Source: Myxococcota bacterium (GTDB lineage Bacteria > Myxococcota_A > UBA796 > UBA2385). Taken from it: 64,000 nucleotides of DNA. Below, piece by piece: positions 1 to 64,000 of this stretch. The stretch covers positions 480,001 to 544,000 of the forward strand of contig JBIJDH010000001.1 in assembly GCA_044344255.1 (NCBI GenBank). The letters are read 5' to 3'. The notes under the pieces are model-generated. The model was not told the DNA's origin, did not search any database, and was given only the letters and a program-made list of their open reading frames with translations. Made by a program: the position numbers and the translations under genes. Each line of letters starts with the position of its first letter. Positions within the stretch are counted from its first letter, which is position 1.

Positions 1-2
1 AG

Positions 3-1160
3 GCCCACGCCGCCGGCATCCGCGTGCTCTTTGACCTCGTGATGAACCACGTGCACGAGGACCACAGCTACCTCGACGAGCACCCCGACTGGTTCGGCGG
101 CGGCTGCGTCTGCGGGGCCTCCGGCTGCGACTGGGACAGCCACGCCCGCGACTGCTGGTTCACCGACTACCTGCCCGACCTCGACTACCGGAACCACGAG
201 ATCGTCGAGACGGTGACTGACGACACCCTCCGCCTGCTCGAGGTCTACGACGTAGACGCGGTGCGGGTGGACGCCGCCAAGCACATGGACCACGTCGCGA
301 TGCGCACGCTCCGGATGCGGCTGCGCGACGAGGTCGAGGCCGGCGGCGGGGCCCCCTTCTACGTGGTGGGCGAGACGTTCACGAACGACCCCAACCTGAT
401 CATGGACTATGTCGGCCCGACCGAGCTGCACGGCCAATTCGACTTCCCGCTCTACTGGTCGATCCGCTCGACCTTCGTCGATGGCGGCAGCTTCACCGGG
501 CTCGAGGGAACGGTCGCGTCCAACATGGCCATCTATGGGGACGCTTATGACCAGATGTCCCCCTTCCTCGGCAACCACGACGTCTCCCGCTTCGCCACGG
601 CGCTCGACGGGGTCGCCGGCGACGCCTGGACGGGCGACCTCGACGACCCCATGGCCGACGGCGGGGGCACGGTGACCGAGTGGGATCTCATCAACCAGCA
701 GTCGATGGCCCTCGCTTTCACGCTCACGCAGCCCGGGGTGCCCCTCCTCTACTATGGAGACGAGATCGGGCTTCACGGCGGGGAGGACCCTGACAACCGC
801 CGCCCGATGAGCTTCAGCCCCTACCTGTCGGCGAACCAGTCCGAGCTCTTGGAGCGGACCCAGGTGATCGGCGCCGCCCGGGCCGAGAGCGCCGCCCTGC
901 GGCGCGGGGAACGGGCGCAGCTCTGGGTGGACGACAGCCTGCTCGTCTATGCCCGCGACAATGGCGGCGGCGACGTGGCCATCATCGCGATCAACAAGGG
1001 CGGCAGCGCCCGCAGCGAGCGCGTGTCCGTCTCGGCCCTCGGCGTCGAGGGGGCGACCTTCACCGACCGAAAGCTGGCCGGGCGCAGCGCCACGGTGAGC
1101 GGCGGCAGCCTGACCCTGTCACTCGGCGCCGCCGACTACGCCATCCTGGTGCGCGAATGA
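3..1160 (+). CDS. Alpha-amylase family (GH13) glycoside hydrolase, 5' truncated by the window edge
   Basis: Frame open from window start (AHAAGIRVLFDLVMNH); GH13 motifs DAVRVDAAKH, VGE, FLGNHD, YYGDEIG, DPDNR. Confidence 0.92.
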   Translation, partial: AHAAGIRVLFDLVMNHVHEDHSYLDEHPDWFGGGCVCGASGCDWDSHARDCWFTDYLPDLDYRNHEIVETVTDDTLRLLEVYDVDAVRVDAAKHMDHVAMRTLRMRLRDEVEAGGGAPFYVVGETFTNDPNLIMDYVGPTELHGQFDFPLYWSIRSTFVDGGSFTGLEGTVASNMAIYGDAYDQMSPFLGNHDVSRFATALDGVAGDAWTGDLDDPMADGGGTVTEWDLINQQSMALAFTLTQPGVPLLYYGDEIGLHGGEDPDNRRPMSFSPYLSANQSELLERTQVIGAARAESAALRRGERAQLWVDDSLLVYARDNGGGDVAIIAINKGGSARSERVSVSALGVEGATFTDRKLAGRSATVSGGSLTLSLGAADYAILVRE

Positions 1161-2521
1161 GCGGAGACCGTTGGCCACCTCGGCTGGGCCTCCTGCTCGG
1201 CCTGTCCGTCAGCGCCCCCGCCTGGGCCGGCTTCGGGGCCGGCTCCTACGGCCGGGTGCAGGTCGAGTCGACCCCCGAGGGGGGCCACGGCACCCCCGCC
1301 GACATCGTCGCCCACCCCGGGCGCCTGCAGGCCGCGCCCTATCTGGAGCTCGACCTCTGGTGGGCCATGAAGGACGAAGCGGGAGGCGACTGGAGGGTGG
1401 TGGTGACCCCCGCCATCTCCGGCCAGCCCTTCCACTACGACGGCGAGTGGGCCGCCGACCTCGCCCTGCGCAACCTGTACGTCGAGGCCGACGACTGGAG
1501 CCCGGCGCCCCTGCGGGCCTGGGCCGGCTCCCGGATGCTGCGCGGCGACGACGTCCACCTGCTCGACTTCTGGCCCCTCGACAACCTCAACACCGTCGGC
1601 GGCGGGCTCGTCTGGGAGCCTCAGGGCTGGCGGCTCGCGGGGAGCGTGGGCCTCGCCCGACCCAGCGCCGAGGCCTATCAGGTGCAGACCGTCCCGGTCC
1701 CCCTCGCGGGCCGCGTGGGCGCCGAAGACGTGCTCACCCTCGATCGGCAGCGCGCCGTGGGCTCCGTCAAGGCCGGCCGCTTCTTCGCCACCGACGCCGC
1801 CACCTTCCGGGTCAACGGCTACGGGGAGCTGCACCACCTCCCCGAGGGGCAGCGGGTGGTGGAGGAGCAGCTCAAGGAGGCGCTCCCGGCCGACGGCGGC
1901 GGGGTCGCCGGGCTCCAGCTCTCCGGCTGGGGGTGGGCCCGGGAGTCCTACCTCCACGTCTGGGGCCGCCTCGCCACCGGCCTCGCGACGACAGACCCGC
2001 TGAGCGTCCCGAGCACCTTCGCGACCGACCACCGCACCACCGGAGCCCGCGAGTGGCTCGTGGCCCTCGCCGGTAACCAGGACTGGGGGCCGGTCGCTGT
2101 CCAGCTCGGCGCTTATGCCCGCCATAGCCGCGACGCCGACGGTCAGTCCGGCGATCCGGACGACGGCTGGGAGTCGGCGGTGGCCCTCCGCCCCCTCCTC
2201 GCCCTCGGCGAGCATGGCAGCCTCGGCCTCGAGCTCTCTCGACAGGGCCGCGCCCCCGAGGGCCTCAGCCCCCGCACGGACACCCTGCTCCGCCCGCGGG
2301 TCACGAAGGTCGCGATCATCCCGGCCATCCAGCCTCACTCCGGCAGCTACGCCCGCCCCCAGCTCCGCGCCCAGTATGTCTACGAGCACCTCAATGACGA
2401 CGCGCGGCGCTGGTTCCCCGACGAAGATCCCCGCCACCAGACCAACCACCAGCACTTCATCGGCATCGGCGCCGAGTGGTGGATCGACTCGAACGACTAC
2501 CTGCCGGGAGACAACCGATGA
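1157..2521 (+). CDS. Maltoporin/LamB-like carbohydrate porin
   Basis: Signal peptide; LamB-like WAGSRMLRGDDVHLLDFW, ARPQLRAQY and C-terminal IGAEWW; lies between two GH13 genes with ATGA overlaps. Confidence 0.75.
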   Translation: MSGDRWPPRLGLLLGLSVSAPAWAGFGAGSYGRVQVESTPEGGHGTPADIVAHPGRLQAAPYLELDLWWAMKDEAGGDWRVVVTPAISGQPFHYDGEWAADLALRNLYVEADDWSPAPLRAWAGSRMLRGDDVHLLDFWPLDNLNTVGGGLVWEPQGWRLAGSVGLARPSAEAYQVQTVPVPLAGRVGAEDVLTLDRQRAVGSVKAGRFFATDAATFRVNGYGELHHLPEGQRVVEEQLKEALPADGGGVAGLQLSGWGWARESYLHVWGRLATGLATTDPLSVPSTFATDHRTTGAREWLVALAGNQDWGPVAVQLGAYARHSRDADGQSGDPDDGWESAVALRPLLALGEHGSLGLELSRQGRAPEGLSPRTDTLLRPRVTKVAIIPAIQPHSGSYARPQLRAQYVYEHLNDDARRWFPDEDPRHQTNHQHFIGIGAEWWIDSNDYLPGDNR

Positions 2522-4329
2522 CGCTCACGCCGCTTGGGCGGGGCCGGTCACTCCGACCGCTGTCCCCTGCCCCGCCCCTGTCCCTGCTCCTGTCCCCCGC
2601 CCTGCTCGGGCTCGCCGCCTGCGCCGCGACCACGCCCTTCGCCGAGGATCCCGAGATCACCAACCACGTCGAGGACTGGCGCGACGAGGTCATCTACCAG
2701 GTGCTGGTCGACCGCTTCGCCAATGGAGACCTCAACAACGACCACGGCGTGACGCACGACCCCACGAACCTCGCGCGCTACATGGGCGGCGACTACCAGG
2801 GAATCATCGATCACGTGGACTACTTCGGGGCCCTCGGGGTGACGACGCTGTGGATCTCTCCCGTCGTGGTCAACGTGGAGGAGGACGCCGGCATCGCCGG
2901 CTACCACGGCTACTGGGCGCAAGACTTCACCCGCGTCAACCCGCACTTCGGCGATATGGCGAAGCTGCGCGAGCTCGTCGCGGTGATGCACGACCACGAC
3001 ATCAAGGTGGTGGTCGACATCGTCGTCAATCATGTCGGGCAGCTCTTCTACTACGACATCAACCAGAACGGACAGGCTGACATCAACGCCTACTACTCGA
3101 CCGACGGCTCGGACACGGTCGACCTCGTCACCGAGTGGGATCCGGCCTGGGACCGCCGCGGCATCCAGAGCTTCACGAGCCTCGGCGAGGCCGGGCCGGC
3201 CCCCCTCGGCTGGGTCTATCTGCCCGAGCTCAACCGAATCCCGCCCGAGCCGGCCGAGCTCTGGAATGACGACTACTACAACAAGAGCGGCCGGGTCACC
3301 GACTGGGGCGACGCCGAGCAGGTGGAGCGGGGCGACTTCCCCGGCGGCCTGAAAGACCTCGACACCCGCAACCCGAACGTCCAGCAGGCCCTCATCCGCG
3401 TCTATGCCGACTGGATCCGCCACACGAACATCGACGGCTACCGCATCGACACCGTCAAGCATGTCGAGCACGAATTCTGGCCGGTCTTCTGCGGGGCCAT
3501 CCGCGAGCAGGCGGCGGATATGGGCAAGGAGAAGTTCATCCTCTTCGGCGAGGCCTTCGACGGCGACGACAGCCTGATCGGCGGCTACACCGACGCCGGG
3601 ATGCTCGACGGAATGGCCTACTTCTCTCAGAAGTACACGGTCTATGACGGCGTCTTCCGCGACCAGGCGCCCCCCTCGGTCATCGCCGACCTCTGGGCTG
3701 CCCGAGAGGCCAATTGGGGCCAGGTGGCGCAAGACGGGGGCGTCGGCGTGCCGCCGGTCGACCTGCCGATCAACTTCCTCGACAACCACGACGTGCCCCG
3801 CTTCCTCTACGAGCGGGACGAAGACAGCCTCGCCCTCGCCCTGCTCCTGCTGTTCACCGAGGCCGGGCTGCCGGTGCTCTATTACGGCACCGAGCAGGGC
3901 TTCGACGGCGGGAATGACCCCACCAACCGCGAGCCGCTCTGGACCTCCGGCTTCGCGACCGACGGCGCGCTCTTTGACTGGATCTCCGCCCTCACCGCCC
4001 TCCGCGCTGACCAGGAGGCGCTGCGCCGCGGCGAGACCAGCGTGCTCTGGGCGAGCGACAGCGCCGCCGGAGAGGCCGACGCCGGCCTCTTCGTCTATCA
4101 GCGCCTCGCCGGCCTCGAGACCGTGGTGGTGGCCCTGAACACGCGCCCCGACCAGACGAGCCGCACCGAGAAGGACGGCGTGGCCATGAGCGTGCCCTAC
4201 GCGCCGGGGACACGGCTCAGCGCCATCTTCCCGCCGGGCCTCGCCCAGTCCTACACCGTGGGAGCCGACAGCACCGTGGCTATCGAGCTCCCGCCGCTGC
4301 AGGGGGTGGTGCTGGCGCCGGTCGACTGA
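2518..4329 (+). CDS. Alpha-amylase family (GH13) lipoprotein
   Basis: ATG at 2518 overlaps upstream stop; lipobox LAAC; WRDEVIYQVLVDRF, YHGYW, DIVVNH, DGYRIDTVKH, FLDNHD. Confidence 0.93.
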   Translation: MTLTPLGRGRSLRPLSPAPPLSLLLSPALLGLAACAATTPFAEDPEITNHVEDWRDEVIYQVLVDRFANGDLNNDHGVTHDPTNLARYMGGDYQGIIDHVDYFGALGVTTLWISPVVVNVEEDAGIAGYHGYWAQDFTRVNPHFGDMAKLRELVAVMHDHDIKVVVDIVVNHVGQLFYYDINQNGQADINAYYSTDGSDTVDLVTEWDPAWDRRGIQSFTSLGEAGPAPLGWVYLPELNRIPPEPAELWNDDYYNKSGRVTDWGDAEQVERGDFPGGLKDLDTRNPNVQQALIRVYADWIRHTNIDGYRIDTVKHVEHEFWPVFCGAIREQAADMGKEKFILFGEAFDGDDSLIGGYTDAGMLDGMAYFSQKYTVYDGVFRDQAPPSVIADLWAAREANWGQVAQDGGVGVPPVDLPINFLDNHDVPRFLYERDEDSLALALLLLFTEAGLPVLYYGTEQGFDGGNDPTNREPLWTSGFATDGALFDWISALTALRADQEALRRGETSVLWASDSAAGEADAGLFVYQRLAGLETVVVALNTRPDQTSRTEKDGVAMSVPYAPGTRLSAIFPPGLAQSYTVGADSTVAIELPPLQGVVLAPVD

Positions 4330-4350
4330 CCGCCGCCCCCCTCCGCGACA

Positions 4351-4803
4351 CTACTTGCCGCGGACCAGCACCACGACGGTCTGGACCTTGGGGTCGAGGT
4401 GGCCCTCGGCCTGGAGGTCTTGGATGGCCACCTCGACCTCGTCCATCAGCGGGCCGCGGAAGTCTTTCAGCTTGCGGATGAGCTTCTTCTTCTGGCGGCC
4501 GAGGTCGATGAAGACGTGGTCGAGGGTGAGCGCGGCGTCTGCGGCGCCCTGGGAGTCGGGCGCCGGGGGCTCCTGGTCAGCGGCCTCGGCGGGGACGTCC
4601 ACCTCCACGACGGGCGGCTCGACGCCCTCTCCGGGGTGCTCCACCCAGACCCCGTCGGACTCCGGCCCGTCGGCGGCGACGGTCTCGGCGACGGACTCGG
4701 CGACGGACTCGGCGACGGTCTCGGCGACGGACTCGGCGGGGTTCGCCTCCACCGCGCGGTCGTCGGCCTCGGGCTCTTCGATGGGGTCGTGCTTGGCGGA
4801 CAT
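4351..4803 (-). CDS. Hypothetical protein with acidic low-complexity N-terminus and compact C-terminal domain (DUF6200-like)
   Basis: ATG preceded by CAGGAG SD; C-terminal IDLGRQKKKLIRKLK...VQTVVVLVR resembles DUF6200 from memory. Confidence 0.6.
   Translation of the reverse strand: MSAKHDPIEEPEADDRAVEANPAESVAETVAESVAESVAETVAADGPESDGVWVEHPGEGVEPPVVEVDVPAEAADQEPPAPDSQGAADAALTLDHVFIDLGRQKKKLIRKLKDFRGPLMDEVEVAIQDLQAEGHLDPKVQTVVVLVRGK
4675..4734. repeat. 12-bp tandem repeat x5 (GGCGACGGWCTC), encoding (E-S/T-V-A)n on the minus strand
   Basis: Read directly from sequence. Confidence 0.9.
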
Positions 4804-4891
4804 GTTCACTCTCCTGACTGTGTGAATTCAAAGCTCTGCGGGGCGGATCGGAGCCTTTGCTCTCCTTCGTACTCCCCGGCGCGGGCGAGCC

Positions 4892-5779
4892 CTAACCCGG
4901 CGCCCCGCCCCAGGCGGACCAGGCCCCCGCGGCGCGGGCCGCCCGAGCCCGCGCGGCGACGGAGAGCAGGGGCAGATCGCGCTCCCAGGCGGCCCCGAGC
5001 GCGGGGTCGAGGAGGGCGAGGCGCCGCTGGGCGGCGGGGGCCAGCGTCGAGAGCAGGCGGAGCGCCCCGTCGAGGGCGAGGAGGGGCCCCGGCTCGAGCA
5101 GGGCGGCCCGGGGGAGCTCGGCGAGGGCGACCAGCGCCGCGAGCAGGGCGAGCAGCGGCGGGACCTCGTCGGCGCGATCCCCCCGGCGGAGCAGCAGCCC
5201 GGTGAGGGCCGCGGTGGCGCAGAGGCCCACCGTCAGGTCCTCCACGCTCCGGAAGGGCTTGACGTAGTCCACCCAGCCATCCCCAGGCAGGATGTCGGCG
5301 GCGGCGACGGCCACCTCGTCGAGCCGGACCGTGGCGTGATCGACCTCCGGGCAGAAGGGGAGCTCCGGGCCGGGCGAGAGCCGCAGGCCGGGCGAGGGCA
5401 CCGCCACCCGGACGAGGCGCAGGGCCTTCCGACCCGACACCTCCCCCGCGGCGCAGAGCACGAGCAGGGCCTCGGCGGCGCCGGCCAGGGTCGCGAAGGA
5501 CTTCTCCCCGGTGAGGCGCAGCCCGCCCACCCCCGCCTCGAGGCGGGCCTCGATGTGACGCGGGTGCGCCCCCCTCGCCTCGGTCGCGCAGAGGGAGCGG
5601 CGTTCGCCCGCCGTCGAGCCAGGGACGAGGCGCTGGAGCGCGGCCTGGTAGCCCACGGTGAAGGCCGCCCCGAGGGTCTCGGCGCGGGCGGCCTCGGCGA
5701 CGCAGCGGAGCAGCGGGTCTTCGGGCAGGCGGGCCGCGGTGGACAGGCCGAGCAGCGGGTAGACGCGGTCGAGCGACAT
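4892..5779 (-). CDS. Short acyl-CoA dehydrogenase family protein
   Basis: SLCATE, LRLTGEKSFAT, middle beta-domain, HATVRLDEVAV...ILPGDG. Confidence 0.75.
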   Translation of the reverse strand: MSLDRVYPLLGLSTAARLPEDPLLRCVAEAARAETLGAAFTVGYQAALQRLVPGSTAGERRSLCATEARGAHPRHIEARLEAGVGGLRLTGEKSFATLAGAAEALLVLCAAGEVSGRKALRLVRVAVPSPGLRLSPGPELPFCPEVDHATVRLDEVAVAAADILPGDGWVDYVKPFRSVEDLTVGLCATAALTGLLLRRGDRADEVPPLLALLAALVALAELPRAALLEPGPLLALDGALRLLSTLAPAAQRRLALLDPALGAAWERDLPLLSVAARARAARAAGAWSAWGGAPG

Positions 5780-5868
5780 CGGGCGCCTCCGGCCGGCGCG
5801 GCCCCGGAGCGGGGGCGGCCAGCGCGTAAAGGTTTCGGGTGGGCGAGGGCTCCGGCTATCGTAGCGCC

Positions 5869-6336
5869 ATGCCCCTCCCCACCCGCGCTCGGTGGCCCTC
5901 CCCCCCTCTCCAGGCGGGTCCTGCGCTCCTCGCCGGGGCCCTCCTGCTCGGCGCCTGCGGGGCGGATCGGCTGCCCTCGGGCCTCCGCACCAGCATGCGG
6001 CGCCTCGAGCCTCCCGCCGCCTGCACCCTGGCCCCCGCCGGCAGCCCGGAGGATCGCCTCGATCCCGGTGAGCTGCGGGTCCTCGTGCTGAGCCAGACCG
6101 GCGCCGCCGTCGCCGGGGCGCGGGTCGAGCTCAGCCTCCGCCCCTACGCCGCAGAGGCCGATCCCCGCGGCCTCGCCACCTTCTCCGGGCTCCCCGCCGG
6201 CCCCCTGAACTGGACCCTCGACAAGGAGGGCTTCGCGCACGCATGGAGCGGCCCGGCCACCCTCCCCCCGCAAGAGGGGGCCTTCATGACCTGCGTGCTC
6301 GAGGCCACGCCCCCCGCGCTGGCCTCCGGTCGCTGA
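5869..6336 (+). CDS. Lipoprotein with carboxypeptidase-regulatory-like beta-sandwich domain
   Basis: Lipobox LLGAC; GAAVAGARVEL...ADPRGLATFSGLPAG...KEGFA pattern. Confidence 0.65.
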   Translation: MPLPTRARWPSPPLQAGPALLAGALLLGACGADRLPSGLRTSMRRLEPPAACTLAPAGSPEDRLDPGELRVLVLSQTGAAVAGARVELSLRPYAAEADPRGLATFSGLPAGPLNWTLDKEGFAHAWSGPATLPPQEGAFMTCVLEATPPALASGR

Positions 6337-6361
6337 GCCGCGAGGCGCGCGCCGGCCCCGC

Positions 6362-6757
6362 TCAGATCGGGCTGTCCGAGCCGCCTTGAAGGGCCAGCAG
6401 CAGCGAGGCCCACAGCGGCCCCACGCCGTGGGAGAGCAGCCAGGCCTGGAGCAGGAAGGAGGCGACGGAGAAGAGCAGGAGGCCGGTGGCCCGTCGTTTC
6501 ACCCGTTCGAGCCGCGCGAGGGACTCGACGGGCAGCGCGCCGGCGTCGAGGTGGTGCATCTGGCCGTCGACGAGCAGGTAGGCCCAGAGCGTGAGCAGGG
6601 CGCCGGGCACCCCCGTCCAGCAGGGGACGCCGAGCAGGTGCAGCGGCAGCGAGAGCAGGAGCAGCCGATCGGCCCGCGCCAGCACCCCGCCGAGCTCCAA
6701 GAGGCCCGGAGGGGGGTCTCCAGCGAAGAGGGCGTCGACCCGCTCGGAGCCCGCCAT
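6362..6757 (-). CDS. Hypothetical membrane protein
   Basis: 131 aa with several hydrophobic segments; starts immediately after the plsB stop. Confidence 0.6.
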   Translation of the reverse strand: MAGSERVDALFAGDPPPGLLELGGVLARADRLLLLSLPLHLLGVPCWTGVPGALLTLWAYLLVDGQMHHLDAGALPVESLARLERVKRRATGLLLFSVASFLLQAWLLSHGVGPLWASLLLALQGGSDSPI

Positions 6758-9373
6758 TCAGTCGACCAGCCGCTTGAGGTCGTCCATGTACTGCTGGACC
6801 ACCGCGTCGTCGAACTGGAGGCCGCCCCCGTCGGAGCGGAACTGGAGCACCCCCTCCTCCCGCCAGGCCTGCACGGCGTTGGTGAGGTTGACGAGGGACA
6901 GGGACTCGGGGCGGCTGAGCTCGTCCACGGCGAGCAGGCCCTTGCCCACCTCCTGGACCCGCAGCGGCAGCTGATCGGGCCGGAGATCGCGGGAACGGAG
7001 CGCCCTGGCGGCCCGGAGCACGAGGGCGTAGCTCTCGAGCAGGTTGCGGGTGAGCTCGGCCAGCTCGGTCACGAGCTTCGGCTCGACGACGACCAGCTGG
7101 CCATCGGCCTCTTCGCGGAGGGCGCCGTAGGAGATGAGGCTCCGCAGGGCCTCGTCTTCGAGCGACTCGAGACTGCGGTCGGGGTCGAGGGTGAGCTCGT
7201 AGCGGAGCAAGAAGAGCTGCTCGCGGAAGAGGCGACGGAGCTCGGCCCGCGGCAGGTCGGCGGCCTGCTCCCGGCAGGCCCGCACCGAGGCGGCGAAGAG
7301 GCTCTCTGGCACCAGGAAATTGAGCAGGGAATTCTTGTAATACTCGAGGGTGATCCGCTTGGCCTCGAGGAGCTGGAGGATGTCACCCTCCTCGTCCTTG
7401 ACCCGGCTCAACAGACGCCGCTTCTCGAAGCGCTGAACGGCCTCGACCACGCCGCTGCGGCCGATGGAGCCCCCGGCCCCGAACTCCGCCCCCTTCCGCT
7501 GGAGGAGGCGCTCGAAGCGCTCGACGCGGGCGACGAGCTCATTCATCCGCACACCCCGCTTCGACTGCGCGAGGAGGGCGAGGGCGGTCAGGCCCGTCGG
7601 CAGGATGACGAGGCGCTCGGAGATGCGGTACAGGAGCCGCTCTCCGGTGCGCTCGAGCACCTCTCGCCGGTGGTCGCGATCGAGGGTGGCCCAGGGGGCC
7701 GGCAGGTCGGAGAAGAGGGCGCGGGTGCTGATCGGCTCGCCCACCCGGAGGTAGACCTTGCCGAAGCGGCGGCCGATCACCCGCCCCGCCTTGACCACCT
7801 GGCCGAGGTCTTCCCGCTCCTTCGTCGCTCCGCCGAGCTCGCTCGCATACGAGCGCTCCTCGGCGATCTGCTCGTAGCAGACCGCGATCGGGAGGAGGGT
7901 GACCTCTTGATCCTTCTGCTGGCGGGCCGCGGCGTCCATCACCATCGAGAGCACGCCGAGGCGCGCCGGCAGCAGCTTGCCGGTGCGGCTTCGCCCCCCC
8001 TCGATGAAGAACTCGACCGGGAAGCCGTCGCGGAGCAGCTGCCGGAGGTAGCGCTCGAAGACGACCGGAAACACCCGGTCGCCCTTGAAGCTGCGCTTGA
8101 TGAAGAAGGCCCCCGCCCGTCGGAACAGCGGCCCGAGCGGCCAGAAGGAGAGGTTGTCGCCGGCGACCACGTGCGGAACGACCAGATCGTGCTCGTACAT
8201 CACCGTGGAGACGAGCAGGTAGTCGAGGTGGGAGCGATGACAGGGCACGAGCACGGGGGTGCCGGCGCGCATCGCCGCCCGCAGGCGCTGGGCGTCCTCG
8301 GGGCGCATGTCGATGCCGGCGAAGATGCGGTTGAACAGCATCTTCGTGAAGGCGTACGCGACCTGGACCACGGGGAAGCTCATCCGGGCCGCGATCTGGT
8401 CAAGGACCTTCGCCACCTCGGCCTGGACGACGGGCGCGGCGCGGTGGGTGGCTCGCGCCTCCTCGGTCACGAGGCGCTGGACCTCCGGGGAGTGCAGCAC
8501 GAGGCGCCGCATCCAGCGCAGGGGCCGGATGCGCGGCCCTCGGATGACGTGGGACTCCCGGTAGAGGTAGCGCCGGAGCAGGATGCGGGCCGCCCTCACC
8601 TGCCGGGCTGGGGGCTCGGCCTTGTACCGCTCGAGCAGCTCCCGGAGGTCGAGCGGCTCGCCGGCCTGGACGAGGGCGACGCTCGTGCGGGTGAGCACGT
8701 TCCAGAGCTTCTGGAAGGTCCCCGGCTCGTCCTGGGAGCCGAGCAGCACACGAGCCACCTCGGTGCGGGCGAGCTCCGGGCGGCGGTGCCAGGCCACCAC
8801 GACGGGCACCACCTGGACCGGCGCGCTCGAGCGGGCCTGGGCCTCGACGAGGGCGCTGATGGGGTCCGGGGCCTCGACGCCGAGCGCGTCGGAGACGATG
8901 TCTCGCTCGGGCACGAGGAAGACGCAGGTGGTCAGCCCGCGCGACACGGCCTCGGCCAGCCAGCCGGAGTCGACGGGATCGGGGGCCTTCCCGCCGCGGA
9001 GCCGGGCCACGAAGGCGCCCTTGATCTCGCGGACGGCCTCGATGAAGGGCTGGAACCAGGTGGAGCGGATGCCGAGCGAGAAGGCGGCGAGCGGCAACCG
9101 CCGCCCGTTCAAGACCCGGTTGAGGGCCAGCCAGTCGATGAGCGAAGGGGTGTGGAGCGCGTAGACCACCGGGCCGCGGGAGGCCGCCTGGCGGATGTTC
9201 TCCGCCGAGTGCTCCTCCAGCCGGAGGCGCCGGAGGAGGATCCCGAGCCCGCACAGCCAGTAGAGCAAGCCGAAGCGCCGGACCATCGCGGAGCGGTACC
9301 GGCCCTCCCAGGACAGCGCGGGATCGGGGCGCTCGGGGCTGGGCGCGGGGGCGGGGAGGCCGGATGGGTCCAT
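6758..9373 (-). CDS. plsB: Glycerol-3-phosphate acyltransferase (PlsB)
   Basis: HRSHLD (HxxxxD), GAFFIKR, FFIEGGRSRTG motifs; start placed at ATG 9373 (uncertain). Confidence 0.88.
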   Translation of the reverse strand: MDPSGLPAPAPSPERPDPALSWEGRYRSAMVRRFGLLYWLCGLGILLRRLRLEEHSAENIRQAASRGPVVYALHTPSLIDWLALNRVLNGRRLPLAAFSLGIRSTWFQPFIEAVREIKGAFVARLRGGKAPDPVDSGWLAEAVSRGLTTCVFLVPERDIVSDALGVEAPDPISALVEAQARSSAPVQVVPVVVAWHRRPELARTEVARVLLGSQDEPGTFQKLWNVLTRTSVALVQAGEPLDLRELLERYKAEPPARQVRAARILLRRYLYRESHVIRGPRIRPLRWMRRLVLHSPEVQRLVTEEARATHRAAPVVQAEVAKVLDQIAARMSFPVVQVAYAFTKMLFNRIFAGIDMRPEDAQRLRAAMRAGTPVLVPCHRSHLDYLLVSTVMYEHDLVVPHVVAGDNLSFWPLGPLFRRAGAFFIKRSFKGDRVFPVVFERYLRQLLRDGFPVEFFIEGGRSRTGKLLPARLGVLSMVMDAAARQQKDQEVTLLPIAVCYEQIAEERSYASELGGATKEREDLGQVVKAGRVIGRRFGKVYLRVGEPISTRALFSDLPAPWATLDRDHRREVLERTGERLLYRISERLVILPTGLTALALLAQSKRGVRMNELVARVERFERLLQRKGAEFGAGGSIGRSGVVEAVQRFEKRRLLSRVKDEEGDILQLLEAKRITLEYYKNSLLNFLVPESLFAASVRACREQAADLPRAELRRLFREQLFLLRYELTLDPDRSLESLEDEALRSLISYGALREEADGQLVVVEPKLVTELAELTRNLLESYALVLRAARALRSRDLRPDQLPLRVQEVGKGLLAVDELSRPESLSLVNLTNAVQAWREEGVLQFRSDGGGLQFDDAVVQQYMDDLKRLVD

Positions 9374-9404
9374 CCCCACCGAGTAACCGGCCCGACCGGA
9401 ACGG

Positions 9405-10526
9405 TCAGGGCGGCCCCACTTCCACGGTCGCGGTCGCGGTCGACCCGTCACCCACACCGGCCGCCTCGAGCACCTGCCGGCTCACCGTCTGCCAGCTCCG
9501 CACCCGGGGGTGCGTCCGGCGACCGAGCCAGCGGCGGCCGGCCTCGATGTAGGCCCCGTCGTCGGCCGGCGGCACGACGGTGCCCCCCTGCTCGAGGATC
9601 TCCCGCACGTCTCCGACGTCTCCGGCCACCACCGGCGTGCCCTGCGCCCGGTAGTCGAGCAGCTTCAAGGGGCAGAACCAGGGAGGGGTGTCCTCCGGGT
9701 AGGGCGCGAGGGCGAGATCGAGGGCGGCCACGGCGTCGGCGAGGTCTTGGGCGCGCAGGTATCCGGGGGCGACCGCCCCGAGCGGCAGATCTGCCGGACG
9801 AGGCCCGATGAGGGCGAGGCGAGCGTGGAGCGCCACCGCGATGCGGCCGAGACGCTCGATGCCGTGCCACTGGCGCATCGAGCCGACAAAGCCCACCAGC
9901 GGCTCATCCTGGGCCACCCCCAAGAGGCGCCGCCCCCGCTCTCGATCACCCCGCACCGGCACCACGCCGTTCGGGATCCAGCGCACGTTGCGGCAGCCCA
10001 CCTCCTCGGTGAGCCAGCGCACGAGCCAGCGGCTCACCGCCACCACCACCGGCGCGGCGAGCAGCACCTGGCGCTCCCATCGGTCTGCCCAGCGGGGCTG
10101 GAGGACGGTCTCGAAGCGGGAGCGCTCCACCACGGGGGGCGCGTTGACCTCGAGCACCCAGGGCCGGCCGAGCCGATCGTGGAGCCGCCAGCCCGCGTCG
10201 CTGAAGAGCGTGTGCCGCTCGATGATCACGTCCGGGGTCCAGCCCTCGAAGGCGTCGTGCAGCACCCGATCGGCGAGGCAGCGGGCGGCCCGCACCTCCC
10301 GCATCTCGCCGTAGCGCTTGAGCCAGGACGGCCAGCCGGGCACCCCCGTGATGATCGCCGGGGTGGGCTCGCCGAAGCGGCCCCGTCGATCAACAGACTG
10401 GGCGGCGTAGAGCCGGGTGTCATGCTCCCGGGCCAGGGCCGCGCAGAGCCCGCGCACGTGGCTGCTCGAGCCGCTCGGCCCCTGGACCGGGATCCCGGGC
10501 GCCGGGAGCAGGTAGGCGACGCGCAG
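9405..10526 (-). CDS. Glycosyltransferase family 4
   Basis: LRVAYL N-terminal strand, VLEVNAP, VAVS, IPNGV, GFVGS...WHG, FCPLKLLDY; apparent CTG start at 10526. Confidence 0.85.
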   Translation of the reverse strand: MRVAYLLPAPGIPVQGPSGSSSHVRGLCAALAREHDTRLYAAQSVDRRGRFGEPTPAIITGVPGWPSWLKRYGEMREVRAARCLADRVLHDAFEGWTPDVIIERHTLFSDAGWRLHDRLGRPWVLEVNAPPVVERSRFETVLQPRWADRWERQVLLAAPVVVAVSRWLVRWLTEEVGCRNVRWIPNGVVPVRGDRERGRRLLGVAQDEPLVGFVGSMRQWHGIERLGRIAVALHARLALIGPRPADLPLGAVAPGYLRAQDLADAVAALDLALAPYPEDTPPWFCPLKLLDYRAQGTPVVAGDVGDVREILEQGGTVVPPADDGAYIEAGRRWLGRRTHPRVRSWQTVSRQVLEAAGVGDGSTATATVEVGPP

Positions 10527-10535
10527 CGGGGCCCC

Positions 10536-11654
10536 TCAGCCGCGGGCGGCGGCGAAGGCGGCTTCGAGGTCAGCCTGGAGGTCGATGACGTGCTCCACGC
10601 CCACGCTCAGGCGGATGAGGCCGTCCGGCAGGCCGATCGAGGCCCGCACCGCCGCCGGGATGGAGGCGTGGGTCATGATGGCCGGGAGCTCGATCAGGCT
10701 CTCCACGCCGCCCAGGCTCTCGGCCAGGGTGAAGAGCGAGGTGCCCTTCACGAAGCGCACGGCGGCGTCGAGGTCTCCGTCGAGCACGAAGGAGATCATC
10801 CCGCCGAAGCCCGGATAATGCACCTTGACCACGTCGCTCCGCTCGCTGAGCCAGGCCACGAGCGCGCGCGCGTTCTCGGTGTGGCGCTCCATCCGGAGGT
10901 GCAGCGTCTTGATGCCGCGCATCGTGAGGAAGCAGTCCCAGGGCCCCGGGACGGCGCCGCAGGCGTTCTGGAGGAAGGCGAGGCGCTGGTGCAGGGCGTC
11001 GTCATTGGTGATGACCGCGCCGCCCACGACGTCGCTGTGGCCGCCCATGTACTTGGTGGTGCTGTGCACCACGATGTCGGCCCCGAGCGAGAGGGGCCGC
11101 TGGTAGACCGGCGTGGCGAAGGTGTTGTCAACCACCACCAAGGCGCCCACCGCGTGCGCCTTCTCGACCACCGCCGCGATGTCGGTGGTCTTGAGCAGCG
11201 GGTTCGTGGGCGACTCGAGCCAGACGAGCTTCGTGCCCGCGGGGATCACCGCCTCGGGCTTCGAGAGATCGACGAAGGAGAACTCAATGCCGAAGCGCGA
11301 CCACTCCCGCGTGAACAGACGGTACGTCCCACCGTAGACGTCATCTCCACAGACCACCTTGTCCCCCGCCGACAGCGTGCGGATGACGGTGTCGGTGGCG
11401 GCGAGGCCCGAGGCGAAGCAGAGGCCGTGCTTGCCCCCCTCGAGGGCGGCGATGCAGGCCTGCAGCGCGCTGCGGGTGGGGTTGTGGGTGCGACTGTACT
11501 CCCAGGGCCACTCACCGGGGTGCGGCTGGGCGTAGGTGGAGGTCTGGAAGACCGGCACCATCACAGCGCCGGTGACCGCCTCTGGGGGCTGACCGGCGTG
11601 GATGGCCAGGGTGCCGAGCTGGAGCGCCTTGTCCGAGTGTGCGACCGGCTTCAT
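10536..11654 (-). CDS. Cystathionine gamma-lyase/synthase (PLP-dependent Cys/Met metabolism family)
   Basis: YSRTHNPT, FASG, DDVYGGT, ESPTNP, VDNTFATP, HSTTKYMGGHSD, AESLGGVESL. Confidence 0.95.
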   Translation of the reverse strand: MKPVAHSDKALQLGTLAIHAGQPPEAVTGAVMVPVFQTSTYAQPHPGEWPWEYSRTHNPTRSALQACIAALEGGKHGLCFASGLAATDTVIRTLSAGDKVVCGDDVYGGTYRLFTREWSRFGIEFSFVDLSKPEAVIPAGTKLVWLESPTNPLLKTTDIAAVVEKAHAVGALVVVDNTFATPVYQRPLSLGADIVVHSTTKYMGGHSDVVGGAVITNDDALHQRLAFLQNACGAVPGPWDCFLTMRGIKTLHLRMERHTENARALVAWLSERSDVVKVHYPGFGGMISFVLDGDLDAAVRFVKGTSLFTLAESLGGVESLIELPAIMTHASIPAAVRASIGLPDGLIRLSVGVEHVIDLQADLEAAFAAARG

Positions 11655-13036
11655 GCGGCGCTCCCGCGGGTCTCGGAGATGAAGTCGATGAGGTCGATCC
11701 GGGTGATGATGTCGACCGGCGCGTGGTCGTTATCGAGGACGATCGCCACCTTGAAGCGGCGGAAGAGCTCTGTCAGCACCGCGACCTCGGTGTCCCGGTC
11801 GACGGTGCAGTACGAGGCCTCGACCAGATCGGCCACCGGCACATCCGAGCGCCCACCCTCGAGCGCCTTCTCGAGCAGCCGCTTGTCAAAGAGCACGCCC
11901 TGGATGCGGCCGCCCTCCATCACCGGCACCTGGCTGATGCCGTGCATCTTGAGGACGCCGATGACCTCGGCCACCCGCGCCGAGGGGCGCACGGTGACGA
12001 GGCTGCGCTTGCCGCGGAAGGCCATGAGGTCAGCCACGGAGCCCATGCGGGTGTCGGGCTCGAGGAAGCCGTTCTCGCGCATCCAGCTGTCATTGAAGAT
12101 CTTGGACAGGTACTTGTTGGCTCCGTCGGGGAGCAACACGACGGCCGTCAGGCCCTCCCGGTCGTGGCGACGGAGGTACTTGAGCGCGCCCGCGACAGCG
12201 GCACCCGAGGAGCCCCCGCAGAAGAGGCCCTCTTCACGCACGAGGCGGCGGGTGGTCTGGAAACACTCCTTGTCATTGACCCGCACCACGTCGTCGACGT
12301 ACTGGAAGTCCATGGTGGAGGGGAGGAAGTCCTCACCGATGCCCTCGATCACATAAGTGTGGGGCTGGGTGAGCTGACCGGTGCTGAAGTAGTCGTAGTA
12401 GAGCGAGCCGACAGGGTCCACGCCCACGACCTTGATCTCTGGCTTCTGCTCCTTCAGGTACTTTCCGGTGCCCGTGATCGTCCCGCCCGTGCCGAGGCCG
12501 GCGAAGAAGGCGTCGATCTTGCCGTCGATTTGGTTGTACAGCTCGGGCCCGGTGCTCTTGTAGTGGGCCCGCGGGTTGGCGTCGTTGTGGTACTGATTGG
12601 CGTAGAAGGCGTTCGGCGTCTCGGCCACGAGCCGCTTGGCGGTCTGGTAGTAGGAGCGCGGATCTTCGGCGTCGACGTTGGTGGGGGTGATGACCACCCG
12701 CGCGCCCCAGGCCCGCAGCGCCGCCCGCTTCTCCTCGGACTGCTTGTCCGGCATCACGAAGATGCTGCGATAGCCGCGCAGAGCGGCGACCATGGCGAGG
12801 CCTGCGCCGGTGTTCCCACTCGTGGCCTCGATGATGGTGCCCCCCGGCTTGATCGCGCCGGTGCGCTCGGCCTCATCGAGGATCTCGATCGCGATGCGGT
12901 CTTTGACCGAACCGGCCGGGTTCATGTACTCCAGCTTGGCATAGAGCGTGGACTTGAGCCCCTCCGTGACGTGGTTCAGCCGAACGAGCGGCGTATCGCC
13001 TACACACTGGAGGATGTTGTCGTGGACCTTGTGCAT
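11651..13036 (-). CDS. Cystathionine beta-synthase with C-terminal CBS (Bateman) domains
   Basis: KLEYMNPAGSVKDR, EATSGNTG, GLGTGGT, EGIG; tandem CBS domains; coupled to the CGL gene. Confidence 0.93.
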   Translation of the reverse strand: MHKVHDNILQCVGDTPLVRLNHVTEGLKSTLYAKLEYMNPAGSVKDRIAIEILDEAERTGAIKPGGTIIEATSGNTGAGLAMVAALRGYRSIFVMPDKQSEEKRAALRAWGARVVITPTNVDAEDPRSYYQTAKRLVAETPNAFYANQYHNDANPRAHYKSTGPELYNQIDGKIDAFFAGLGTGGTITGTGKYLKEQKPEIKVVGVDPVGSLYYDYFSTGQLTQPHTYVIEGIGEDFLPSTMDFQYVDDVVRVNDKECFQTTRRLVREEGLFCGGSSGAAVAGALKYLRRHDREGLTAVVLLPDGANKYLSKIFNDSWMRENGFLEPDTRMGSVADLMAFRGKRSLVTVRPSARVAEVIGVLKMHGISQVPVMEGGRIQGVLFDKRLLEKALEGGRSDVPVADLVEASYCTVDRDTEVAVLTELFRRFKVAIVLDNDHAPVDIITRIDLIDFISETRGSAA

Positions 13037-13208
13037 CGGTGCTCCCCGGGGGCGCGCCTTTACCCGATGGGCCGAAGAACCGCCACGCAGGCGGCCTGCG
13101 GCCGCGCCCGATCCGGTAGGATATGCGGGCCGGGGGCTCCGCCGACCCGCCGGTCGGACCCTACTCCCCCGGGCCTCCATCCCGAAGAACGCACCGCAGG
13201 GCTCACTC

Positions 13209-14801
13209 GTGGACGACATCAGGGACCGCATCGTACGCAGGGGAGACTACGTCCGGGGCTCCTTCCTCAAACCCGAATCGGTCGACGGCTACATCAACGC
13301 CGTCAACCCGGGTGACCGGAGCGACGTCCTCGGTCGATTCCCCTTCTCGGAGGCCAGCGTAGACGACGCCGTGGAGGCCGCGACCAACGGCTCCCGCGCC
13401 TGGCGTCGCCTGCCCCTGAACGACCGCGCCACGGTCGTCCGTCGCTTCCGCGACAACATCGCCCGCTTCCAGGAGCGCATCGCCCGCCTCGTCACCCGTG
13501 AGACCGGTAAGGCCATCTGGGAGTCCCGCCAGGAGGTGCTGGCGGCCATCCGCGCGATCGACCTCTTCCTCGATGAGGGGGTCCAGCTCCTCGCGCCGCG
13601 GGTGATCGAAGACATCGGCGCCCGCTCCGATCGGCTGCCCCGCGGCGTCGTCGCCATGCTCTGCCCCTACAACTTCCCCGTGCTCCTCCCCGCCTCGCAA
13701 GGGGCGGCGGCGGTGCTCGCCGGCAACGCGATCGTCGTCAAGCCGAGCAAGTTCACCCCGGGCGTCGGCCAGACCCTCGCCGAGCTCTGGGACCGCTGCA
13801 AGCTGCCGCGCGGCGTCTACAACATGGTGCAGGGACCGGGCACGGTGATCGGCACCCGGATGGTGCAGCACCCCGGCGTAGACGCGGTGATCTTCACCGG
13901 CAACTACGCCACCGCCGCCCACCTCCGCCAGGCGACCCCCGACCGCCCCGAGCTGCCCATGATCCTCCAGTGTGGAGGTAAGGGCATCGCCATCGTCCTC
14001 GACGACGCCGAGCTCGACCGCGCCGTCTACGAGGTCATGGTCAGCGCCTTCCTCACGAGCGGTCAGCGGCACAACTCGACAGGCCGGGTCATCGTCACCG
14101 AGGGCATCTACGAGAGCTTCGCCAACGCCCTCGTGCGCCACAGCGCGCGCCTGACGGTCGGCTACGGCTTCGACCATGACGTCTTCATGGGCCCGGTGAT
14201 CTCCGAGAACCTGCGCGCACGCTATCGCCGCTTCGGCCGCACCCTGGTGAGCAAGGGGCACGAGGCCCTGCTCGACGCCAACCCCGAGAAGATCGAGCGC
14301 CGCGGCTTCTACGCCCGCCCGGCCATCTTCCGGGTCCACTGGGAGAACGGCGACCCCTGCCTCGTGGACGAGCCCCCCGGGCCGATGCTGCTCATCTACA
14401 AGGTGGCCAACTGGGAAGAGGCCACAGCGCTGCACAACCAGGCCGCCTTCCGCGCCTCCACGAGCGTCTTCACGCGGACGGACAGCCCGGTCCTCAATGA
14501 GCTGCGCGACCGTGTCCGAACGGGCGCCCTCAACATCAACCGCGGCACCATCGGCGCCTCGCTGCGCCTGCCCTCGGTGGGGCTCGGGCGCAGCAGCAAC
14601 GGTGTCCCGGCGGGGCTCGAGATCCTGCAGGTGCTCACCCACCCGCGCTCTCAGCTCATCGAAGTGCGCCCCTTCACGGGCTCCCCGGTGCTGCCGGGCA
14701 CGAACTGGAACCTCCCCCCCTCGCACGAGCCCGAGGTGGAGGTGGAAGACACCGACGAGAGCGACGACCTCTCCGCCTCCCTCGAGCTCTCCGCCGAGTA
14801 G
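13209..14801 (+). CDS. Aldehyde dehydrogenase family protein (AstD-like) with catalytic residues substituted
   Basis: ETGK, PYNFP, GNAIVVKPS, FTG present; LEMGG position reads LQCGG and GQRC position reads GQRH; GTG start after CAGGG. Confidence 0.85.
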   Translation: MDDIRDRIVRRGDYVRGSFLKPESVDGYINAVNPGDRSDVLGRFPFSEASVDDAVEAATNGSRAWRRLPLNDRATVVRRFRDNIARFQERIARLVTRETGKAIWESRQEVLAAIRAIDLFLDEGVQLLAPRVIEDIGARSDRLPRGVVAMLCPYNFPVLLPASQGAAAVLAGNAIVVKPSKFTPGVGQTLAELWDRCKLPRGVYNMVQGPGTVIGTRMVQHPGVDAVIFTGNYATAAHLRQATPDRPELPMILQCGGKGIAIVLDDAELDRAVYEVMVSAFLTSGQRHNSTGRVIVTEGIYESFANALVRHSARLTVGYGFDHDVFMGPVISENLRARYRRFGRTLVSKGHEALLDANPEKIERRGFYARPAIFRVHWENGDPCLVDEPPGPMLLIYKVANWEEATALHNQAAFRASTSVFTRTDSPVLNELRDRVRTGALNINRGTIGASLRLPSVGLGRSSNGVPAGLEILQVLTHPRSQLIEVRPFTGSPVLPGTNWNLPPSHEPEVEVEDTDESDDLSASLELSAE

Positions 14802-14900
14802 GCGGGCGCCGCGAGCGCGGGGAGGGCCCAGGGCCCCCCGCGGGCCCCTCCGACCCAGCCCGTCGAGACGAGCACCTCACGGTGACGATCCCCGTGAGGA

Positions 14901-15677
14901 TCAGCCGCCTGCGGGCTTCTCCGGCGGCTTCTCACCCGGCGGAGGACCGCCGCCCGGAGGCGGACCGCCCCCTGGCGGGGGACCCCCTGCGCCTTCGGGG
15001 CCGCCGGGAGGGCCCCCCGGGCCGGCGGGGGGGCCGCCAGCGCCACCCGCGCCGCCAGGACCCCCGGGGCCGCCGCCGGGGCCGCCGCCCGTGGGGGCGT
15101 CGGTGAGGGTGAGGGTCACGCCGCTGACATCGGCGGCGGTGGAGCCCAGATCCTTGCCCTCGGCGATCATGTCGGGCTTGCCGGACAGCTTGCCGTCCTT
15201 GTTGGCGTCACAGAGCGCAGCGAGGCGGAGCTCCTGGCCCTTGGGCACCAGCACCGAGAAGGGGCCGACCGCGGCGGGCTCGGTGGAGGTGAGCGGGCCG
15301 GGGGGGATGGAGGGGTCCGAGGGCGGCTTGGCGCCGATGACGTCCACCCGCAGCGTGCCAGCGCACTCGCCGACGATGGTGCCCGAGACCGTGACATGCT
15401 CGCCGGCGGCGATGTCCTGCTGGGTCTTCTGGGGCTTCATCGTATTGAGGTCAAACTCGGGCCCGCCGCCCGGGCCGCCCCCCGCGCCGCCGGGGCCCCC
15501 CGCGCCGCCGGGGCCGCCGGGACCACCCGGACCACCCGGGCCACCCTCCGCGCCGCCCGGGCCAGCGCCCGGACCACCCGGGCCTCCACCCGCGCCGGGG
15601 GCGTTCCCGGGCTGCTCAGAGGGGGCGGGGCAGGCCGCGAGGCTCAGCAGGAGCGGCAACATCATCCAGGACCGCAT
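14901..15677 (-). CDS. Gly/Pro-rich lipoprotein with central beta-sandwich domain
   Basis: Lipobox LAAC; (GGP)n tracts flank a globular region containing an EF-hand-like DANKDGKL. Confidence 0.7.
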   Translation of the reverse strand: MRSWMMLPLLLSLAACPAPSEQPGNAPGAGGGPGGPGAGPGGAEGGPGGPGGPGGPGGAGGPGGAGGGPGGGPEFDLNTMKPQKTQQDIAAGEHVTVSGTIVGECAGTLRVDVIGAKPPSDPSIPPGPLTSTEPAAVGPFSVLVPKGQELRLAALCDANKDGKLSGKPDMIAEGKDLGSTAADVSGVTLTLTDAPTGGGPGGGPGGPGGAGGAGGPPAGPGGPPGGPEGAGGPPPGGGPPPGGGPPPGEKPPEKPAGG

Positions 15678-15731
15678 GACAACATCCTCCCAGGGGCGGG
15701 AACGCACGAAGGTCAGGGGAGCCGAGGGCGC

Positions 15732-17759
15732 TCAGGCGGGATCGATCCGGCAGGCGAGGCCGTCGAGATCGGGGGTCCCGAGCAGGGGGTCGAGCCGGTC
15801 CGTACCCACCAGGGCGAGGGCGTCGGTGCCCCAGCCATGCGGGAGATCGGCGGTGTCGGGGCGGAGGGCCAGGTCGAGCTTCACCGGCACCACGAGGGAG
15901 CCAGCGCGGGTGCTGATCTTCACGCGGCTGCCCTCCGCTACCCCGGAGGAGGGGTGGAGCGAGAGGACGGGCGCCGCGCCGCCGAGCAGGCGGTCGACGG
16001 CCCGGCCCGGGCGGCGGGTCGTTCGCAGGCGCAGGGGGCGGGCCTCGTCGTGGGCGGGCTCGCGCAGCGCCTCGAGCAGGGGCACGATCTCGTCGGGCAC
16101 GAGGTTGATCTTGCCGTCCGGCGTGGTCACCCGCCAGGTGGCCCGATCGGCGTCGCCGCGATCGATGCGGTGCGGCGGGGCCTCGAGGGCCGACCAGGGG
16201 GCATCGCCGAACCACTCGGTCAAGCGGGCCTGCCAGGCGTCGAGATCGGCGGTGGCGAGGTACCGACCGCCGAGGGCGAGCTGCGGCCCGAAGGAGGAGC
16301 CGCGCACGCCCGGGTGGACCGCCGCGAAGAGCTCCTTCAGGATCTGCGCCTCGGGGCGAGCCTCTCCGGCCGCGGGCAGGAGGGCTGGCGTCCAGCCGGT
16401 GAGGTGGTGCGGCAGCAGGTTGGTGTCGAGGAGGTGGAGGTCTGCGCGCTCCCAGGGCAGCGTGATCGGCAGCACCCAGTGGGCCTTCTCGGTGGTCTCA
16501 TCGGGGAAGGCGGCGAGGCAGACGAGCGTGTCGAGGCCATCCAGGGCTGAGGCCACCCGCTGCGAGGCCGGGAGCGCGCGCGCCGGGTTGCCCGAGACCG
16601 AGATCAGGGCCCTGAGCTGCCCCTCTCCGCCTTGGAGGGCCTCGTCGGCGAACAGGGAGCCGGGCGCCTGGAGGAGGATGAGCGGGAGCTGCCCGCCCAC
16701 GCGCGTTCGAGGGGCCTCGGCGGTGGGGATGAGCGCGAGCGGGATGTGGAGGTCGAAGACACCCCGGTGGTCGTAGAGGCCGCCCGGGCGCAGCGTGTTG
16801 GCGGTGATCGTGTGGAGCGCCAGCCAGGCCCAGGCACCCACGCTCGCGTTGCTGTTGGCCAAGGCCGAGGGGCCGAGCCAGGCGGTGGCCATCGCAGCGC
16901 GGGCGAACTTGAGGGTGACGCCGGAGAGGGCCGCCACGTCGACGCCGCAGATCTCGGCGCAGCGCTCGAGCGGCCAAGCCGAGATGAGCTCCACCAGCCG
17001 ATCGTAGCCGGTGGTGTAGTCGTCCACGAACTGGACATCACGGAGGTTGCCCTTCACGATGGAGGACAACATCCCGAGCAGCAAGAAGGGCTCGGTGCCG
17101 GGACGGCAGGCGAGGTGCTGGTCCATCTCGCCGGCGAGCTTGGTCTTCCGGGGGTCGACCACGACCACCTTCGTGCCCTTGGTCTTCCGCGAGTGCCGCA
17201 GGTCCCGCTCGTGGGTCATGCCGGGGACGGAGGCGCCCCAGTCGGTCTGGTCAGGCTCACCGCCGAACATCACCACGAAGTGCGCGCGGCCCAGATCCGG
17301 CAGCAGGAGCGCTGGGTGCCCCAACATCAGCTCGGACATCCGGACGCGCGGGCCCGCCCCCCAGGCGAAGGTGCTGAAGACGTTCGGAGTGCCCATGCCG
17401 AGCGCAAAGGCGAGGCTGCGCACGAAGCCCTGCGTGTTGCGTTCGAGGCCATCGCCGAGGAAGAGGCCCACACCGCGGGCGCCGGAGGCCTTCCGAGCGG
17501 CGCGGAGGCGGTCTCCGATGTCGCGGATCGCCTCCTCCCAGGTGGCGGGGACGAGGCCGGCCTCGGTGCGCCGCATCGGGCGAGTGAAGCGCCGAGGGTC
17601 CGCGAGGAGGCGCGGAGAGGCCGCAGCGGACCCACAGAGGAAGCCCCCGGAGACCGGATCGTCGGCGTCGGGTTGGAGGGCGGTGATGGCGCCGTCTTGC
17701 ACATGGGCGACGAGGCCACAGCTCCCTTCACAGAGTCGGCAGTAGGTGTGGATGTTCAT
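15732..17759 (-). CDS. Molybdopterin-dependent oxidoreductase (DMSO reductase/FdhF-YdeP superfamily), divergent
   Basis: N-terminal CRLCEGSC...C [4Fe-4S] motif, RFTRPM, TWEEA, VVVDPRKT, ETTEKAHWVLP..WER, C-terminal dinucleotide-binding domain. Confidence 0.85.
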   Translation of the reverse strand: MNIHTYCRLCEGSCGLVAHVQDGAITALQPDADDPVSGGFLCGSAAASPRLLADPRRFTRPMRRTEAGLVPATWEEAIRDIGDRLRAARKASGARGVGLFLGDGLERNTQGFVRSLAFALGMGTPNVFSTFAWGAGPRVRMSELMLGHPALLLPDLGRAHFVVMFGGEPDQTDWGASVPGMTHERDLRHSRKTKGTKVVVVDPRKTKLAGEMDQHLACRPGTEPFLLLGMLSSIVKGNLRDVQFVDDYTTGYDRLVELISAWPLERCAEICGVDVAALSGVTLKFARAAMATAWLGPSALANSNASVGAWAWLALHTITANTLRPGGLYDHRGVFDLHIPLALIPTAEAPRTRVGGQLPLILLQAPGSLFADEALQGGEGQLRALISVSGNPARALPASQRVASALDGLDTLVCLAAFPDETTEKAHWVLPITLPWERADLHLLDTNLLPHHLTGWTPALLPAAGEARPEAQILKELFAAVHPGVRGSSFGPQLALGGRYLATADLDAWQARLTEWFGDAPWSALEAPPHRIDRGDADRATWRVTTPDGKINLVPDEIVPLLEALREPAHDEARPLRLRTTRRPGRAVDRLLGGAAPVLSLHPSSGVAEGSRVKISTRAGSLVVPVKLDLALRPDTADLPHGWGTDALALVGTDRLDPLLGTPDLDGLACRIDPA

Positions 17760-17870
17760 GGCCGGGGCCCATATCCCGACCAGCGCGAGCGCTCAGCCGA
17801 GCCGTCGTTTTTTCAGGTCATCGCCCCAACCGGTCGCCGTCCGGCGCGCGCCACCCCACCCGGACCGCCC

Positions 17871-18647
17871 TCAGGCGGGCAGCGCCCGGGCCAGCGCGGC
17901 GAGCTTTCGCGACGACCGTGGCAGATCGGCCGCCTGTCGGTGGAGGGCGCGCACCGCCGCGGCCTCGCGCAGCGCGGGGATCAGCCGCTCGACCAGCCGA
18001 TCGACCTCGGGGCCGTAGAGGGCCGCCAGCCAGGCCACGACCGGCTGCTCGGGGTGGGCGCGCAGCACGGCGAGGGCGGCCTGCTGGGCCTCCGCCAGGG
18101 CGTCCACCGCGAAGAGGGCCTCGAGGGGCTCGATTCGGCCGAGCTCCCCGGTGAGCCCCACGAGCGAGGCTCGCGCTCCCGCCTCGGCGTAAGCGAGGCA
18201 GCGGGCCGCAAAGTCGGGGTGATCGGCCATCGCACGCAGGGGAGCGCGGCCGAAGTCAGCGCCCTCCAGCTTTTGCGCGAGGCCGATCAGCCAGGGGGCG
18301 TCCGGGTGGCGGGAGATCGCGACGGTGAGCACGTCGGGGCCGGTCACGGGGTTCAGCTCGCCGAGCCTCCGGTAGAGCGACTTCGGCGCCACCGCCTCCT
18401 CGAGCACCGCCACCTCCCCGAGGGCCGCGCGGACGACAGCGGGCTCGGAGACGGCCCGAGGGCCGACGAGGAGCTCGACCAGCGCCACCGGCTCGCGCTG
18501 GGCGATGAGGCGGACGCTGGCGGCCACCGGCTCGCCGGCCCGGGCCAGCCGGACGAGCTCCGCCCGCACGAGGGGGAGCTCGCGGCGGAGATCGGCGGCC
18601 CCGAGGTCGAGCCGGATGCCCCCGGGGCTCGCCGCGTCGCCGCTCAT
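17871..18647 (-). CDS. Hypothetical helical protein
   Basis: 258 aa Ala/Leu-rich ORF with typical codon bias; ATGA overlap with upstream gene. Confidence 0.65.
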   Translation of the reverse strand: MSGDAASPGGIRLDLGAADLRRELPLVRAELVRLARAGEPVAASVRLIAQREPVALVELLVGPRAVSEPAVVRAALGEVAVLEEAVAPKSLYRRLGELNPVTGPDVLTVAISRHPDAPWLIGLAQKLEGADFGRAPLRAMADHPDFAARCLAYAEAGARASLVGLTGELGRIEPLEALFAVDALAEAQQAALAVLRAHPEQPVVAWLAALYGPEVDRLVERLIPALREAAAVRALHRQAADLPRSSRKLAALARALPA

Positions 18648-19204
18648 GGTTCGCCCCGCTGGCCGGTCCGGGCCGCCAGCCAGCGCGGGTCGGGCGGCTG
18701 GAGGGGGTGATGGGAGGGGGCCCCGATCACCTGGGTGGGCCGCACCTCGAGGTTGAGCACCCCCGGCGTGCGCGAGGGGCGCCCGGGGGGACAGAGCAGC
18801 GGGTGGCGGAGCGAGACCAGGGGGCCCACCTGCTCGCGGGCGAGGCCCCAGACCATCGAGAGCCCTACGCCGGCGAGGCCGATCCCGCCTGCATCCTCGC
18901 TGAGCAGGACGAGCACGAGGTCGCCGCCCCCGCCGGGGCCGAGGGCCTCGGCCGGGATGGCCCCCACCCGCTCCCAGGCCCGGCGGAGCAGGCCGAAGCG
19001 GTCGAGCGCCTCTCCTTCAGCGGCGGAGCGCAGCGCCACCTCGACGCGCCGGGCCGCGCGGTAGGCGCCCTCGGGACCGGCGTCCACCGCCACCCGACCG
19101 GCGGCGGAGAGGCGGGCCCCTCCGCTCTCCACCGCGGCGCGAAAGTGCCCGAGGAAGGGCAGGCGCCCCTCCTCGCCGAGCAGCACGGCGCGCGGCGGGC
19201 TCAG
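18644..19204 (-). CDS. Hypothetical protein, possibly degenerate PP2C-like fold
   Basis: Fills the gap between thiolase and next gene; CTG at 19204 overlaps thiolase TGA (alternative GTG 19186); LAGVGLSMVW resembles PP2C AHVGDSRAY. Confidence 0.55.
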   Translation of the reverse strand: MSPPRAVLLGEEGRLPFLGHFRAAVESGGARLSAAGRVAVDAGPEGAYRAARRVEVALRSAAEGEALDRFGLLRRAWERVGAIPAEALGPGGGGDLVLVLLSEDAGGIGLAGVGLSMVWGLAREQVGPLVSLRHPLLCPPGRPSRTPGVLNLEVRPTQVIGAPSHHPLQPPDPRWLAARTGQRGEP

Positions 19205-20379
19205 ACGTACATCTCGCGGTCGATGATGGTGGTGGTGCCCTGACCAAAGCCGATGCACATCGTGGACAGGCCCAAACGACCGCCCGTCTGCTCGAGCACG
19301 CCGAGCAGGGTGGTGATCAAGCGACAGCCCGAGGCGCCGAGCGGGTGGCCGAGGGCGATCGCGCCGCCGTGGACATTGGTGCGGTCGAAGTCAAAGCCAA
19401 GGTGGCGCCCGCAGCCGAGCACCACCGAGGCGAAGGCCTCGTTGATCTCGACGGCGTCGATGTCCTTCATCTGCAGACCGGCCCGCTTGAGCGCCTTCTG
19501 CGTGGCGGGCACCGGGGCGGTGAGCATGATCGTGGGATCACAGCCCGCGGTGGCCATGCTGATCACCCGCGCCCGCGGCTTGAGCCCGTAGTCCTTCACC
19601 GCCTGGCGGCTGGCCAGGAGCACCGCCGAGGCGCCATCGGAGATCTGCGAGGAGGAGCCGGCGGTGATGAGGCCCCCGTCCTGGAAGGCCGGCTTGAGGC
19701 CCGCGAGCCGCTGGAGCGAGGTGTCGCGGCGGAAGCCCTCGTCTACCGAGAAGGTGCGGACGCCCTCCGCGGTGCGGAGCTCGACTGGCACGATCTCGGC
19801 GACGAAGCGCCCGGCGTCGGAGGCGGCGGCCGCCCGCTGGTGGCTCTGGAGGGACCAGGCGTCGAGCTCCTCGCGGCGGAGCTCGTAGCGGGCGGCGACC
19901 AGCTCGGCGGAGATGCCCTGCGGCACGACCGTGGTGCGCCAAGAGAGCTCGGGAGAGGGCATCACCAGCTCGCCCTCGTAGAACATGTCCGAGCCCATGC
20001 GCACGCGGCTCATGCTCTCTACGCCCGCGGCGATGACGATGTCCTGGAAGCCGCTGGCCACGCCCATCGCCGCGAAGTGGAGCGCTTGCTGGGAGGACCC
20101 GCACATCCGGTTGACGCTCACGCCGGTGGTGTCGATCGGCAGCCCCGCGATCAGGGCGGCGTTGCGGGCGATGTTGAGCCCCTGCTCGCCCACCTGGGTG
20201 ACACAGCCCATCACCACGTCTTCGATCAGGGCGGGGTCGATCCCCGTGCGGGCCACCAGCGCGCGGAGGGGGACCGCGGCGAGCTCGTCGGCCCGCATCC
20301 CGGCGAGGGAGCCCCCCTTCCGACCCATGGGGGTGCGCACGGCGTCGATGATGTAGGCCTCGTGGACGGTCTGCGACAT
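19201..20379 (-). CDS. Acetyl-CoA C-acyltransferase (thiolase)
   Basis: [39 protein letters not shown]. Confidence 0.96.
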
Positions 20380-20431
20380 GGGATCTCTCGGGGGGCTCGG
20401 GGGATCAACCAGGGAGGAGGCGAAGGAGGCC

Positions 20432-21010
20432 CTACAGGGCCTCGAAGGCCCCACAGGTGAGCATCTGAGCCCCGTAGTAGGGGTTGGCGATGGTGGGGGT
20501 GCCGGCGTCCTGGATCCAGCGGCCGGGCTTCATCGGGCAGTAGGCCACCGCGAAGGAGGCGCCGGGGGCCGCCCCCGCTGGAGCGGCTCCCGCAGGCGCG
20601 GCCCCTGCGCGGGCGAGCTCCCGCATCGGCTCGAAGAGGCCCAGGAAGGCGCCGCGGTCGGTGGCGAGGGTGCCGGTCCACGCGCCGCGCGCGGCCTGCA
20701 CCGCGGTCACCGCCGTGGCCTGCTGTGGAGACGCCGTGGCGACCCCGATCGCCGCCTCGAGCGCGGTCATCGCCGCGGTAGCGCCCGCGGCGTCATCCTT
20801 GGCCAGCGCGGCGCCGAGGTTGGCGTAGGCCTGGACGGCGGCGGCCAAGGAAGGATCCGCGCAGCAGGAGAACCGGACCCCCTCGAAGCCGCCAGCGGCC
20901 GGCCGCGGCTGCTCCCCGGTGACGACGGGCACGACCGGCCGGGCGGGCGCCGCCTCCTCACCCCCGCAGCCGAGGCCGCCGAGGACGAGCAGCCCGAGGA
21001 GGGGCGCCAT
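20432..21010 (-). CDS. DUF3347-like lipoprotein (putative metal binding)
   Basis: Lipobox LGC; C-terminal YCPM...W...NPYYGAQMLTCG motif; start uncertain (21010 or 21061). Confidence 0.75.
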   Translation of the reverse strand: MAPLLGLLVLGGLGCGGEEAAPARPVVPVVTGEQPRPAAGGFEGVRFSCCADPSLAAAVQAYANLGAALAKDDAAGATAAMTALEAAIGVATASPQQATAVTAVQAARGAWTGTLATDRGAFLGLFEPMRELARAGAAPAGAAPAGAAPGASFAVAYCPMKPGRWIQDAGTPTIANPYYGAQMLTCGAFEAL

Positions 21011-21171
21011 GCGGGCGAGGTTCGAGAGGGCGGACGTTCGGGCGAGCGACGAGCAGACCATGGTGGCCTCCAGCGGGCGCCGTATCTGTCGGTCCGCCGC
21101 CGGGCCAGCCCTTGCGAGCCGCATGGCGGCGCACTAAGACCGCGCCACGGACCCGCCGGAGGCGTAGAACC

Positions 21172-21519
21172 ATGGCCCACCCCACCCACGAATCAGCTCA
21201 CGACAGCGGCTCGCATGGCAGCGGCTCGCACGATAGCGGCAAGAAGAGCTACACGCCCGGCATGGTGCGCAACGCCGTCATCTGGGTGACCGGCGGCCTC
21301 TGCGCGGCCACCGGGATGGTCACCGCGGTGGCCGGCGGCGGCTTCGGCATGAAGGGCGGCGGGGACACCGCGGTCATCTTCAAGACCCTCGGCTACGACG
21401 GCCTCGACAACTTCGCGGTGGGCACCCCGGGCTTGATCGCGATCGGCCTGCTGCTCACCGGCGTCGCCCTCCTCGCGACCGCCAGCGCCGGCGCCTGGAA
21501 GGAGACCGGCGGTTACTGA
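21172..21519 (+). CDS. Small membrane protein with His/Ser-rich N-terminus
   Basis: GGAGG SD upstream; HDSGSHGSGSHDSG followed by two hydrophobic segments. Confidence 0.7.
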   Translation: MAHPTHESAHDSGSHGSGSHDSGKKSYTPGMVRNAVIWVTGGLCAATGMVTAVAGGGFGMKGGGDTAVIFKTLGYDGLDNFAVGTPGLIAIGLLLTGVALLATASAGAWKETGGY

Positions 21520-21523
21520 GCCC

Positions 21524-23227
21524 GTGAACGCGGAGCCGGAGCCGACTGTGTCCTCGCCGACTGTGTCCCCTTCGCCCGATTCCCCGGCCCCCGTCGGCGC
21601 CTCGGTCGCCTTCCCGCGGCTCCTGCTCGGCCAGCTCAGCCCGGTCCTCGGAGACCTCGAGGGCAACCTGGCGCAGGCCAGGCACGCGCTCCAGCAGGCG
21701 CGGCTCCGACGGCGGCCCTGGGTCCTGTTGCCCGAGCTCTCGGTCACCGGCTACCCGCCGAAAGACCTCCTCCTCGTGCCCGCCTTTGTCGAGGCCGCCG
21801 AGGCCGCCGCCGTGGCGCTGGCCGCCGAGGTCGAGGTGGGAGAGGTCCTGGTCTTCGGAGCCCCCTGGCGCGCCGCCGGCGGGCTCTGGAACGCCGCGAT
21901 CGTGGCCACCGGCGGCACGATCGTGGCGGTGGTGCCGAAGGTCCGGCTGCCCACCTACGACGTCTTTGACGAAGCGCGCTGGTTCATGCCCGGCGCCGCC
22001 GCCCAGGTGGTCGAGCTGCAGGGCCTGCGCGTGGGCATCACCATCTGCGAAGACATCTGGTTCGAGCCCGGCCAGGGGGTGGGCCCCGATCCCATCGCCG
22101 AGCTGCGTGGCCGCTGTGATCTCGTGCTCAACCTGTCGGCCAGCCCCTTCCACGCCGGCAAGGGGGCCGAGCGCCTCGCGCTGCTGGGCCGCCAGGCCCG
22201 CCGCCTCGGCGCCCCGATCGTCTACTGCAACCAGGTGGGCGGCCACGACGAGCTGCTCTTCGATGGAGACAGCCTCGCCGTCAACGCCGCAGGCGCGCTC
22301 GTCGCCCGGGGGCCGAGCTGCGGCGAGGCCCACATCGCCGTCGATCTCGCCGACGCGCCGGTCGAAGACGAGGAGAGCGAGCTCGAGGAGCAGTGGTACC
22401 GCGCGCTGCTGATGGGCATCCGCGACTACGCGCGCCGCACCGGCTTCGACCGCGCCCTGATCGGTCTCAGCGGCGGCATCGACTCCGCCCTCGTCGCCAC
22501 CCTCGCCGCCGACGCCCTCGGGGCCGACAAGGTTCTGGGCATCGGCATGCCCGGGCCCTACTCTTCAGAGGGCTCGGTCACCGACGCCCGCGACCTCGCC
22601 GCCCGCCTCGGCATCCGCTTCGAGCTGCTGCCCATCGGCGCCGTCCAGGACGCGCTCACCGAGACGCTGAAGCCCCTCTTCGGCCACCGGAGGCCCGATC
22701 TGACCGAAGAGAACACGCAGGCCCGCGCCCGCGGCACCCTGCTGATGGCGGTCTCGAACAAGCTCGGCCACCTCTTGCTCACCACGGGCAACAAGAGCGA
22801 GACCGCGGTCGGCTACTGCACGCTCTACGGTGACATGAACGGCGGCCTCGCCGTGATCTCCGACCTCTACAAGACCGAGATCTGGCGCCTCTCGCGGTGG
22901 ATCAACCGCATCGAGGAGCGCATCCCCTGGGCGAGCATCGAGAAGGCCCCCTCGGCCGAGCTCCGCCCCGACCAGACCGACCAGGACAGCCTCCCGCCCT
23001 ACGAGGTGCTCGACCCCATCCTCCACGCCCACGTCGAGCGCGGGCTGTCGGCGGTGGAGATCGCCAAGGCGGGCATCGGCCCCGCCGACCTCGCCCTGCG
23101 GGTGGTCCGGATGGTGGCCCGCGCCGAGTACAAGCGCTGGCAGGCGGCCCCCGGGCTGCGGCTCAGCCCCAAGGCCTTCGGGACCGGCCGGCGCATGCCG
23201 CTCACCGCCCGCTGGCCGGCTTCATGA
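21524..23227 (+). CDS. nadE: Glutamine-dependent NAD+ synthetase
   Basis: Nitrilase domain (LPEL, K, ICEDIW) plus SGGIDS, ENTQARARG, TGNKSE, GYCTLYGD, PSAEL. Confidence 0.96.
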   Translation: MNAEPEPTVSSPTVSPSPDSPAPVGASVAFPRLLLGQLSPVLGDLEGNLAQARHALQQARLRRRPWVLLPELSVTGYPPKDLLLVPAFVEAAEAAAVALAAEVEVGEVLVFGAPWRAAGGLWNAAIVATGGTIVAVVPKVRLPTYDVFDEARWFMPGAAAQVVELQGLRVGITICEDIWFEPGQGVGPDPIAELRGRCDLVLNLSASPFHAGKGAERLALLGRQARRLGAPIVYCNQVGGHDELLFDGDSLAVNAAGALVARGPSCGEAHIAVDLADAPVEDEESELEEQWYRALLMGIRDYARRTGFDRALIGLSGGIDSALVATLAADALGADKVLGIGMPGPYSSEGSVTDARDLAARLGIRFELLPIGAVQDALTETLKPLFGHRRPDLTEENTQARARGTLLMAVSNKLGHLLLTTGNKSETAVGYCTLYGDMNGGLAVISDLYKTEIWRLSRWINRIEERIPWASIEKAPSAELRPDQTDQDSLPPYEVLDPILHAHVERGLSAVEIAKAGIGPADLALRVVRMVARAEYKRWQAAPGLRLSPKAFGTGRRMPLTARWPAS

Positions 23228-24240
23228 GCGCCGAGCCCCACCGGCGCCGCATCGCCCCCCGCCTCGACCCCGACGCCCTCTCCGCCGACCTCCTGGAGTT
23301 CCTCAAGCTCCTCGACGGCGCGCTGCAAGACCTCGCCGGGGGAGAGGGCGCGCCCCCGGGCTTTGATCCTCGGCTCTTCCTCGCGCCGGGCCTGCCGCGG
23401 GTGCGCCCCCTGCTCGTCCTCCTGAGCGCGCGCGCCGCGGGGGACGGCGCCAGCGACGGCGCCGAGCTGCGGGACCCCTCCACCCAGCACGTCGCGGCCG
23501 CCGCTGAGCTCCTGCACATCGCGATCGCGCTCCACGACGCGGCGCTCGGGCGCCAGGGCGGGCGGAGGCGGCGCGCAGCCCGGCGCCTGATCGGCGGGGC
23601 GGTGGGCATGCTCGCCGGCCACCACCTCACGCTGCGGGCGCTCGAGCTCGCCCGACACACCCACGCCCCCGAGATCGTGGGCGACCTCCTCGAGACCATG
23701 CGCGAGGTGGCCGAGGGCCACGCCCTCTCCGAGCGCCTCCGCCAGCGCTTCGCCACCTCCGAGGAGGCCCTGGCCTTGGCCGAGGGCCACTCCGGCGCCG
23801 TCTTCTCCTTCGCCTGTCGCGCCGGCGGCCGCCTCGCTCACGCCGATCGCAGCGTCGTCTCCGCCCTCGGCCGATACGGGCGTCACACGGGGATCGCCTG
23901 GTACATCGCCGAGGAGCTGGCCTGGATTGACCTCTCCGCCGGTGAAGACCCCACCCCCTTCGAGGACCGCGCCGCTGAGGGGCGGCCGAGCTTCACGATC
24001 AGCGTCGCCGCCGAGCGGGACCCCGGCCTCGCCGCCGCCTGGACCGCCTTTGGCCGCCGCCGCCCCAAGCCCGACGAGGCGCTGTCGCTCGCCGAGCGCA
24101 TCCGGGCCGCCGGGGGCTTCCGGGTCGGTCGGGCCCGCCTCGCCCGCGAGAGCTGGGCCGCCCAGCAGGCCCTCATCGGCCTCGAGCCCTCCCCTCACCG
24201 GCAGGCGCTGGGCGAGCTGGCCGCGGCCCTCGCCCGTTGA
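23224..24240 (+). CDS. Polyprenyl synthetase (trans-prenyltransferase) fold protein lacking DDxxD motifs
   Basis: RVRPLLVLL, AAELLHIA..LHD, LGRYGRHTGIAW, AEGRPSF match the fold; ATGA overlap with nadE. Confidence 0.8.
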   Translation: MSAEPHRRRIAPRLDPDALSADLLEFLKLLDGALQDLAGGEGAPPGFDPRLFLAPGLPRVRPLLVLLSARAAGDGASDGAELRDPSTQHVAAAAELLHIAIALHDAALGRQGGRRRRAARRLIGGAVGMLAGHHLTLRALELARHTHAPEIVGDLLETMREVAEGHALSERLRQRFATSEEALALAEGHSGAVFSFACRAGGRLAHADRSVVSALGRYGRHTGIAWYIAEELAWIDLSAGEDPTPFEDRAAEGRPSFTISVAAERDPGLAAAWTAFGRRRPKPDEALSLAERIRAAGGFRVGRARLARESWAAQQALIGLEPSPHRQALGELAAALAR

Positions 24241-24258
24241 CGGCAGGAGGGGAGCCGC

Positions 24259-25746
24259 TCAGGGGCAGGAGTAGCCGCCCTCCGCGTAGCTGGAGACCGA
24301 GAAGGAGGCGACGTAGGCGATGAACCGGTACCAGTCGCCCGGGCCGCCGAGGGTGTCCGCCGCGCCCACCACCCGCAGGTAGTAGGTGCCCGGCCCCACC
24401 GCCACGTTCTCGAGGCTGGCGTTGGGGACGGCGTCCCCGTCGCCCACGACCGAAGAGAGGAGGGCGCCGCCCTCGTCGTAGAGCTCGAGGGAGGGCGTCG
24501 AGAGCGCCCCCCAGAGGCCCGAGTTGAGGCACACCACGACGTAGCCTTCGTCGTAGCTGTTCTCGAGGGCGTACCAGTCTTCGTCGGCGGTGGCGTCGAG
24601 CTCGGCGCGCCCGAGCCCCTGGGTGAAGAGCTTGCCCGAGCCGTTCTCGAACTCCGTGAGCGTGATCGGGTTGGCCTGGAGCGCGGTGTCATCGGGCTCG
24701 AGGCCGACATCGAAGGACGTGGTCTCGAAGCGAGCGATGAGGTGGAGGAAGGCCCAGTGATCGGGCCCGCCGCCGCCCGAGACGTCGCTCACCTCGACGA
24801 GGTACTCCCCCGCCGCGGCGCCCGGGTAGAGCGCGAGGCCGGCGGGGCCGACGTCACCCTTGTCGCTCACCACCTCGCCCGAGGGGTCCACAAGGGTGAA
24901 GCGGGGCCGCATGTCGCTGCCGTCGATCACCTCGTTGCCGTCGAGCTCGAGGTTGACGGTGTCGAGGGTGCTGTCGATCACGATGTAGTCGACGTCGCCG
25001 GGCTCCTCGAGCAGCACGCCGATCGAGGTCCAGAGGCGCTCGGCGTCGAGGCTCACGATGAGGCTCGGCTCGTCGGGGCTGTCGGTCTCGCTCGTGAAGG
25101 CGTCCCACTCTACGAGCTCGACGGTGTAGGCGTAGTCGGGGCTGCCCGCCTGGGTGTCGAGGCCGTAGTAGGTGCCGATGTCCTCCACGCTCAGGGTGTA
25201 GGTGCCGGGCTCGGAGAGGTAGGCGAAGAGGATGGAGTCGGCGCCCGAGATGGTGCTGCCGGTGGGGAAGCCGTCGGAGGCCGTCACCACCTTGCCGTTC
25301 TCCTTGCGGAGCACGACCACGGTGTCGAAGCCCTCGGCGTCCTCTGCCTCGTAGGCCGTCTTCACGCGGATGAACTCTCCGCCTTCGGCGACGATGGCGT
25401 AGTAGTCGACATCTCCAGCGGGGTTGATGAAGCCGGTGGTGCTGGAGTCCCACAGCAGGCCCTCCGCCTCCTCAACGGCGTTGTTGCGGTCGCCGTCCTG
25501 GCAGGCGCCCTCCTCGCAGATCGCGTAGTCGGCGCAGGCGTCGTCTGACGAACAGCCGTCGCCGCCGTCGCCGCCATCGCCGCCATCGCCGCCATCGCCG
25601 CCGTCGCCGGAGCCGTCCCCACCGCCCGCGGACGAGCCAGTGGACTTGTCGGCCCCGCAGGCCGTGGCGAAGGACAGGGCGATGGAGAGGAGGAGCACCG
25701 CGAGGTACGAAGACGATTTCAGCCGGCCGTGGAACATCTTCACCAT
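24259..25746 (-). CDS. Large acidic lipoprotein with repeated PPC (pre-peptidase C-terminal)-like domains
   Basis: Lipobox ATAC; GGD linker; Cys-rich CSSDDAC..C...C; three (G)DVDY/DEDWY...GTY modules. Confidence 0.78.
   Translation of the reverse strand: MVKMFHGRLKSSSYLAVLLLSIALSFATACGADKSTGSSAGGGDGSGDGGDGGDGGDGGDGGDGCSSDDACADYAICEEGACQDGDRNNAVEEAEGLLWDSSTTGFINPAGDVDYYAIVAEGGEFIRVKTAYEAEDAEGFDTVVVLRKENGKVVTASDGFPTGSTISGADSILFAYLSEPGTYTLSVEDIGTYYGLDTQAGSPDYAYTVELVEWDAFTSETDSPDEPSLIVSLDAERLWTSIGVLLEEPGDVDYIVIDSTLDTVNLELDGNEVIDGSDMRPRFTLVDPSGEVVSDKGDVGPAGLALYPGAAAGEYLVEVSDVSGGGGPDHWAFLHLIARFETTSFDVGLEPDDTALQANPITLTEFENGSGKLFTQGLGRAELDATADEDWYALENSYDEGYVVVCLNSGLWGALSTPSLELYDEGGALLSSVVGDGDAVPNASLENVAVGPGTYYLRVVGAADTLGGPGDWYRFIAYVASFSVSSYAEGGYSCP
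25555..25608. repeat. 9-bp tandem repeats encoding a (GGD)n linker
   Basis: GCCRTCGCC units read directly. Confidence 0.8.
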
Positions 25747-25845
25747 CCTGTTGACGAACGATGACTTGAAGAGACTACACCTGTGTGCATCATGGGGCAT
25801 CCAGCGCCCGAGCGCGCTCGCCGCGCCCGCTCCGCTGCGATCTCT

Positions 25846-25887
25846 CCTCTTCGCCGAGATCCCTCTTCGCCGAGATCCCTCTTCGCC
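25846..25887. repeat. 16-bp direct repeat x2.6 (CCTCTTCGCCGAGATC) in a divergent intergenic region
   Basis: Read directly from sequence. Confidence 0.9.
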
Positions 25888-25969
25888 TTCGGGGCCGCCC
25901 ACCGCTTCGCGCGGGGGCCTCGGAAGAGCGCGGGGGAAGAACTCAAGTCCACAGGGGGTTCCCCTCCGC

Positions 25970-26034
25970 TTGACACCCTTGTAACCAACCCGTCACAGTC
26001 CGTCATTGACACCCGCCCGCCCTTGCGGTGAAAT
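25970..26034 (+). promoter_or_regulatory. Tandem sigma-70-like promoters upstream of the sigma factor gene
   Basis: TTGACA at 25970 and 26006; the second is followed after 17 nt by TGAAAT. Confidence 0.5.
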
Positions 26035-26182
26035 GCCCAACCTCTCCATATGCCGAGCCCGCTGCCCGGGTCCCCGACGGGTCGGGGGTGGCGGCGGGGC
26101 GGTCGGAGACACAGCGGCACCGCGATCCGAACGTCCCAGTAGAACCCCCCGGCCGGCTCAGCCTGGAAGGTGGAGCGTCTGA

Positions 26183-27355
26183 ATGTGGCCCGATCCCCTC
26201 AAGACCCAAGACATGTCCCCCGAAGCGATCCTCGCTGAGGTCCCGCGTTTCCTCTCCCTGGCCCAGCTCCGGAGCTTCCAGGGCGGTGAAGGGGGCGCCT
26301 CCGAGCGCCTCACCGCCGAGGAAGAGAAGGCGATGGCCCGGCAGATCCGCAAGGCGGAGCAGATCGCCCGTGAGGCGGTGGCCGGCATCAACGAGGCCGA
26401 CAACATCCTCATGCGCCGCCCCGATCGTGCCGAGCGCACCCGCGCCGGCGCCGTCGACCGCCTGGAAGAGGCCGTCAAGGCCGTCGCCAAGGCCGCCCGG
26501 AAGGACAACGACCTGCGCGGCTACGCCAAGCAGGCCGCCACCGCCTGGGCCGAAGCCGAGAACCTCCGCTGGCGCCTCGCGATGTCGGGCCGTCGCATCG
26601 CCCACGGGGAGGCCCGCAAGCTGGCTGGCCCCTTCATGGACGAGGAGGATCTCGTCCAGGAGGGCTACATCGGCCTCCTGCGCGCCGCCAAGCGCTTTGA
26701 CCCCGATCGTGGCATCCGCTTCTCCACCTACGCCCGCTGGTGGGTGCGCGCCCAGATGACGCGCGCCATCGACCACACGGGCCGCCCGGTGCGCCTGCCC
26801 GGCTGTGCGGTCGAGCAGACCCGCAACCTCCGCAAGGCGATGAAGCGCTTCGAGTCCGTGGGCATCGAGTACTCCACGCACGACCTCGCCGAGGAGGTGG
26901 GGATCGACAAGGAGCGGGCCGAGCTCTTGCTCAGCCAGGGCAACACCATCTCGCTCGAGCAGCCGGTGGACGACGGGCCGCGCCCACGCCCCCTAGACCG
27001 CTTCCTGTCGGATGAGGACGCCCCGCAGCCGGATCTCGAGGCGATCTCCACCCAGGAGCTCAACCGGATGGACGACGCCTTCCACGGCCTGTTGAGCGAG
27101 CGCCAGCGCTTCGTGCTCACCCGCCGCTACGGCCTCGACGACGGTGAGTTCCGCACCCTCTCCGAGGTCGGCAAGGAGATGGGGCTCTCCCGCGAGCGGG
27201 TCCGCCAGATCGAGCGCGAGGCCCTCACCCGCCTCCGCGACCAGAGCGGCATCCGGGGCCCGATCCAGCTCAAGACGCGGGAGGCAGCCACCCCGCCCCT
27301 GACGCCACCCCTGACGTCGCCCCCGGCGCCCCAGCTCGGCGCCGCCGCCCGCTGA
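26183..27355 (+). CDS. RNA polymerase sigma-70 family factor (RpoD/RpoS-like, no region 1.1)
   Basis: DLVQEGYIGLLRAAKRFDPDRGIRFSTYARWW (region 2), RTLSEVG...SRERVRQIE (region 4.2). Confidence 0.95.
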   Translation: MWPDPLKTQDMSPEAILAEVPRFLSLAQLRSFQGGEGGASERLTAEEEKAMARQIRKAEQIAREAVAGINEADNILMRRPDRAERTRAGAVDRLEEAVKAVAKAARKDNDLRGYAKQAATAWAEAENLRWRLAMSGRRIAHGEARKLAGPFMDEEDLVQEGYIGLLRAAKRFDPDRGIRFSTYARWWVRAQMTRAIDHTGRPVRLPGCAVEQTRNLRKAMKRFESVGIEYSTHDLAEEVGIDKERAELLLSQGNTISLEQPVDDGPRPRPLDRFLSDEDAPQPDLEAISTQELNRMDDAFHGLLSERQRFVLTRRYGLDDGEFRTLSEVGKEMGLSRERVRQIEREALTRLRDQSGIRGPIQLKTREAATPPLTPPLTSPPAPQLGAAAR

Positions 27356-27384
27356 GGCGTCGGCTCAGGTTGGCTCCGGCCGGC

Positions 27385-28389
27385 TCAGCCGCGTGAAGCG
27401 GCGATGACCCGGAGGAAGTTCTCGCCGTAACAAGCGAGGATCTCCTCCGGTCTCCATTTGAGGCGCAGCAAGGCCTCGGTGAGCCGGGGCATCTTCTCGG
27501 CGCTGTCGAGGTCGGAGGGGTAGAGCGACCAGCCCTCCCAGTCCGTGCCGATGGCGCAGTGCTCGACGCCGACCTTGTCCTTGATGTGGTGGAGGTGCGC
27601 CGCCACCGCGTCGACGCCGCCCGGCCCGATGAAGGGGGTGACGAAGATGACCCCCACCACGCCGCCGGTGCGGGCCACGGCGCGGAGCTGGTCGTCGTCG
27701 AGGCCCCGTGGGCTCGAATAGACCGCGTTCGCCGAGGTGTGGGAGCAGATCAGGGGCTTGTCGGTGGCGGCGCAGGTCTCGAGGAGGCCGGCGCGGTTGA
27801 CGTGGGCCACGTCAATGAGGATGGCGCGGTGGTTGAGCTCGGCGACGAGATCGCGGCCGAAGGGGCTGAGGCCGACCGTGTGGTCCTGGCCCCAGCCCAC
27901 CATCGGCCGGCAGGCCTCGTTCTTCGAGAAGTGCACGAGGCCCACATAGGCGAGGCCGCGGGCCTGAAAGGCCGGGAGCTCATCGAGCCGCCCGTACAGC
28001 CCGTGCGCCCCCTCGAGGCCGGCGAAGACGGCGATCTTGCCCGCCGCGCGGGCGGCCCGGATCTCCGCCGCGGTGGTGGCGAGGGCCAAGGTGTCCGGAG
28101 AGTCGGCGAGCAGGCCGTGCAGGCGATCGAGGTCGCTCGAGATGGCGCTCGGGCCCGAGGCCCGGCGGAGGGGGTTCGTCACGATGCCGAGCGCGAGACA
28201 TCCGAAATTGCCCTCTTTCAGCCTCGGGATGTCGCAGTGCCCCATCAAGGCCGCGCCCGGCAGGGGGTTGCCGCGGTGTCGCTTGTTCAGGTCCCAGCCT
28301 AGGAAGTAGCGGGTGAGCAGCACGTCGCAGTGCAGATCGACGAGGAGCGAGGCGTCGTGGATCTCGCGCGCCTCTCGGGACAGGATCAT
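27385..28389 (-). CDS. Membrane dipeptidase (peptidase M19)
   Basis: DLHCD, GLEG, IDVAH, SHT, IGTDWEG, GENFLRV. Confidence 0.92.
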   Translation of the reverse strand: MILSREAREIHDASLLVDLHCDVLLTRYFLGWDLNKRHRGNPLPGAALMGHCDIPRLKEGNFGCLALGIVTNPLRRASGPSAISSDLDRLHGLLADSPDTLALATTAAEIRAARAAGKIAVFAGLEGAHGLYGRLDELPAFQARGLAYVGLVHFSKNEACRPMVGWGQDHTVGLSPFGRDLVAELNHRAILIDVAHVNRAGLLETCAATDKPLICSHTSANAVYSSPRGLDDDQLRAVARTGGVVGVIFVTPFIGPGGVDAVAAHLHHIKDKVGVEHCAIGTDWEGWSLYPSDLDSAEKMPRLTEALLRLKWRPEEILACYGENFLRVIAASRG

Positions 28390-29951
28390 CGGGGCGCTCC
28401 GGAGGCGGGTGCGGCGGGGATCGGCGCGTCAGCAGGGGCCCCGGTCGTGAGGGCCTGGACCCGCCGGCGGTCGGTGGGGATGTCGTGGAGCAGCGCCCAG
28501 GCGGGCACCCCGGGCTGCCGCTCGCCGAGCCAGATGCGGGCCGCGTCCCCGTTCGGCGGCGCGAAGCGGGGCTGGAGCCCGCCGTGGCTGCGGGTGGGGT
28601 CCAGGAAGACGAAGCCGTCTCCCCCCTCGAGGGTCGCGTCGCAGGCGAATTCTTCCACGCCGAGCGCCGGCCAGGCCACCCGGCGCGTCCCCGAGCCGGC
28701 GAGGAGCACGACACCCTCTTCGATGCCTCGCTCGGCGAGCAGCGCCTCCAGGCTCCGATCAACACACCAGTACGCGCGCCCGAGGTCGGTGACGATCGGC
28801 CCCGCACCGAGGCCTGCGCCGAGCGTCAGCGCGCCGAGCCCGAAGGCGCCGGCGCTGCGGACCGGGAGGCGGCTGAGCAGCCCATGGAGCCCCGCGGCGA
28901 AACAAGCGGGGAGCACGAGGTACAGCGGATGCCACAGCCGCGCCCCATACGCGAGGCCAGGGCTCCAGTAGAGGGCGTAGCCGCCGACGATCAGCAGGCC
29001 GAGCAGGGCGACCTCGGGGCGCCGGAGCCGGGCCGCGCCGCCGAGCACCAGCAGGCCGACCCCCGGCAGCCCGACCAGCAGGCGATCGAGGCGGGTGACG
29101 CTGTCGAGCGCGATCTGGAGCGCCTTCTCGGGGCTGTGGCCGAAGCTCCCCAGGGTGGCCATGCAGCCGCGATCGGCGCCGAAGCCGAGGCGGTTGCAGC
29201 CGGCGACGCCGGGGGGATCGACCCAGCCGTCGAACCAGGCGTCCATCGGGAAGCGGAGCGGGTCGCCGGTGAGGGCGAAGTTGTCCCAGCCGACGAGGGC
29301 GGTGGCCGCCGCGCAGGGCAGCAGCAGGCCGAGCCCGCCCCGGCGCTCCCGCCACAGCGAGGCGATCAGCAGCGGGCCGCCGACCAGCAGGGCGTCGAAG
29401 GGGCGCGCCAGCACGACATACGCGACGGGGAGCCCGACGGACCAGCCGGTCCGCCCGCGCGCCACGGCGAGGGCGGCGAGGGCGAGGGCGAGCAGCACCG
29501 AGGTGTGGCTCATCCGGCTCGCCGCGAGCACCCAGACCCCGGGGGAGAGGGCCATGAAGGCCGCGGCGAGCCGCCGGGCCGCCGGCTCCACCCCGAGCTC
29601 ACCGGCCAGGGCCGCGGCGAGCCCCGGCAGGAGCACGGCCAACAGCGGGTTGACGAGCGAGGCGAGGCCGAGGCGCTCCCCCACCGCGAGCAGCAGCGGC
29701 CAGCCGAAGGGGAAGGGTGAGTAGGAGGCCGGGGCCGAGACCCAGAAGGGGTAGAGCAGGCGGGAAGGGTCGTCGCCGGCCGGCCCCACGCGCTCGCCGG
29801 CCGCGAAGAGCCGCGCCTGGAGCGTGTAGGAGACCTCGTCGGTCACGTGGGGGAGGCCGTCCAGGGGCCCGAGCGCCACCGCCGTCGCGAGGAGGCCGAG
29901 CAGCAGACCCCAGCCCGCGAGCTCCCCCCGTGAGGGGCCCTCGCCGCTCAC
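28386..29951 (-). CDS. Polytopic membrane protein, GT-C (ArnT/PMT-like) glycosyltransferase
   Basis: DE motif after first TM (HVTDEVSYTLQARLF), many TM segments, soluble C-terminus; 4-nt overlaps on both sides. Confidence 0.65.
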   Translation of the reverse strand: MSGEGPSRGELAGWGLLLGLLATAVALGPLDGLPHVTDEVSYTLQARLFAAGERVGPAGDDPSRLLYPFWVSAPASYSPFPFGWPLLLAVGERLGLASLVNPLLAVLLPGLAAALAGELGVEPAARRLAAAFMALSPGVWVLAASRMSHTSVLLALALAALAVARGRTGWSVGLPVAYVVLARPFDALLVGGPLLIASLWRERRGGLGLLLPCAAATALVGWDNFALTGDPLRFPMDAWFDGWVDPPGVAGCNRLGFGADRGCMATLGSFGHSPEKALQIALDSVTRLDRLLVGLPGVGLLVLGGAARLRRPEVALLGLLIVGGYALYWSPGLAYGARLWHPLYLVLPACFAAGLHGLLSRLPVRSAGAFGLGALTLGAGLGAGPIVTDLGRAYWCVDRSLEALLAERGIEEGVVLLAGSGTRRVAWPALGVEEFACDATLEGGDGFVFLDPTRSHGGLQPRFAPPNGDAARIWLGERQPGVPAWALLHDIPTDRRRVQALTTGAPADAPIPAAPASGAPR

Positions 29952-32089
29952 GCCCGGCCCGGGTCAGGCGACCGCACAGGGCCTGGCACAGGGCCGAGCA
30001 CACAGCCGAGCATCGAGCGGCCGTCGTGGTTTCGGGGGAGGGTGGGCCGCTGAAGGTCTCCTACGGGCACGACGCGCGGGAACCAGCTCCACAGCTCGTT
30101 CCAAGCGGGGTCGCGGAGCGGCCGCAGGGGATCGCTCGTCGCCAGCGAGGAGAGCGAGCCGGCCCAGGGTCGCAGGGCCTCGGTGAGCGCGGCGGCGGAG
30201 GGCACCCGGTAGAGGTTCGCCATCCGGGGGAGGGCTGAGGGGGTCAGCAGCTCCAGCGGGAGCGTGGTGACGGCCCAGCCGCTCGGCGCGCCGCCCGCCT
30301 CCCCCGCGGCCTCGCGCAGCTGTCCGCGCGCGCGGGCGAGGCCCATCCGGCGCCGCCACTCGGGGCCGAGGCCGGGGTCGCGGCGGCCGAGGGGGAGGGT
30401 CCGGGAGAGCTCGTCGAGGGCTTGGGCGAGCGGGTCGAGCAGCGCGCCCGGATCTCCGACCACGAAGATCGCCGCGGGCGCCATGCAGCCGCGGCTGTCG
30501 AAGCGGCACAGGTCGAGGGCCAGCGCCCGGGCGAGCCGCGGGCGGGGGTCGACGAGGGCGACGCTGAAGCGGTGCCCGAAGAGCGCGTGGCGGGCCCCCG
30601 GCGTGGCCACGCGGATGGCGGCCATCGTCTCGTCCCCGCCAAAGGCGACCACGGCGTCGGGGCTCCCGAGGTCTCGGTCGAGGCTGAGCTCGACCGGCAG
30701 GCCCTCCGCGACGAAGGCGCGGGCGACGGCGGCGCAGAAGGCGGGGTCCCGCGCAGGCGCCTTGAGGCGGACCCGGATGCCCGCAGCGGCGTAGAGGGCC
30801 ACCCACTCGAGGACAGCGGTGAAGACGCCGTGCGCGGCCACCAGCGTGATCTCGGCCGGCCGGGCGCCTGGCACCGCGAGGCTGGCCTCGAGGCCCTCGA
30901 CGGTGATGGCGGAGGCGGCGAGGGCGAGACAAGCCTGCGCCATCTCGGGCGAGAGGCCCTGGGCCCAGGGGGTGGGATCGGCGCGCCCGAGGGCCGCGAT
31001 GGCCCGGAGCGCGGCGCCGACCCGCTTGTGGTCCCCCCGCTGGAGGGTGGGCGTCACGGCGAGGGCGAAGGGGTCGAGGAGGTCGTCTCGGTCGAGCGAG
31101 GTCTCCACGATCGGGAAGGCCAGGGCGACCTCCCGTCGGAGCTGCAGCTCCTCGACGGTGAGCGAGCAGCCGCGCGGCTCGTCACCCTCGAGGCGGCCGT
31201 GCAAGACCACGGAGCCGTCCGGCAAGAGCTCGCCGAGGTCTCGCGTCTCGATGGCGAGGGCGGTGTCGGCGTTAGCGAGGTCGTAGAAGCGGAGGAGGCC
31301 CACCGCGGCGTCCTCTCCGGTCCAGGGGTCCACCGCCCGCACCCGCATCCAAGGCGGCGGGAAGAAGGGCCCGCCGAGCTCGGGGGCCCAGAGCTGGGAG
31401 CAGAGCTCGGTCATCCCGTACTCGCCCACGAGGCGCACACCGGGGAAGATCGCGCGCAGGCGGTCGGCGAGCTCGCCCTCTCCCACCGTCCGCCGCCGCC
31501 CCTTGAAGCCGCCGGTGACCATCAGGATCGAGCCCGCGGGCAAGGGGCAGGCCTCGGAGACGCCCTCGATCAGCTCATCCCAGGCGAAGGCGGTGCCCGG
31601 CACGAACTGGGGGGCCACCGCCCCGCGCAGGGCCGCCCAGGCCCCCGCCTTGTCGAGGCCGCGCTCGGGATCGAAGCAGCGGCGGAGCCGAGGCGCGAAG
31701 TCGGCGCACATATGGCCGAGCGAGGCGTCCGAGGCGTGAGAGACGAGGGAGACACCCTCCTGCGGGACCTCCCCCAACACCGCCGCCGCGGCGAGGCGAG
31801 CGCCGAGATCGTAGAGCTCGGTGTCCCGCAGCCGCACGACCCCGCGGGCCCCGGTGGTGCCGCTGGTGCGAAAGGTGACCGTGGCGCCGGACGCCGGGAA
31901 GCTCGTGAGCGACAGGTCGCGGAAGAGCGCCACCGGGACGGCGGGGATGTCCTGCCAGCGGGTCGGCTGGGCTCCATCGGCGTAAGCCGCGTAGTCCCGG
32001 TTGTGGGCCCGCTGGTGCTGGAAGAGCGCGAGGGCGGTGGCCTCAAAATCTCCGCCCTCGAGGATGAATCGTCGGAGGGTGGCCTTCAT
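29948..32089 (-). CDS. Fusion of LuxE-like acyl-protein synthetase and LuxC-like acyl-CoA reductase
   Basis: N-half FRTSGTTG, TGGFKG, EYGMTEL, DLAN, RGCSL; C-half AFGGDET, FGHRFS, FDSRGCMAP, HDGR; GGGAG SD. Confidence 0.85.
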   Translation of the reverse strand: MKATLRRFILEGGDFEATALALFQHQRAHNRDYAAYADGAQPTRWQDIPAVPVALFRDLSLTSFPASGATVTFRTSGTTGARGVVRLRDTELYDLGARLAAAAVLGEVPQEGVSLVSHASDASLGHMCADFAPRLRRCFDPERGLDKAGAWAALRGAVAPQFVPGTAFAWDELIEGVSEACPLPAGSILMVTGGFKGRRRTVGEGELADRLRAIFPGVRLVGEYGMTELCSQLWAPELGGPFFPPPWMRVRAVDPWTGEDAAVGLLRFYDLANADTALAIETRDLGELLPDGSVVLHGRLEGDEPRGCSLTVEELQLRREVALAFPIVETSLDRDDLLDPFALAVTPTLQRGDHKRVGAALRAIAALGRADPTPWAQGLSPEMAQACLALAASAITVEGLEASLAVPGARPAEITLVAAHGVFTAVLEWVALYAAAGIRVRLKAPARDPAFCAAVARAFVAEGLPVELSLDRDLGSPDAVVAFGGDETMAAIRVATPGARHALFGHRFSVALVDPRPRLARALALDLCRFDSRGCMAPAAIFVVGDPGALLDPLAQALDELSRTLPLGRRDPGLGPEWRRRMGLARARGQLREAAGEAGGAPSGWAVTTLPLELLTPSALPRMANLYRVPSAAALTEALRPWAGSLSSLATSDPLRPLRDPAWNELWSWFPRVVPVGDLQRPTLPRNHDGRSMLGCVLGPVPGPVRSPDPGRA

Positions 32090-32147
32090 GACACTCCCAC
32101 AGTTCAGGCCCGGTAACCCGGGGCCCCCCGGGGGTCCGCCGGAACGA

Positions 32148-33410
32148 TCAGCCCAGGTCGACGAGGGAGAGGTCGAGCGCGCGCAGGAAGCCCTGGAGCT
32201 GCCGCCTGGTGATGGTGAGCGGGGGCACCACGGCCAGCACCTCGCCCGTGGCGGCCTCTCCGGCCGGCAGGAGCAGGTAGCCCCGCTGGAGCAGCGCCCG
32301 GCTGAGCAGGAAGGCGCGCTCATGGACAACACCGAGCATCAGCCCCACGCCTCGCACGGTGAGGCCGCGCCGCTCGAGCTCGGCCCGCAGCCAGGCCCCT
32401 TGGGCCTCCACTGTGGGCACGACGGCCTCGAGGACGCCCATGCAGGCGAGGGCCATCGCGCAGCCCACCGGGTTGCCGAGGAAGGTCTGGGTGTGGAGCG
32501 CCGGGCCCCGCGAGGCCCCCCAGGCGTCCATCACCTCGGCGGTGCCGACGCAGGCCGAGATCGGGAAGCCGCCGGCCATGCCCTTGCCGAGGCAGAGGAG
32601 ATCGGGCCGCACGCCCTCGGCCTGGAAGCGGAACCAGGCCCCCGTGCGGCCGAAGCCCGTGTAGACCTCGTCGAAGATCACGACAGCGCCTGCATCGTGG
32701 GCCGCGTCGATCAGCGAGGCGAGCCAACCTGCAGGGGGGAGCCGCATCCCTCCCCTGCCCTGCACGGGCTCGACCAGCACGGCGCCGACGTCGGAGAGGT
32801 CAGGCAAGGCTCCGCCGTAGGGGGCCCAGCGCACGTGCGGGCCCATCTGCCCTTCGAAGGGCGCCCGCATGCTGGCGCGGCCATAGTCGGTCTCGCTCAG
32901 CGCCCCGTAGGAGAGCCCGTGGTAGCCGCCCTCGAAGGCGAGCACCCGGTCGCGGCCGGTGGCCATCCGGGCGGTCTTGAGCGCGGCCTCGACGGCGTCG
33001 GAGCCCGAAGAGCCGAGGATGCTCCGCGCGAGCCCCGTCTTCTCGGCGAGGGCGTCGAGGAGCTCGATCCGACGCGGATCGGGGAAGGCATCCCCCATCG
33101 CGTGGAGCAGCGTGCCGGCCTGTCGCCGGGCGGCGCGGACCACGGCGGGGTGGCTGTGCCCCACCGAGGCGACGCCGAAGCCGGCGGTGAGGTCTACAAA
33201 TACGTTGCCATCGACGTCCTCGACGTTCGCGCCGCGCGACCGGGCCCAGACGATGGGATCATCGGAGGCGGCGCCGAGCAGCGCCGCGCGGCGGGCGCGC
33301 CGGGCGGTGATGGCCGGGCACTCGCGCTGGGCGAGGCGGTCGATCCACGCCTGGGAGCGGGGGCCAGGGATGGCGGTCTGGAGGGCGGGGTGCGACGTTC
33401 CGAAGGGCAT
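32148..33410 (-). CDS. Class III (omega-type) PLP aminotransferase
   Basis: DVDGNVFVDL, SGSDAVEAALK, GGYHG, EPVQGRGG, DEVYTGFGRTG, GKGMAGG. Confidence 0.95.
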   Translation of the reverse strand: MPFGTSHPALQTAIPGPRSQAWIDRLAQRECPAITARRARRAALLGAASDDPIVWARSRGANVEDVDGNVFVDLTAGFGVASVGHSHPAVVRAARRQAGTLLHAMGDAFPDPRRIELLDALAEKTGLARSILGSSGSDAVEAALKTARMATGRDRVLAFEGGYHGLSYGALSETDYGRASMRAPFEGQMGPHVRWAPYGGALPDLSDVGAVLVEPVQGRGGMRLPPAGWLASLIDAAHDAGAVVIFDEVYTGFGRTGAWFRFQAEGVRPDLLCLGKGMAGGFPISACVGTAEVMDAWGASRGPALHTQTFLGNPVGCAMALACMGVLEAVVPTVEAQGAWLRAELERRGLTVRGVGLMLGVVHERAFLLSRALLQRGYLLLPAGEAATGEVLAVVPPLTITRRQLQGFLRALDLSLVDLG

Positions 33411-33556
33411 GGCGCCGCCTAGCCGGTGAGGGGCCCGCCGTCACCGCCGGTGAGCCTCCGCGCACGGGGCCGGGTAGAGTGCGACCAAGCCAACAATGGA
33501 GCCCCCCTGCGCAGCGCCCGCCCGCTCCCCCACCCGCGCGCCCTGGGGCGAGGCCG

Positions 33557-35260
33557 ATGATCGTCGAGCTGCAACGGCCGGGGCACGTCCAGCGCCTCAC
33601 CTACGACGACTTCGAGGCTCGGGTGCGGGAGGGGGCGGTCTCCCCCGAGACGCCGGTGCGCTTCGAGGTCGTCACGGGGGACCGCTTCGTGCCTGCGGGC
33701 GAGCTCGAGCTCTACCGCTCCCTCGCCGCACCCGGCGAGCGCGCCTTCCGCGAGGGCCTCACCAAGCCTGGGATCGCGCTCGCCACGGCCATCCTCGTCG
33801 GGGTGCAGCTCCGCATCTTCTGGCTCGCCCAGGACGGCGAGGCCCGCGGCTGGATGCAGGCCCACCTCGCCAACTCGGGCCCGGCCCTCTTCGAGCAAGG
33901 CGAGGTCTGGCGGCTGCTGACCTACGGCGTCCTCCACTTCGAGCCCGCCCACCTCCTCTTCAACATGTGCTTCCTCGCGTACGCTGGCTACCACCTCGAG
34001 CGGGCGCTCGGCTGGCGGAACCTGCTCGCGCTCTACTTCGGCAGCGTGGTCGCCGGCGGCCTGCTGAGCGTGCTGATGAGCCCCGACCGCCAGAGCATCG
34101 GCGCCAGCGGCGGCGACTTTGGCCTGCTCGGCGCGGCGGTGCTCTTCGGCTGGAAACACTGGGCGGCGATCCCCGCCCGCGCCCGCCAGTACTTCGGCTG
34201 GGCGCTCTTCCCCTACATCCTGACCTCGCTCCTGTCGGGGGCCCAGGCGAGCAACGTCGACAACTGGTGCCACACCGGCGGCCTCCTCGGCGGCGCCCTG
34301 CTGATGGCCCTGCTCGACCCCGAGGTCCTACCCGGGCGGGCGCGGAAGAACCGGCTCGTCCGCCTCGGCCTCGGCGCGGTCATCGGCGCCGCCCTGCTGG
34401 GCCTCGCGACAGGCGGCCTCCGCTTGCTGCCGCTGGCCGACCACGAGGGCACGGGCTGGCGCTTCAAGGCCCCGACCACCTGGACAGAGGGGTGGGCCTT
34501 CACCGGGGATCGAGGGTGGTTCTCCCCCACGGGCCTCGCCAGCCTCTCGGCGGCCACCACCGAGCACAAGGCCCCCCTCACCCTCGACCTCGCGGTGGCG
34601 GCCCTGACCGACCGCCTGCTCACCGGCGGCCCCGAGGCCGAGGTCCTCGCAGACGAGCCCATCCTCCTCGACGGCACGCCCGCGCGCCGGATCCGGGCCC
34701 GCCTCTCCCAGAGCGGCGAGCGCCAGGCGATCACGGCCTGGGTGGTGGTGCGGGGGGTCTACGAGCAGCGCCTCGTCTTCCAATCCACCGAGGCCTCCGC
34801 GGGGCGCTACACCGCCCTCGAGGACGAGATCGCAGCGGCCATCGAGCTCGTCGAGCCTGCGGCGCTCCAAGCAGCGCTCCAAGACGCCCGCACCTGGCCC
34901 ACCGCGCTCGAGCCCTCGATCGCCCTCGCCGAGGCCCTCTCCCGGTACGGCCAGCCCGAGGCCGCCCTGCGGGAGCTCGACCGCGCCCGAGCGCTCTCCC
35001 CCACCGACCCCCGCCCCTGGGTGAGCCGCCTCACCATCACCCAGGTGCACGGCCTCCCCGGCGCCGCCACCCTCGCCCGGGAGGCGCTCGCCGCCGCTCC
35101 CGACGACACCCACCTCCTCACGGTCGCCGCCGAGGCCCTCAAGGCCGACGGGGCCGAGGCCGAGGCCCGCGCGCTGCTCAACGAGGCCTGGGCGCAGCAC
35201 CCCGGCGACCGCCGCCTGAAGCGGATCCGCCTGCGCTGGGGCATGCCCGTCAGCCCCTGA
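33557..35260 (+). CDS. Rhomboid intramembrane serine protease with extra N-terminal, PsbP-like and TPR domains
   Basis: WRLLT, HLLFN, GASGG (Ser), HTGG (His); C-terminal TPR-like helices. Confidence 0.88.
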   Translation: MIVELQRPGHVQRLTYDDFEARVREGAVSPETPVRFEVVTGDRFVPAGELELYRSLAAPGERAFREGLTKPGIALATAILVGVQLRIFWLAQDGEARGWMQAHLANSGPALFEQGEVWRLLTYGVLHFEPAHLLFNMCFLAYAGYHLERALGWRNLLALYFGSVVAGGLLSVLMSPDRQSIGASGGDFGLLGAAVLFGWKHWAAIPARARQYFGWALFPYILTSLLSGAQASNVDNWCHTGGLLGGALLMALLDPEVLPGRARKNRLVRLGLGAVIGAALLGLATGGLRLLPLADHEGTGWRFKAPTTWTEGWAFTGDRGWFSPTGLASLSAATTEHKAPLTLDLAVAALTDRLLTGGPEAEVLADEPILLDGTPARRIRARLSQSGERQAITAWVVVRGVYEQRLVFQSTEASAGRYTALEDEIAAAIELVEPAALQAALQDARTWPTALEPSIALAEALSRYGQPEAALRELDRARALSPTDPRPWVSRLTITQVHGLPGAATLAREALAAAPDDTHLLTVAAEALKADGAEAEARALLNEAWAQHPGDRRLKRIRLRWGMPVSP

Positions 35261-35292
35261 AGCGTCGCCCACCGGAGGGCGCCGACCACGGC

Positions 35293-35369
35293 TTGACCCC
35301 AGAGGGGCGAAACCATACAGCGTTATTGTTGTACAGCGTTCTTGTTGTACAGCAACTCTGCTGTGCAAC
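35293..35369 (+). promoter_or_regulatory. Sigma-70-like promoter overlapped by three 16-bp direct repeats (putative operator)
   Basis: TTGACC(35293)-N17-TACAGC(35316); TACAGCGTTATTGTTG / TACAGCGTTCTTGTTG / TACAGCAACTCTGCTG; AT-rich relative to flanks. Confidence 0.6.
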
Positions 35370-35404
35370 GCGGTCGACGGATCGACAGCGCTCTGGGTGT
35401 CACG

Positions 35405-36310
35405 ATGCACAACGTGGTGGGACCGCCGGTTCGAGGGGATGACTTCTTCGATCGTGAGTCCGAGCAACGGCAGATGTGGCGCTCGCTGGAGCGCCACCAC
35501 GTCCTCCTCTTGGCGCCCCGGCGGGTCGGTAAGACCTCGCTGATGTACCGCCTCGCGGAGCAAGCCCCCGCGAATGGCTTTCGAGCGATCTACGAGAGCG
35601 CGGTCAAGTGTGAGACCGAGCTCGCGCTCGTGAGTCAGCTCTACAAGGCCGTGGCCCTCCAGGACGAGTCCGTCGCTGCGGCCCTCACCGGCGGGCGACT
35701 CGGCCGGCTCGTCGAGCGGGTGAAGGGGTTGAAGGGGCTCGGCGTGGAGCTCGTGCTCAAAGAGATGGCCCCGGAGGACTGGGTCCCCCTCGGTGAGGAG
35801 CTCATCCTGGCCCTTCGCGGCAGCGGCCAGCGGTGGCTCCTGCTCCTGGACGAGCTCCCCGTCTTCGTCGTCCGCCTCTTGGAGCAGGAGAACGGGCGCG
35901 CCCGGGTCCGTCGCCTCCTCGACTGGATGCGTGACGCTCGACAGGGGACGGTCGCGGGCCCGGACTCGTTTCGGTGGCTGCTCGCAGGCTCCATCGGCCT
36001 CGACGCCGTCACTCAGCGGCTCGGCCTCGGCGCTTCGATCAACGATCTCCTCGTCCTGCGGCTCGGCCCGCCCCGGGACGCGCAGGCCCGCGACCTGCTC
36101 AGCGCCTGCGCCCGCGATCCGGAGGGGGCCAGCCGAACGGTCCTGGAGCAGGCCCTCGGCCGACACATCCAGGACCCGGCCACCCGCTCGGGCGACCTCG
36201 CCTGGCTCCTCTCCGTGCTCGAGAACGACGGCTACATCGTGCCCGTCGACGGGAGGCACCGCTTCCGCTCTCCGCTGCTTCAGTCCTACTGGCGCGGGCG
36301 GGCCCCATGA
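35405..36310 (+). CDS. P-loop ATPase (STAND/archaeal-ATPase-like) with short C-terminal wHTH-like region
   Basis: FFDRE pre-Walker motif, Walker A APRRVGKT, Walker B LLLLDE, LLAGSIGL. Confidence 0.8.
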   Translation: MHNVVGPPVRGDDFFDRESEQRQMWRSLERHHVLLLAPRRVGKTSLMYRLAEQAPANGFRAIYESAVKCETELALVSQLYKAVALQDESVAAALTGGRLGRLVERVKGLKGLGVELVLKEMAPEDWVPLGEELILALRGSGQRWLLLLDELPVFVVRLLEQENGRARVRRLLDWMRDARQGTVAGPDSFRWLLAGSIGLDAVTQRLGLGASINDLLVLRLGPPRDAQARDLLSACARDPEGASRTVLEQALGRHIQDPATRSGDLAWLLSVLENDGYIVPVDGRHRFRSPLLQSYWRGRAP

Positions 36311-38058
36311 CCGACCGACCGGGCCCCACGCTCACCGTCTACAACCCCGATCTGCTCTCCGACGCCGACCTGAAGCGGCAATTCGTCGCCCGGCTCGGCC
36401 TCCTCGAACGACTGATAGGCGACCTTCGCGGCGAGGGGGCCTCGCAGCAGCACCACTTGATCCTGGGCCAGCGCGGGATGGGCAAGACCACCCTCCTCCG
36501 CCGCCTCCGCGGGGCCATCCAGGAGGACGAGGCCCTCCGTCAACTCTGGCTCCCGCTCAGCTTCCCCGAAGAACAATACAATGTCTCCCGACTGAGCGAC
36601 CTCTGGGTCAATTGCCTCGACGCCCTCGGCGACGCCCTCGAGCGCAACGGTGACAAGGCGGGCGCCGCAGCGATCGACGCCCTCGTAGACAGCCTCCCGG
36701 AGTCGGAGGAGGCCCGCGGCCGCGCCGCGCTGGACGGCCTCGTCTCCTGGTCGGAGGCGCAGCGCGGGCTGGTGCTGATGATCGACAACGTCGACCTCCT
36801 GCTCAGCCGGCTGGATGCTCGACAGTGGGCCCTCCGGGAGGTGATGAGCGAGCACCGCCACCTCGTCTGGATCGTGGCGAGCGCGGAGCCCCTCGAGTCC
36901 ACCGCCGAATATGGGTCCGCCTTCTACGACTTCTTCGCCATACACGAGCTCCGCGGCCTCGACTACGAGGAGTCGCGGCAGGTGGTGCTCCGACTGGCGC
37001 AGGTCCACAGCACCCCCCAGGTCAGTCGGGTGCTCGACGAGTCGCCCGGACGCTTTCGCGCCCTCCATGTGCTCACCGGGGGCAATCCCCGCACCCTCGT
37101 GCTGCTCTATCAGGTCTTCGCTCACGACGACGCCAGCAGCGTTCATGTCGATCTGGAGCGGCTCCTCGACATGTGCACGCCCCTGTACAAGGCGCGCTTC
37201 GAGTCCCTCTCTGCCCAGGCCCAGCAGCTCACCGACGCCCTCGCCATCGGCTGGGACCCGATGACCGCCGCCGAGGTCGCGACCGCCACCCGCCTGGAGA
37301 TCAACCTCGTCTCCGCCCAGCTCAATCGCCTCGTCACGATGGGGGTGGTGGAGAAGGTGCCCTTGCCGGCCGGGTCGAAGAGCGGCTTTCAGATCGGGGA
37401 GCGCTTCTTCAACATCTGGTACCTGATGCGGGCCAGCCGCCGGGTGCGGCGTCGACTGGAGTGGCTGGTGCGCTTCCTGGAGGTCTATTACGGGCCGGAG
37501 GGCCTCAAGTCACGCGCGGAGCAGCTGCTCGAGCTGGAGGGAGGCCCCAGGCAGGCCGAGCTCGCCTTCGCCTACTCCCGCGCGGTGTCGGAGCCCGGCC
37601 TGTCACGGGCCCTCGACAACTACGCGGTCGACTGGCTGATGAAGGACGAGACAGGGCTTCGGACTCGACTCGGCGAGCTCTTCGATCTGGAGGGCGAGGA
37701 CCGCGCGGTCGGGACGCTGGCGGAACGGAGGGTGATATGGGCCGAATCCTCCCTCTCCCGCCGCTTCATCTCCGAAGGAGGAGAAGATTTTCATTCGCGG
37801 TGCTGGGCGGACATCGTCCTGTTCTTTCGGGAGGCTGTCCGCACGGGTCATGCCCCCGAGGCCCTCCAGCTCCTCGACGAGACCGGCCAGGGCGAGCGCT
37901 GGCGGCCCCTTCGGGAGGCCGTGGCCGCTGTCGCCGCCGGAGATCCCGAGCTGCTCCTCGCCGTGGCCCCGGAGGTCCGGGTGCCGGCGAGCGCGATCCT
38001 CGACGAGCTCTGGCCCTTGGAGGAGCGGCCGGCCCCGAAGAAGAGGCGGCGGCCCTGA
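36307..38058 (+). CDS. STAND-like P-loop ATPase with winged-helix domain
   Basis: Walker A GQRGMGKT, Walker B VLMIDN, TGGNPR (GxP), wHTH MTAAEVA...VSAQLNRLVTMGVVEK; ATGA overlap. Confidence 0.82.
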   Translation: MTDRPGPTLTVYNPDLLSDADLKRQFVARLGLLERLIGDLRGEGASQQHHLILGQRGMGKTTLLRRLRGAIQEDEALRQLWLPLSFPEEQYNVSRLSDLWVNCLDALGDALERNGDKAGAAAIDALVDSLPESEEARGRAALDGLVSWSEAQRGLVLMIDNVDLLLSRLDARQWALREVMSEHRHLVWIVASAEPLESTAEYGSAFYDFFAIHELRGLDYEESRQVVLRLAQVHSTPQVSRVLDESPGRFRALHVLTGGNPRTLVLLYQVFAHDDASSVHVDLERLLDMCTPLYKARFESLSAQAQQLTDALAIGWDPMTAAEVATATRLEINLVSAQLNRLVTMGVVEKVPLPAGSKSGFQIGERFFNIWYLMRASRRVRRRLEWLVRFLEVYYGPEGLKSRAEQLLELEGGPRQAELAFAYSRAVSEPGLSRALDNYAVDWLMKDETGLRTRLGELFDLEGEDRAVGTLAERRVIWAESSLSRRFISEGGEDFHSRCWADIVLFFREAVRTGHAPEALQLLDETGQGERWRPLREAVAAVAAGDPELLLAVAPEVRVPASAILDELWPLEERPAPKKRRRP

Positions 38059-38077
38059 CGTGGCGGAAGGAGCGAGG

Positions 38078-38449
38078 ATGACCACCGAGAGGGAGAGGCG
38101 CTGTGACCGCGCCGGCTGGCTGGTCGGCCCGGGGGGCTCGGTCGCGGACCGGGCCTGGCGGGAGGGCTCACCCCCCTCGGGCTGCGGCAACCTGGTCTGT
38201 GGACGCTGTGGCCGTGCGGTGCGCTCTGTCGCTGGCGCGCTGCTCGCCCGCCGCCCCAGCGCCGCGGAGTGGCTGGAGCTCCACGACGGCGGCGGCTGGT
38301 CTGCCTGGCTGGAGAGCGGACAGGGCAGCCGCGACTTTCGGACCTACCTGTGCGGCTGCCGCGCCTTCCCCGCCAGTCGGGCGGCGGACCTGCAGGAATT
38401 AGCCCTGGACGACGATCTCCGCTGGGCGTGCGCAGGGCACCCTGGCTGA
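38078..38449 (+). CDS. Small Cys-rich hypothetical protein (putative Zn binding)
   Basis: AAGGAG SD; CGNLVCGRC, CGC, WACAGH. Confidence 0.7.
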   Translation: MTTERERRCDRAGWLVGPGGSVADRAWREGSPPSGCGNLVCGRCGRAVRSVAGALLARRPSAAEWLELHDGGGWSAWLESGQGSRDFRTYLCGCRAFPASRAADLQELALDDDLRWACAGHPG

Positions 38450-38500
38450 CACACCGCGACCCCGCAGGGACGCGCCCCGCCCTCCCCGCCAGCGAGGCCC

Positions 38501-39646
38501 TCAGCCGGCGCGGGTCCAGATCCGCCAGCTGAAGCCGTCGGTGCCCTCGCGGTGGGGCCAGAGGGTGTGCTCGCTGGCGAGCGTGAAGCCGGGGAGGCTG
38601 GGCTCATGCTCGTTCTCGGCGCGCAACAGGGAGCATGTCGCGTAGACGAGGCGGCCGCCGGGCTGGACCCAGGCGGCGCCCTCGTCGAGGAGCCGGCGCT
38701 GGAGGGGGACCTGCGCGGCGGGATCGAGGCCCCAGCGGAGGGCAGGGTCCCGGCGAAGCCGACCCGAGCCTGTGCAGGGAGCATCGACCAGCACCAGATC
38801 GTAGCGGCCGGAGGGGGGGCCGACCCGCACGTTGGCGCCCGCCCGCGCGGCTCGCTCCCGCAGGCGCTCGAGGGCGTTGCTGCGGCTGTCGCTGGCGTCG
38901 ACCCGCGCCCCGCGCGCCGCCAGCGCGAGGCTCTTCCCGCCAGCCCCGGCGCAGAGGTCGAGCACGCGGGCGCCGTAGAGCGGCCCGAGGGCGTCGATGA
39001 GCAGTTGGCTGGCCTCATCCTGGACCTCGAAGAGGCCCTCGCGGAAGCTCGGCAGGCCCTCGAGGTTGACCCGCTTGAGCACCTGGAGCCCGTCGGGGGC
39101 CCGCGTGCAGGGGCGGGTCGGCGCTCCCTCGGCGAGGAGGCGCAGCGCGACGGCCTCCCGGTCGGCCTTGAGGCGGTTGGCCCGCAGCGTGAGGGGCGCG
39201 CGGGTGGCGAAGGTCGCGCCGAGCTGCCCAGCCTCTTCGGGGCCGAGGCGCTCCAGCCACTCGGTGGCGATCTCGGCGGAGACACCCATGGCGACCGCAT
39301 AGTCACCGACGTCAGAGCCCGTGCTCACGAGCGAGGGCAGGCGATCGCCGGCGACGAGCTGGCGCCAGCCGACGATGAGCTCGGGATCTCCGCCGAAGCC
39401 GGCCGCCCGCAGCAAGGACTCGTGGCGGATGACGCCGTGCACCGCCTCGGCGACGCGGGGCCGGTCTCGGCTGCCGAGCTTGCGCACCTCCCGAAACCAG
39501 CGCGCGAGCACGACCGTGGCGTGGCTCGGTCGGGCGCGGGCGGCCTCGAGGGCCTCGCGGGCGGCGGTGGCGAGGAAGGGCCGACCGAGGGCGTCGGCGA
39601 GCTCGGGGTTCACCTCGGCGGGGAGGGCGCAGCGCAGCAGATCCAT
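38501..39646 (-). CDS. RsmB/NOP2 family RNA m5C methyltransferase
   Basis: VQDEASQ, LDLCAGAGGKS, VDAPCTGSG, VYATCS. Confidence 0.93.
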   Translation of the reverse strand: MDLLRCALPAEVNPELADALGRPFLATAAREALEAARARPSHATVVLARWFREVRKLGSRDRPRVAEAVHGVIRHESLLRAAGFGGDPELIVGWRQLVAGDRLPSLVSTGSDVGDYAVAMGVSAEIATEWLERLGPEEAGQLGATFATRAPLTLRANRLKADREAVALRLLAEGAPTRPCTRAPDGLQVLKRVNLEGLPSFREGLFEVQDEASQLLIDALGPLYGARVLDLCAGAGGKSLALAARGARVDASDSRSNALERLRERAARAGANVRVGPPSGRYDLVLVDAPCTGSGRLRRDPALRWGLDPAAQVPLQRRLLDEGAAWVQPGGRLVYATCSLLRAENEHEPSLPGFTLASEHTLWPHREGTDGFSWRIWTRAG

Positions 39647-39649
39647 GGC

Positions 39650-40096
39650 TCAGCTCCGCCGGTAGAGCAGCGACACGGCGGGCGCGGGCTCAAAGGGCAG
39701 CCAGACCTCGCTCCGCAGCCCCTCCGGCGCGGGTCGGAGCTCGACCCGGGGCGCGAAGGGCCCGGCGTCCCAGCAGCAGCCGCCGCCCGGGAGCAGCCCC
39801 ACCACCCGCTCGGTGACCCAGGCGGGGTGCATGAAGTGGTGCACCCGCAGGCGCTGCTCCTCGGGGTCGAAGCGGTACCAGGCGCGGTCCTCGTGGGCGG
39901 GGGCGCCGTCCGCGGCGAAGAGCTGCTCGGAGACCTCGAGGAAGGTGCCGCCGAGCACACGCCGGGCCTCCATCCGGGCCTGGACGGCGGCGCCGTGGCT
40001 CTGGCCGACGCCCGACCAGGCCCCGACGAGAAAGTCGAGCGGCGCGAGGCCATCCGTGGCCACGCTCTCCCACCGCCTCCAGTCCACCTCCGCCAT
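39650..40096 (-). CDS. Beta-barrel protein (DUF1579/nitrobindin-like)
   Basis: LDFLVGAWSGVG N-terminal motif, VLGGTFL; beta-strand pattern. Confidence 0.55.
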   Translation of the reverse strand: MAEVDWRRWESVATDGLAPLDFLVGAWSGVGQSHGAAVQARMEARRVLGGTFLEVSEQLFAADGAPAHEDRAWYRFDPEEQRLRVHHFMHPAWVTERVVGLLPGGGCCWDAGPFAPRVELRPAPEGLRSEVWLPFEPAPAVSLLYRRS

Positions 40097-40224
40097 CGAC
40101 GCACCTCCGAGGCGGCATCATGACACGGCACCCCAAGGTCGGCAGCCGGAAGATGGCCGCCGGAAGATGGCCGCCAGGCGGCGCGGCTCGCGCCCTCGGA
40201 GCCGGCCCCAGATATACGGGCCCC

Positions 40225-41703
40225 ATGGAAACCCCGCGGCGGCTCCACACCCCCCGAACCCTCTCTCGAGGCCTCCCGGCCCTCCTCCTCTGCCTGCTGG
40301 CCCTCGCGCTCGGCCTCGGCCTCGGCGCCGCGCCGCCCGAGCCGGGCGCCGAGATCAGCCTCCCTCAGGCCCTCACGGCGAGCTGGAAGCCCGGCCAGGC
40401 GGCGGCTGGGCTCGCCCAGACCTTGAGCCCGATGAGCCCGGTGCGGGTCGAGCTGCCCACCTGGCTGGCTCGGAAGATCACGGACGACACCGCGCTCTTC
40501 TATTTTTCGCCCACCTGTCCGCACTGTCGCCACATCATGCCCGAGGTGAAGTCCCTGCAGGGCAAGGGCGGGCTCCGGTGGCTCGGCGTCGCGGCCGCGG
40601 GGTCCTCGGAGGCCGATCTCGCCGAGTTCAAGGCCACCTTTCAGCCCGGCTTTGACATCCTCATCGACTCCGCCGAGCGCGAGGTGGGCACCACCCTCGC
40701 CGCCGCCTCCACCCCCTCGCTCTACATCGCCCGCCCCGTCTCCGGGGCTGACCTCTCCCAGGCGCGCGCCCCCATCGACATCATCGACGCCTGGTCCCCG
40801 ATGGGCCCGGGGATCGGCAGCGTGATGCTCATCCGCCGCCACCCCAACGACCCCTTCCGCGACTTCCAGGGCTACCTCGGAAACCGCACCTGCACGAGCT
40901 GCCACAGCCAGGAGGGCCTGTCTCACGCCCTCTCGCTGCACGCCATCGCCTATCGCACCCTCTACATGCGCGACCGCGCCGAAGACCAGGCCTGCGTGGG
41001 CTGCCACGTGACCGGGATGGGCCAACCCGGGGGCTTCGTCATCGGCGACCACAGCTCGATGTTGACGGGGGTGGGCTGTGAGGCCTGCCACGGCCCCTCC
41101 GGCCCCCACGACGGCAGCCCCACCGTCGCCACCGAGACCTGCGCCGGCTGCCACGACGCCGAGCACTCCATCGCCTTCTCCCTCGAGAAGGGCGTGCCGC
41201 TCATCGATCACTTCGCCGCCACCGGCATGTCCGAGGCCGACCTCCGCGCGCGCCTCGCCGCGATGGCCGACGGCAGCGCCGAGCGCCCGCTGCTCGCCTT
41301 CCCGAAGGGGCCGACGATGGGCGCGGAGTCTTGTAAGGACTGCCACAAGGCGGTCTTCAAGTCCTGGAAGAAGAGCCCCCACGCCGCCGCGATGAAGAGC
41401 CTCGGCGAGGGGGACGGCGCCAAGCCCGACTGCGCCCGCTGCCACGCCACCGCCACCGCGATGGGCGCCCTGCGCGAGGCCCCGATCACCCTGCCCGAGC
41501 TCCGCACCGACGAGGGGGTGGGCTGCGAGGCCTGTCATGGTTCGGGGGAGGCCCACGTCGCCGCCCCCTCCAAGGACAACATCATCGGGCTCGGCGAGAG
41601 CTGCCCCGAGTGTGTGATCGAGTCGATCTGCACGAGCTGCCACACCCCGAAGTGGGACCCCCGCTGGAGCACAGCGGAGCGGTTGAAGGCGTCCAAACAT
41701 TAA
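40225..41703 (+). CDS. Exported thioredoxin-like domain fused to octaheme c-type cytochrome (two c554-like tetraheme modules)
   Basis: Signal/TM segment; FSPTCPHC; eight CxxCH motifs (CTSCH, CVGCH, CEACH, CAGCH, CKDCH, CARCH, CEACH, CTSCH). Confidence 0.88.
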   Translation: METPRRLHTPRTLSRGLPALLLCLLALALGLGLGAAPPEPGAEISLPQALTASWKPGQAAAGLAQTLSPMSPVRVELPTWLARKITDDTALFYFSPTCPHCRHIMPEVKSLQGKGGLRWLGVAAAGSSEADLAEFKATFQPGFDILIDSAEREVGTTLAAASTPSLYIARPVSGADLSQARAPIDIIDAWSPMGPGIGSVMLIRRHPNDPFRDFQGYLGNRTCTSCHSQEGLSHALSLHAIAYRTLYMRDRAEDQACVGCHVTGMGQPGGFVIGDHSSMLTGVGCEACHGPSGPHDGSPTVATETCAGCHDAEHSIAFSLEKGVPLIDHFAATGMSEADLRARLAAMADGSAERPLLAFPKGPTMGAESCKDCHKAVFKSWKKSPHAAAMKSLGEGDGAKPDCARCHATATAMGALREAPITLPELRTDEGVGCEACHGSGEAHVAAPSKDNIIGLGESCPECVIESICTSCHTPKWDPRWSTAERLKASKH

Positions 41704-41745
41704 AATCAAAGTGACTGCATTAAGACAACTGACTCCGGAGCGAAG

Positions 41746-43200
41746 ATGAGTCGTGGCAGCATGAACCTCTGTCTGGTCGCCGCTGAGGTGGCCCCCTGGT
41801 CCAAGACCGGCGGCCTCGGGGATGTGTGCGGCGCCCTCCCCCGGGCGATGGCCCGCCGCGGCCACCGGGTCCTCGTGATCGCGCCTCGCTACAAGGACTA
41901 CCCCGACGCCTGGGACACCAGCATCCGCCGGCACGTCCACCTCTTCGGGATGATGCACGAGGTGCGGATCTTCCACGGGGCCTCCGAAGGGGTGCACCAC
42001 CTCTTCATCGACCACCCGAGCTTCCACCGGCCCGGCATCTACGGCGACGACCGCGGCGTCTACGGCGACAACCTGTTCCGCTTCGCCCTGCTCTGTCGGG
42101 CCGCCCTCGACGCCTGTCTTTCGGTGCCGCTCGACGGCGCGCCGCTCGGTGAGGACGTCGTCTTTCACTGCAACGACTGGCACACCGGGCTCCTCCCCCT
42201 CTTCCTCCAGTCGGTCTATCGGCCGGCCAACCGCTTCGTGCGGGCCGGCACGGTGCTCTCGGTCCACAACGCGGGGCATCACGGCGCCTTTGACGCGGGG
42301 GAATTCGCCGGCCTCGACACCCCGGGCCGCTGGTGGCCCGCCGCTGAATTCGGCGGTCGGCTCAATTGCCTGAAGACCGGCCTCGTGCTGGCCGACCGCC
42401 TCACGACGGTCTCTCCCACCTACGCCCGAGAGCTGATGGGCGAGCAGGGCTTCGGCCTCGAGAGCATCTTCCGCCAGCGGCGGGGCGACCTCTTCGGCAT
42501 CCTGAACGGCATCGGCCCCGAGTGGGACCCCGCCACCGACAAGCACCTCCCGGCCCGATACGACGTCGACCACCTGGACGGCAAGGCGGTGTGTAAGGCC
42601 GCCCTCCAGCGGGAGATGGGCCTGCCGGTCCGCGCCGACGCCCCGCTGCTCGCCGTGGTGGCCCGCCTCGACGCGCAGAAGGGCATCTCGCTCCTCCTCG
42701 AGGCCATGCCCCAGCTCCTCCGCCAGGACCTGCAGCTCGTCGTGCTCGGCAGCGGCTCGGCCACCTTCGCCGATCAGCTCCAGCGCTGGAGCGAGGCCGC
42801 CCCCCAGCGCCTCCGGGTGCGCATCGGCTTCGACGAGGGCCTCGCCCATCGCATCGAGGCTGGGGCCGACATCTTCCTGATGCCCTCTCGCTTCGAGCCC
42901 TGCGGCCTCAACCAGATGTACTCGATGCGCTACGGGACGGTCCCCGTGGTCCACAGCACGGGGGGCCTCGCCGACACGGTGCAGTCCTTCGAGCCGGGGG
43001 TGGAGCGGGGCACGGGCTGGGCCTTCTCGCAGTTCACCCCAGAGGCCTTCTTGAAGGCGGTGGGCTTCGCGATCATCACCCGCCGCGACCACCCGGAGAG
43101 CTGGCGCGGCCTGCAAGAGCGGGGGATGCGGCAGGACTGGAGCTGGGACCGCGCCGCGGCGCTGATGGAGCGGGTCTATCGCTCCACCACCCAGGCCTGA
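41746..43200 (+). CDS. glgA: Glycogen synthase
   Basis: KTGGLGDV, HCNDWH, TVSPTYA, GILNGI, QKG, PSRFEPCGLNQ. Confidence 0.96.
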   Translation: MSRGSMNLCLVAAEVAPWSKTGGLGDVCGALPRAMARRGHRVLVIAPRYKDYPDAWDTSIRRHVHLFGMMHEVRIFHGASEGVHHLFIDHPSFHRPGIYGDDRGVYGDNLFRFALLCRAALDACLSVPLDGAPLGEDVVFHCNDWHTGLLPLFLQSVYRPANRFVRAGTVLSVHNAGHHGAFDAGEFAGLDTPGRWWPAAEFGGRLNCLKTGLVLADRLTTVSPTYARELMGEQGFGLESIFRQRRGDLFGILNGIGPEWDPATDKHLPARYDVDHLDGKAVCKAALQREMGLPVRADAPLLAVVARLDAQKGISLLLEAMPQLLRQDLQLVVLGSGSATFADQLQRWSEAAPQRLRVRIGFDEGLAHRIEAGADIFLMPSRFEPCGLNQMYSMRYGTVPVVHSTGGLADTVQSFEPGVERGTGWAFSQFTPEAFLKAVGFAIITRRDHPESWRGLQERGMRQDWSWDRAAALMERVYRSTTQA

Positions 43201-44090
43201 GCCTGGCTCCGCCCCCTCCACCGGGCCCCGGCCTCCTCACCGTCCACAAGCCGGTCGGGCAGACCAGCCGGGCCAGCATGGAGGCCCAACGCCCGCCGGC
43301 CTGCGGCTTGCCGATGTGCCACGGCGGGGCCCTCGACCCCTTCGCCGAGGGCCTGCTGCTCGTCCTCTCCGGGGGTGCCACCCGCCTCTTCCCCCACCTG
43401 CACGGCGTCCCCAAGGTCTATCGGGCGACCCTGTCCTGGGGGCGAGAGACCGACACGGGCGACCTGCACGGGTTGACCGTAGCCGAGGGCTCCGCCGACC
43501 GCCTCGATCCGCCCCTCCTCGAGGCGGCCCTCCGCCGCATGGAGGGCTGGCAGGACCAGGTGCCCCCCGCCACCAGCAACAAGCGCGTCGACGGCGAGCG
43601 GGCCTACGAGAAGGCGCACCGGGGCGAGCGCTTCACCCTCCCCGCCGCCCGCACCTACTTACACGCGGCCCGCTGGCTGGCGCACCGCCTCCCCGACGAG
43701 AGCGAGCTCGAGGTCTCGGTGATCGGCGGCTTCTACGTCCGCTCCCTCGCGCGCGACCTCGGCCGCGACCTCGGGGTGCCCGCCCACCTCCGCCACCTCG
43801 ACCGGCGCGCGATCGGCCCCTGGACCGACCCCGGCCCCGGACAGACCGCCTCATTCGAGGGGGAGGCCCTGCTCCCCTGGTGCCCCGCCCGCCCCCTCTC
43901 CACCGACGAGCGGGCCCGCCTGCGCCTCCACGGCAGCCTCCCCTCCGCCGGCACCCTCCCCGCCGACTGGCCGCTGCCCGAGGGCTTTCCTGCCCCGCCG
44001 GTGCGCCTCCTCTATCGGCGCCGCCTCGTCGGCCTGGCCGAGGGGGGCGATCCCCTCCGCGTCACCCTGCTGCTCGGCGCGGGCCTTTAG
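43197..44090 (+). CDS. truB: tRNA pseudouridine-55 synthase, divergent
   Basis: GLLTVHKPVGQTS lies in frame upstream of the first ATG (43278); HGGALDPFAEG, KVY, TDTGD, QVPP, GFYVRSLARDLG. Confidence 0.85.
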   Translation: MSLAPPPPPGPGLLTVHKPVGQTSRASMEAQRPPACGLPMCHGGALDPFAEGLLLVLSGGATRLFPHLHGVPKVYRATLSWGRETDTGDLHGLTVAEGSADRLDPPLLEAALRRMEGWQDQVPPATSNKRVDGERAYEKAHRGERFTLPAARTYLHAARWLAHRLPDESELEVSVIGGFYVRSLARDLGRDLGVPAHLRHLDRRAIGPWTDPGPGQTASFEGEALLPWCPARPLSTDERARLRLHGSLPSAGTLPADWPLPEGFPAPPVRLLYRRRLVGLAEGGDPLRVTLLLGAGL

Positions 44091-44689
44091 GCGCCGTCCG
44101 ACGGATACAGCCACCGCCAGGCGACGCGGGTCGTCGTGGGCATCACGACCCAGGTCATCATCGGCACGACGATGAAGCCGCTCAGCGCCGTGCGCAAGGC
44201 GAAGGGGAGGTGGCCGATCAGGGGCGCGCAGAGGGCCGAGACGAGGACGATCAGGGGCGTGATCACGATCCAGGTGAGCACCGCCATCTTCCAGCGGGGC
44301 GGAGGGCCGGCCGTCACCCGGCCGGGCAGCGTGAACCAGGCGTCGAGGCCGGTCGCCACCTGGACGGTCGCAGGCACCTCGACGAGGGGCGCCACCCGCT
44401 CGAGGAGGTCGGCGAGGGCCGCCGAGCCTTGCCAGGTCGTGAGCGCCGCCTCCGAGGCGAAGCGGAGGACGATGACGTACTCCGGCTGCCCCACCCGGGG
44501 CCGGAGCACGGTCACGCCGCGCTGCCCAGGCGAGGTGGACGCGCGGCCCACGAGCTCGCTGATCCAGCGCTCCAGCGCCGCCTCGCGGCCCGGGCGCGCC
44601 CGCCGTGACACCACGAGGGTGACCTCGCTCGCCGCTCCGGGCGCGACCGCGGTCCCCTCCTCTTCCCACTCGGCACCGTCTACAGACAC
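44087..44689 (-). CDS. Antibiotic biosynthesis monooxygenase (ABM) domain protein with C-terminal TM helices
   Basis: VTLVVSRRARPGRE, GLDAWF, PPRWKMA motifs. Confidence 0.8.
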   Translation of the reverse strand: MSVDGAEWEEEGTAVAPGAASEVTLVVSRRARPGREAALERWISELVGRASTSPGQRGVTVLRPRVGQPEYVIVLRFASEAALTTWQGSAALADLLERVAPLVEVPATVQVATGLDAWFTLPGRVTAGPPPRWKMAVLTWIVITPLIVLVSALCAPLIGHLPFALRTALSGFIVVPMMTWVVMPTTTRVAWRWLYPSDGA

Positions 44690-44719
44690 ATCTGCTCCCG
44701 TTCCACGATCGCGCGTGGC

Positions 44720-45157
44720 TCAGCCAAACATCATCACCGCCGCCCGCAGCGTCATCCCCATCAACAGCAGGCTGCCCAGCGTGAAGACCGTGAAGCGCAC
44801 GACGATGACGTTGACGGTCGCCTGGATGAGCGAGTGGAGCACCCGGCTCGCCACATAGGCCCAAGCCAGGACCACGAAGACGTCATCGGAGAGGCCCGCC
44901 GCCTGGATCGTGAGGCAGAGCGCGTAGAAGAGCGTGGGCTGCTCGTGGAGGTGGTTGTAGTTGTCCGCCACCCGGCTCGCGGCGGGCGGGAGCTCGAGCT
45001 TGCCGCCCGTCTCCCCCAGCTTCTTCAGGTCTACCTTGGCCTTCTGCATCGCGGGGAGGCGCGTCGCATAGAGCCACCACCACATGAGCAAGGTCCAGCC
45101 GATGAGGCCGAGGGCGGGCGCGAGGGTCCCATGGGTGAACATCGGAGGCTCCGTCAT
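44720..45157 (-). CDS. MAPEG family membrane protein
   Basis: ADNYNHLHEQPTLFY, LAWAYVASRVLHS. Confidence 0.85.
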   Translation of the reverse strand: MTEPPMFTHGTLAPALGLIGWTLLMWWWLYATRLPAMQKAKVDLKKLGETGGKLELPPAASRVADNYNHLHEQPTLFYALCLTIQAAGLSDDVFVVLAWAYVASRVLHSLIQATVNVIVVRFTVFTLGSLLLMGMTLRAAVMMFG

Positions 45158-45197
45158 TCGAGGGCAGGAGAGGTGGCCCGGCGGGGGCCGCGGGGGC

Positions 45198-45791
45198 TCA
45201 AGAGCGCGGGGCGTCCCCCTCCCAGCGGAGCCGCTCGCGCACTCGAAAGCCGTCGGGGACGGCGTATCGCCGAGAGGACAGGCGGCTCCAGCCCGGCGGG
45301 GGCGCGAGGGGCTCGCGGTCTCCAAGCAGCAAGACGGCGCAGCCGCCCGGCTTGAGCAGGCGGGCAGCGTCGGTGAGGAATTCGAGCGGCGGCTTGTAGG
45401 CGCGGCTGATGACCCCGTCGTAGGCCCCAGACTCGAGCTCCTCGCTCCGCATCCGACGCACCCGGGCGTTGCCGAGCCCGCCCTCCGCCACCACCTTCTC
45501 CAAGAAGATCGCCCTCTTCTCCCGGCTCTCGACGAGCTCCACCTGGGCGCTCGGACAGGCCGCGGCGAGGGCCACGCCGGGGAAGCCCGCCCCGCTGCCG
45601 AGGTCGGCCCAGCGGCCCTGGGCGTCGAGCTCGGCGACGGCCCCCGCCGCGTCGATGAAGTGGGGCTCGACCGGGCCGGGGCCGACGAGGTCCATGGCCC
45701 CCCGCCACTTGTCGAGCAGGCGCCGGTGGGCGGCCAGGGCGGGGTGCGGAGAGAGGGACGGGCTCGGCGAGGGGGCGGTCGGCTCACTCAT
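45198..45791 (-). CDS. rsmG: 16S rRNA m7G527 methyltransferase
   Basis: [23 protein letters not shown]; directly downstream of mnmG. Confidence 0.9.
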
Positions 45792-47629
45792 GTGCGCATC
45801 CCGGCGGCGAGGTGGATGGCGAGCAGGTCGATCGCCGCCGGGGTGATGCCCGGGAGCCGGGAGGCGGCCCCGAGCGTGGCCGGGCGGGCGGCGCGGAGGC
45901 GCTCGGCCACCTCGTGAGAGAGGCCCGGCAGGCGATAGTCGTGGCCGACGGGGAGGCGCACCCCCTCCATGCGCCGAGAGGCGGCGGCGCGGTCCTCCTC
46001 GCGGCGGAGGTAGCCCTCGTAGAGGAGATCGGTCTCCACCTGCTCGGCCACCTCGGGGGCCAGGGCGGGGAGAGACGGGTCTATCGAGCGGAGCGCGGCC
46101 CAGTCGGCCTCGGGGCGCCGCAGCAGGTCGGCGTAGCTCGCCTTGTTCTTGAGGCCCCCGAGCCCCAAGGACTGGAGCTGCAAGAGGGTGGCGGCGTCGG
46201 GATAGACAAACCGGCCGTCAACAACATGCCGGGCCTCGGCGATCGCAGCCGACTTCTGCTCAAAGCGCGCCCAGGCGGTCTCTCCCACGAGGCCGAGCGA
46301 GCGGCCGAGCGGGGTGAGGCGGCGATCGGCGTTGTCCTCGCGGAGGAGGAGGCGGTGCTCGGCCCGGCTCGGGAACATCCGATAGGGCTCGCCGCCCACG
46401 CCGCGTGTGATGAGATCATCGACCAGCACGCCGATGTAGGCCTGATCGCGCCCGATCGTGAAGGGCTGCCCCCGCGCGGCCGAGACCCCGGCGACGAGGC
46501 CCTGGGCGGCGGCCTCCTCATAGCCGCTCGTGCCGTTGACCTGCCCCGCCAGATAGAGGCCCGGCACGCCTTTGTGCTGGAGCCCGGCGTCGAGGTCACG
46601 CGGGTCGGAGAAGTCGTACTCGACCGCGTAGCCAGAGACGAGGATCTGGGCGGCCTCGAGGCCGACGATCGAGCGGACCACCGCCTCCTGGACGTCGGCC
46701 GGCAGGCTGGTCGACAGGCCGTTGACATAGACCCGCTCGGTCGAGAGGCCCTCGGGCTCGAGGAAGAGCTGGTGGCGGTCCTTCTCGGCGAAGCGCACCA
46801 CCTTGTCTTCAATCGAGGGGCAGTACCGCGGGCCGCGGCCGCTGATCTGCCCCGAGAACAAGGGCGAACGATGCAAGGCCCCCCGGATGAGCGCGTGGGT
46901 GGCCTCATTCGTGTACGTGATGAAGCAGTCCACCTGGGGCAGACGAGCGCCGCGCGGGGCGAAGGAGAATTGGCCGTCGGGCTCGAGGTCGCCCTGCCGC
47001 TCGACCCGCCCCCAGTCGATCGTCCGCGCGTCCAGCCGGGGTGTGGTGCCCGTCTTCAGGCGCCCGAGCCGCAGCCCCAGCGCCCGGAGGCTGTCGGAGA
47101 GGGCGTTGGTGCCGGGGTCTCCCACGCGGCCCCCCGCCTCCTGCCGCTCCCCACAGTGGAGGAGCCCGCCGAGGAAGGTGCCCGTGGTGAGCACCACCGC
47201 GCCGCCGTGGACGCGGCTCCCATCCGCAATCACGACGCCTGCGGCCCGCCCGCCCTCGAGGTGCAGCGCGGCCGCCTCCCCCTCGATGATCGTGACGGCC
47301 GCCTCGAGCTCCGCCGCCATCTCGGCGGGGTAGCGGTCGATGTCGACCTGCGCCCGGCTCGCCTGCACCGCGAGGCCCTTGCGCGTGTTGAGGCGGCGGA
47401 ACTGGATGGCGCAACGGTCGGTGACCCGGGCCATCACCCCGCCGAGGGCGTCGATCTCGCGCACGAGGTTGCCCTTGGCGAGGCCCCCCACCGCCGGGTT
47501 GCAGGAGAGGCGCCCCACGTGCCGCCGCTGCAGCGTGACCACCGCCACGGAGCGGCCGAGGCGCGCCGCCGCCAGCGCCGCCTCACAGCCCGCGTGCCCG
47601 GCCCCCACCACCACCACGTCGAAGCGCAT
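45788..47629 (-). CDS. mnmG: tRNA uridine-5-carboxymethylaminomethyl modification enzyme MnmG/GidA
   Basis: [53 protein letters not shown]. Confidence 0.97.
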
Positions 47630-47672
47630 CGTGCCGATCTCCCCGCCCCTGCCTTGCCCCATCGGCGGGCCG

Positions 47673-48728
47673 GTGGCAAGCTCTCCCCTCCCCTCCCCTC
47701 CCCTCCCCTACTCTCCCCTTGAGCTCCCCCTGCGCACGCTGCCTGCCCTCCTCGCCCTGCTGGCCTGCGCGCCCCACGCGCCGGCCCCCCTCCCGCCACG
47801 GGTGCTGCCCGACTCCACCGACACGCTGAAGGGGGAGGTCATCTACGACGGGAGCCCGGCGGCGCGCACCCTCTCGGGGGACGGCGCCGCCCTCGTCCTC
47901 CTCTACGGCGGCGAAGAGAAGGGCTCTCTCTCCCCCTGCGGCTGCCCCGACCGCCCCCGCGGCGGCCTCCCCCGCGCCGCCTCGATCATCGGCGCCGTGC
48001 GCGCGGCGAACCCCGGCGTGCCCACGCTCCTCCTCAACGGCGGGGCCTGGCTCGAGGATGACATGGGCCTCGACGGGGAGCCGCGCCTCGACGTCGCGGT
48101 CATCAACCGCTGGATGGTGAGCGGGGTGCAGCAGATGGGCTACGACGCCATCAACCTCGCTTACCCCGACCTCTTCGCGCTGCACGACCAGGGCTCGCCC
48201 ACCGATCTCCCCCTCGTGAGCGCCAACATCGAGGGCCCCGGGGCCACCCCGAGCCGGACCTTCACCCTCGGCGCGCTGCGGGTGGCGGTCACCGCCATCA
48301 GCAACCCGAGCTCGGACTTCATCCCGACCCCCGGCTACACCCGGCACGATCCCGTGCGCGCCGCCGGCCCCCTGCTCACCGCCCTCGACGCCAACCACGA
48401 CCTCGTCATCCTCCTCGCCTGGGGAGATCAGGCCGCGGCGAAGGCCCTCGCCTTGCAGGGCCACGTCGACGTCGTCATCGACACCGACCAGCACAACGAC
48501 CACGTCGCCCCCTTCCGGGTGGGCAAGGCCGTCTGGGTGCACAGCCACCGCGAGACCCGCCGCTTGGGCGAGCTCCGCCTCGGCCTCGACGCCGCGGGGG
48601 TGGCCTGGGCCCACGAGCGGAAGATCGACCTCGATCCCACCGTCCCCGACGAGCCCGGCCTCGGGCGCCTCGCCTACCTCGCCGCCGAGGAGATCGAGCG
48701 GGTGCAGCGGCAGGTCTTCCCGCACTGA
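47673..48728 (+). CDS. UshA/5'-nucleotidase-like metallophosphoesterase-fold lipoprotein with CGC motif, metal ligands degenerate
   Basis: Lipobox [33 protein letters not shown]; start uncertain (GTG 47673 or CTG 47730). Confidence 0.7.
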
Positions 48729-48783
48729 TCCTCCGCCCCTGACCTCCTCCACCTGAAGTCGATCGAGGGACCCGGCTGGCATA

Positions 48784-48800
48784 CTGAACACCCGTTCGGG
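48784..48800 (+). promoter_or_regulatory. Putative LexA (SOS) box
   Basis: CTGAACACCCGTTCGGG matches 16/17 positions of the Myxococcus consensus CTRHAMRYBYGTTCAGS; contains GAAC-N4-GTTC; overlaps -10-like CATACT. Confidence 0.7.
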
Positions 48801-48865
48801 TTCGTCGGACAAATTCTCGCCACAGGTTGGCCGACGACAGGATAAGGCCGGGCTGGGAGTGCTTG

Positions 48866-49942
48866 ATGAACGCTGACGACCGAAGCCCACCCGGCCCTGC
48901 GAAGCCGCTCGCTCCAGACTTGCGCCGCGCGGTCCGAGAGCCCCGCCCCGCCGACGAGCGAGGGCTAAACAAGTCGCAGAAGTTCGTGCGCCTGCTCGAA
49001 GAGATGCAGGGCCCGGGCGGGGTCACCGCCGGCGAGGTCATGGCCCGCTTTGACCTCGATGACCGCACGCTGCGCCGCTACCTCGCCGATCTGCGGGAGC
49101 TCGGGCTCCCCGTACAAGCCGACGGCCGCAGCCACACCCGCCGCCTCTGGGTAGACGCCAGCTACCGCCGCACCGGCGTGCAGCTCTCTTTGCTCGAGCT
49201 CGTCTCCCTCCGCTTCGGGCGCGCCCTCTTCGACTTCCTCGACGGCACGGGCTTCGCGGCCGACATGGACGACGCCCTCGAGACCCTCTCCACCCTCGCG
49301 GTCGGCCCCGGCGCCGAGCACGCCCACGACCTCGACCGCAAATTCCTCGCGGTCCCCGAGCACCGGAAAGACCACAGCCGCGATGCGGACCTCCTCGAGG
49401 ACATCCTCACCGCCCTGCTCTATCAAAACCCTGTCCGGGCCCACTACCAGCGCATCGGCGGGCCCACCCGGGCCTACTCCCTCTATCCGTACACCCTCGC
49501 CACCTATCGGCAGGGCCTCTATCTCTTCGCCTTCGACGTGGAGGAGGGGAAGATCAAGACCTTCGCCGTCGATCGGTTCCGTAATTTCGAGCGCACCCGC
49601 GGCGAACACTTCCCCTACCCCGACGACTATGACCCCGCCGCCCTCGTTGCTGACTCCTTCGGCATCATCGGCGGCGCCAAGGAGGAGGTCTGCCTGCGCT
49701 TCAACCGGCGGGTCTCCCCCTACATCCTCGAGCGGGTCTGGCACCCGAGCCAGGCCCTCGAGCCCGAGGCCGACGGCAGCGTGCTCCTCCGCATGCACGT
49801 GGGCGCCTCTCCCGAGCTCGTAGGCTGGGTGATGAGCTTCGGCCCCGACTGTCGTGTACAGAGCCCCCCGAGCCTGGTCGAGCAGATCCGCCGCCTCCAC
49901 CGAGAGGCCGCCGAGGGTGTCGACCCCCTGGAGCGCCGATGA
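48866..49942 (+). CDS. HTH-WYL-WCX transcriptional regulator
   Basis: wHTH DDRTLRRYLADLRELG; WYL core PYTL...LYL...KTFAVDR; WCX WHPSQ...WVMSFG. Confidence 0.93.
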   Translation: MNADDRSPPGPAKPLAPDLRRAVREPRPADERGLNKSQKFVRLLEEMQGPGGVTAGEVMARFDLDDRTLRRYLADLRELGLPVQADGRSHTRRLWVDASYRRTGVQLSLLELVSLRFGRALFDFLDGTGFAADMDDALETLSTLAVGPGAEHAHDLDRKFLAVPEHRKDHSRDADLLEDILTALLYQNPVRAHYQRIGGPTRAYSLYPYTLATYRQGLYLFAFDVEEGKIKTFAVDRFRNFERTRGEHFPYPDDYDPAALVADSFGIIGGAKEEVCLRFNRRVSPYILERVWHPSQALEPEADGSVLLRMHVGASPELVGWVMSFGPDCRVQSPPSLVEQIRRLHREAAEGVDPLERR

Positions 49943-50958
49943 GCCGCCGATCTGGCAACGTCGAGTACGAGGCCGACCTCGAGCGCTCCTGGCCGGAGCG
50001 CCTCACCGACGCCGACCCCTACGCCGGCGACGAGGCCCTGCCCGATCCCGCGCCCTACAGCGACTTTCAGCGCTGGGCCCTCCAAGGCGGGGCCACAGAG
50101 GAGGAGCACCGCGCCTGGGACGAGCGCTTCCTCCGGGAGCACCGCGCCGTGCTCGACGGGCGGCTGCCCTGGGGGGCCACCGACGAGGCCGCCGCCTGGC
50201 TCGCTCTGGACCACCCCCGCCGCCATGACGGGCGAGGGATGTGCCGAAAGGCGCCCGACTTCCTCCCCGACAGCTATCTGGCTGACCTCTGCGAGGACTG
50301 GCTCCCCGAGGCTGGCCTCGGCTCCCCCGACCGCGTGCTCGGCCCCTGGGCCGACGAGCCCGGCCTCCCCCGCCCCATCCGCGCCCTCGCGGCCGCCGTC
50401 ATGGGCCTCTGCCCCGTGATGAGCCCGGCGGTGCGGCCGGTGATCCGCGCGATCAAGGTCGAGCCCGTGCCGCCGCTCGCCGTGCGCACGGCGGTCTACA
50501 CGATCCTCGAGTCCCCGCCGATGCTCTGGGCGGTCGAAGGCGGGCGGATCACCGCGGCCCTGCCCCTCGGCGCCGGCTTCGCGCCCCCCGAGGTCATCTT
50601 GAACCTCCCCGCGGGCTGCCCGGCGGTGGTGGGGCGGGCCGTGCCCCTGGTGTCCGCAGGCGGGCCGACCACCGGCTGGCTGTCGAGCCTGCTGCCCCTC
50701 CCGGCGCTGCCCGACCCGGGGGTCCTCACCCGTCGCCTCGACCTCGAGGCCCAGCGGCTGCGCCGCCACGATCGGCGCTTGAGCTGGGAGGACCTCCTTC
50801 GTGACCGGCCCGAGGTGCTCTATCGGACAGCCTGTGAGTGGCTCTATGTCCACGACGGGTGGCGGGACCAGCCCGGAGAGGGGCAGGGTCGCCTCCCCGC
50901 GGTCTGGCGCCGCTGGCGGCCGGCCGAGGCGATGAGCAGGCCCCTGTCCGGCCCCTGA
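49939..50958 (+). CDS. Hypothetical protein coupled to the WYL regulator
   Basis: ATGA overlap with WYL stop; 339 aa with typical codon bias. Confidence 0.75.
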   Translation: MSRRSGNVEYEADLERSWPERLTDADPYAGDEALPDPAPYSDFQRWALQGGATEEEHRAWDERFLREHRAVLDGRLPWGATDEAAAWLALDHPRRHDGRGMCRKAPDFLPDSYLADLCEDWLPEAGLGSPDRVLGPWADEPGLPRPIRALAAAVMGLCPVMSPAVRPVIRAIKVEPVPPLAVRTAVYTILESPPMLWAVEGGRITAALPLGAGFAPPEVILNLPAGCPAVVGRAVPLVSAGGPTTGWLSSLLPLPALPDPGVLTRRLDLEAQRLRRHDRRLSWEDLLRDRPEVLYRTACEWLYVHDGWRDQPGEGQGRLPAVWRRWRPAEAMSRPLSGP

Positions 50959-51011
50959 TCGGGGCGGTCCGGTCAGGGCGCCCGTGGAATGGCCTGGTTA
51001 TGCCAAGGCCT

Positions 51012-51503
51012 ATGCGCACCGCTCCAGACGCCCGCCTCCCCGCCCCCGATCGCTCCCCGGCCCTCACCCGCAGGCTCCTCCCCGGGCTCGGTCCGGCGTC
51101 GCTCCTGCTGCTCGGCGCCTGTGGCGGTGGCGAGCTCTCGGTCAGCCCCGGCTCGCTCGAATTCGGCGTGGTCGACTTCTCCGACCCCGAGGCCATGCCG
51201 ACGGAGGGCTATGTCTCGACCGAGCTCGTCATCGAGAACTCGGGAAAGGGGACGGTCACCGCCGAGCTCTCGGAGATCGACCTCGAGCGGCTCTGCGTGC
51301 CGGGCTTCGGCACCACCCCCGCCAAGATCGACGACCTCGAGGAGGGCCAGCGTTTCTCCATCTTCGTCGGGGTCTGCGACTATGACGAGGAGGTGGGGCG
51401 AGACGTCGAGGTCAAGGGTGAGATCGTGATCGGCGGCGAGGGCGTGGATGAGCCGGTGGTGGTCCCGTGGAGCTTCACCCCGACCGCCAGCCAGGACATC
51501 TGA
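51012..51503 (+). CDS. Lipoprotein with Ig-like (ASH/abnormal spindle-like) domain
   Basis: Lipobox LGAC; LSVSPGSLEFG...LVIENSG pattern. Confidence 0.65.
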   Translation: MRTAPDARLPAPDRSPALTRRLLPGLGPASLLLLGACGGGELSVSPGSLEFGVVDFSDPEAMPTEGYVSTELVIENSGKGTVTAELSEIDLERLCVPGFGTTPAKIDDLEEGQRFSIFVGVCDYDEEVGRDVEVKGEIVIGGEGVDEPVVVPWSFTPTASQDI

Positions 51504-51508
51504 TCGCG

Positions 51509-53467
51509 ATGCCGAACACCGCCGCGCCACCGCTCCGCCCCGCCCCGCTCCTCGTCGCGGCGGCCCTGCTCGCCCTCCTCACCGCCTGCGGGGGCGGCGA
51601 TGGCGAGAAAGGCGGGGGCGGCGACGCCTCGGACGCGCCCCCCGCCGACTGCAACCCCATCGCCCCCGCCCTATCCTGCCTGCTCCCTTTCCCTTCGGAC
51701 GTCTGGCGCGGGAGCGAGGGCGTGGTGGTGCCCGACGCCGCGCTCCCCCTCTTCGACATCGGCGGCGACGCCGTCCCCACGCCGCTGAACCCCCTCTTCC
51801 TCCACCCGGCGTCGGGCTTCTCTCCGGTGCCCACGCTCGTGGCCGCCTTCGACGAGGTGCTCGATGACGAGCCCTTGGTCGGCTACACCGAGGACCCCGA
51901 GCTCTCCCGGCTGGCGGCCAGCCCCACCGTGCTCATCGACGCCGAGACGGGCGACCGGATCGCCCACTTCGCCGAGCTCGACGCCATGGCAGACCCCACC
52001 GCGCCGCGTGTGCTGGTCATCCATCCCCTCGTGCGCCTGCGCGACGGCGCCCGCTACGTGGTGGCCATCCACGGCCTCTCGACCCCCGACGGCGCGCCGG
52101 CGAGCCCACCCGCGTCATTCACGGCGCTCCGCGAGGGCACGAGTGGGTGGACCACCCTCCAGGCCCGCTATGACGCCGAGCTCTTCCCCGTCATCGAGGC
52201 CGCGGGGGTGCCCCGGGCCGAGCTACAGCTCGCCTGGGACTTCACCGTCCGCGAGCGGGAGGACGCCACCGGAGACATGCTCGCGGCCCGTCAGATCGCG
52301 ATCGACAACCTCACGGAGGCCGACCCCGTCGTCACCATCACCGAGGTGGTCGATGACGTGGACGCGAACATCCGCCGGAGGGTCGAGGGCACGCTGCGGG
52401 TCCCCCTCATCCTCGAGGCCGACGAGCCCCTCTCCCTGATCCACCGGGACGGCGCGGGGGCGGTGGCGGAGCACGGTTGGATCGACGTCCCCTTCACGGT
52501 GCTCATCCCCGTGTCCGACGAGGCCCCCCTTCGGGCCCTGCAATTCGGACACGGCTTCTTCGGTGACCGCAGCGAGATGGAGGGCATCGGCGCCAGCATG
52601 GGCCCCGCCACCGGCACCGCCTTCTTCGGCATCGACTGGGTGGGCATGTCCAAGGACGATCTCGTCGACGTAGCCGCCGCTCTCGCCAATGACCCCCTCC
52701 ACGGGCTCGCCTTCACCGACCGGGTCCACCAGGCGATGGTCAATCAGATCTTCTTCACTCGGGCCATCGAGACCACCCTGGCCGCCGAGCCCTCCCTCCA
52801 GGACGACGACGGCGCCCCCCTCTACGATGCCGACCACGTCTATTTTTACGGCATCAGCATGGGCCACATCCTGGGCGGAGTCTATGCCGGCCTGTCGCCA
52901 GACATTGACCGCTTCGCCCTGTCAGTGGGGGGAGCCAGCTTCTCGCTGATGATGATGCGCGCCCTGCCCTTCGAGAGCTTCGCCCGCATCATCCTCGCCG
53001 GGGTGCCCGACTCTGCCGGCCTGCTCCAGTTCACCGCCCTCTCCCAGACCACCTTTGACCGCATCGACCCCGGGGTCTACGCCCCCTACGTGCGTGACGA
53101 GCTGCTCCCGGGGGGCCCCGCCTCTCGCGAGGTGATCATCCAGATGGGCATCGGCGACTCTCAGGTGCCCAACGCTGGCAGCCACCTGCACGCCCGGACG
53201 CTGGGGCTGCCGCTGATGACCCCCACTCCGCGGGCGATCTGGGGCCTCACCGAGCAGGCCTATCCGAGCCTCGGCTCCGGACTCGTGGAGATGGACTTCG
53301 GGATGGAGGCGCCGCTCGCCGGCGACGTGGGCGACCTCGACTGGGAGTCCAATGAGGTGCACGGCGCCGTGCGGCTCTCCCCCGAGGGGCAAGCCCAGCT
53401 CGACGCCTTCTTGCAGCCGAACGGCACCATCCCCGGCACCTGCGAAGGCCCCTGCGACCCACACTGA
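51509..53467 (+). CDS. Lipoprotein alpha/beta-hydrolase (extracellular lipase-like with N-terminal Ig-like domain)
   Basis: Lipobox LTAC; PFPSD, GFSP, HG, nucleophile GISMG, GDSQVPN, late His. Confidence 0.78.
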   Translation: MPNTAAPPLRPAPLLVAAALLALLTACGGGDGEKGGGGDASDAPPADCNPIAPALSCLLPFPSDVWRGSEGVVVPDAALPLFDIGGDAVPTPLNPLFLHPASGFSPVPTLVAAFDEVLDDEPLVGYTEDPELSRLAASPTVLIDAETGDRIAHFAELDAMADPTAPRVLVIHPLVRLRDGARYVVAIHGLSTPDGAPASPPASFTALREGTSGWTTLQARYDAELFPVIEAAGVPRAELQLAWDFTVREREDATGDMLAARQIAIDNLTEADPVVTITEVVDDVDANIRRRVEGTLRVPLILEADEPLSLIHRDGAGAVAEHGWIDVPFTVLIPVSDEAPLRALQFGHGFFGDRSEMEGIGASMGPATGTAFFGIDWVGMSKDDLVDVAAALANDPLHGLAFTDRVHQAMVNQIFFTRAIETTLAAEPSLQDDDGAPLYDADHVYFYGISMGHILGGVYAGLSPDIDRFALSVGGASFSLMMMRALPFESFARIILAGVPDSAGLLQFTALSQTTFDRIDPGVYAPYVRDELLPGGPASREVIIQMGIGDSQVPNAGSHLHARTLGLPLMTPTPRAIWGLTEQAYPSLGSGLVEMDFGMEAPLAGDVGDLDWESNEVHGAVRLSPEGQAQLDAFLQPNGTIPGTCEGPCDPH

Positions 53468-53629
53468 CGGGCCCCGTTGTGAGCCCCGTTGTGGAGAATT
53501 GGTGGGAAGTTACGAGGCGCCCTCCCTTCGCAGGTGGATGCGTGCCAGACTGGCGGCGAGTCGGACGCGGCCCGGCAGCCGCGACTCCGCCTCCCGCGCG
53601 CGCCGCTCACCCGGCCGAAGGGAACCATC

Positions 53630-56600
53630 ATGCAGTCCATCGCTGGCTATGTCCTCGGAGAGCGTGTCACGGGCGGCGGCTCGTCGGCGCTGTTCCGGGC
53701 CGTCGAAGAGTCCACCTCGGATCGGGTCCTGGTCCGGCTTCTGAAGGCCCCCTACCAGAGCGGGCGCCATCTCGCCCAATTCCGGCGCGACTTCGAGCTC
53801 TCTCGACAGGTCAACACCCCTGGGATCCTGCAGCCGCGCGCCCTCGTCGCCGCGCCGACCGGGCCCGTGCTGGTCTTCGACGATCCCTCCGCTCGGCCGC
53901 TCGGCGCCCTCCTCCGCCCCGTCCCCCACTTCCCGGCCCTCCTCGAGCTCACCATCGCCATCTGCAAGGTGGTCGCCGAGGTTCACGCCGCGGGGGTGGT
54001 CCACAAGCAGCTCGACCCCGACACGATCTTCGTCCAGTCCAACCCAATGGGCCCGCCGCGGATCTGGATCACGGGCTTCGGCGTCGCGAGCCGCCTCCAG
54101 CACCACACCCAGGCGGCGGGCGACCCCGGCCAGCTCGACGGGTGGCTGCCGTACATCTCCCCCGAGCAGACCGGGCGGATGAACCGCTCCATCGACCACC
54201 GGAGCGACCTCTACTCCCTCGGCGTCATCTTCTACGAGCTGCTCACCGGCTCCCTCCCCTTCCAGGCCGACGAGCCGATCGGCTGGGTGCACGCCCACAT
54301 CGCGCGGCGGCCCACCCCGCCCGAGGAGCGACGAGGGGACACTCCGCACGCCCTCGCGCAGCTCGTCCTGAAGCTCCTCGCCAAGAACGCCGATGATCGC
54401 TACCAGTCTACCCGAGGCCTCCTGCGTGACCTCGAGCGGCTGCAGCGTGACCTCCAGCAGACCGGCGGCTTCGGCGCCTTCACCCCCGGCGAGCAGGACG
54501 TCAGCGACCGCTTCATCCTGCCCGAGCAGCTCTTCGGCCGGGAGGCCGAGGTGGCCGAACTGCTCACAGCCTTCGACGGCGTGGCCGCGGGCGGGAAGGC
54601 GGCCATGCTGGTCACCGGCCCCTCGGGCATCGGCAAGACGGCGCTCATCCAGGAGGTGCAGCGCCCGTTGGTCGAGAAGCGCGGCCTCTTCATCTCCGGC
54701 AAGTCCGACCAGTTCCGCCGCGATCTGCCCTACGCCCCGCTGATCGGCGCCATGCGCGAGCTCGTGCGGCAGGTGCTCACGGCGCCTGCGGTCGAGATTG
54801 GGCGCTGGCGTCGCCGGGTGCAGGAGGCGCTGAAGGACAACGCCCGCGTCGTGGTCGACGTCATCCCCGAGGTCGAGTTCCTCGTCGGCGAGACCCAGCC
54901 GGTCGCCGAGCTCCCCGCCGCGGAGTCTCGCACCCGCCTTCAGCGGGCCTTCATCGCCTTCGTGCAGGTCTTCGCTCGGCCAGACCACCCGGTCGTGCTC
55001 TTCCTCGACGACCTGCAGTGGATCGACCCCTCCTCCCTCGACCTCCTGAGCGAGGTGCTGGCGTCGCCGGCCACCGGCGGGCTGTTGCTCCTCGGCGGCA
55101 TCCGCCCCGAGGGCCTCTTGGCCAACGAGCCCCTGCCCGCCGCGATCGACCGCTGGAGGTCGGCGGAGCTGCCGGTGCAGACGATCACGCTCGGCCCCCT
55201 GAGCGCCGCGAGTGTCCTCCACATCGTGCAGGCCACCCTCGATGACGCCGGCCCCAACGTCGAGCCGCTCTCGCGCGTGATCCTGGAGAAGACGGGCGGC
55301 AACCCCTTCTTCGTCGGGCGCTTCCTTCAGGCCCTGCACGCGGACGGGCTCATCCGCTTCGACGAGCAGGTGGGCCGCTGGACCTGGGAGCTCGATCGGA
55401 TCGCCGCCCTCGTCGTCGGGGAGCACGTCGTCGAGCTGATGCACGAGCGCATCGGCCGCCTCTCCGGCCCCACCCGCGCCGCCCTCGAGCTCGGCGCCTG
55501 CATCGGCGCCCGCTTCCCGCTTCCCCTGCTCGCCGAGGTCATGGGGCGGCCCCCCGCCGAGGTGGCGGCGGCCCTCTGGTCGGCGGTGGAGGCCGACCTC
55601 ATCCACCCCGACACCGCCGTGCTCTCCGCCGAGGGCTCCACCGTGGGCTCCACCGTGGGCTCCACCGTGGGCTCCACCGTGGGCTCCACCGTGGGCGGTG
55701 AGGACCTCCCCGTCAGCTTTCGGTTCGCCCACGACCGCATTCAGGAGGCCGCCTACAACCGTGTCCCGCCGACCGAGCGCAGCGCGCTCCATCTGCGCAT
55801 CGGCCGCATCCTCCTCCAGTCCGAGGGGACAGCCGACGAGCAGCTCTTCAGCGTGGTCGACCACCTCAACCAGGCCATCCCCCTCCTCGCGGCCGGGAGC
55901 CCCGACCGCCACCGCCTCGCCGCCCTGAACGCGCGGGCGGGGCAGCGGGCGCGGGCCTCGGGGGCCTACACCCCAGCCCGGGCCTGGTTTGAGACCGGTC
56001 TTGAGCTCCTGGGCGAGGGCGAGGGCGAGCTCGACACTCGCGTCTTGCTCCTGGCCGGCGCCGCCGAGACGGCCGTGCTCACCGCCGACGTCGCCCGCGG
56101 CCTGACCCTCACCGACCAGCTCCTCCAGGTCGCCCGCACGCCGATCGAGCGCGCCCGCGCCCACGAGATCCGCGTCTCCATCCACAACAACCAGATGCGG
56201 ATGAGCGACGCGGTGCAAGAGGTGCTCGTCGTGCTCGACCTCCTCGGCTACCCGGTCGCGCCGCCGGCCGGCCCGGAGGACTTCCCCTTGGGCCTCGCCC
56301 AGGTCCACGCGGGGATGGCCGGCCGCTCCTTCGACGCCCTGGGCGAGCTGCCCGAGCTTGAGGACGGCGCCGCGCTCTCGGCCCTCAACGTCATCGCCCA
56401 CGCCCTGCCGAGCGCCGGCATGGGCGCGCCGCATCTCTTTGCCCCGCTCTTGTTCCGGGGCATCGGGATCTGCCTCACCCAAGGGGTGAGCCCCGCCGCC
56501 CCGACCATCTTCAGCAGCTACGGCACGCTGCTCTCCGCCATCGGAGATCCGGACACCGGCTACGAATTCGCCCGCCTCGCCATGCACCTCTGGCACCGCT

Positions 56601-59600
56601 TCTCCCGCGCCGCGGTGGGCTCGGAGGTCTTCCTCGAGATGGCGACCTTCGTGCAGCACTGGAAGGTGCCCGTGCGCGACAGCGTCACCCTGCTCGCCCG
56701 TGGAGTGGAGGAGAGCCTCCGGGTGGGCAACCTGTCCACCTTTGGCTTCTGCGCGAACCAGCGCTTCGACCACGCCTTCTACGCGGGCGAAAAGCTCCCC
56801 GCCCTCGACGCCACCTACGGGCAGATCCGCCAGTCGCTCATCGACAACAAGCAGGCCCTCGCCCTCATCGGCATGGACCCCTTCGGGCAGGTCGTCTCCT
56901 GCCTCCGCGGCGAGGCGGGAGACCCGCGTCTCCTCGACGGCGGGCGCTTCCAGCTCGACGTCATGCTGCCCGTGCTCATCCAGAACGGCTTCTGGCCAGG
57001 GGTGCTCTTCGCCTCCACCGCCGGCATCATGCTCGCCACGCTCTTCGGGGACGACGACCGGGCCGTCACCATCGCCGACAAAGAAGCGCCGTGGATCCTG
57101 GCGCCGCCCTGCAGCGCGATGTTCCCGCTCGTGCTCCGGCTCTGGTACCGCGCCCTCTCTCAGGTGCGCCGGCTGGCCCACCTGTCGGGAGAGGAGCGCA
57201 CAGCCGCCGAGGCGGAGATCGCCGACACGCGCGGCCGCCTCACGGTCTGGGCAGACCGCGCCCCGATGAACCACGCCCACCGCCGCGCCCTCCTCGAGGC
57301 CGAGATCGCTCGGGCAGCGGGGGACGGGGGCCGGGCGATGGTGCAGTTCGACGAGGCCGTCCGCCTCGCCGGGCAGCACGGCTTCATCCAAGACGAAGCG
57401 TTCGCCGCCGAGCGGGCCGCCGAATTCCATCGCGCCGAAGGGCGGGTCTTGCCGGCCCAGGCCTACGCCGCCGCCGCGCTCCGCCTCTGGCGGGCCTGGG
57501 GCGCCACCGCCAAGGCCGAGGACGTCCACCAGCGCTTCAGCGATCTCCTCTCTACCGAGCCGGTCCACGAGGGCGGCCCCTCCGGCAGCCGGGCGCTCGA
57601 CATCGACACCGTGGTCAAGGCCAGCAGCGCGATCAGCGCCGAGATCGTGCTGGAGCGCCTCCTCGGCCGGGTCATGCAGATCCTGGTCGAGAACGCCGGC
57701 GCCGAGTGGGGCTGCCTCATCCTCACCCGCGGCGACCGCCTGTTCATCCAGGCCCGCAGCAGCGCCGAGGGGGGCAAGGGCTCCGTCCGCATCACCGACA
57801 TCCCCCTCGAAGACCAGACCGAGGTGCCGAGCTCGATCGTCCGCTACGCTTCCCGCACCCAGCAGAGCGTCCTCCTCGGGGACGCCTCGCTCGAGGGTCT
57901 GTTCACGAATGATCCCGCGGTCATCGCCCGACGCGTCCGCTCGGTCGTGGCGCTCCCCCTCGTCCGCCAGGGCAAGCTCATCGCGGTCCTCTACCTGGAG
58001 AACAACCTGACAGCGGAGGCCTTCCCGCCGAGCCGCCTCGAGCTGCTGCGGATGCTGTCGAGCCAGGCCGCCACCAGCATCGAGAACGCGGTGCTCTACA
58101 CGGAGCTCGCCGCCTACTCTTCCGAGCTCGAGGCCAAGAACGAGCGGCTCACCGAGCTCGACCGCATGCGGGACGAGTTCATGGCCAACACGTCCCACGA
58201 GCTCCGAACGCCGCTGCACGGCATCATCGGCATCGCGCAGTCGCTCGCCGACGGCGTGGCCGGGGTGGCGTCGGGGCCCATGCTCACCAACCTCGAGATG
58301 ATCGTCTCAAGCGGGAAGCGGCTCTCCAACCTCGTCAACGACATCCTCGACTTCTCTACCCTCCAGCACCGGCGGATCGAGCTGCGGCCCGCCCCTGTGC
58401 GCGTGCAAGACCTCGTGCGCATCGTGGCCGCCTTGTCCTTGCCGCTCATCGGTGGGAAGCCCGTGCGGCTCGAGGTGGAGCTCTCCGAGGCCCTGCCGCC
58501 GGTGTGGGCCGACGCGGACCGCATCCAGCAGGTCCTCCACAACCTGATCGGCAACGCCATCAAGTTCACCGATCGGGGATCGGTGGTGGTGTCCGCCCGG
58601 ATGGAGCTGAGCGGGGCGGGCAGTGAGCGGCTGAGGCTGTCGGTGCAGGACTCCGGAATCGGCATCAGCCCCGAGGTGCAGTCCCGCATCTTCGAGAGCT
58701 TTGAACAGGCTGACTCCTCGACTTCGCGGGTCTTCGGCGGCACCGGCCTCGGCCTCGCCGTCGCCAAGCAGCTCGTCCTGCTCCACGGCGGCGAGATCGG
58801 CGTCGAGTCGAGCCCCGGGGCGGGCTCCACCTTCTCTTTCACCCTGCCCGTGGCCGAGGGCGCGCAGCTCCTCGTCGAGCGGCGCCCAGCGCCCACACTC
58901 ACACCCACACCCACACTCACCGCAGCCCTCGCCGACGAGGCCGCCCCCACCGACCTCGTGCCGGTGACCGTCGAGCCCACCGGCACCCTTGTGCTCGTCG
59001 TCGACGACGAGCCGGTCAACCTCCAGGTGCTCATCAACCAGCTCGGCCGTCAGGGCTACCGGGTGGTGACGGCGCTCTCCGGCCCGGAGGCCCTCCGCCT
59101 CCTCAACCAGGGCCTCCGCCCCGACATGGTGCTGCTCGACGTGATGATGCCCACGATGTCCGGCTACGAGGTCTGCCGAGCCATCCGGACCCGGCACCCC
59201 GCCAATGAGCTGCCCGTCATCATGCTCACCGCCCGCAACCAGCCGAGCGACGTGGTGGCCGGGCTCGAGGCAGGCGCCAACGACTATGTGGCCAAGCCCT
59301 TCGGCAGCGTCGAGCTCCTGGCCCGGATGCGCACCCACATGCAGGTGGCCCGCGTCAACCAGGCGATCGGCCGCTTCGTGCCCCACGACTTCCTCCGCTT
59401 GCTCGGTCGGGAGTCGATCCTCGAGGTGCGGCTCGGCGACAACGTCGAGCGAGTGATGTCGGTGATGTTCAGCGACATCCGCGCCTTCGGCTCGCTCAGC
59501 GAGGGCATGACCCCCTCGGAGAACTTCGCCTTCATCAACGACTACCTCGGCGCCATGGAGCCCGAGGTGAGCGCCCAGCACGGCTTCATCGACAAGTACA

Positions 59601-60169
59601 TCGGCGACGGCATCATGGCCCTCTTCGACCGCAGCCCCGATGACGCCCTCCAGGCCGGCCTCGGCATGCTGCGGGCGCTCGCCGCCTTCAACACACGCCG
59701 ACAGGCGCAAGGTCGCGCCCCCATCGGCATCGGCGTGGGCATCAACACCGGGCGCCTGATGCTCGGGGCGGTGGGCGGTGTCACGCGGATGGAGAGCACC
59801 GTCGTCAGTGACGCGGTCAACATCGCGGCCCGCGTCGAGACGCTGACGAAGGCCTATGGCGCGCCGCTGTTGATCACGGAGGACACGCTCCACGGACTCT
59901 CCGAGCCCCTGCGCTGGGGCACTCGGCTCCTCGACCGGGTGCTCGTGAAGAGCAAGCGGGAGCCGGTGACGGTCCACGAGGTCTTCGAAGGGGACAGCCC
60001 CTCGGTCCGGGCCGGCAAGGGCGAAACCCGGCCCCTCTTCGAGGCCGGCGTGCGGGCCTTCCACCGTGGGGAGCTCGACCTCGCCCGCGAGATGTTCGAG
60101 CAGTGTGTGGCGCGGGTGCCCGACGACCTCCCCGCGCGGCTGTACCTCGGGCGCTGCAACCCGGACTGA
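53630..60169 (+). CDS. Multidomain signalling protein: degenerate Ser/Thr kinase, AAA ATPase, GAF, His kinase, receiver, class III nucleotide cyclase
   Basis: YISPEQTGR, GPSGIGKT, FLDDLQW, GGNPFF, LYLENN, SHELRTPL, NLIGNAIKF, GGTGLGL, VVDD/LLDVMMP, FSDIR, DKYIGD, DAVNIAAR. Confidence 0.95.
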   Translation: MQSIAGYVLGERVTGGGSSALFRAVEESTSDRVLVRLLKAPYQSGRHLAQFRRDFELSRQVNTPGILQPRALVAAPTGPVLVFDDPSARPLGALLRPVPHFPALLELTIAICKVVAEVHAAGVVHKQLDPDTIFVQSNPMGPPRIWITGFGVASRLQHHTQAAGDPGQLDGWLPYISPEQTGRMNRSIDHRSDLYSLGVIFYELLTGSLPFQADEPIGWVHAHIARRPTPPEERRGDTPHALAQLVLKLLAKNADDRYQSTRGLLRDLERLQRDLQQTGGFGAFTPGEQDVSDRFILPEQLFGREAEVAELLTAFDGVAAGGKAAMLVTGPSGIGKTALIQEVQRPLVEKRGLFISGKSDQFRRDLPYAPLIGAMRELVRQVLTAPAVEIGRWRRRVQEALKDNARVVVDVIPEVEFLVGETQPVAELPAAESRTRLQRAFIAFVQVFARPDHPVVLFLDDLQWIDPSSLDLLSEVLASPATGGLLLLGGIRPEGLLANEPLPAAIDRWRSAELPVQTITLGPLSAASVLHIVQATLDDAGPNVEPLSRVILEKTGGNPFFVGRFLQALHADGLIRFDEQVGRWTWELDRIAALVVGEHVVELMHERIGRLSGPTRAALELGACIGARFPLPLLAEVMGRPPAEVAAALWSAVEADLIHPDTAVLSAEGSTVGSTVGSTVGSTVGSTVGGEDLPVSFRFAHDRIQEAAYNRVPPTERSALHLRIGRILLQSEGTADEQLFSVVDHLNQAIPLLAAGSPDRHRLAALNARAGQRARASGAYTPARAWFETGLELLGEGEGELDTRVLLLAGAAETAVLTADVARGLTLTDQLLQVARTPIERARAHEIRVSIHNNQMRMSDAVQEVLVVLDLLGYPVAPPAGPEDFPLGLAQVHAGMAGRSFDALGELPELEDGAALSALNVIAHALPSAGMGAPHLFAPLLFRGIGICLTQGVSPAAPTIFSSYGTLLSAIGDPDTGYEFARLAMHLWHRFSRAAVGSEVFLEMATFVQHWKVPVRDSVTLLARGVEESLRVGNLSTFGFCANQRFDHAFYAGEKLPALDATYGQIRQSLIDNKQALALIGMDPFGQVVSCLRGEAGDPRLLDGGRFQLDVMLPVLIQNGFWPGVLFASTAGIMLATLFGDDDRAVTIADKEAPWILAPPCSAMFPLVLRLWYRALSQVRRLAHLSGEERTAAEAEIADTRGRLTVWADRAPMNHAHRRALLEAEIARAAGDGGRAMVQFDEAVRLAGQHGFIQDEAFAAERAAEFHRAEGRVLPAQAYAAAALRLWRAWGATAKAEDVHQRFSDLLSTEPVHEGGPSGSRALDIDTVVKASSAISAEIVLERLLGRVMQILVENAGAEWGCLILTRGDRLFIQARSSAEGGKGSVRITDIPLEDQTEVPSSIVRYASRTQQSVLLGDASLEGLFTNDPAVIARRVRSVVALPLVRQGKLIAVLYLENNLTAEAFPPSRLELLRMLSSQAATSIENAVLYTELAAYSSELEAKNERLTELDRMRDEFMANTSHELRTPLHGIIGIAQSLADGVAGVASGPMLTNLEMIVSSGKRLSNLVNDILDFSTLQHRRIELRPAPVRVQDLVRIVAALSLPLIGGKPVRLEVELSEALPPVWADADRIQQVLHNLIGNAIKFTDRGSVVVSARMELSGAGSERLRLSVQDSGIGISPEVQSRIFESFEQADSSTSRVFGGTGLGLAVAKQLVLLHGGEIGVESSPGAGSTFSFTLPVAEGAQLLVERRPAPTLTPTPTLTAALADEAAPTDLVPVTVEPTGTLVLVVDDEPVNLQVLINQLGRQGYRVVTALSGPEALRLLNQGLRPDMVLLDVMMPTMSGYEVCRAIRTRHPANELPVIMLTARNQPSDVVAGLEAGANDYVAKPFGSVELLARMRTHMQVARVNQAIGRFVPHDFLRLLGRESILEVRLGDNVERVMSVMFSDIRAFGSLSEGMTPSENFAFINDYLGAMEPEVSAQHGFIDKYIGDGIMALFDRSPDDALQAGLGMLRALAAFNTRRQAQGRAPIGIGVGINTGRLMLGAVGGVTRMESTVVSDAVNIAARVETLTKAYGAPLLITEDTLHGLSEPLRWGTRLLDRVLVKSKREPVTVHEVFEGDSPSVRAGKGETRPLFEAGVRAFHRGELDLAREMFEQCVARVPDDLPARLYLGRCNPD
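55634..55693. repeat. Perfect 12-bp tandem repeat x5 (GGCTCCACCGTG) encoding (GSTV)5
   Basis: Read directly from sequence. Confidence 0.95.
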
Positions 60170-60248
60170 GATCGATCCCGCCGGTCGCGCCGGGGTCGCG
60201 CCGAGGTCGCGCCCCCGAGCGCGGCCGGCCCCTCGTCACCCAAAGCCC

Positions 60249-62234
60249 TCACTCCGCCGAGGCCGGGTCCCAGTCGACCTCCACCGCGCCGCCCTCGACC
60301 AGGGTGACCCGATAGTTGGCCGGGACATCGGCGTAGGTGTCGACCGCGCCCCCGGGCCAGGTCACCTCGACGGCGGTGATCGAGCAGGACGCGCCGAGGC
60401 CGAAGCTGAGCTCGGTGTCGTGCTGCATCCCCATGTGGCCGTAGCCGCCGCCCAGCTCCTGAACCTGGGTGTTGCCATCGTCGGTCGTGACCTCGACGCG
60501 GGCCCCGATCCCGGCCCGGTTCGCGGCCTCGCCGGCGAGCTTGATCCGGACCATGTTCCCGCCGCCGAGCCCGTTCTCGAAGAGGTGGACCTCGTGGGTG
60601 GTCCACGGTGTGCCGCTCCGCGACGTAGAGGAGCCGGTGACCACGTCGAGATCACCGTCCCGATCGAAGTCGGCGACGACCCCACCGGCCGGCCACTCGA
60701 GGGCGATGCCCGCCGGCTCCGCCACCTCCTCGAAGGCGCCCGGGGCGACCTGGCGGTACAGGAACATCCGCCCGCCCGGATAGTCGGTCGTGACGAGCAG
60801 GATGTCCTTCCAACCATCATTGTCGAAGTCCAGGAAAGCGGCGAAGAGATCGCCCTCGTTCCAGCTCGCGGAGGCCCACTCGCGGGCGAGGCCGTTGGTG
60901 TCGTTGCCCGGGCGGGTGAAGGTGCCAGCGCCGTCGTTCAAGAGCAGCTCGGAGGCGTCTGAGCTCTCGCCGATGTGCCAGTGCTTGATCTCCGCGTTGT
61001 AGAGGTCGTTGTCGCCGTCGTTGTCGATGTCGCCGCAGACGGTGGTGAAGGTGTTTCCGGCCAGCCGCGCAGGCTGGTCGTCCCAGCCGGGCACCCAGTA
61101 GCTGGCGTAGGTGGCGCAGGTGGCCTCATCGAAGGCGGGGGCCTCGGGGGAGGGGTCGCAGCCGTAGACCGAGCAATAACAAAGGTAGAACTGATTGTCC
61201 GAGTAGTCGAGCTTGTCATCGGCTGCGGCGCCGCTCTCCTGACCGACCTCGGTGAAGAGGGCCGCACCGTCGTTCATCCACTGCTGGTTCCAAGCGCGCC
61301 CATAGTTGGAGGCGAGGAGGTCTGGTGCAGCGTCGCCGTCGAGGTCGCAGGCGTTGGCGGCGAAGGCGGGGCGCCGGGCCTCGCCGTCGAGCCAGTCGGA
61401 GGTGGCGGTGCCCCGCTTCATGAACAGTCCGGCGGTGCCGGTGATGTCGGTGAAGGTGCCGTCACCCTGCCCGAGGTAGAGGTGCTGCTGCTCGGCGTAG
61501 AGGTATCCGTACTCGTGGTACCAGCCGACGACGTAGAGGTCGAGCTTGCCGTCCTGATCGACGTCGGTGAAGCTAGCGCCGGTCGTGGCGTAGCCATCGT
61601 CCACGAAGAGGTCGCTCTGTGGGGCGAGGACGAAGGTGCCATCCCCCTGGTTCAACAGCAGCTCGTTACGATCGCCGGGGTCGGCCTCGGCGTTCGAGCC
61701 GTCGTAGAACTGCCCGGCGAAGACGTCGAGGTCCCCATCGTTGTCCACGTCCCCGAAGACATGCACGACGCTGGCGCGGCCGATCTGGTTGGCGTCGCCC
61801 ACCCGCGGCGCGAAGAGCCCCCGCTCCAGGGTCTCATCGACGAAGGTGCGGCCCCCGCCCTCGGCGGGGCGGTTCATCAGCAGCCAGTGGTAGCGGGTGC
61901 CGGCCTCGAAGTCGTCCCGCCCGAAGGCGGTGCCCTCGCTGGCGATGAGGTCCGGGTAGCCGTCCTGATCGACGTCCGCGGCAGAGAACCGGGTGCCGAG
62001 CACGCCCTCGAGGCCCCAGGCGGCGGTCTCCTCGGAGAACGCGGCCTCACCGGCCCACTCCACCGCGGAATTGCAGATGGGAGGGGGGCTCTCCTCCCCA
62101 ACCCCACCGCTGTCCGAGCCACCGGGGCCCGGCTCCGCCTTGCCAGCCTCTCCCCCGGAGCAGGCGAGGGCGAGGGCCAGGGCCAGGGCGAGGATGGGGG
62201 AGGAGAAGACGCTCAGGGTGACCCGCGGGGACAT
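60249..62234 (-). CDS. FG-GAP repeat / ASPIC-UnbV (CRTAC1-like) lipoprotein
   Basis: Lipobox LAC; repeated DxDxDGxxD motifs; C-terminal NRAGIGARVEV...FGLG...VTWPGG. Confidence 0.9.
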   Translation of the reverse strand: MSPRVTLSVFSSPILALALALALACSGGEAGKAEPGPGGSDSGGVGEESPPPICNSAVEWAGEAAFSEETAAWGLEGVLGTRFSAADVDQDGYPDLIASEGTAFGRDDFEAGTRYHWLLMNRPAEGGGRTFVDETLERGLFAPRVGDANQIGRASVVHVFGDVDNDGDLDVFAGQFYDGSNAEADPGDRNELLLNQGDGTFVLAPQSDLFVDDGYATTGASFTDVDQDGKLDLYVVGWYHEYGYLYAEQQHLYLGQGDGTFTDITGTAGLFMKRGTATSDWLDGEARRPAFAANACDLDGDAAPDLLASNYGRAWNQQWMNDGAALFTEVGQESGAAADDKLDYSDNQFYLCYCSVYGCDPSPEAPAFDEATCATYASYWVPGWDDQPARLAGNTFTTVCGDIDNDGDNDLYNAEIKHWHIGESSDASELLLNDGAGTFTRPGNDTNGLAREWASASWNEGDLFAAFLDFDNDGWKDILLVTTDYPGGRMFLYRQVAPGAFEEVAEPAGIALEWPAGGVVADFDRDGDLDVVTGSSTSRSGTPWTTHEVHLFENGLGGGNMVRIKLAGEAANRAGIGARVEVTTDDGNTQVQELGGGYGHMGMQHDTELSFGLGASCSITAVEVTWPGGAVDTYADVPANYRVTLVEGGAVEVDWDPASAE

Positions 62235-62473
62235 GGAACCTCCATCGGCGACGAGACAAATAGCACCTCGCGAACGGTGCGGGCAGGCCGACCGCGAAGT
62301 CCAGCGCACCATCCGCGACGCCGAGCGGCTCAACTCCCCTGGGCCGCAGGTCCAACAGTTCGCGGGATCTACTTGACCGCGGGCCCCCCCTCTCTGTTAG
62401 TCTCCCGCACCTTCGGAGGCGTCCCGCGGCGCCCCGCCTCCCAGCATCGTCCGGAGCGAGAGAACAGCAGGCC

Positions 62474-63343
62474 ATGGTAGCAATCGTCGGCTACATCATC
62501 GTCCTCGCGGCCATCGTGGGGGGCTTCATCGGTGAAGGCGGGAGCGTCTCCGCCTTCTGGCAGCCCTGGGAGTACGTCATCATCCTGGGGGCCGCGCTCG
62601 GCTCCTTCGTGATCGGCAACCCGGCCAAGGTCATCAAGGCCGTCCTCCATGACGTCGCGGGGATCTTCAAAGGAAAAGACAGGGCGAAGCAAGATTATCT
62701 TGATCTTCTCCTCTTGCTGATGCAGCTCTTCCAAGTGGCCCGCCGGGAGGGCGTGATCGCGCTCGAGTCCCACGTGACGAAGCCGGGCGACAGTCCGGTG
62801 TTCCGGCAGTACGAGAGCGTGGTCAAGAACACCGAGCTCACGGACTACATTTGTGACAATCTGAAGGTCTTCGTGTCGTCGAACATGCAGCCGCACGAGT
62901 TCGACAACCTCATGGAGATCGATCTCGAGAGCCGCTACCACCACGCGATGGTGTCGTCCCTGTCGGTGAACAAGCTCGCCGAGGCGCTACCTGGCCTCGG
63001 CATCGTGGCGGCCGTGCTGGGCGTGGTGCTCACCATGAACAACATGGGCGCCGCGCCCGAGGTCCTCGGCCACTCCATCGGCGCCGCCCTCGTCGGCACC
63101 CTGCTCGGCGTGCTCTGCTGTTACGGCCTCGTGGGCCCCCTCGCCACGAACCTCGAGCACCGGGCGCACGAGATCCAGTCCGAGTGCAATGTGGTGCGCG
63201 CCTCCCTCCTCGCGTTCGCCCAGGGGCAGTCCCCGGGCAGCGCGGTCGAGGCTGGCCGTCGTGCCGTCGGCGGGCACGACCGCCCCGGCTTCGACGAGCT
63301 CGACGCCGCGACCCGTGGTGGCAAGAAGCCGGAGGGCGCATGA
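62474..63343 (+). CDS. motA: Flagellar-type motor stator MotA
   Basis: ARREGVIALE, EALPGLGIVAAVLGVV, IGAALVGTLLG, AVEAGRR. Confidence 0.94.
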   Translation: MVAIVGYIIVLAAIVGGFIGEGGSVSAFWQPWEYVIILGAALGSFVIGNPAKVIKAVLHDVAGIFKGKDRAKQDYLDLLLLLMQLFQVARREGVIALESHVTKPGDSPVFRQYESVVKNTELTDYICDNLKVFVSSNMQPHEFDNLMEIDLESRYHHAMVSSLSVNKLAEALPGLGIVAAVLGVVLTMNNMGAAPEVLGHSIGAALVGTLLGVLCCYGLVGPLATNLEHRAHEIQSECNVVRASLLAFAQGQSPGSAVEAGRRAVGGHDRPGFDELDAATRGGKKPEGA

Positions 63344-63378
63344 CGTCCTCCCTTCCCCGATGGTGAGGGCGTCGCGGC

Positions 63379-64000
63379 ATGGCTGAAGAGAAGCGCCCAA
63401 TCCTCATCAAGAAGGTCAAGAAGGCCGGCCACTCCGCCCACGGCGGGAGCTGGAAGGTGGCCTATGCTGACTTCGTGACGGCGATGATGGCCTTCTTCCT
63501 CCTCATGTGGCTGCTGTCGATGATCGACCCCGTCAAGAAGGAGGCGGTGGCCTCCTACTTCAACGAGTACAGCGTCTACGACAAGGGCGGTCGGCCCTTT
63601 TACGAGTCCGAGAAGCTGGGAAAGCAGGATCGCGGCGCCATCACGAACATCTTCCCCCGCCCGCGGAATGTCCCTCGGACCTCCGGCACCGGCGCCAACG
63701 CGCCCGGCGGCCTGGACACGGATTCCAACGGGCAGATCGCAGGGGACCTCCAATGGATCTACGAGCAGCGCACCCCTGACTTCATCGACCAGCTGCAGAT
63801 CGACCAGTTCGCCGGCGGTGTGCGCATCAACATCATGGACGCAGAGGGGCGGCCCATCTTTGAGTCCGGCAGCGACACTCCGACCGCCGAGGGGCGGAAG
63901 CTCCTCGAGGTGACCGGGGCCTACCTGCAGACCATCCGCCGCCGCGTCGCGATCGGCGGCCACACCGACACCACCCCCTATGCCTCGGCGGTCTACACCA
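63379..64000 (+). CDS. motB: Flagellar-type motor stator MotB, 3' truncated by the window edge
   Basis: Hand translation: MAEEKRPILIKKVKKAGHSAHGGSWKVAYADFVTAMMAFF...VAIGGHTD (OmpA-like). Confidence 0.93.
   Translation, partial: MAEEKRPILIKKVKKAGHSAHGGSWKVAYADFVTAMMAFFLLMWLLSMIDPVKKEAVASYFNEYSVYDKGGRPFYESEKLGKQDRGAITNIFPRPRNVPRTSGTGANAPGGLDTDSNGQIAGDLQWIYEQRTPDFIDQLQIDQFAGGVRINIMDAEGRPIFESGSDTPTAEGRKLLEVTGAYLQTIRRRVAIGGHTDTTPYASAVYT

Follow-up and report, generated by a model that had tools for sequence, protein, structure and literature searches.

A putative nitrile-free route to preQ1 in Myxococcota formed by a LuxE-LuxC fusion and a class III aminotransferase

A class III aminotransferase and a LuxE-LuxC fusion protein of a Myxococcota bacterium probably convert 7-carboxy-7-deazaguanine (CDG) via 7-formyl-7-deazaguanine to preQ1, a nitrile-free replacement of QueC plus QueF. 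Both of these textbook enzymes are absent from this bacterium and from most of its sampled relatives. The queuosine pathway is presented as solved in PMC5699537, with QueC plus QueF as the sole way from CDG to preQ1 and with genomes lacking them read as scavengers. In our literature searches no paper was found that ties LuxE/LuxC or an aminotransferase to preQ1. The three activities probably constitute a second, nitrile-free de novo route, in which a LuxE/LuxC-type reductase and a dedicated aminotransferase stand in for QueC/QueF. Among Myxococcota it would be more common than the textbook route (97 of 121 genomes sampled), it would extend to other phyla, and luciferase-free LuxE/LuxC pairs would largely be reductases of heterocyclic cofactor and nucleobase acids. 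If this is true, many genomes without QueC/QueF are producers, and the predicted suppliers of queuine precursors in soils and waters change. LuxE/LuxC genes without luciferase partners, which are widespread and currently carry the annotation 'acyl-CoA reductase, bioluminescence', would receive their first primary-metabolic role, and a natural heteroaryl acid-to-amine cascade would be on offer.

Gene layout and the conserved unit

The window analysed is a stretch of 64,000 nucleotides (contig JBIJDH010000001.1, positions 480,001 to 544,000). Its minus strand carries four co-oriented ORFs between positions 27385 and 33410, in agreement with the original prediction: the aminotransferase (33410-32148, 420 amino acids), the LuxE-LuxC fusion (32089-29948), a membrane protein (29951-28386, 521 amino acids) and an M19 membrane-dipeptidase-family metallopeptidase (28389-27385, 334 amino acids). 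The fusion is likely to start at ATG 32089, giving 713 amino acids; a Shine-Dalgarno-like GGGAG (32094-32098) lies four bases ahead of this codon, and the fusion homologues start at the equivalent position. An alternative ORF of 794 amino acids with a GTG start extends into the aminotransferase gene. The spacer between the aminotransferase and fusion genes is 58 nt, while the last three genes are joined by the predicted 4-nt overlaps, GTGA (29951-29948) and ATGA (28389-28386). These overlaps are no sign of a functional unit, since both overlapping downstream genes are the non-conserved ones. No luciferase or LuxD family was found among the 88 window ORFs scanned, which bears out the reported absence of luxA, luxB and luxD.

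The conserved unit consists of the aminotransferase, LuxE and LuxC only; the membrane-protein and dipeptidase genes appear to be bystanders. The gene caller misses GC-rich membrane genes, and the linkage counts were therefore taken from tblastn and HMM searches. The membrane-protein gene adjoins the trio in 4/48 long order-level loci, 0/40 phylum-wide loci and 1/80 metagenomic loci; a homologue is present in 34 of 61 relatives, mostly at a distance or on a separate contig. The dipeptidase gene follows luxC in 23 of the 48 long order-level loci and in none of the 40 phylum or 80 metagenomic loci. The proposed synteny of luxE/luxC with a class III aminotransferase is thus conserved, that with the membrane protein is rare, and these counts leave a role of either neighbour in the pathway, or an envelope modification, unsupported.

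The membrane protein is probably a GT-C glycosyltransferase, judging from its homologues. A Pfam scan of the protein itself gave no match, PMT_2 was matched by 6 of 35 homologues, and a weak match to STT3A was obtained (E 0.013). The pair D38-E39, located after the first hydrophobic segment, is invariant among the homologues. The dipeptidase matches PF01244 clearly (E 5.3e-73, 246 bits against a cut-off of 26) and retains the metal-ligand motifs of peptidase family M19 (HxD, EG, H, H and D); it probably lies outside the pathway. A murein-peptide-ligase-like gene occurs in 39 of 80 order-level loci and in 0/40 phylum loci, and lies on a separate contig in this genome. A peptidoglycan link through this gene was rejected as order-level synteny.

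Structural features of the fusion and the aminotransferase

The LuxE-like acyl-protein synthetase domain comprises residues 1-318 of the fusion (32089-31136) and the LuxC-like acyl-thioester reductase domain residues about 346-700 (31054-29948). A profile built from 32 fusion homologues found only two matches in the PDB, LuxE (7xc6_E, E 2.4e-20) and LuxC (7xc6_A, E 4.6e-12); the latter is also the best Foldseek match of the LuxC domain. This domain scores 61.9 bits with PF05893 (cut-off 21), and the fusion reaches 20.8 bits with the curated lux equivalog NF052251, for which the cut-off is 750. A PF04443 search of the genome gave no match, and a search of a phage collection gave no LuxE-like match. 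RfbN of Vibrio cholerae is a known LuxC/LuxE fusion.

The residues K196, R299 and C308 of the LuxE half are invariant in all 32 fusion homologues and, by the numbering given in PMC9157457, are the counterparts of K238, R355 and C364 of lux LuxE. The catalytic C535 of the LuxC half, aligned to 7XC6, is likewise invariant (32/32). The C-terminal arm of the LuxE domain, residues 306-345, has low confidence in the predicted model, as would be expected of a swinging arm plus linker. All 32 aligned proteins stop 5-24 residues past D689, short of the C-terminal element of LuxC. This 29-residue cleft and oligomerisation element is therefore missing from the LuxC half in 32/32 proteins; in lux LuxC it builds the long hydrophobic acyl cleft, according to PMC9157457. 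With this element absent, the predicted fatty or alkyl substrate, and with it an alkyl amine or amino-lipid product, finds no support.

The aminotransferase matches PF00202 (E 3.9e-78). Its AF2 model (pLDDT 93.8) has the fold of ArgD and GabT, with TM values of 0.8-0.89, and every NCBIfam equivalog lies far under its cut-off (best score 266 against 457). The PLP lysine K276 together with D247-E248 is kept in 35/35 orthologues, as are G106-D107 and T307-x-T309. Arg219, also found in 35/35, occupies the position of the Glu switch of ArgD. Positions 166 and 393, which hold the carboxylate-binding Arg residues in ArgD, are Arg in 0/35 orthologues. Together, the active-site features of the aminotransferase and of LuxC argue against amino-acid and long-acyl substrates. 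The protein belongs to a distinct orthologue group of class III PLP enzymes, and we propose that it acts as a preQ1-forming 7-formyl-7-deazaguanine aminotransferase.

Distribution of the trio and of the queuosine genes

The survey and its exclusion counts cover 121 Myxococcota genomes, each at least 90% complete. The trio of aminotransferase, LuxE and LuxC is present in 97 of them and QueC in 23, with zero overlap: QueC occurs in 0/97 trio genomes and in 23/24 of the remaining ones (Fisher p = 7e-24, kinship ignored). On an rpoB tree of 60 of the genomes, built with FastTree and with deep branches unresolved, at least six switches between the two states are seen. Independent pairs on this tree were concordant in 5/5 cases (sign test, two-sided p 0.0625, a test that cannot reach significance with five pairs). 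The distribution of the trio is housekeeping-like; it is single-copy and near-universal in many families.

The aminotransferase orthologue was found by profile search in all 97 genomes with LuxE/C (full-length in 94, at E<1e-140, and partial in 3) and in 0/24 genomes without them, where the best matches (E at least 1.4e-99) are at paralogue level. These counts rest on the profile search because a single-query survey, which gave 61/121, missed orthologues. In 78 of these 97 genomes, no more than 3 kb separates the gene from luxE. The predicted linkage of the aminotransferase with LuxE/LuxC is therefore conserved, and with invariant catalytic residues this supports the suggested conversion of an acid to an aldehyde and then to an amine.

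Canonical QueF was found in 19/121 genomes, every one of them a QueC genome without the trio. There are five weaker or odd QueF matches in trio genomes: one (G041) is without the catalytic Cys, and of the four weak ones the three inspected are of FolE type, the fourth being that of G118. Tgt is present in 121/121 genomes and QueD in 90/97 trio genomes. A single query detected QueE in 66/97 trio genomes, with a similar miss rate in QueC genomes (17/23); an HMM recovered it in 5/5 tested genomes that the query had missed, leaving 27 trio genomes with no QueE match. The sole genome with neither route (G063) also has no QueD or QueE match. One family (7/7 genomes) has the trio, QueE and Tgt, yet no QueD match; the neighbours of its queE and of unlinked aminotransferases gave nothing informative.

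The present genome has most of the canonical de novo queuosine set: QueD (over its cut-off), QueE, two Tgt of preQ1 type, QueA and QueG. Its QueE scores 273 bits against a cut-off of 300 for the best model, with QueE-type motifs intact, and both Tgt proteins carry the equivalents of Cys158/Val233, the signature of preQ1-type Tgt (PMC3660597). QueC and QueF were not found in the genome, the E. coli and B. subtilis controls being positive. The genome does not fit the profile of preQ0/preQ1 salvage: it gave no match to the preQ transporters YhhQ and QueT (PF02592, PF06177), and QueD and QueE are retained. The only FolE-like gene is short and lies above the Pfam cut-off and below the curated NCBIfam cut-off (107 against 162 bits); a FolE2 motif had no match in the genome.

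The gene neighbours point in the same direction. Among 80 metagenomic aminotransferase loci, 18 have queE immediately upstream of the aminotransferase gene and on the same strand. Four of these 18 also contain luxE/luxC, with none in the fetched stretch of the other 14; altogether 49 of the 80 loci have no luxE/luxC within the fetched stretch. One locus, L205, is a single run of queE, then the aminotransferase gene, then the gene of the LuxE-LuxC fusion. Among Myxococcota, queE near the trio was found in 1/40 phylum loci and in 0/80 of the order-level loci; in one genome (G108) it is 3 kb upstream. No preQ1 or TPP riboswitch was detected in the 32 trio or aminotransferase sources scanned. The distribution and the gene neighbours together suggest queuosine biosynthesis rather than a lipid or envelope role.

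Proposed pathway and comparison with known systems

In the proposed pathway, CDG would be supplied by QueD and QueE, encoded elsewhere in the genome. In the LuxE domain, K196/R299 are proposed to serve the adenylation of the carboxylate of CDG, and Cys308 to bind the acyl group as a thioester. Cys535 in the LuxC domain would receive this group by way of the flexible arm, and NAD(P)H would then free 7-formyl-7-deazaguanine. QueF variants are known to release this aldehyde (PMC13740343). Its amination by the PLP enzyme would yield 7-aminomethyl-7-deazaguanine (preQ1), from which Tgt, QueA and QueG would make queuosine in tRNA. The three reaction types would follow established family chemistry, and we infer the substrate, product, amino donor and cofactor of the trio from genes, domains, catalytic residues, co-occurrence, QueC/QueF exclusion and queE adjacency, which were observed directly. 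The amine-catabolic direction, also raised by the original prediction, is unlikely because LuxE spends ATP on activating the acid, a reaction established for LuxE (PMC9157457).

Three alternative readings were considered. Reduction of a fatty acid to a fatty aldehyde and on to an alkylamine or amino-lipid that the GT-C protein would employ in envelope modification would agree with the lux fatty acid reductase subunits being the closest solved relatives, with tambjamine pathways that build fatty amines by the same logic (bioRxiv 10.1101/2025.08.11.669332), and with the 4-nt overlap of the fusion and GT-C genes, a linkage shared by few relatives. However, the rarity of that linkage, the missing long-acyl cleft element, and the unexplained QueC/QueF exclusion and queE adjacency make it highly improbable. 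A different small acid is a somewhat less remote, though still unlikely, substrate, either in a non-orthologous route of ArgB-C-D-E type for ornithine, lysine, GABA or beta-alanine, in which the acid would be activated, reduced and aminated and then deprotected by the dipeptidase, or as some metabolite whose distribution tracks the loss of QueC. Acetylornithine aminotransferases are the top NCBIfam and PDB matches, the distribution is single-copy and housekeeping-like, and the dipeptidase and murein-peptide-ligase-like genes often adjoin the trio within the order. But the NCBIfam scores are far under the cut-offs, the Arg that contacts the distal carboxylate in ArgD/GabT is missing in 35/35 proteins, and both neighbours are missing from 40/40 phylum loci. 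The ArgBCDE/LysW-like version was rejected on account of the non-conserved dipeptidase and the lack of carboxylate-binding Arg residues.

Thiamine salvage, in which a pyrimidine carboxylic acid breakdown product would become the aminomethyl-pyrimidine or a thiazole acid would be the substrate, is about as improbable as the fatty-amine route. In Azospirillum, Pantoea and Lactiplantibacillus, TPP riboswitches do precede related LuxE/LuxC pairs that are accompanied by an SDR and transporters, and carboxylate thiamine products are known orphans (PMC11223231). The same paper reports that the acid was not salvaged in the single organism tested. The riboswitch loci carry an SDR and no aminotransferase, zero TPP riboswitches were found in the 32 sources, and salvage does not predict the QueC/QueF exclusion. 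The genome also has a ThiC-like gene, and a search with a TenA motif, a weak test, gave no match. A TPP riboswitch was present in 3/4 SDR-type LuxE/LuxC loci of close LuxE relatives, which are nested in the same tree; this suggests that the LuxE subfamily handles small heterocyclic acids.

The preQ1 route proposed here can be compared with several known systems. The fusion shares with the LuxC-LuxE fatty acid reductase of Photobacterium phosphoreum (PDB 7XC6; PMC9157457) the folds, the Lys/Arg adenylation pair, the RGCSL acyl-Cys motif and the catalytic Cys of the reductase. It differs in being a single polypeptide with about 17% identity and a reductase domain of about 350 rather than 477 amino acids; the C-terminal cleft element, luxA, luxB and luxD are missing, an aminotransferase is the partner, and the substrate is probably a deazapurine acid instead of a fatty acid. 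The aminotransferase has the class III PLP fold, 30-36% identity and the PLP lysine in common with acetylornithine and GABA aminotransferases (ArgD 7NN1, GabT), while Arg replaces the Glu switch, both canonical substrate Arg residues are absent and Gly-Asp 106-107 is invariant.

The TPP-riboswitch operons with LuxE-like, LuxC-like and SDR genes (OarX type; PMC11223231) belong to the same LuxE subfamily, with 29-33% identity, one tree and an acid-to-aldehyde front end. Where the trio has its aminotransferase, they carry an SDR and transporters; they are under thiamine regulation and have a full-length LuxC (about 480 amino acids), and their function is putative. The tambjamine modules TamA/TamH and TabE/TabA (bioRxiv 10.1101/2025.08.11.669332) share carboxylate activation, thioester reduction to an aldehyde and class III transamination. 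Their substrates are ACP-bound C12 chains in natural-product clusters, whereas the trio has no ACP, is single-copy and is near-universal in many families. Finally, QueC (preQ0 synthase) and QueF (preQ0 reductase) of canonical queuosine synthesis (PMC5699537, PMC13740343) would share with the trio the start CDG, the end preQ1 and the use of ATP and NAD(P)H, and they occupy the same genomic slot. The trio is non-homologous to them; a thioester and an aldehyde would replace the amide and the nitrile, no preQ0 would be formed, and the nitrogen would come from an amino donor via PLP.

The locus and its conserved unit

The locus consists of four minus-strand genes at the positions given by the original prediction: a class III aminotransferase (33410-32148), a LuxE-LuxC fusion of 713 aa (from ATG 32089 to 29948), a membrane protein of 521 aa, the putative glycosyltransferase GT-C (29951-28386), and an M19 dipeptidase (28389-27385). 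The spacing between aminotransferase and fusion is 58 nt, and the predicted 4-nt overlaps are present, reading GTGA and ATGA. The absence of luxA/B/D was also borne out, luciferase and LuxD families being absent from the 88 ORFs of the window. Homologues are labelled Myxococcota, and the window genome (8.2 Mb) is 95% complete. The fusion profile, built from 32 homologues, matched only Photobacterium LuxE and LuxC in the PDB, and LuxC (7xc6_A) is the top structural match of the predicted model. The fusion is matched by 93 proteins of 392-1248 aa, mostly along the full length; the fused state varies, and many relatives have two separate genes.

Of 61 close genomes, 58 carry LuxE/LuxC and 58 the aminotransferase; for those of good quality the figure is 35 of 35 in both cases. 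Among the 67 sufficiently flanked loci of 80 order-level genome loci, 65 have luxE no more than 3 kb from the aminotransferase, and in 40 phylum-wide loci chosen via luxE the aminotransferase is directly upstream in 29. The predicted four-gene linkage therefore stands for aminotransferase, luxE and luxC, but fails for GT-C (4 of the 48 order-level loci with at least 5.5 kb downstream, 0/40 phylum-wide, 1 of 80 metagenomic aminotransferase loci) and for the dipeptidase (23/48, 0/40 and 0/80); none of the 48 has both. From these counts at three levels, the functional unit is the trio of aminotransferase, LuxE and LuxC; the overlapping GT-C and dipeptidase genes further downstream are local neighbours.

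Other neighbours were also observed. A gene that we presume from its N-terminal motif to be murein-peptide-ligase-like lies upstream of the trio in 39/80 order-level loci (L044, L048, L084 and 36 more), with the M19 dipeptidase downstream, and in 0/40 phylum-wide loci; in the window genome it is at G000:C36:416538-417992. The two may work together in peptidoglycan recycling, as parts of an old block of synteny. In one clade (loci L133, L137, L138, L147, L148, L153, L155, L157) the trio is followed by genes that, from their sequence, resemble SUF iron-sulphur assembly genes; QueE and QueG require Fe-S clusters. Second luxE/luxC copies without aminotransferase (L122, G083:C170; L123, G135:C9) lie close to a gene encoding a radical-SAM CxxxCxxC motif and form a separate long branch of the LuxE tree. 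Elsewhere in the window are an overlapping pair of AAA/STAND-type ATPase genes with slightly reduced GC (35342-38058), possibly inserted and of defence type, a WYL-WCX regulator (48866-49939) followed by genes without Pfam match, and a 2179-aa hybrid sensor (53630-60166) with Ser/Thr kinase, AAA, GAF, His kinase, receiver and adenylate/guanylate cyclase domains.

Queuosine genes and the distribution of the trio

The window genome has QueD (above cut-off), QueE and QueG, two tgt genes, one of them adjoining QueA, and a short FolE-like gene, while QueC, QueF, YhhQ/QPTR and QueT are all absent from it. The two Tgt genes (C36:162011-163114 and C36:503315-504436; L166, L167) are 48% identical and both above cut-off; both proteins carry FDEC and GG(L/V)SVGE, which correspond to the Cys158/Val233 signature of enzymes that insert preQ1 (PMC3660597). 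The missing step is exactly that from 7-carboxy-7-deazaguanine (CDG) to 7-aminomethyl-7-deazaguanine (preQ1), aryl acid to aryl-methylamine. The trio fits it, since this is the conversion of trio chemistry. Short divergent FolE-like proteins retaining Cys/His motifs occur at G000:C59:260254-260787 (L267), L261 and L152, and a FolE-like gene lies 4-8 kb from the trio in genomes G108 and G097.

Among 121 Myxococcota genomes, each at least 90% complete, LuxE/LuxC occurs in 97, and the aminotransferase orthologue in the same 97 (94 at E<1e-140, with partial matches in G028, G123 and G156), within 3 kb of luxE in 78 and unlinked in 19. The orthologue is absent from the 24 non-trio genomes, where the best scores match the level of the window genome's own paralogue. 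QueC is found in 23 genomes, all within these 24, and in 0/97 trio genomes. Strong QueF matches occur in 19 genomes, every one a QueC genome; of the weaker matches in five trio genomes, four of which were inspected in sequence, three are FolE-type and one (L259, G041:C4:287751-287972) is a QueF-like T-fold protein without catalytic cysteine.

Tgt is present in 121/121 genomes, and QueD in 90/97 trio and 22/23 QueC genomes. A single query detected QueE in 66/97 and 17/23, respectively; an HMM recovered a QueE-type gene in all five misses examined, four trio genomes and one QueC control, in which the gene adjoins queC. About 57/97 trio genomes have at least two Tgt matches versus 1/23 QueC genomes, by a hand count that may include a few split genes. 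G063 has neither trio nor QueC route and no QueD/QueE match, as expected of a scavenger. All members of family f4 (G024, G030, G036, G041, G046, G051, G056) have trio, QueE and Tgt; the QueD family PF01242 is matched in 0/7, and in 0/5 even at E 0.1, and QueD is possibly replaced there by another enzyme.

The Fisher p of 7e-24 for trio versus QueC overstates the association, because kin are not independent. An rpoB tree (FastTree) of 60 of the 121 genomes (40/97 trio, 19/23 QueC, and G063), leaving out three QueC genomes without rpoB match, one congener and trio genomes from families already represented, gave at least six changes between the two states, with deep forks unresolved. Five independent pairs on starred branches all point in the same direction (two-sided p 0.0625), which is suggestive, not significant.

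Proposed route and the thiamine alternative

It is likely, from the genomic evidence on substrate and product, that the trio converts CDG to preQ1 via an aldehyde, without QueC/QueF; the reaction types of activation, reduction and transamination follow from the enzyme families. CDG and ATP would give CDG-AMP and then a thioester on Cys308, the acyl group would pass to Cys535, and NAD(P)H would yield 7-formyl-7-deazaguanine, a compound released by QueF variants (PMC13740343, in part). Transamination would give preQ1, a substrate for Tgt, with QueA and QueG following. Counted against this route are the missing QueD match in all seven f4 genomes, the 27 trio genomes in which QueE was sought by the single query only, with no match, and the doubtful FolE of the window genome; the QueC exclusion was scored within Myxococcota only.

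K196, R299 and C308 of the LuxE part and C535 of the LuxC part correspond to LuxE K238, R355 and C364 and the LuxC catalytic Cys (reference residues from excerpts of PMC9157457) and are invariant in 32/32. The LuxC C-terminal element, which in those excerpts closes a long hydrophobic cleft for myristoyl, is missing, 32/32 fusion homologues terminating before it. In 35/35 aminotransferase orthologues the PLP lysine is kept, Arg219 occupies the ArgD Glu-switch position and neither of the carboxylate-binding positions of ArgD has Arg; Gly106-Asp107 is invariant. We infer a substrate without distal carboxylate and an Asp that may read a guanine-like ring.

In 18/80 metagenomic loci queE immediately precedes the aminotransferase in the same orientation; NCBIfam assigns four of these genes to the QueE family, two above cut-off. 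luxE/luxC is also present in 4/18, with an uninterrupted queE, aminotransferase, LuxE-LuxC run in L205, and is absent from the fetched stretch of the other 14. Several of these loci have their gene order in common and are probably related. Of the 40 phylum-wide Myxococcota loci, a single one (G108) has queE close to the trio. The nearest Atlas clusters, a lead only, are most frequent in Myxococcota, Acidobacteriota and Verrucomicrobiota.

A less probable reading of the trio is as a thiamine system. Related plasmid-borne LuxE/LuxC pairs with an SDR and transporters (L348:5674-11800, L349:5706-9343, L350:1390-6321, L351:5932-11768) have a TPP riboswitch upstream in 3/4, and SDR-type LuxE is nested beside queE-linked LuxE in the same tree (support 90). 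However, a TPP riboswitch was found in none of 32 trio or aminotransferase sources, nor was a preQ1 riboswitch. For the CDG route, this position of the LuxE subfamily suits small heterocyclic acids. The SDR operons themselves are plausibly an acid-to-alcohol thiamine salvage module. These relatives are treated in PMC11223231 (seen in part), and in the accessible text of the OarX paper SDR function alone was tested, in one strain; the three-gene set may extend beyond that test.

Comparison with known systems

The reviews PMC5699537 and PMC13740343, in their available parts, describe the route as QueC plus QueF and take the absence of these enzymes as salvage. The parts of PMC13329287 available hold no relevant mention of the trio route, and no paper on a LuxE/LuxC and aminotransferase route to preQ1 was found in a literature coverage outside which lie most subscription journals and supplements, with possible pathway-presence tables. 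The lux LuxC-LuxE system followed by tambjamine-type transamination (bioRxiv 10.1101/2025.08.11.669332, in part) has the same working logic, but the trio locus differs from lux in lacking luxA/B/D and the LuxC C-terminal element, and the trio proteins are not homologous to QueC/QueF. Within this coverage, the combination of known enzyme types as a QueC/QueF-free preQ1 route would be new.

What the first reader, a model, noticed from the sequence alone, without database searches (positions are those of the whole stretch)
35293..38449. Coupled pair of STAND-like ATPases plus a small Cys-rich protein: candidate undescribed conflict/defence module
Seen: two P-loop ATPases joined by an ATGA overlap (APRRVGKT/LLLLDE and GQRGMGKT/VLMIDN with GxP and wHTH), then 19 bp later a 123-aa protein with CxxC, CGC and CAGH. 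The unit has its own promoter, sits between a rhomboid and an RsmB-family gene, and looks somewhat less GC-biased than its flanks. Known: STAND NTPases (Avs, NACHT) act as sensors in anti-phage immunity. Inference: a hetero-oligomeric switch in which the second ATPase (Walker B D-N) may be hydrolysis-poor; no nuclease, TIR or SIR2 effector is recognisable, so the output is unknown.
Basis: partly seen in the sequence, partly recalled or inferred. Interest (0 to 1): 0.72.

Follow-up and report, generated by a model that had tools for sequence, protein, structure and literature searches.

The report
Amputated self-regulated two-ATPase sensor cassette
Two overlapping ATPase genes here are a doubly shortened copy of a widespread, unnamed two-gene cassette that likely acts as a self-repressed invader sensor, while the small cysteine-rich third gene is a separate passenger that is likely an orphan toxin-immunity gene.

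Summary
The three ORFs and motifs are real, but they are not one module. ORF1/ORF2 belong to a widespread mobile pair (partner downstream in 77 of 80 genome loci): a ~395-aa STAND/ORC-like ATPase and an ATPase-wHTH-linker-TPR-cap protein, behind tandem 16-bp palindromes that are likely an autorepression operator. This scan noted the family before on other DNA (8 notes); I found no paper on it. The window copy is amputated twice in frame: ORF1 lacks its 93-aa lid domain, ORF2 lacks about 370 aa (linker and TPR sensor). Both deletions occur in four independent lake or river metagenomes, yet strain differences are mostly synonymous (ORF2 21 of 26 codons). Nine other genome loci lost the sensor in frame and kept the cap. 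ORF3 occurs at 0 of 172 pair loci; its family usually sits just behind S-HxxxE-motif toxin-like genes, so it is likely an orphan immunity gene. No enzymatic effector and no defence-island enrichment of close relatives were found; defence is plausible but untested. Verdict: undescribed variant of two-STAND operons, seen here as a likely disarmed, blind copy.

The parts
35293..35321 (+). Weak promoter-like site (TTGACC, 17 nt, poor -10) whose -10 falls in the first operator unit
   Evidence: Sequence; not called by the scan or the relaxed pattern. In homologues a -35/-10 with the -10 inside the operator occurs in 30 of 128 v mean 1.6 in shuffles.
35317..35364 (.). Operator array: three tandem 16-bp imperfect palindromes, consensus ACAAC-N6-GTTGT; predicted binding site of the ORF2 winged helix
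   Evidence: 83 of 128 upstream regions have 2-4 tandem units, 0 of 2560 shuffles; the only tandem array of this motif in the 8.2-Mb genome. One strain lacks exactly 16 nt here.
35405..36310 (+). ORF1 (A): STAND/ORC-like ATPase, 301 aa, lacking the 93-aa helical lid (GxP-equivalent) and first winged-helix helix
   Evidence: 116 of the 120 best hits are 380-415 aa and 0 of 137 full-span A ORFs in other loci lack more than 27 positions.
36062..36070 (+). Junction of the 279-bp in-frame deletion, at a 9-nt near-repeat (Leu-Gly-Pro at both ends in the 81%-identical relative)
   Evidence: bridged by contigs in 4 of 4 runs from 4 studies.
36307..38058 (+). ORF2 (B): ATPase (Walker B DN), GGNPR helical domain, MarR/ArsR-like winged helix (about 37200-37395), then directly the C-terminal helical cap; linker and TPR array absent
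37750..38016 (+). Conserved C-terminal cap (about residues 482-570; P-x3-A and APEVR motifs) joined in frame across the ~370-aa deletion
   Evidence: junction bridged in the four runs.
38078..38449 (+). ORF3: 123-aa domain with 7 conserved Cys and a His; separate passenger, likely orphan immunity protein of S-HxxxE-motif toxin-like genes
   Evidence: 81 representatives, alignment, context, no cognate toxin-like gene in this genome, 76%-identical paralogue on contig C3.

Best explanation
The two ATPase genes are a doubly shortened copy of a widespread two-gene STAND-type cassette that likely works as a self-repressed guard-and-executor switch against invaders, and the Cys-rich gene is a separate passenger, likely an orphan toxin-immunity gene. 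In the intact family, B (ATPase-wHTH-TPR-cap) would bind the tandem palindromes over the -10 box and hold the operon and its partner A off; a trigger bound by the variable TPR array would release both, and A, the stand-alone ATPase, would supply a non-enzymatic harmful output by oligomerising with B (on DNA or by spending ATP). Losing the sensor while keeping the cap would lock the switch off cheaply. The window copy has lost the sensor and also the lid of A, so it is likely blind and disarmed, and probably persists as a folded repressor. Shown: pair conservation, operator, both deletions, recurrence of cap-keeping deletions, purifying signal, independence of ORF3. Inferred: DNA binding, A-B contact, trigger, toxicity, defence, immunity.
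For: Pair: B follows A in 77 of 80 genome loci and A precedes B in 72 of 80 metagenome loci (7 lack room, 1 lacks A). Patchy: 17 of 61 relatives, 19 of 201 in the phylum, 3 of 251 in another class; rhomboid and RsmB genes are direct neighbours in 4 of 24 relatives' loci and none holds the ORFs. Architecture: TPR hits in 42 of 72 B C-terminal regions, no enzyme domain in any; MarR/ArsR-type HTH hits in B; folds closest to 2qen/2fna (Z 25.6, rmsd 3.7, 332 aligned). Operator; distant pairs and the second pair in this genome carry other tandem palindromes. Sensor loss: 9 of 69 complete B alleles in the genome set are short with the cap in frame, none short with the cap out of frame, scattered over the tree, several as sisters of full-length B; A is broken in 5 of 17 short-B v 5 of 84 full-B loci (p 0.011). 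Strain differences: ORF2 21 synonymous of 26 changed codons (p 6e-9), ORF1 4 of 5 (p 0.02). Distant plasmid members sit beside WYL, DUF262, Qat and methylase genes in 2 of 3 regions read.
Against: No defence-island signal among close relatives. No effector domain, so the harmful output of A is a guess. No phage or viral copy. Seven complete short B alleles have no recognisable cap while A stays intact, so the cap is not always needed; counting them as out-of-frame weakens the bias to p 0.05. The HTH-operator covariation is weak (canonical helix with canonical operator 49 of 68 v 21 of 37) and confounded by kinship. Purifying selection on an A without its lid is hard to square with a dead executor; only 5 codon changes support it, 8 table rows were not shown, and recombination with intact alleles could mimic it. 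B shows more polarised changes on the window branch (26 v 13, p 0.05), as relaxed selection would give. Broken A alleles in metagenome assemblies may be sequence errors.
Confidence: 0.45

Rival explanations
1. The family is a non-defence signalling or transcription switch (MalT/PH0952-like): the TPR array senses a host ligand and the only output is control of its own operon and whatever gene lies downstream; the shortened window copy is a constitutive regulator, here of ORF3.
For: Housekeeping neighbours without recurrence; DNA-binding HTH and operator; no effector; ORF3 follows at 19 bp with a purine-rich spacer.
Against: The operator occurs once in the genome, so there is no regulon; no conserved downstream gene; cross-phylum patchiness and frequent sensor loss.
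Confidence: 0.22
2. The window copy is simply a decaying remnant with no function; its synonymous excess reflects older polymorphism or recombination with intact alleles.
For: Two large deletions remove a catalytic lid and the whole sensor; one other assembly has a further 6-aa deletion in A; a strain lost an operator unit and another altered the -35; faster change in B; a clustered 10-base tract at 36520-36546 suggests recombination.
Against: Both deletions are in frame and shared by all four runs laid; differences flank the ORF1 junction within about 15 nt; no stop or frameshift in the strain contigs laid; 19 of 20 changes outside the tract are synonymous.
Confidence: 0.2
3. The pair is a selfish mobile element whose ORC/TnsC-like ATPases bind iteron-like repeats to promote their own spread or maintenance.
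For: Fold matches to Cdc6/Orc1 and TnsC; tandem repeats; insertion between housekeeping genes.
Against: No recurrent transposase or integrase neighbour; no terminal direct or inverted repeats above control in 63 loci; repeats lie on one side only and over the promoter; only 7 plasmid records match.
Confidence: 0.08
4. One reading: the three genes form one intact module in which the Cys-rich protein is the partner or output of the ATPase pair.
For: Tight spacing and shared orientation; all three are absent from the empty site in relatives.
Against: ORF3 family at 0 of 172 pair loci by profile; in 200 genomes A occurs in 18, the ORF3 family in 11, both in 2 and on different contigs (p 0.26); the family has its own conserved partner.
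Confidence: 0.05

Closest known systems
nSTAND2 two-gene STAND operon (Kaur et al. 2021, PMC8195603; passages and supplement rows read)
   Same: Two adjacent STAND genes, STAND+wHTH followed by STAND+wHTH+TPRs; mobile; predicted hetero-multimer; described as MNS-like.
   Different: No match to PF20702; both Walker A motifs are intact here whereas one nSTAND2 partner is eroded; no HEPN or GT4 effector; a conserved Asp, not Arg, precedes the last core strand in both proteins.
Archaeal ATPase_2 / MNS-type ATPases PABY2304 (2qen) and SSO1545 (2fna)
   Same: Same overall fold (Z 25.6 and 25.4) and the FFDRE...RRxGK signature; weak PF01637 hits in 32 of 81 A proteins.
   Different: Below the Pfam cut-off; 19-20% identity; those are stand-alone proteins of unknown role, with no described TPR partner or operator.
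MNS clade Npun2340/2341 family (named in PMC8195603, citing Leipe et al. 2004, which I could not read)
   Same: MNS-type STAND; the paired name suggests adjacent genes (recalled, not checked).
   Different: No profile or definition was available, so membership is open.
Antiviral STANDs Avs1-21 and bNACHT (Lee et al. 2026, PMC13581612; abstract, section 5 and passages read)
   Same: STAND NTPase with a variable TPR-like C-terminal region.
   Different: Avs are single proteins with N-terminal effectors; this pair has none and has its own operator; no PADLOC or NCBIfam match.
Tox-MCF1-SHE / S-HxxxE family (Zhang et al. 2012, PMC3482391; PMC13439196; passages read), as the partner of the ORF3 family
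   Same: The gene ahead of ORF3 homologues has invariant G-x-S-G and HS-x-x-E, the motif given for that domain.
   Different: No Pfam hit, so the assignment rests on the motif; Zhang et al. list no immunity protein for it; ORF3 here has no such partner.

Membership tests
STAND/ORC-Cdc6-clade NTPase | P-loop core with Walker A and B, helical GxP domain and winged helix | tested here: met
   B and intact A. Window ORF1 lacks the helical GxP domain.
STAND/ORC-Cdc6-clade NTPase | Nucleotide-dependent oligomerisation | not testable with these tools
nSTAND2 operon | Two adjacent STAND genes, second with wHTH and TPRs | tested here: met
   (family); TPRs deleted in the window copy.
nSTAND2 operon | Sequence match to the nSTAND2 profile PF20702 | tested here: not met
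   0 of 81 A and 0 of 81 B members at E 1e-4; none in this genome, though that search had no positive control.
nSTAND2 operon | One partner with eroded NTP-binding motifs, fused to HEPN or GT4 | tested here: not met
   Walker A GK invariant in 111 of 111 of both proteins; no such domain in 72 C-terminal regions.
Avs / bNACHT antiviral STANDs | N-terminal effector domain | tested here: not met
   Both proteins begin at the ATPase; one longer fusion of A only, with ParA-like and TPR regions.
Avs / bNACHT antiviral STANDs | C-terminal repeat sensor | tested here: met
   Family: 42 of 72. Absent from the window ORF2.
Avs / bNACHT antiviral STANDs | Enrichment near defence genes | tested here: inconclusive
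   Close members 4 of 136 neighbours, generic domains; distant plasmid members 2 of 3; no background control was run.
Avs / bNACHT antiviral STANDs | Activation by a phage protein and protection | not testable with these tools
   Needs experiment.
ATPase_2 (PF01637) / MNS | Score above the Pfam gathering cut-off | tested here: not met
   23.8 bits (window) and 32.4 (intact relative) v 33.2.
ATPase_2 (PF01637) / MNS | Fold of 2qen/2fna over the full length | tested here: met
Npun2340/2341 family | Clade definition of Leipe et al. 2004 | not testable with these tools
   Only one paper in the library names it.
Polymorphic-toxin immunity protein (ORF3 family) | Encoded directly behind a toxin-like gene; orphan and arrayed copies | tested here: met
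   10 of 16 non-self loci within 30 nt, one more at 671 nt; 3 further copies in arrays; 1 orphan; 1 at a contig end.
Polymorphic-toxin immunity protein (ORF3 family) | Neutralises the cognate toxin | not testable with these tools
   Needs experiment.

The most novel reading that the evidence does not exclude
An effector-less, self-repressed guard-and-executor STAND pair that hosts repeatedly disarm by cutting out the sensor in frame while keeping an autoinhibitory cap; in this lake lineage the twice-amputated pair has been domesticated as a regulator of an orphan, previously unnamed zinc-binding immunity protein against S-HxxxE toxins.
Probability: 0.13. Interest if true: 0.8.

Novelty: new variant of a known kind. 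Interest (0 to 1): 0.48.

Why it matters
If the family is defensive it would be a bacterial counterpart of paired sensor/helper NLRs with no enzyme output and with built-in autorepression, which differs from the Avs plan. The recurrent cap-keeping sensor deletions are natural mutants that point to the autoinhibitory element and make the model directly testable. The ORF3 family is a candidate immunity protein for S-HxxxE-motif toxins, for which the 2012 survey listed none. Against this, the copy here is damaged, the family has been noted repeatedly by this scan, and no function is shown.

Tried and rejected
PADLOC and NCBIfam gave no meaningful match for the three ORFs. The Pfam RMP hit for ORF3 is below cut-off and eukaryotic: rejected. 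Atlas look-ups for ORF3 and the cap gave no named family; no solved structure matches the ORF3 profile. Assembly artefact as the cause of the deletions: rejected. Regulon: rejected for this genome. Terminal repeats or target duplications: none above control. Phage and viral copies: none found. No RNA holder was listed, which says nothing on expression. Homologue searches with ORF2 and ORF3 in the 5.8-billion-protein set could not be made. My first in-frame/broken classification overcalled 'broken' because alignments ran a few residues past stops; I reclassified by a gap over 60 residues and rechecked with a tighter cap profile; two of the three truly interrupted long alleles end at assembly gaps. 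Seven duplicate loci and loci without 1.3 kb upstream were dropped before the count. The tree is the quick one, 75 rows, B cores under 400 aa left out. Literature: searches found no description of this pair; 10.1101/270033 (passages) is a different, CRISPR-linked family. Six accession strings were absent from 7 readable supplements of PMC13581612, but its clade tables were too large to read, so the family may be among its 589 clades; 12 of 13 supplements of PMC8195603 were searched.
Full report
Observation. The ORFs, motifs, ATGA overlap and 19-bp gap are as described. The block lies between a rhomboid-TPR gene and an RsmB-family gene. Those two genes are direct convergent neighbours in 4 of 24 relatives' loci and none of the 24 holds any of the three ORFs within 1.5 kb, so the block is an insertion. 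Its GC3 is 0.86-0.88 against 0.92-0.95 in four neighbours. No curated defence or NCBI family matches; Pfam gives only AAA_16 above cut-off, for ORF2.

The family. ORF1 has at least 811 relatives. In 80 genome loci found with ORF1, an ORF2-type gene follows in 77; in 80 metagenome loci found with ORF2, an ORF1-type gene precedes in 72, 7 lack room and 1 lacks it. Hosts by record title span Myxococcota, Acidobacteriota, Pseudomonadota, Planctomycetota, Verrucomicrobiota and others. Distribution is patchy: 17 of 61 relatives, 19 of 201 in the phylum, 3 of 251 in another class (one of these is an unpublished genome). This genome has a second, distant pair on contig C54. A (about 395 aa) and B are distant paralogues (probability 97%). 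Intact A models at pLDDT 93 and is closest to the archaeal ATPases 2qen and 2fna; B gives the same top hits, then Cdc6/Orc1. A has an invariant Walker B DE; B has D-N-x-D. B continues with a MarR/ArsR-like winged helix, a helical linker, a TPR array of variable length and a conserved ~90-aa cap. Of 72 B C-terminal regions, 42 hit TPR models at E 1e-8 and none hit an enzyme domain.

The operator. Two to four tandem 16-bp palindromes (ACAAC-N6-GTTGT) occur in 83 of 128 upstream regions and in 0 of 2560 shuffles; the window has three, at 35317-35364, the only such array in the genome. In 30 of 128 regions a -35/-10 pair has its -10 inside the array (1.6 expected), the layout of a repressor site. 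Distant pairs, including the C54 pair, carry different tandem palindromes. Binding by the B winged helix is inferred, not shown, and helix-operator covariation is weak.

The window copy is amputated twice. ORF1 lacks 93 residues present in its 81%-identical relative, between two Leu-Gly-Pro codon runs; this removes the helical lid with the GxP-equivalent and the first winged-helix helix. No other of 137 full-span A ORFs lacks more than 27 positions. ORF2 jumps from residue 481 to the cap, skipping about 370 residues of linker and TPRs. Contigs from four runs of four studies bridge both junctions, two of them from strains with dozens of base differences. Among those differences, changed codons are synonymous in 21 of 26 (ORF2), 4 of 5 (ORF1) and 3 of 4 (ORF3) against about 26% expected; 8 rows were not shown. 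Against the nearest intact relative dN/dS is 0.16-0.17, and B has 26 polarised changes on the window branch against 13. The copy is thus likely maintained, with some relaxation.

Sensor loss recurs. Among 77 B alleles in loci chosen through A alone, 8 run off contigs, 50 are full length, 3 are interrupted, 9 have lost linker and TPRs with the cap kept in frame, and 7 are short with no clear cap. The cap-keeping forms have different breakpoints and are scattered, several as well-supported sisters of full-length B. They keep the winged-helix recognition helix and usually the operator. A is broken more often beside short B (5 of 17) than beside full B (5 of 84). I read this as stepwise disarming: the sensor goes first, the cap and repressor stay, A decays later. 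The seven cap-less alleles with intact A count against a strict need for the cap.

Defence link. Close relatives sit among unrelated housekeeping genes with no recurrent third gene; 4 of 136 immediate neighbours hit PADLOC, through generic helicase, kinase or AAA domains. Of three distant plasmid pairs read, two lie beside WYL, DUF262, Qat, methylase and IS genes. Seven plasmid records and no phage match. Defence therefore rests on architecture, mobility and decay, not on neighbourhood.

ORF3. It heads a family of at least 81 representatives with seven conserved Cys and a His, alone or as an N-terminal domain. It is absent from 172 pair loci and does not co-occur with A beyond chance. In 10 of 16 non-self loci it starts within 30 nt of the end of a gene whose C-terminal domain has invariant G-x-S-G and HS-x-x-E, the motif of Tox-MCF1-SHE, listed without an immunity protein (PMC3482391, passages); S-HxxxE proteins include an ATPase and an AMPylase (PMC13439196, passages). 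This genome has two ORF3-family genes and no such partner. Orphan immunity is the likely role; it is inferred from context only.

Comparison and verdict. The nearest described arrangement is the nSTAND2 operon (PMC8195603), which this fails on profile, motif erosion and effector. It works like a STAND sensor but lacks the Avs effector (PMC13581612). Membership of the Npun2340/2341 family, and presence among the 589 clades of that paper, could not be checked because the sources were unreadable here. Seven literature searches found no description. Eight earlier notes of this scan describe the same family on other DNA; new here are the double in-frame amputation under apparent selection, the recurrent cap-keeping sensor loss, and the separate identity of ORF3. 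Whether A and B bind each other is left open. Novelty: new variant of a known kind; interest 0.48.

Noticed in passing
L237-L240, L244-L246, L248-L251 (relatives' genomes): An unnamed two-gene system in this phylum: a ~350-500+ aa protein ending in an S-HxxxE-motif domain with no Pfam match, directly followed by an ORF3-family Cys-rich protein (often extended by a ~250-aa helical region); some loci have arrays of extra copies.
   Followed up: partly
genome contig C54:91520-94617 (L002, L025): A second, distant ATPase pair (about 413 and 621 aa) with its own different 16-bp-period operator; its B is also short and AT-richer in the C-terminal part.
   Followed up: partly
genome contig C3:550-921 (L024, L247): A 76%-identical paralogue of ORF3, also without a toxin-like partner, behind a beta-helix protein gene.
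   Followed up: partly
window 35253-35332: Strain variation concentrates in the leader: one run has a 14-nt insertion at the rhomboid stop and many substitutions across the -35 region, another lacks one 16-nt operator unit.
   Followed up: no
window 36520-36546: Ten substitutions in 27 bases shared by two other strains, suggesting a short recombination tract in ORF2.
   Followed up: no
P0233: A 991-aa protein in which a full A-type ATPase is fused behind a ParA-like NTPase and TPRs; single record, possibly a read-through.
   Followed up: no
L228:5865-9045: A Segatella plasmid pair with a WYL regulator directly upstream and a B reduced to 298 aa (ATPase plus winged helix only).
   Followed up: no
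window 40120-41703: A multiheme cytochrome c with an N-terminal thioredoxin-like region, conserved next to the RsmB gene in many relatives.
   Followed up: no
window 33506-35260: The flanking rhomboid protease carries a long C-terminal extension ending in TPRs, conserved in relatives.
   Followed up: no
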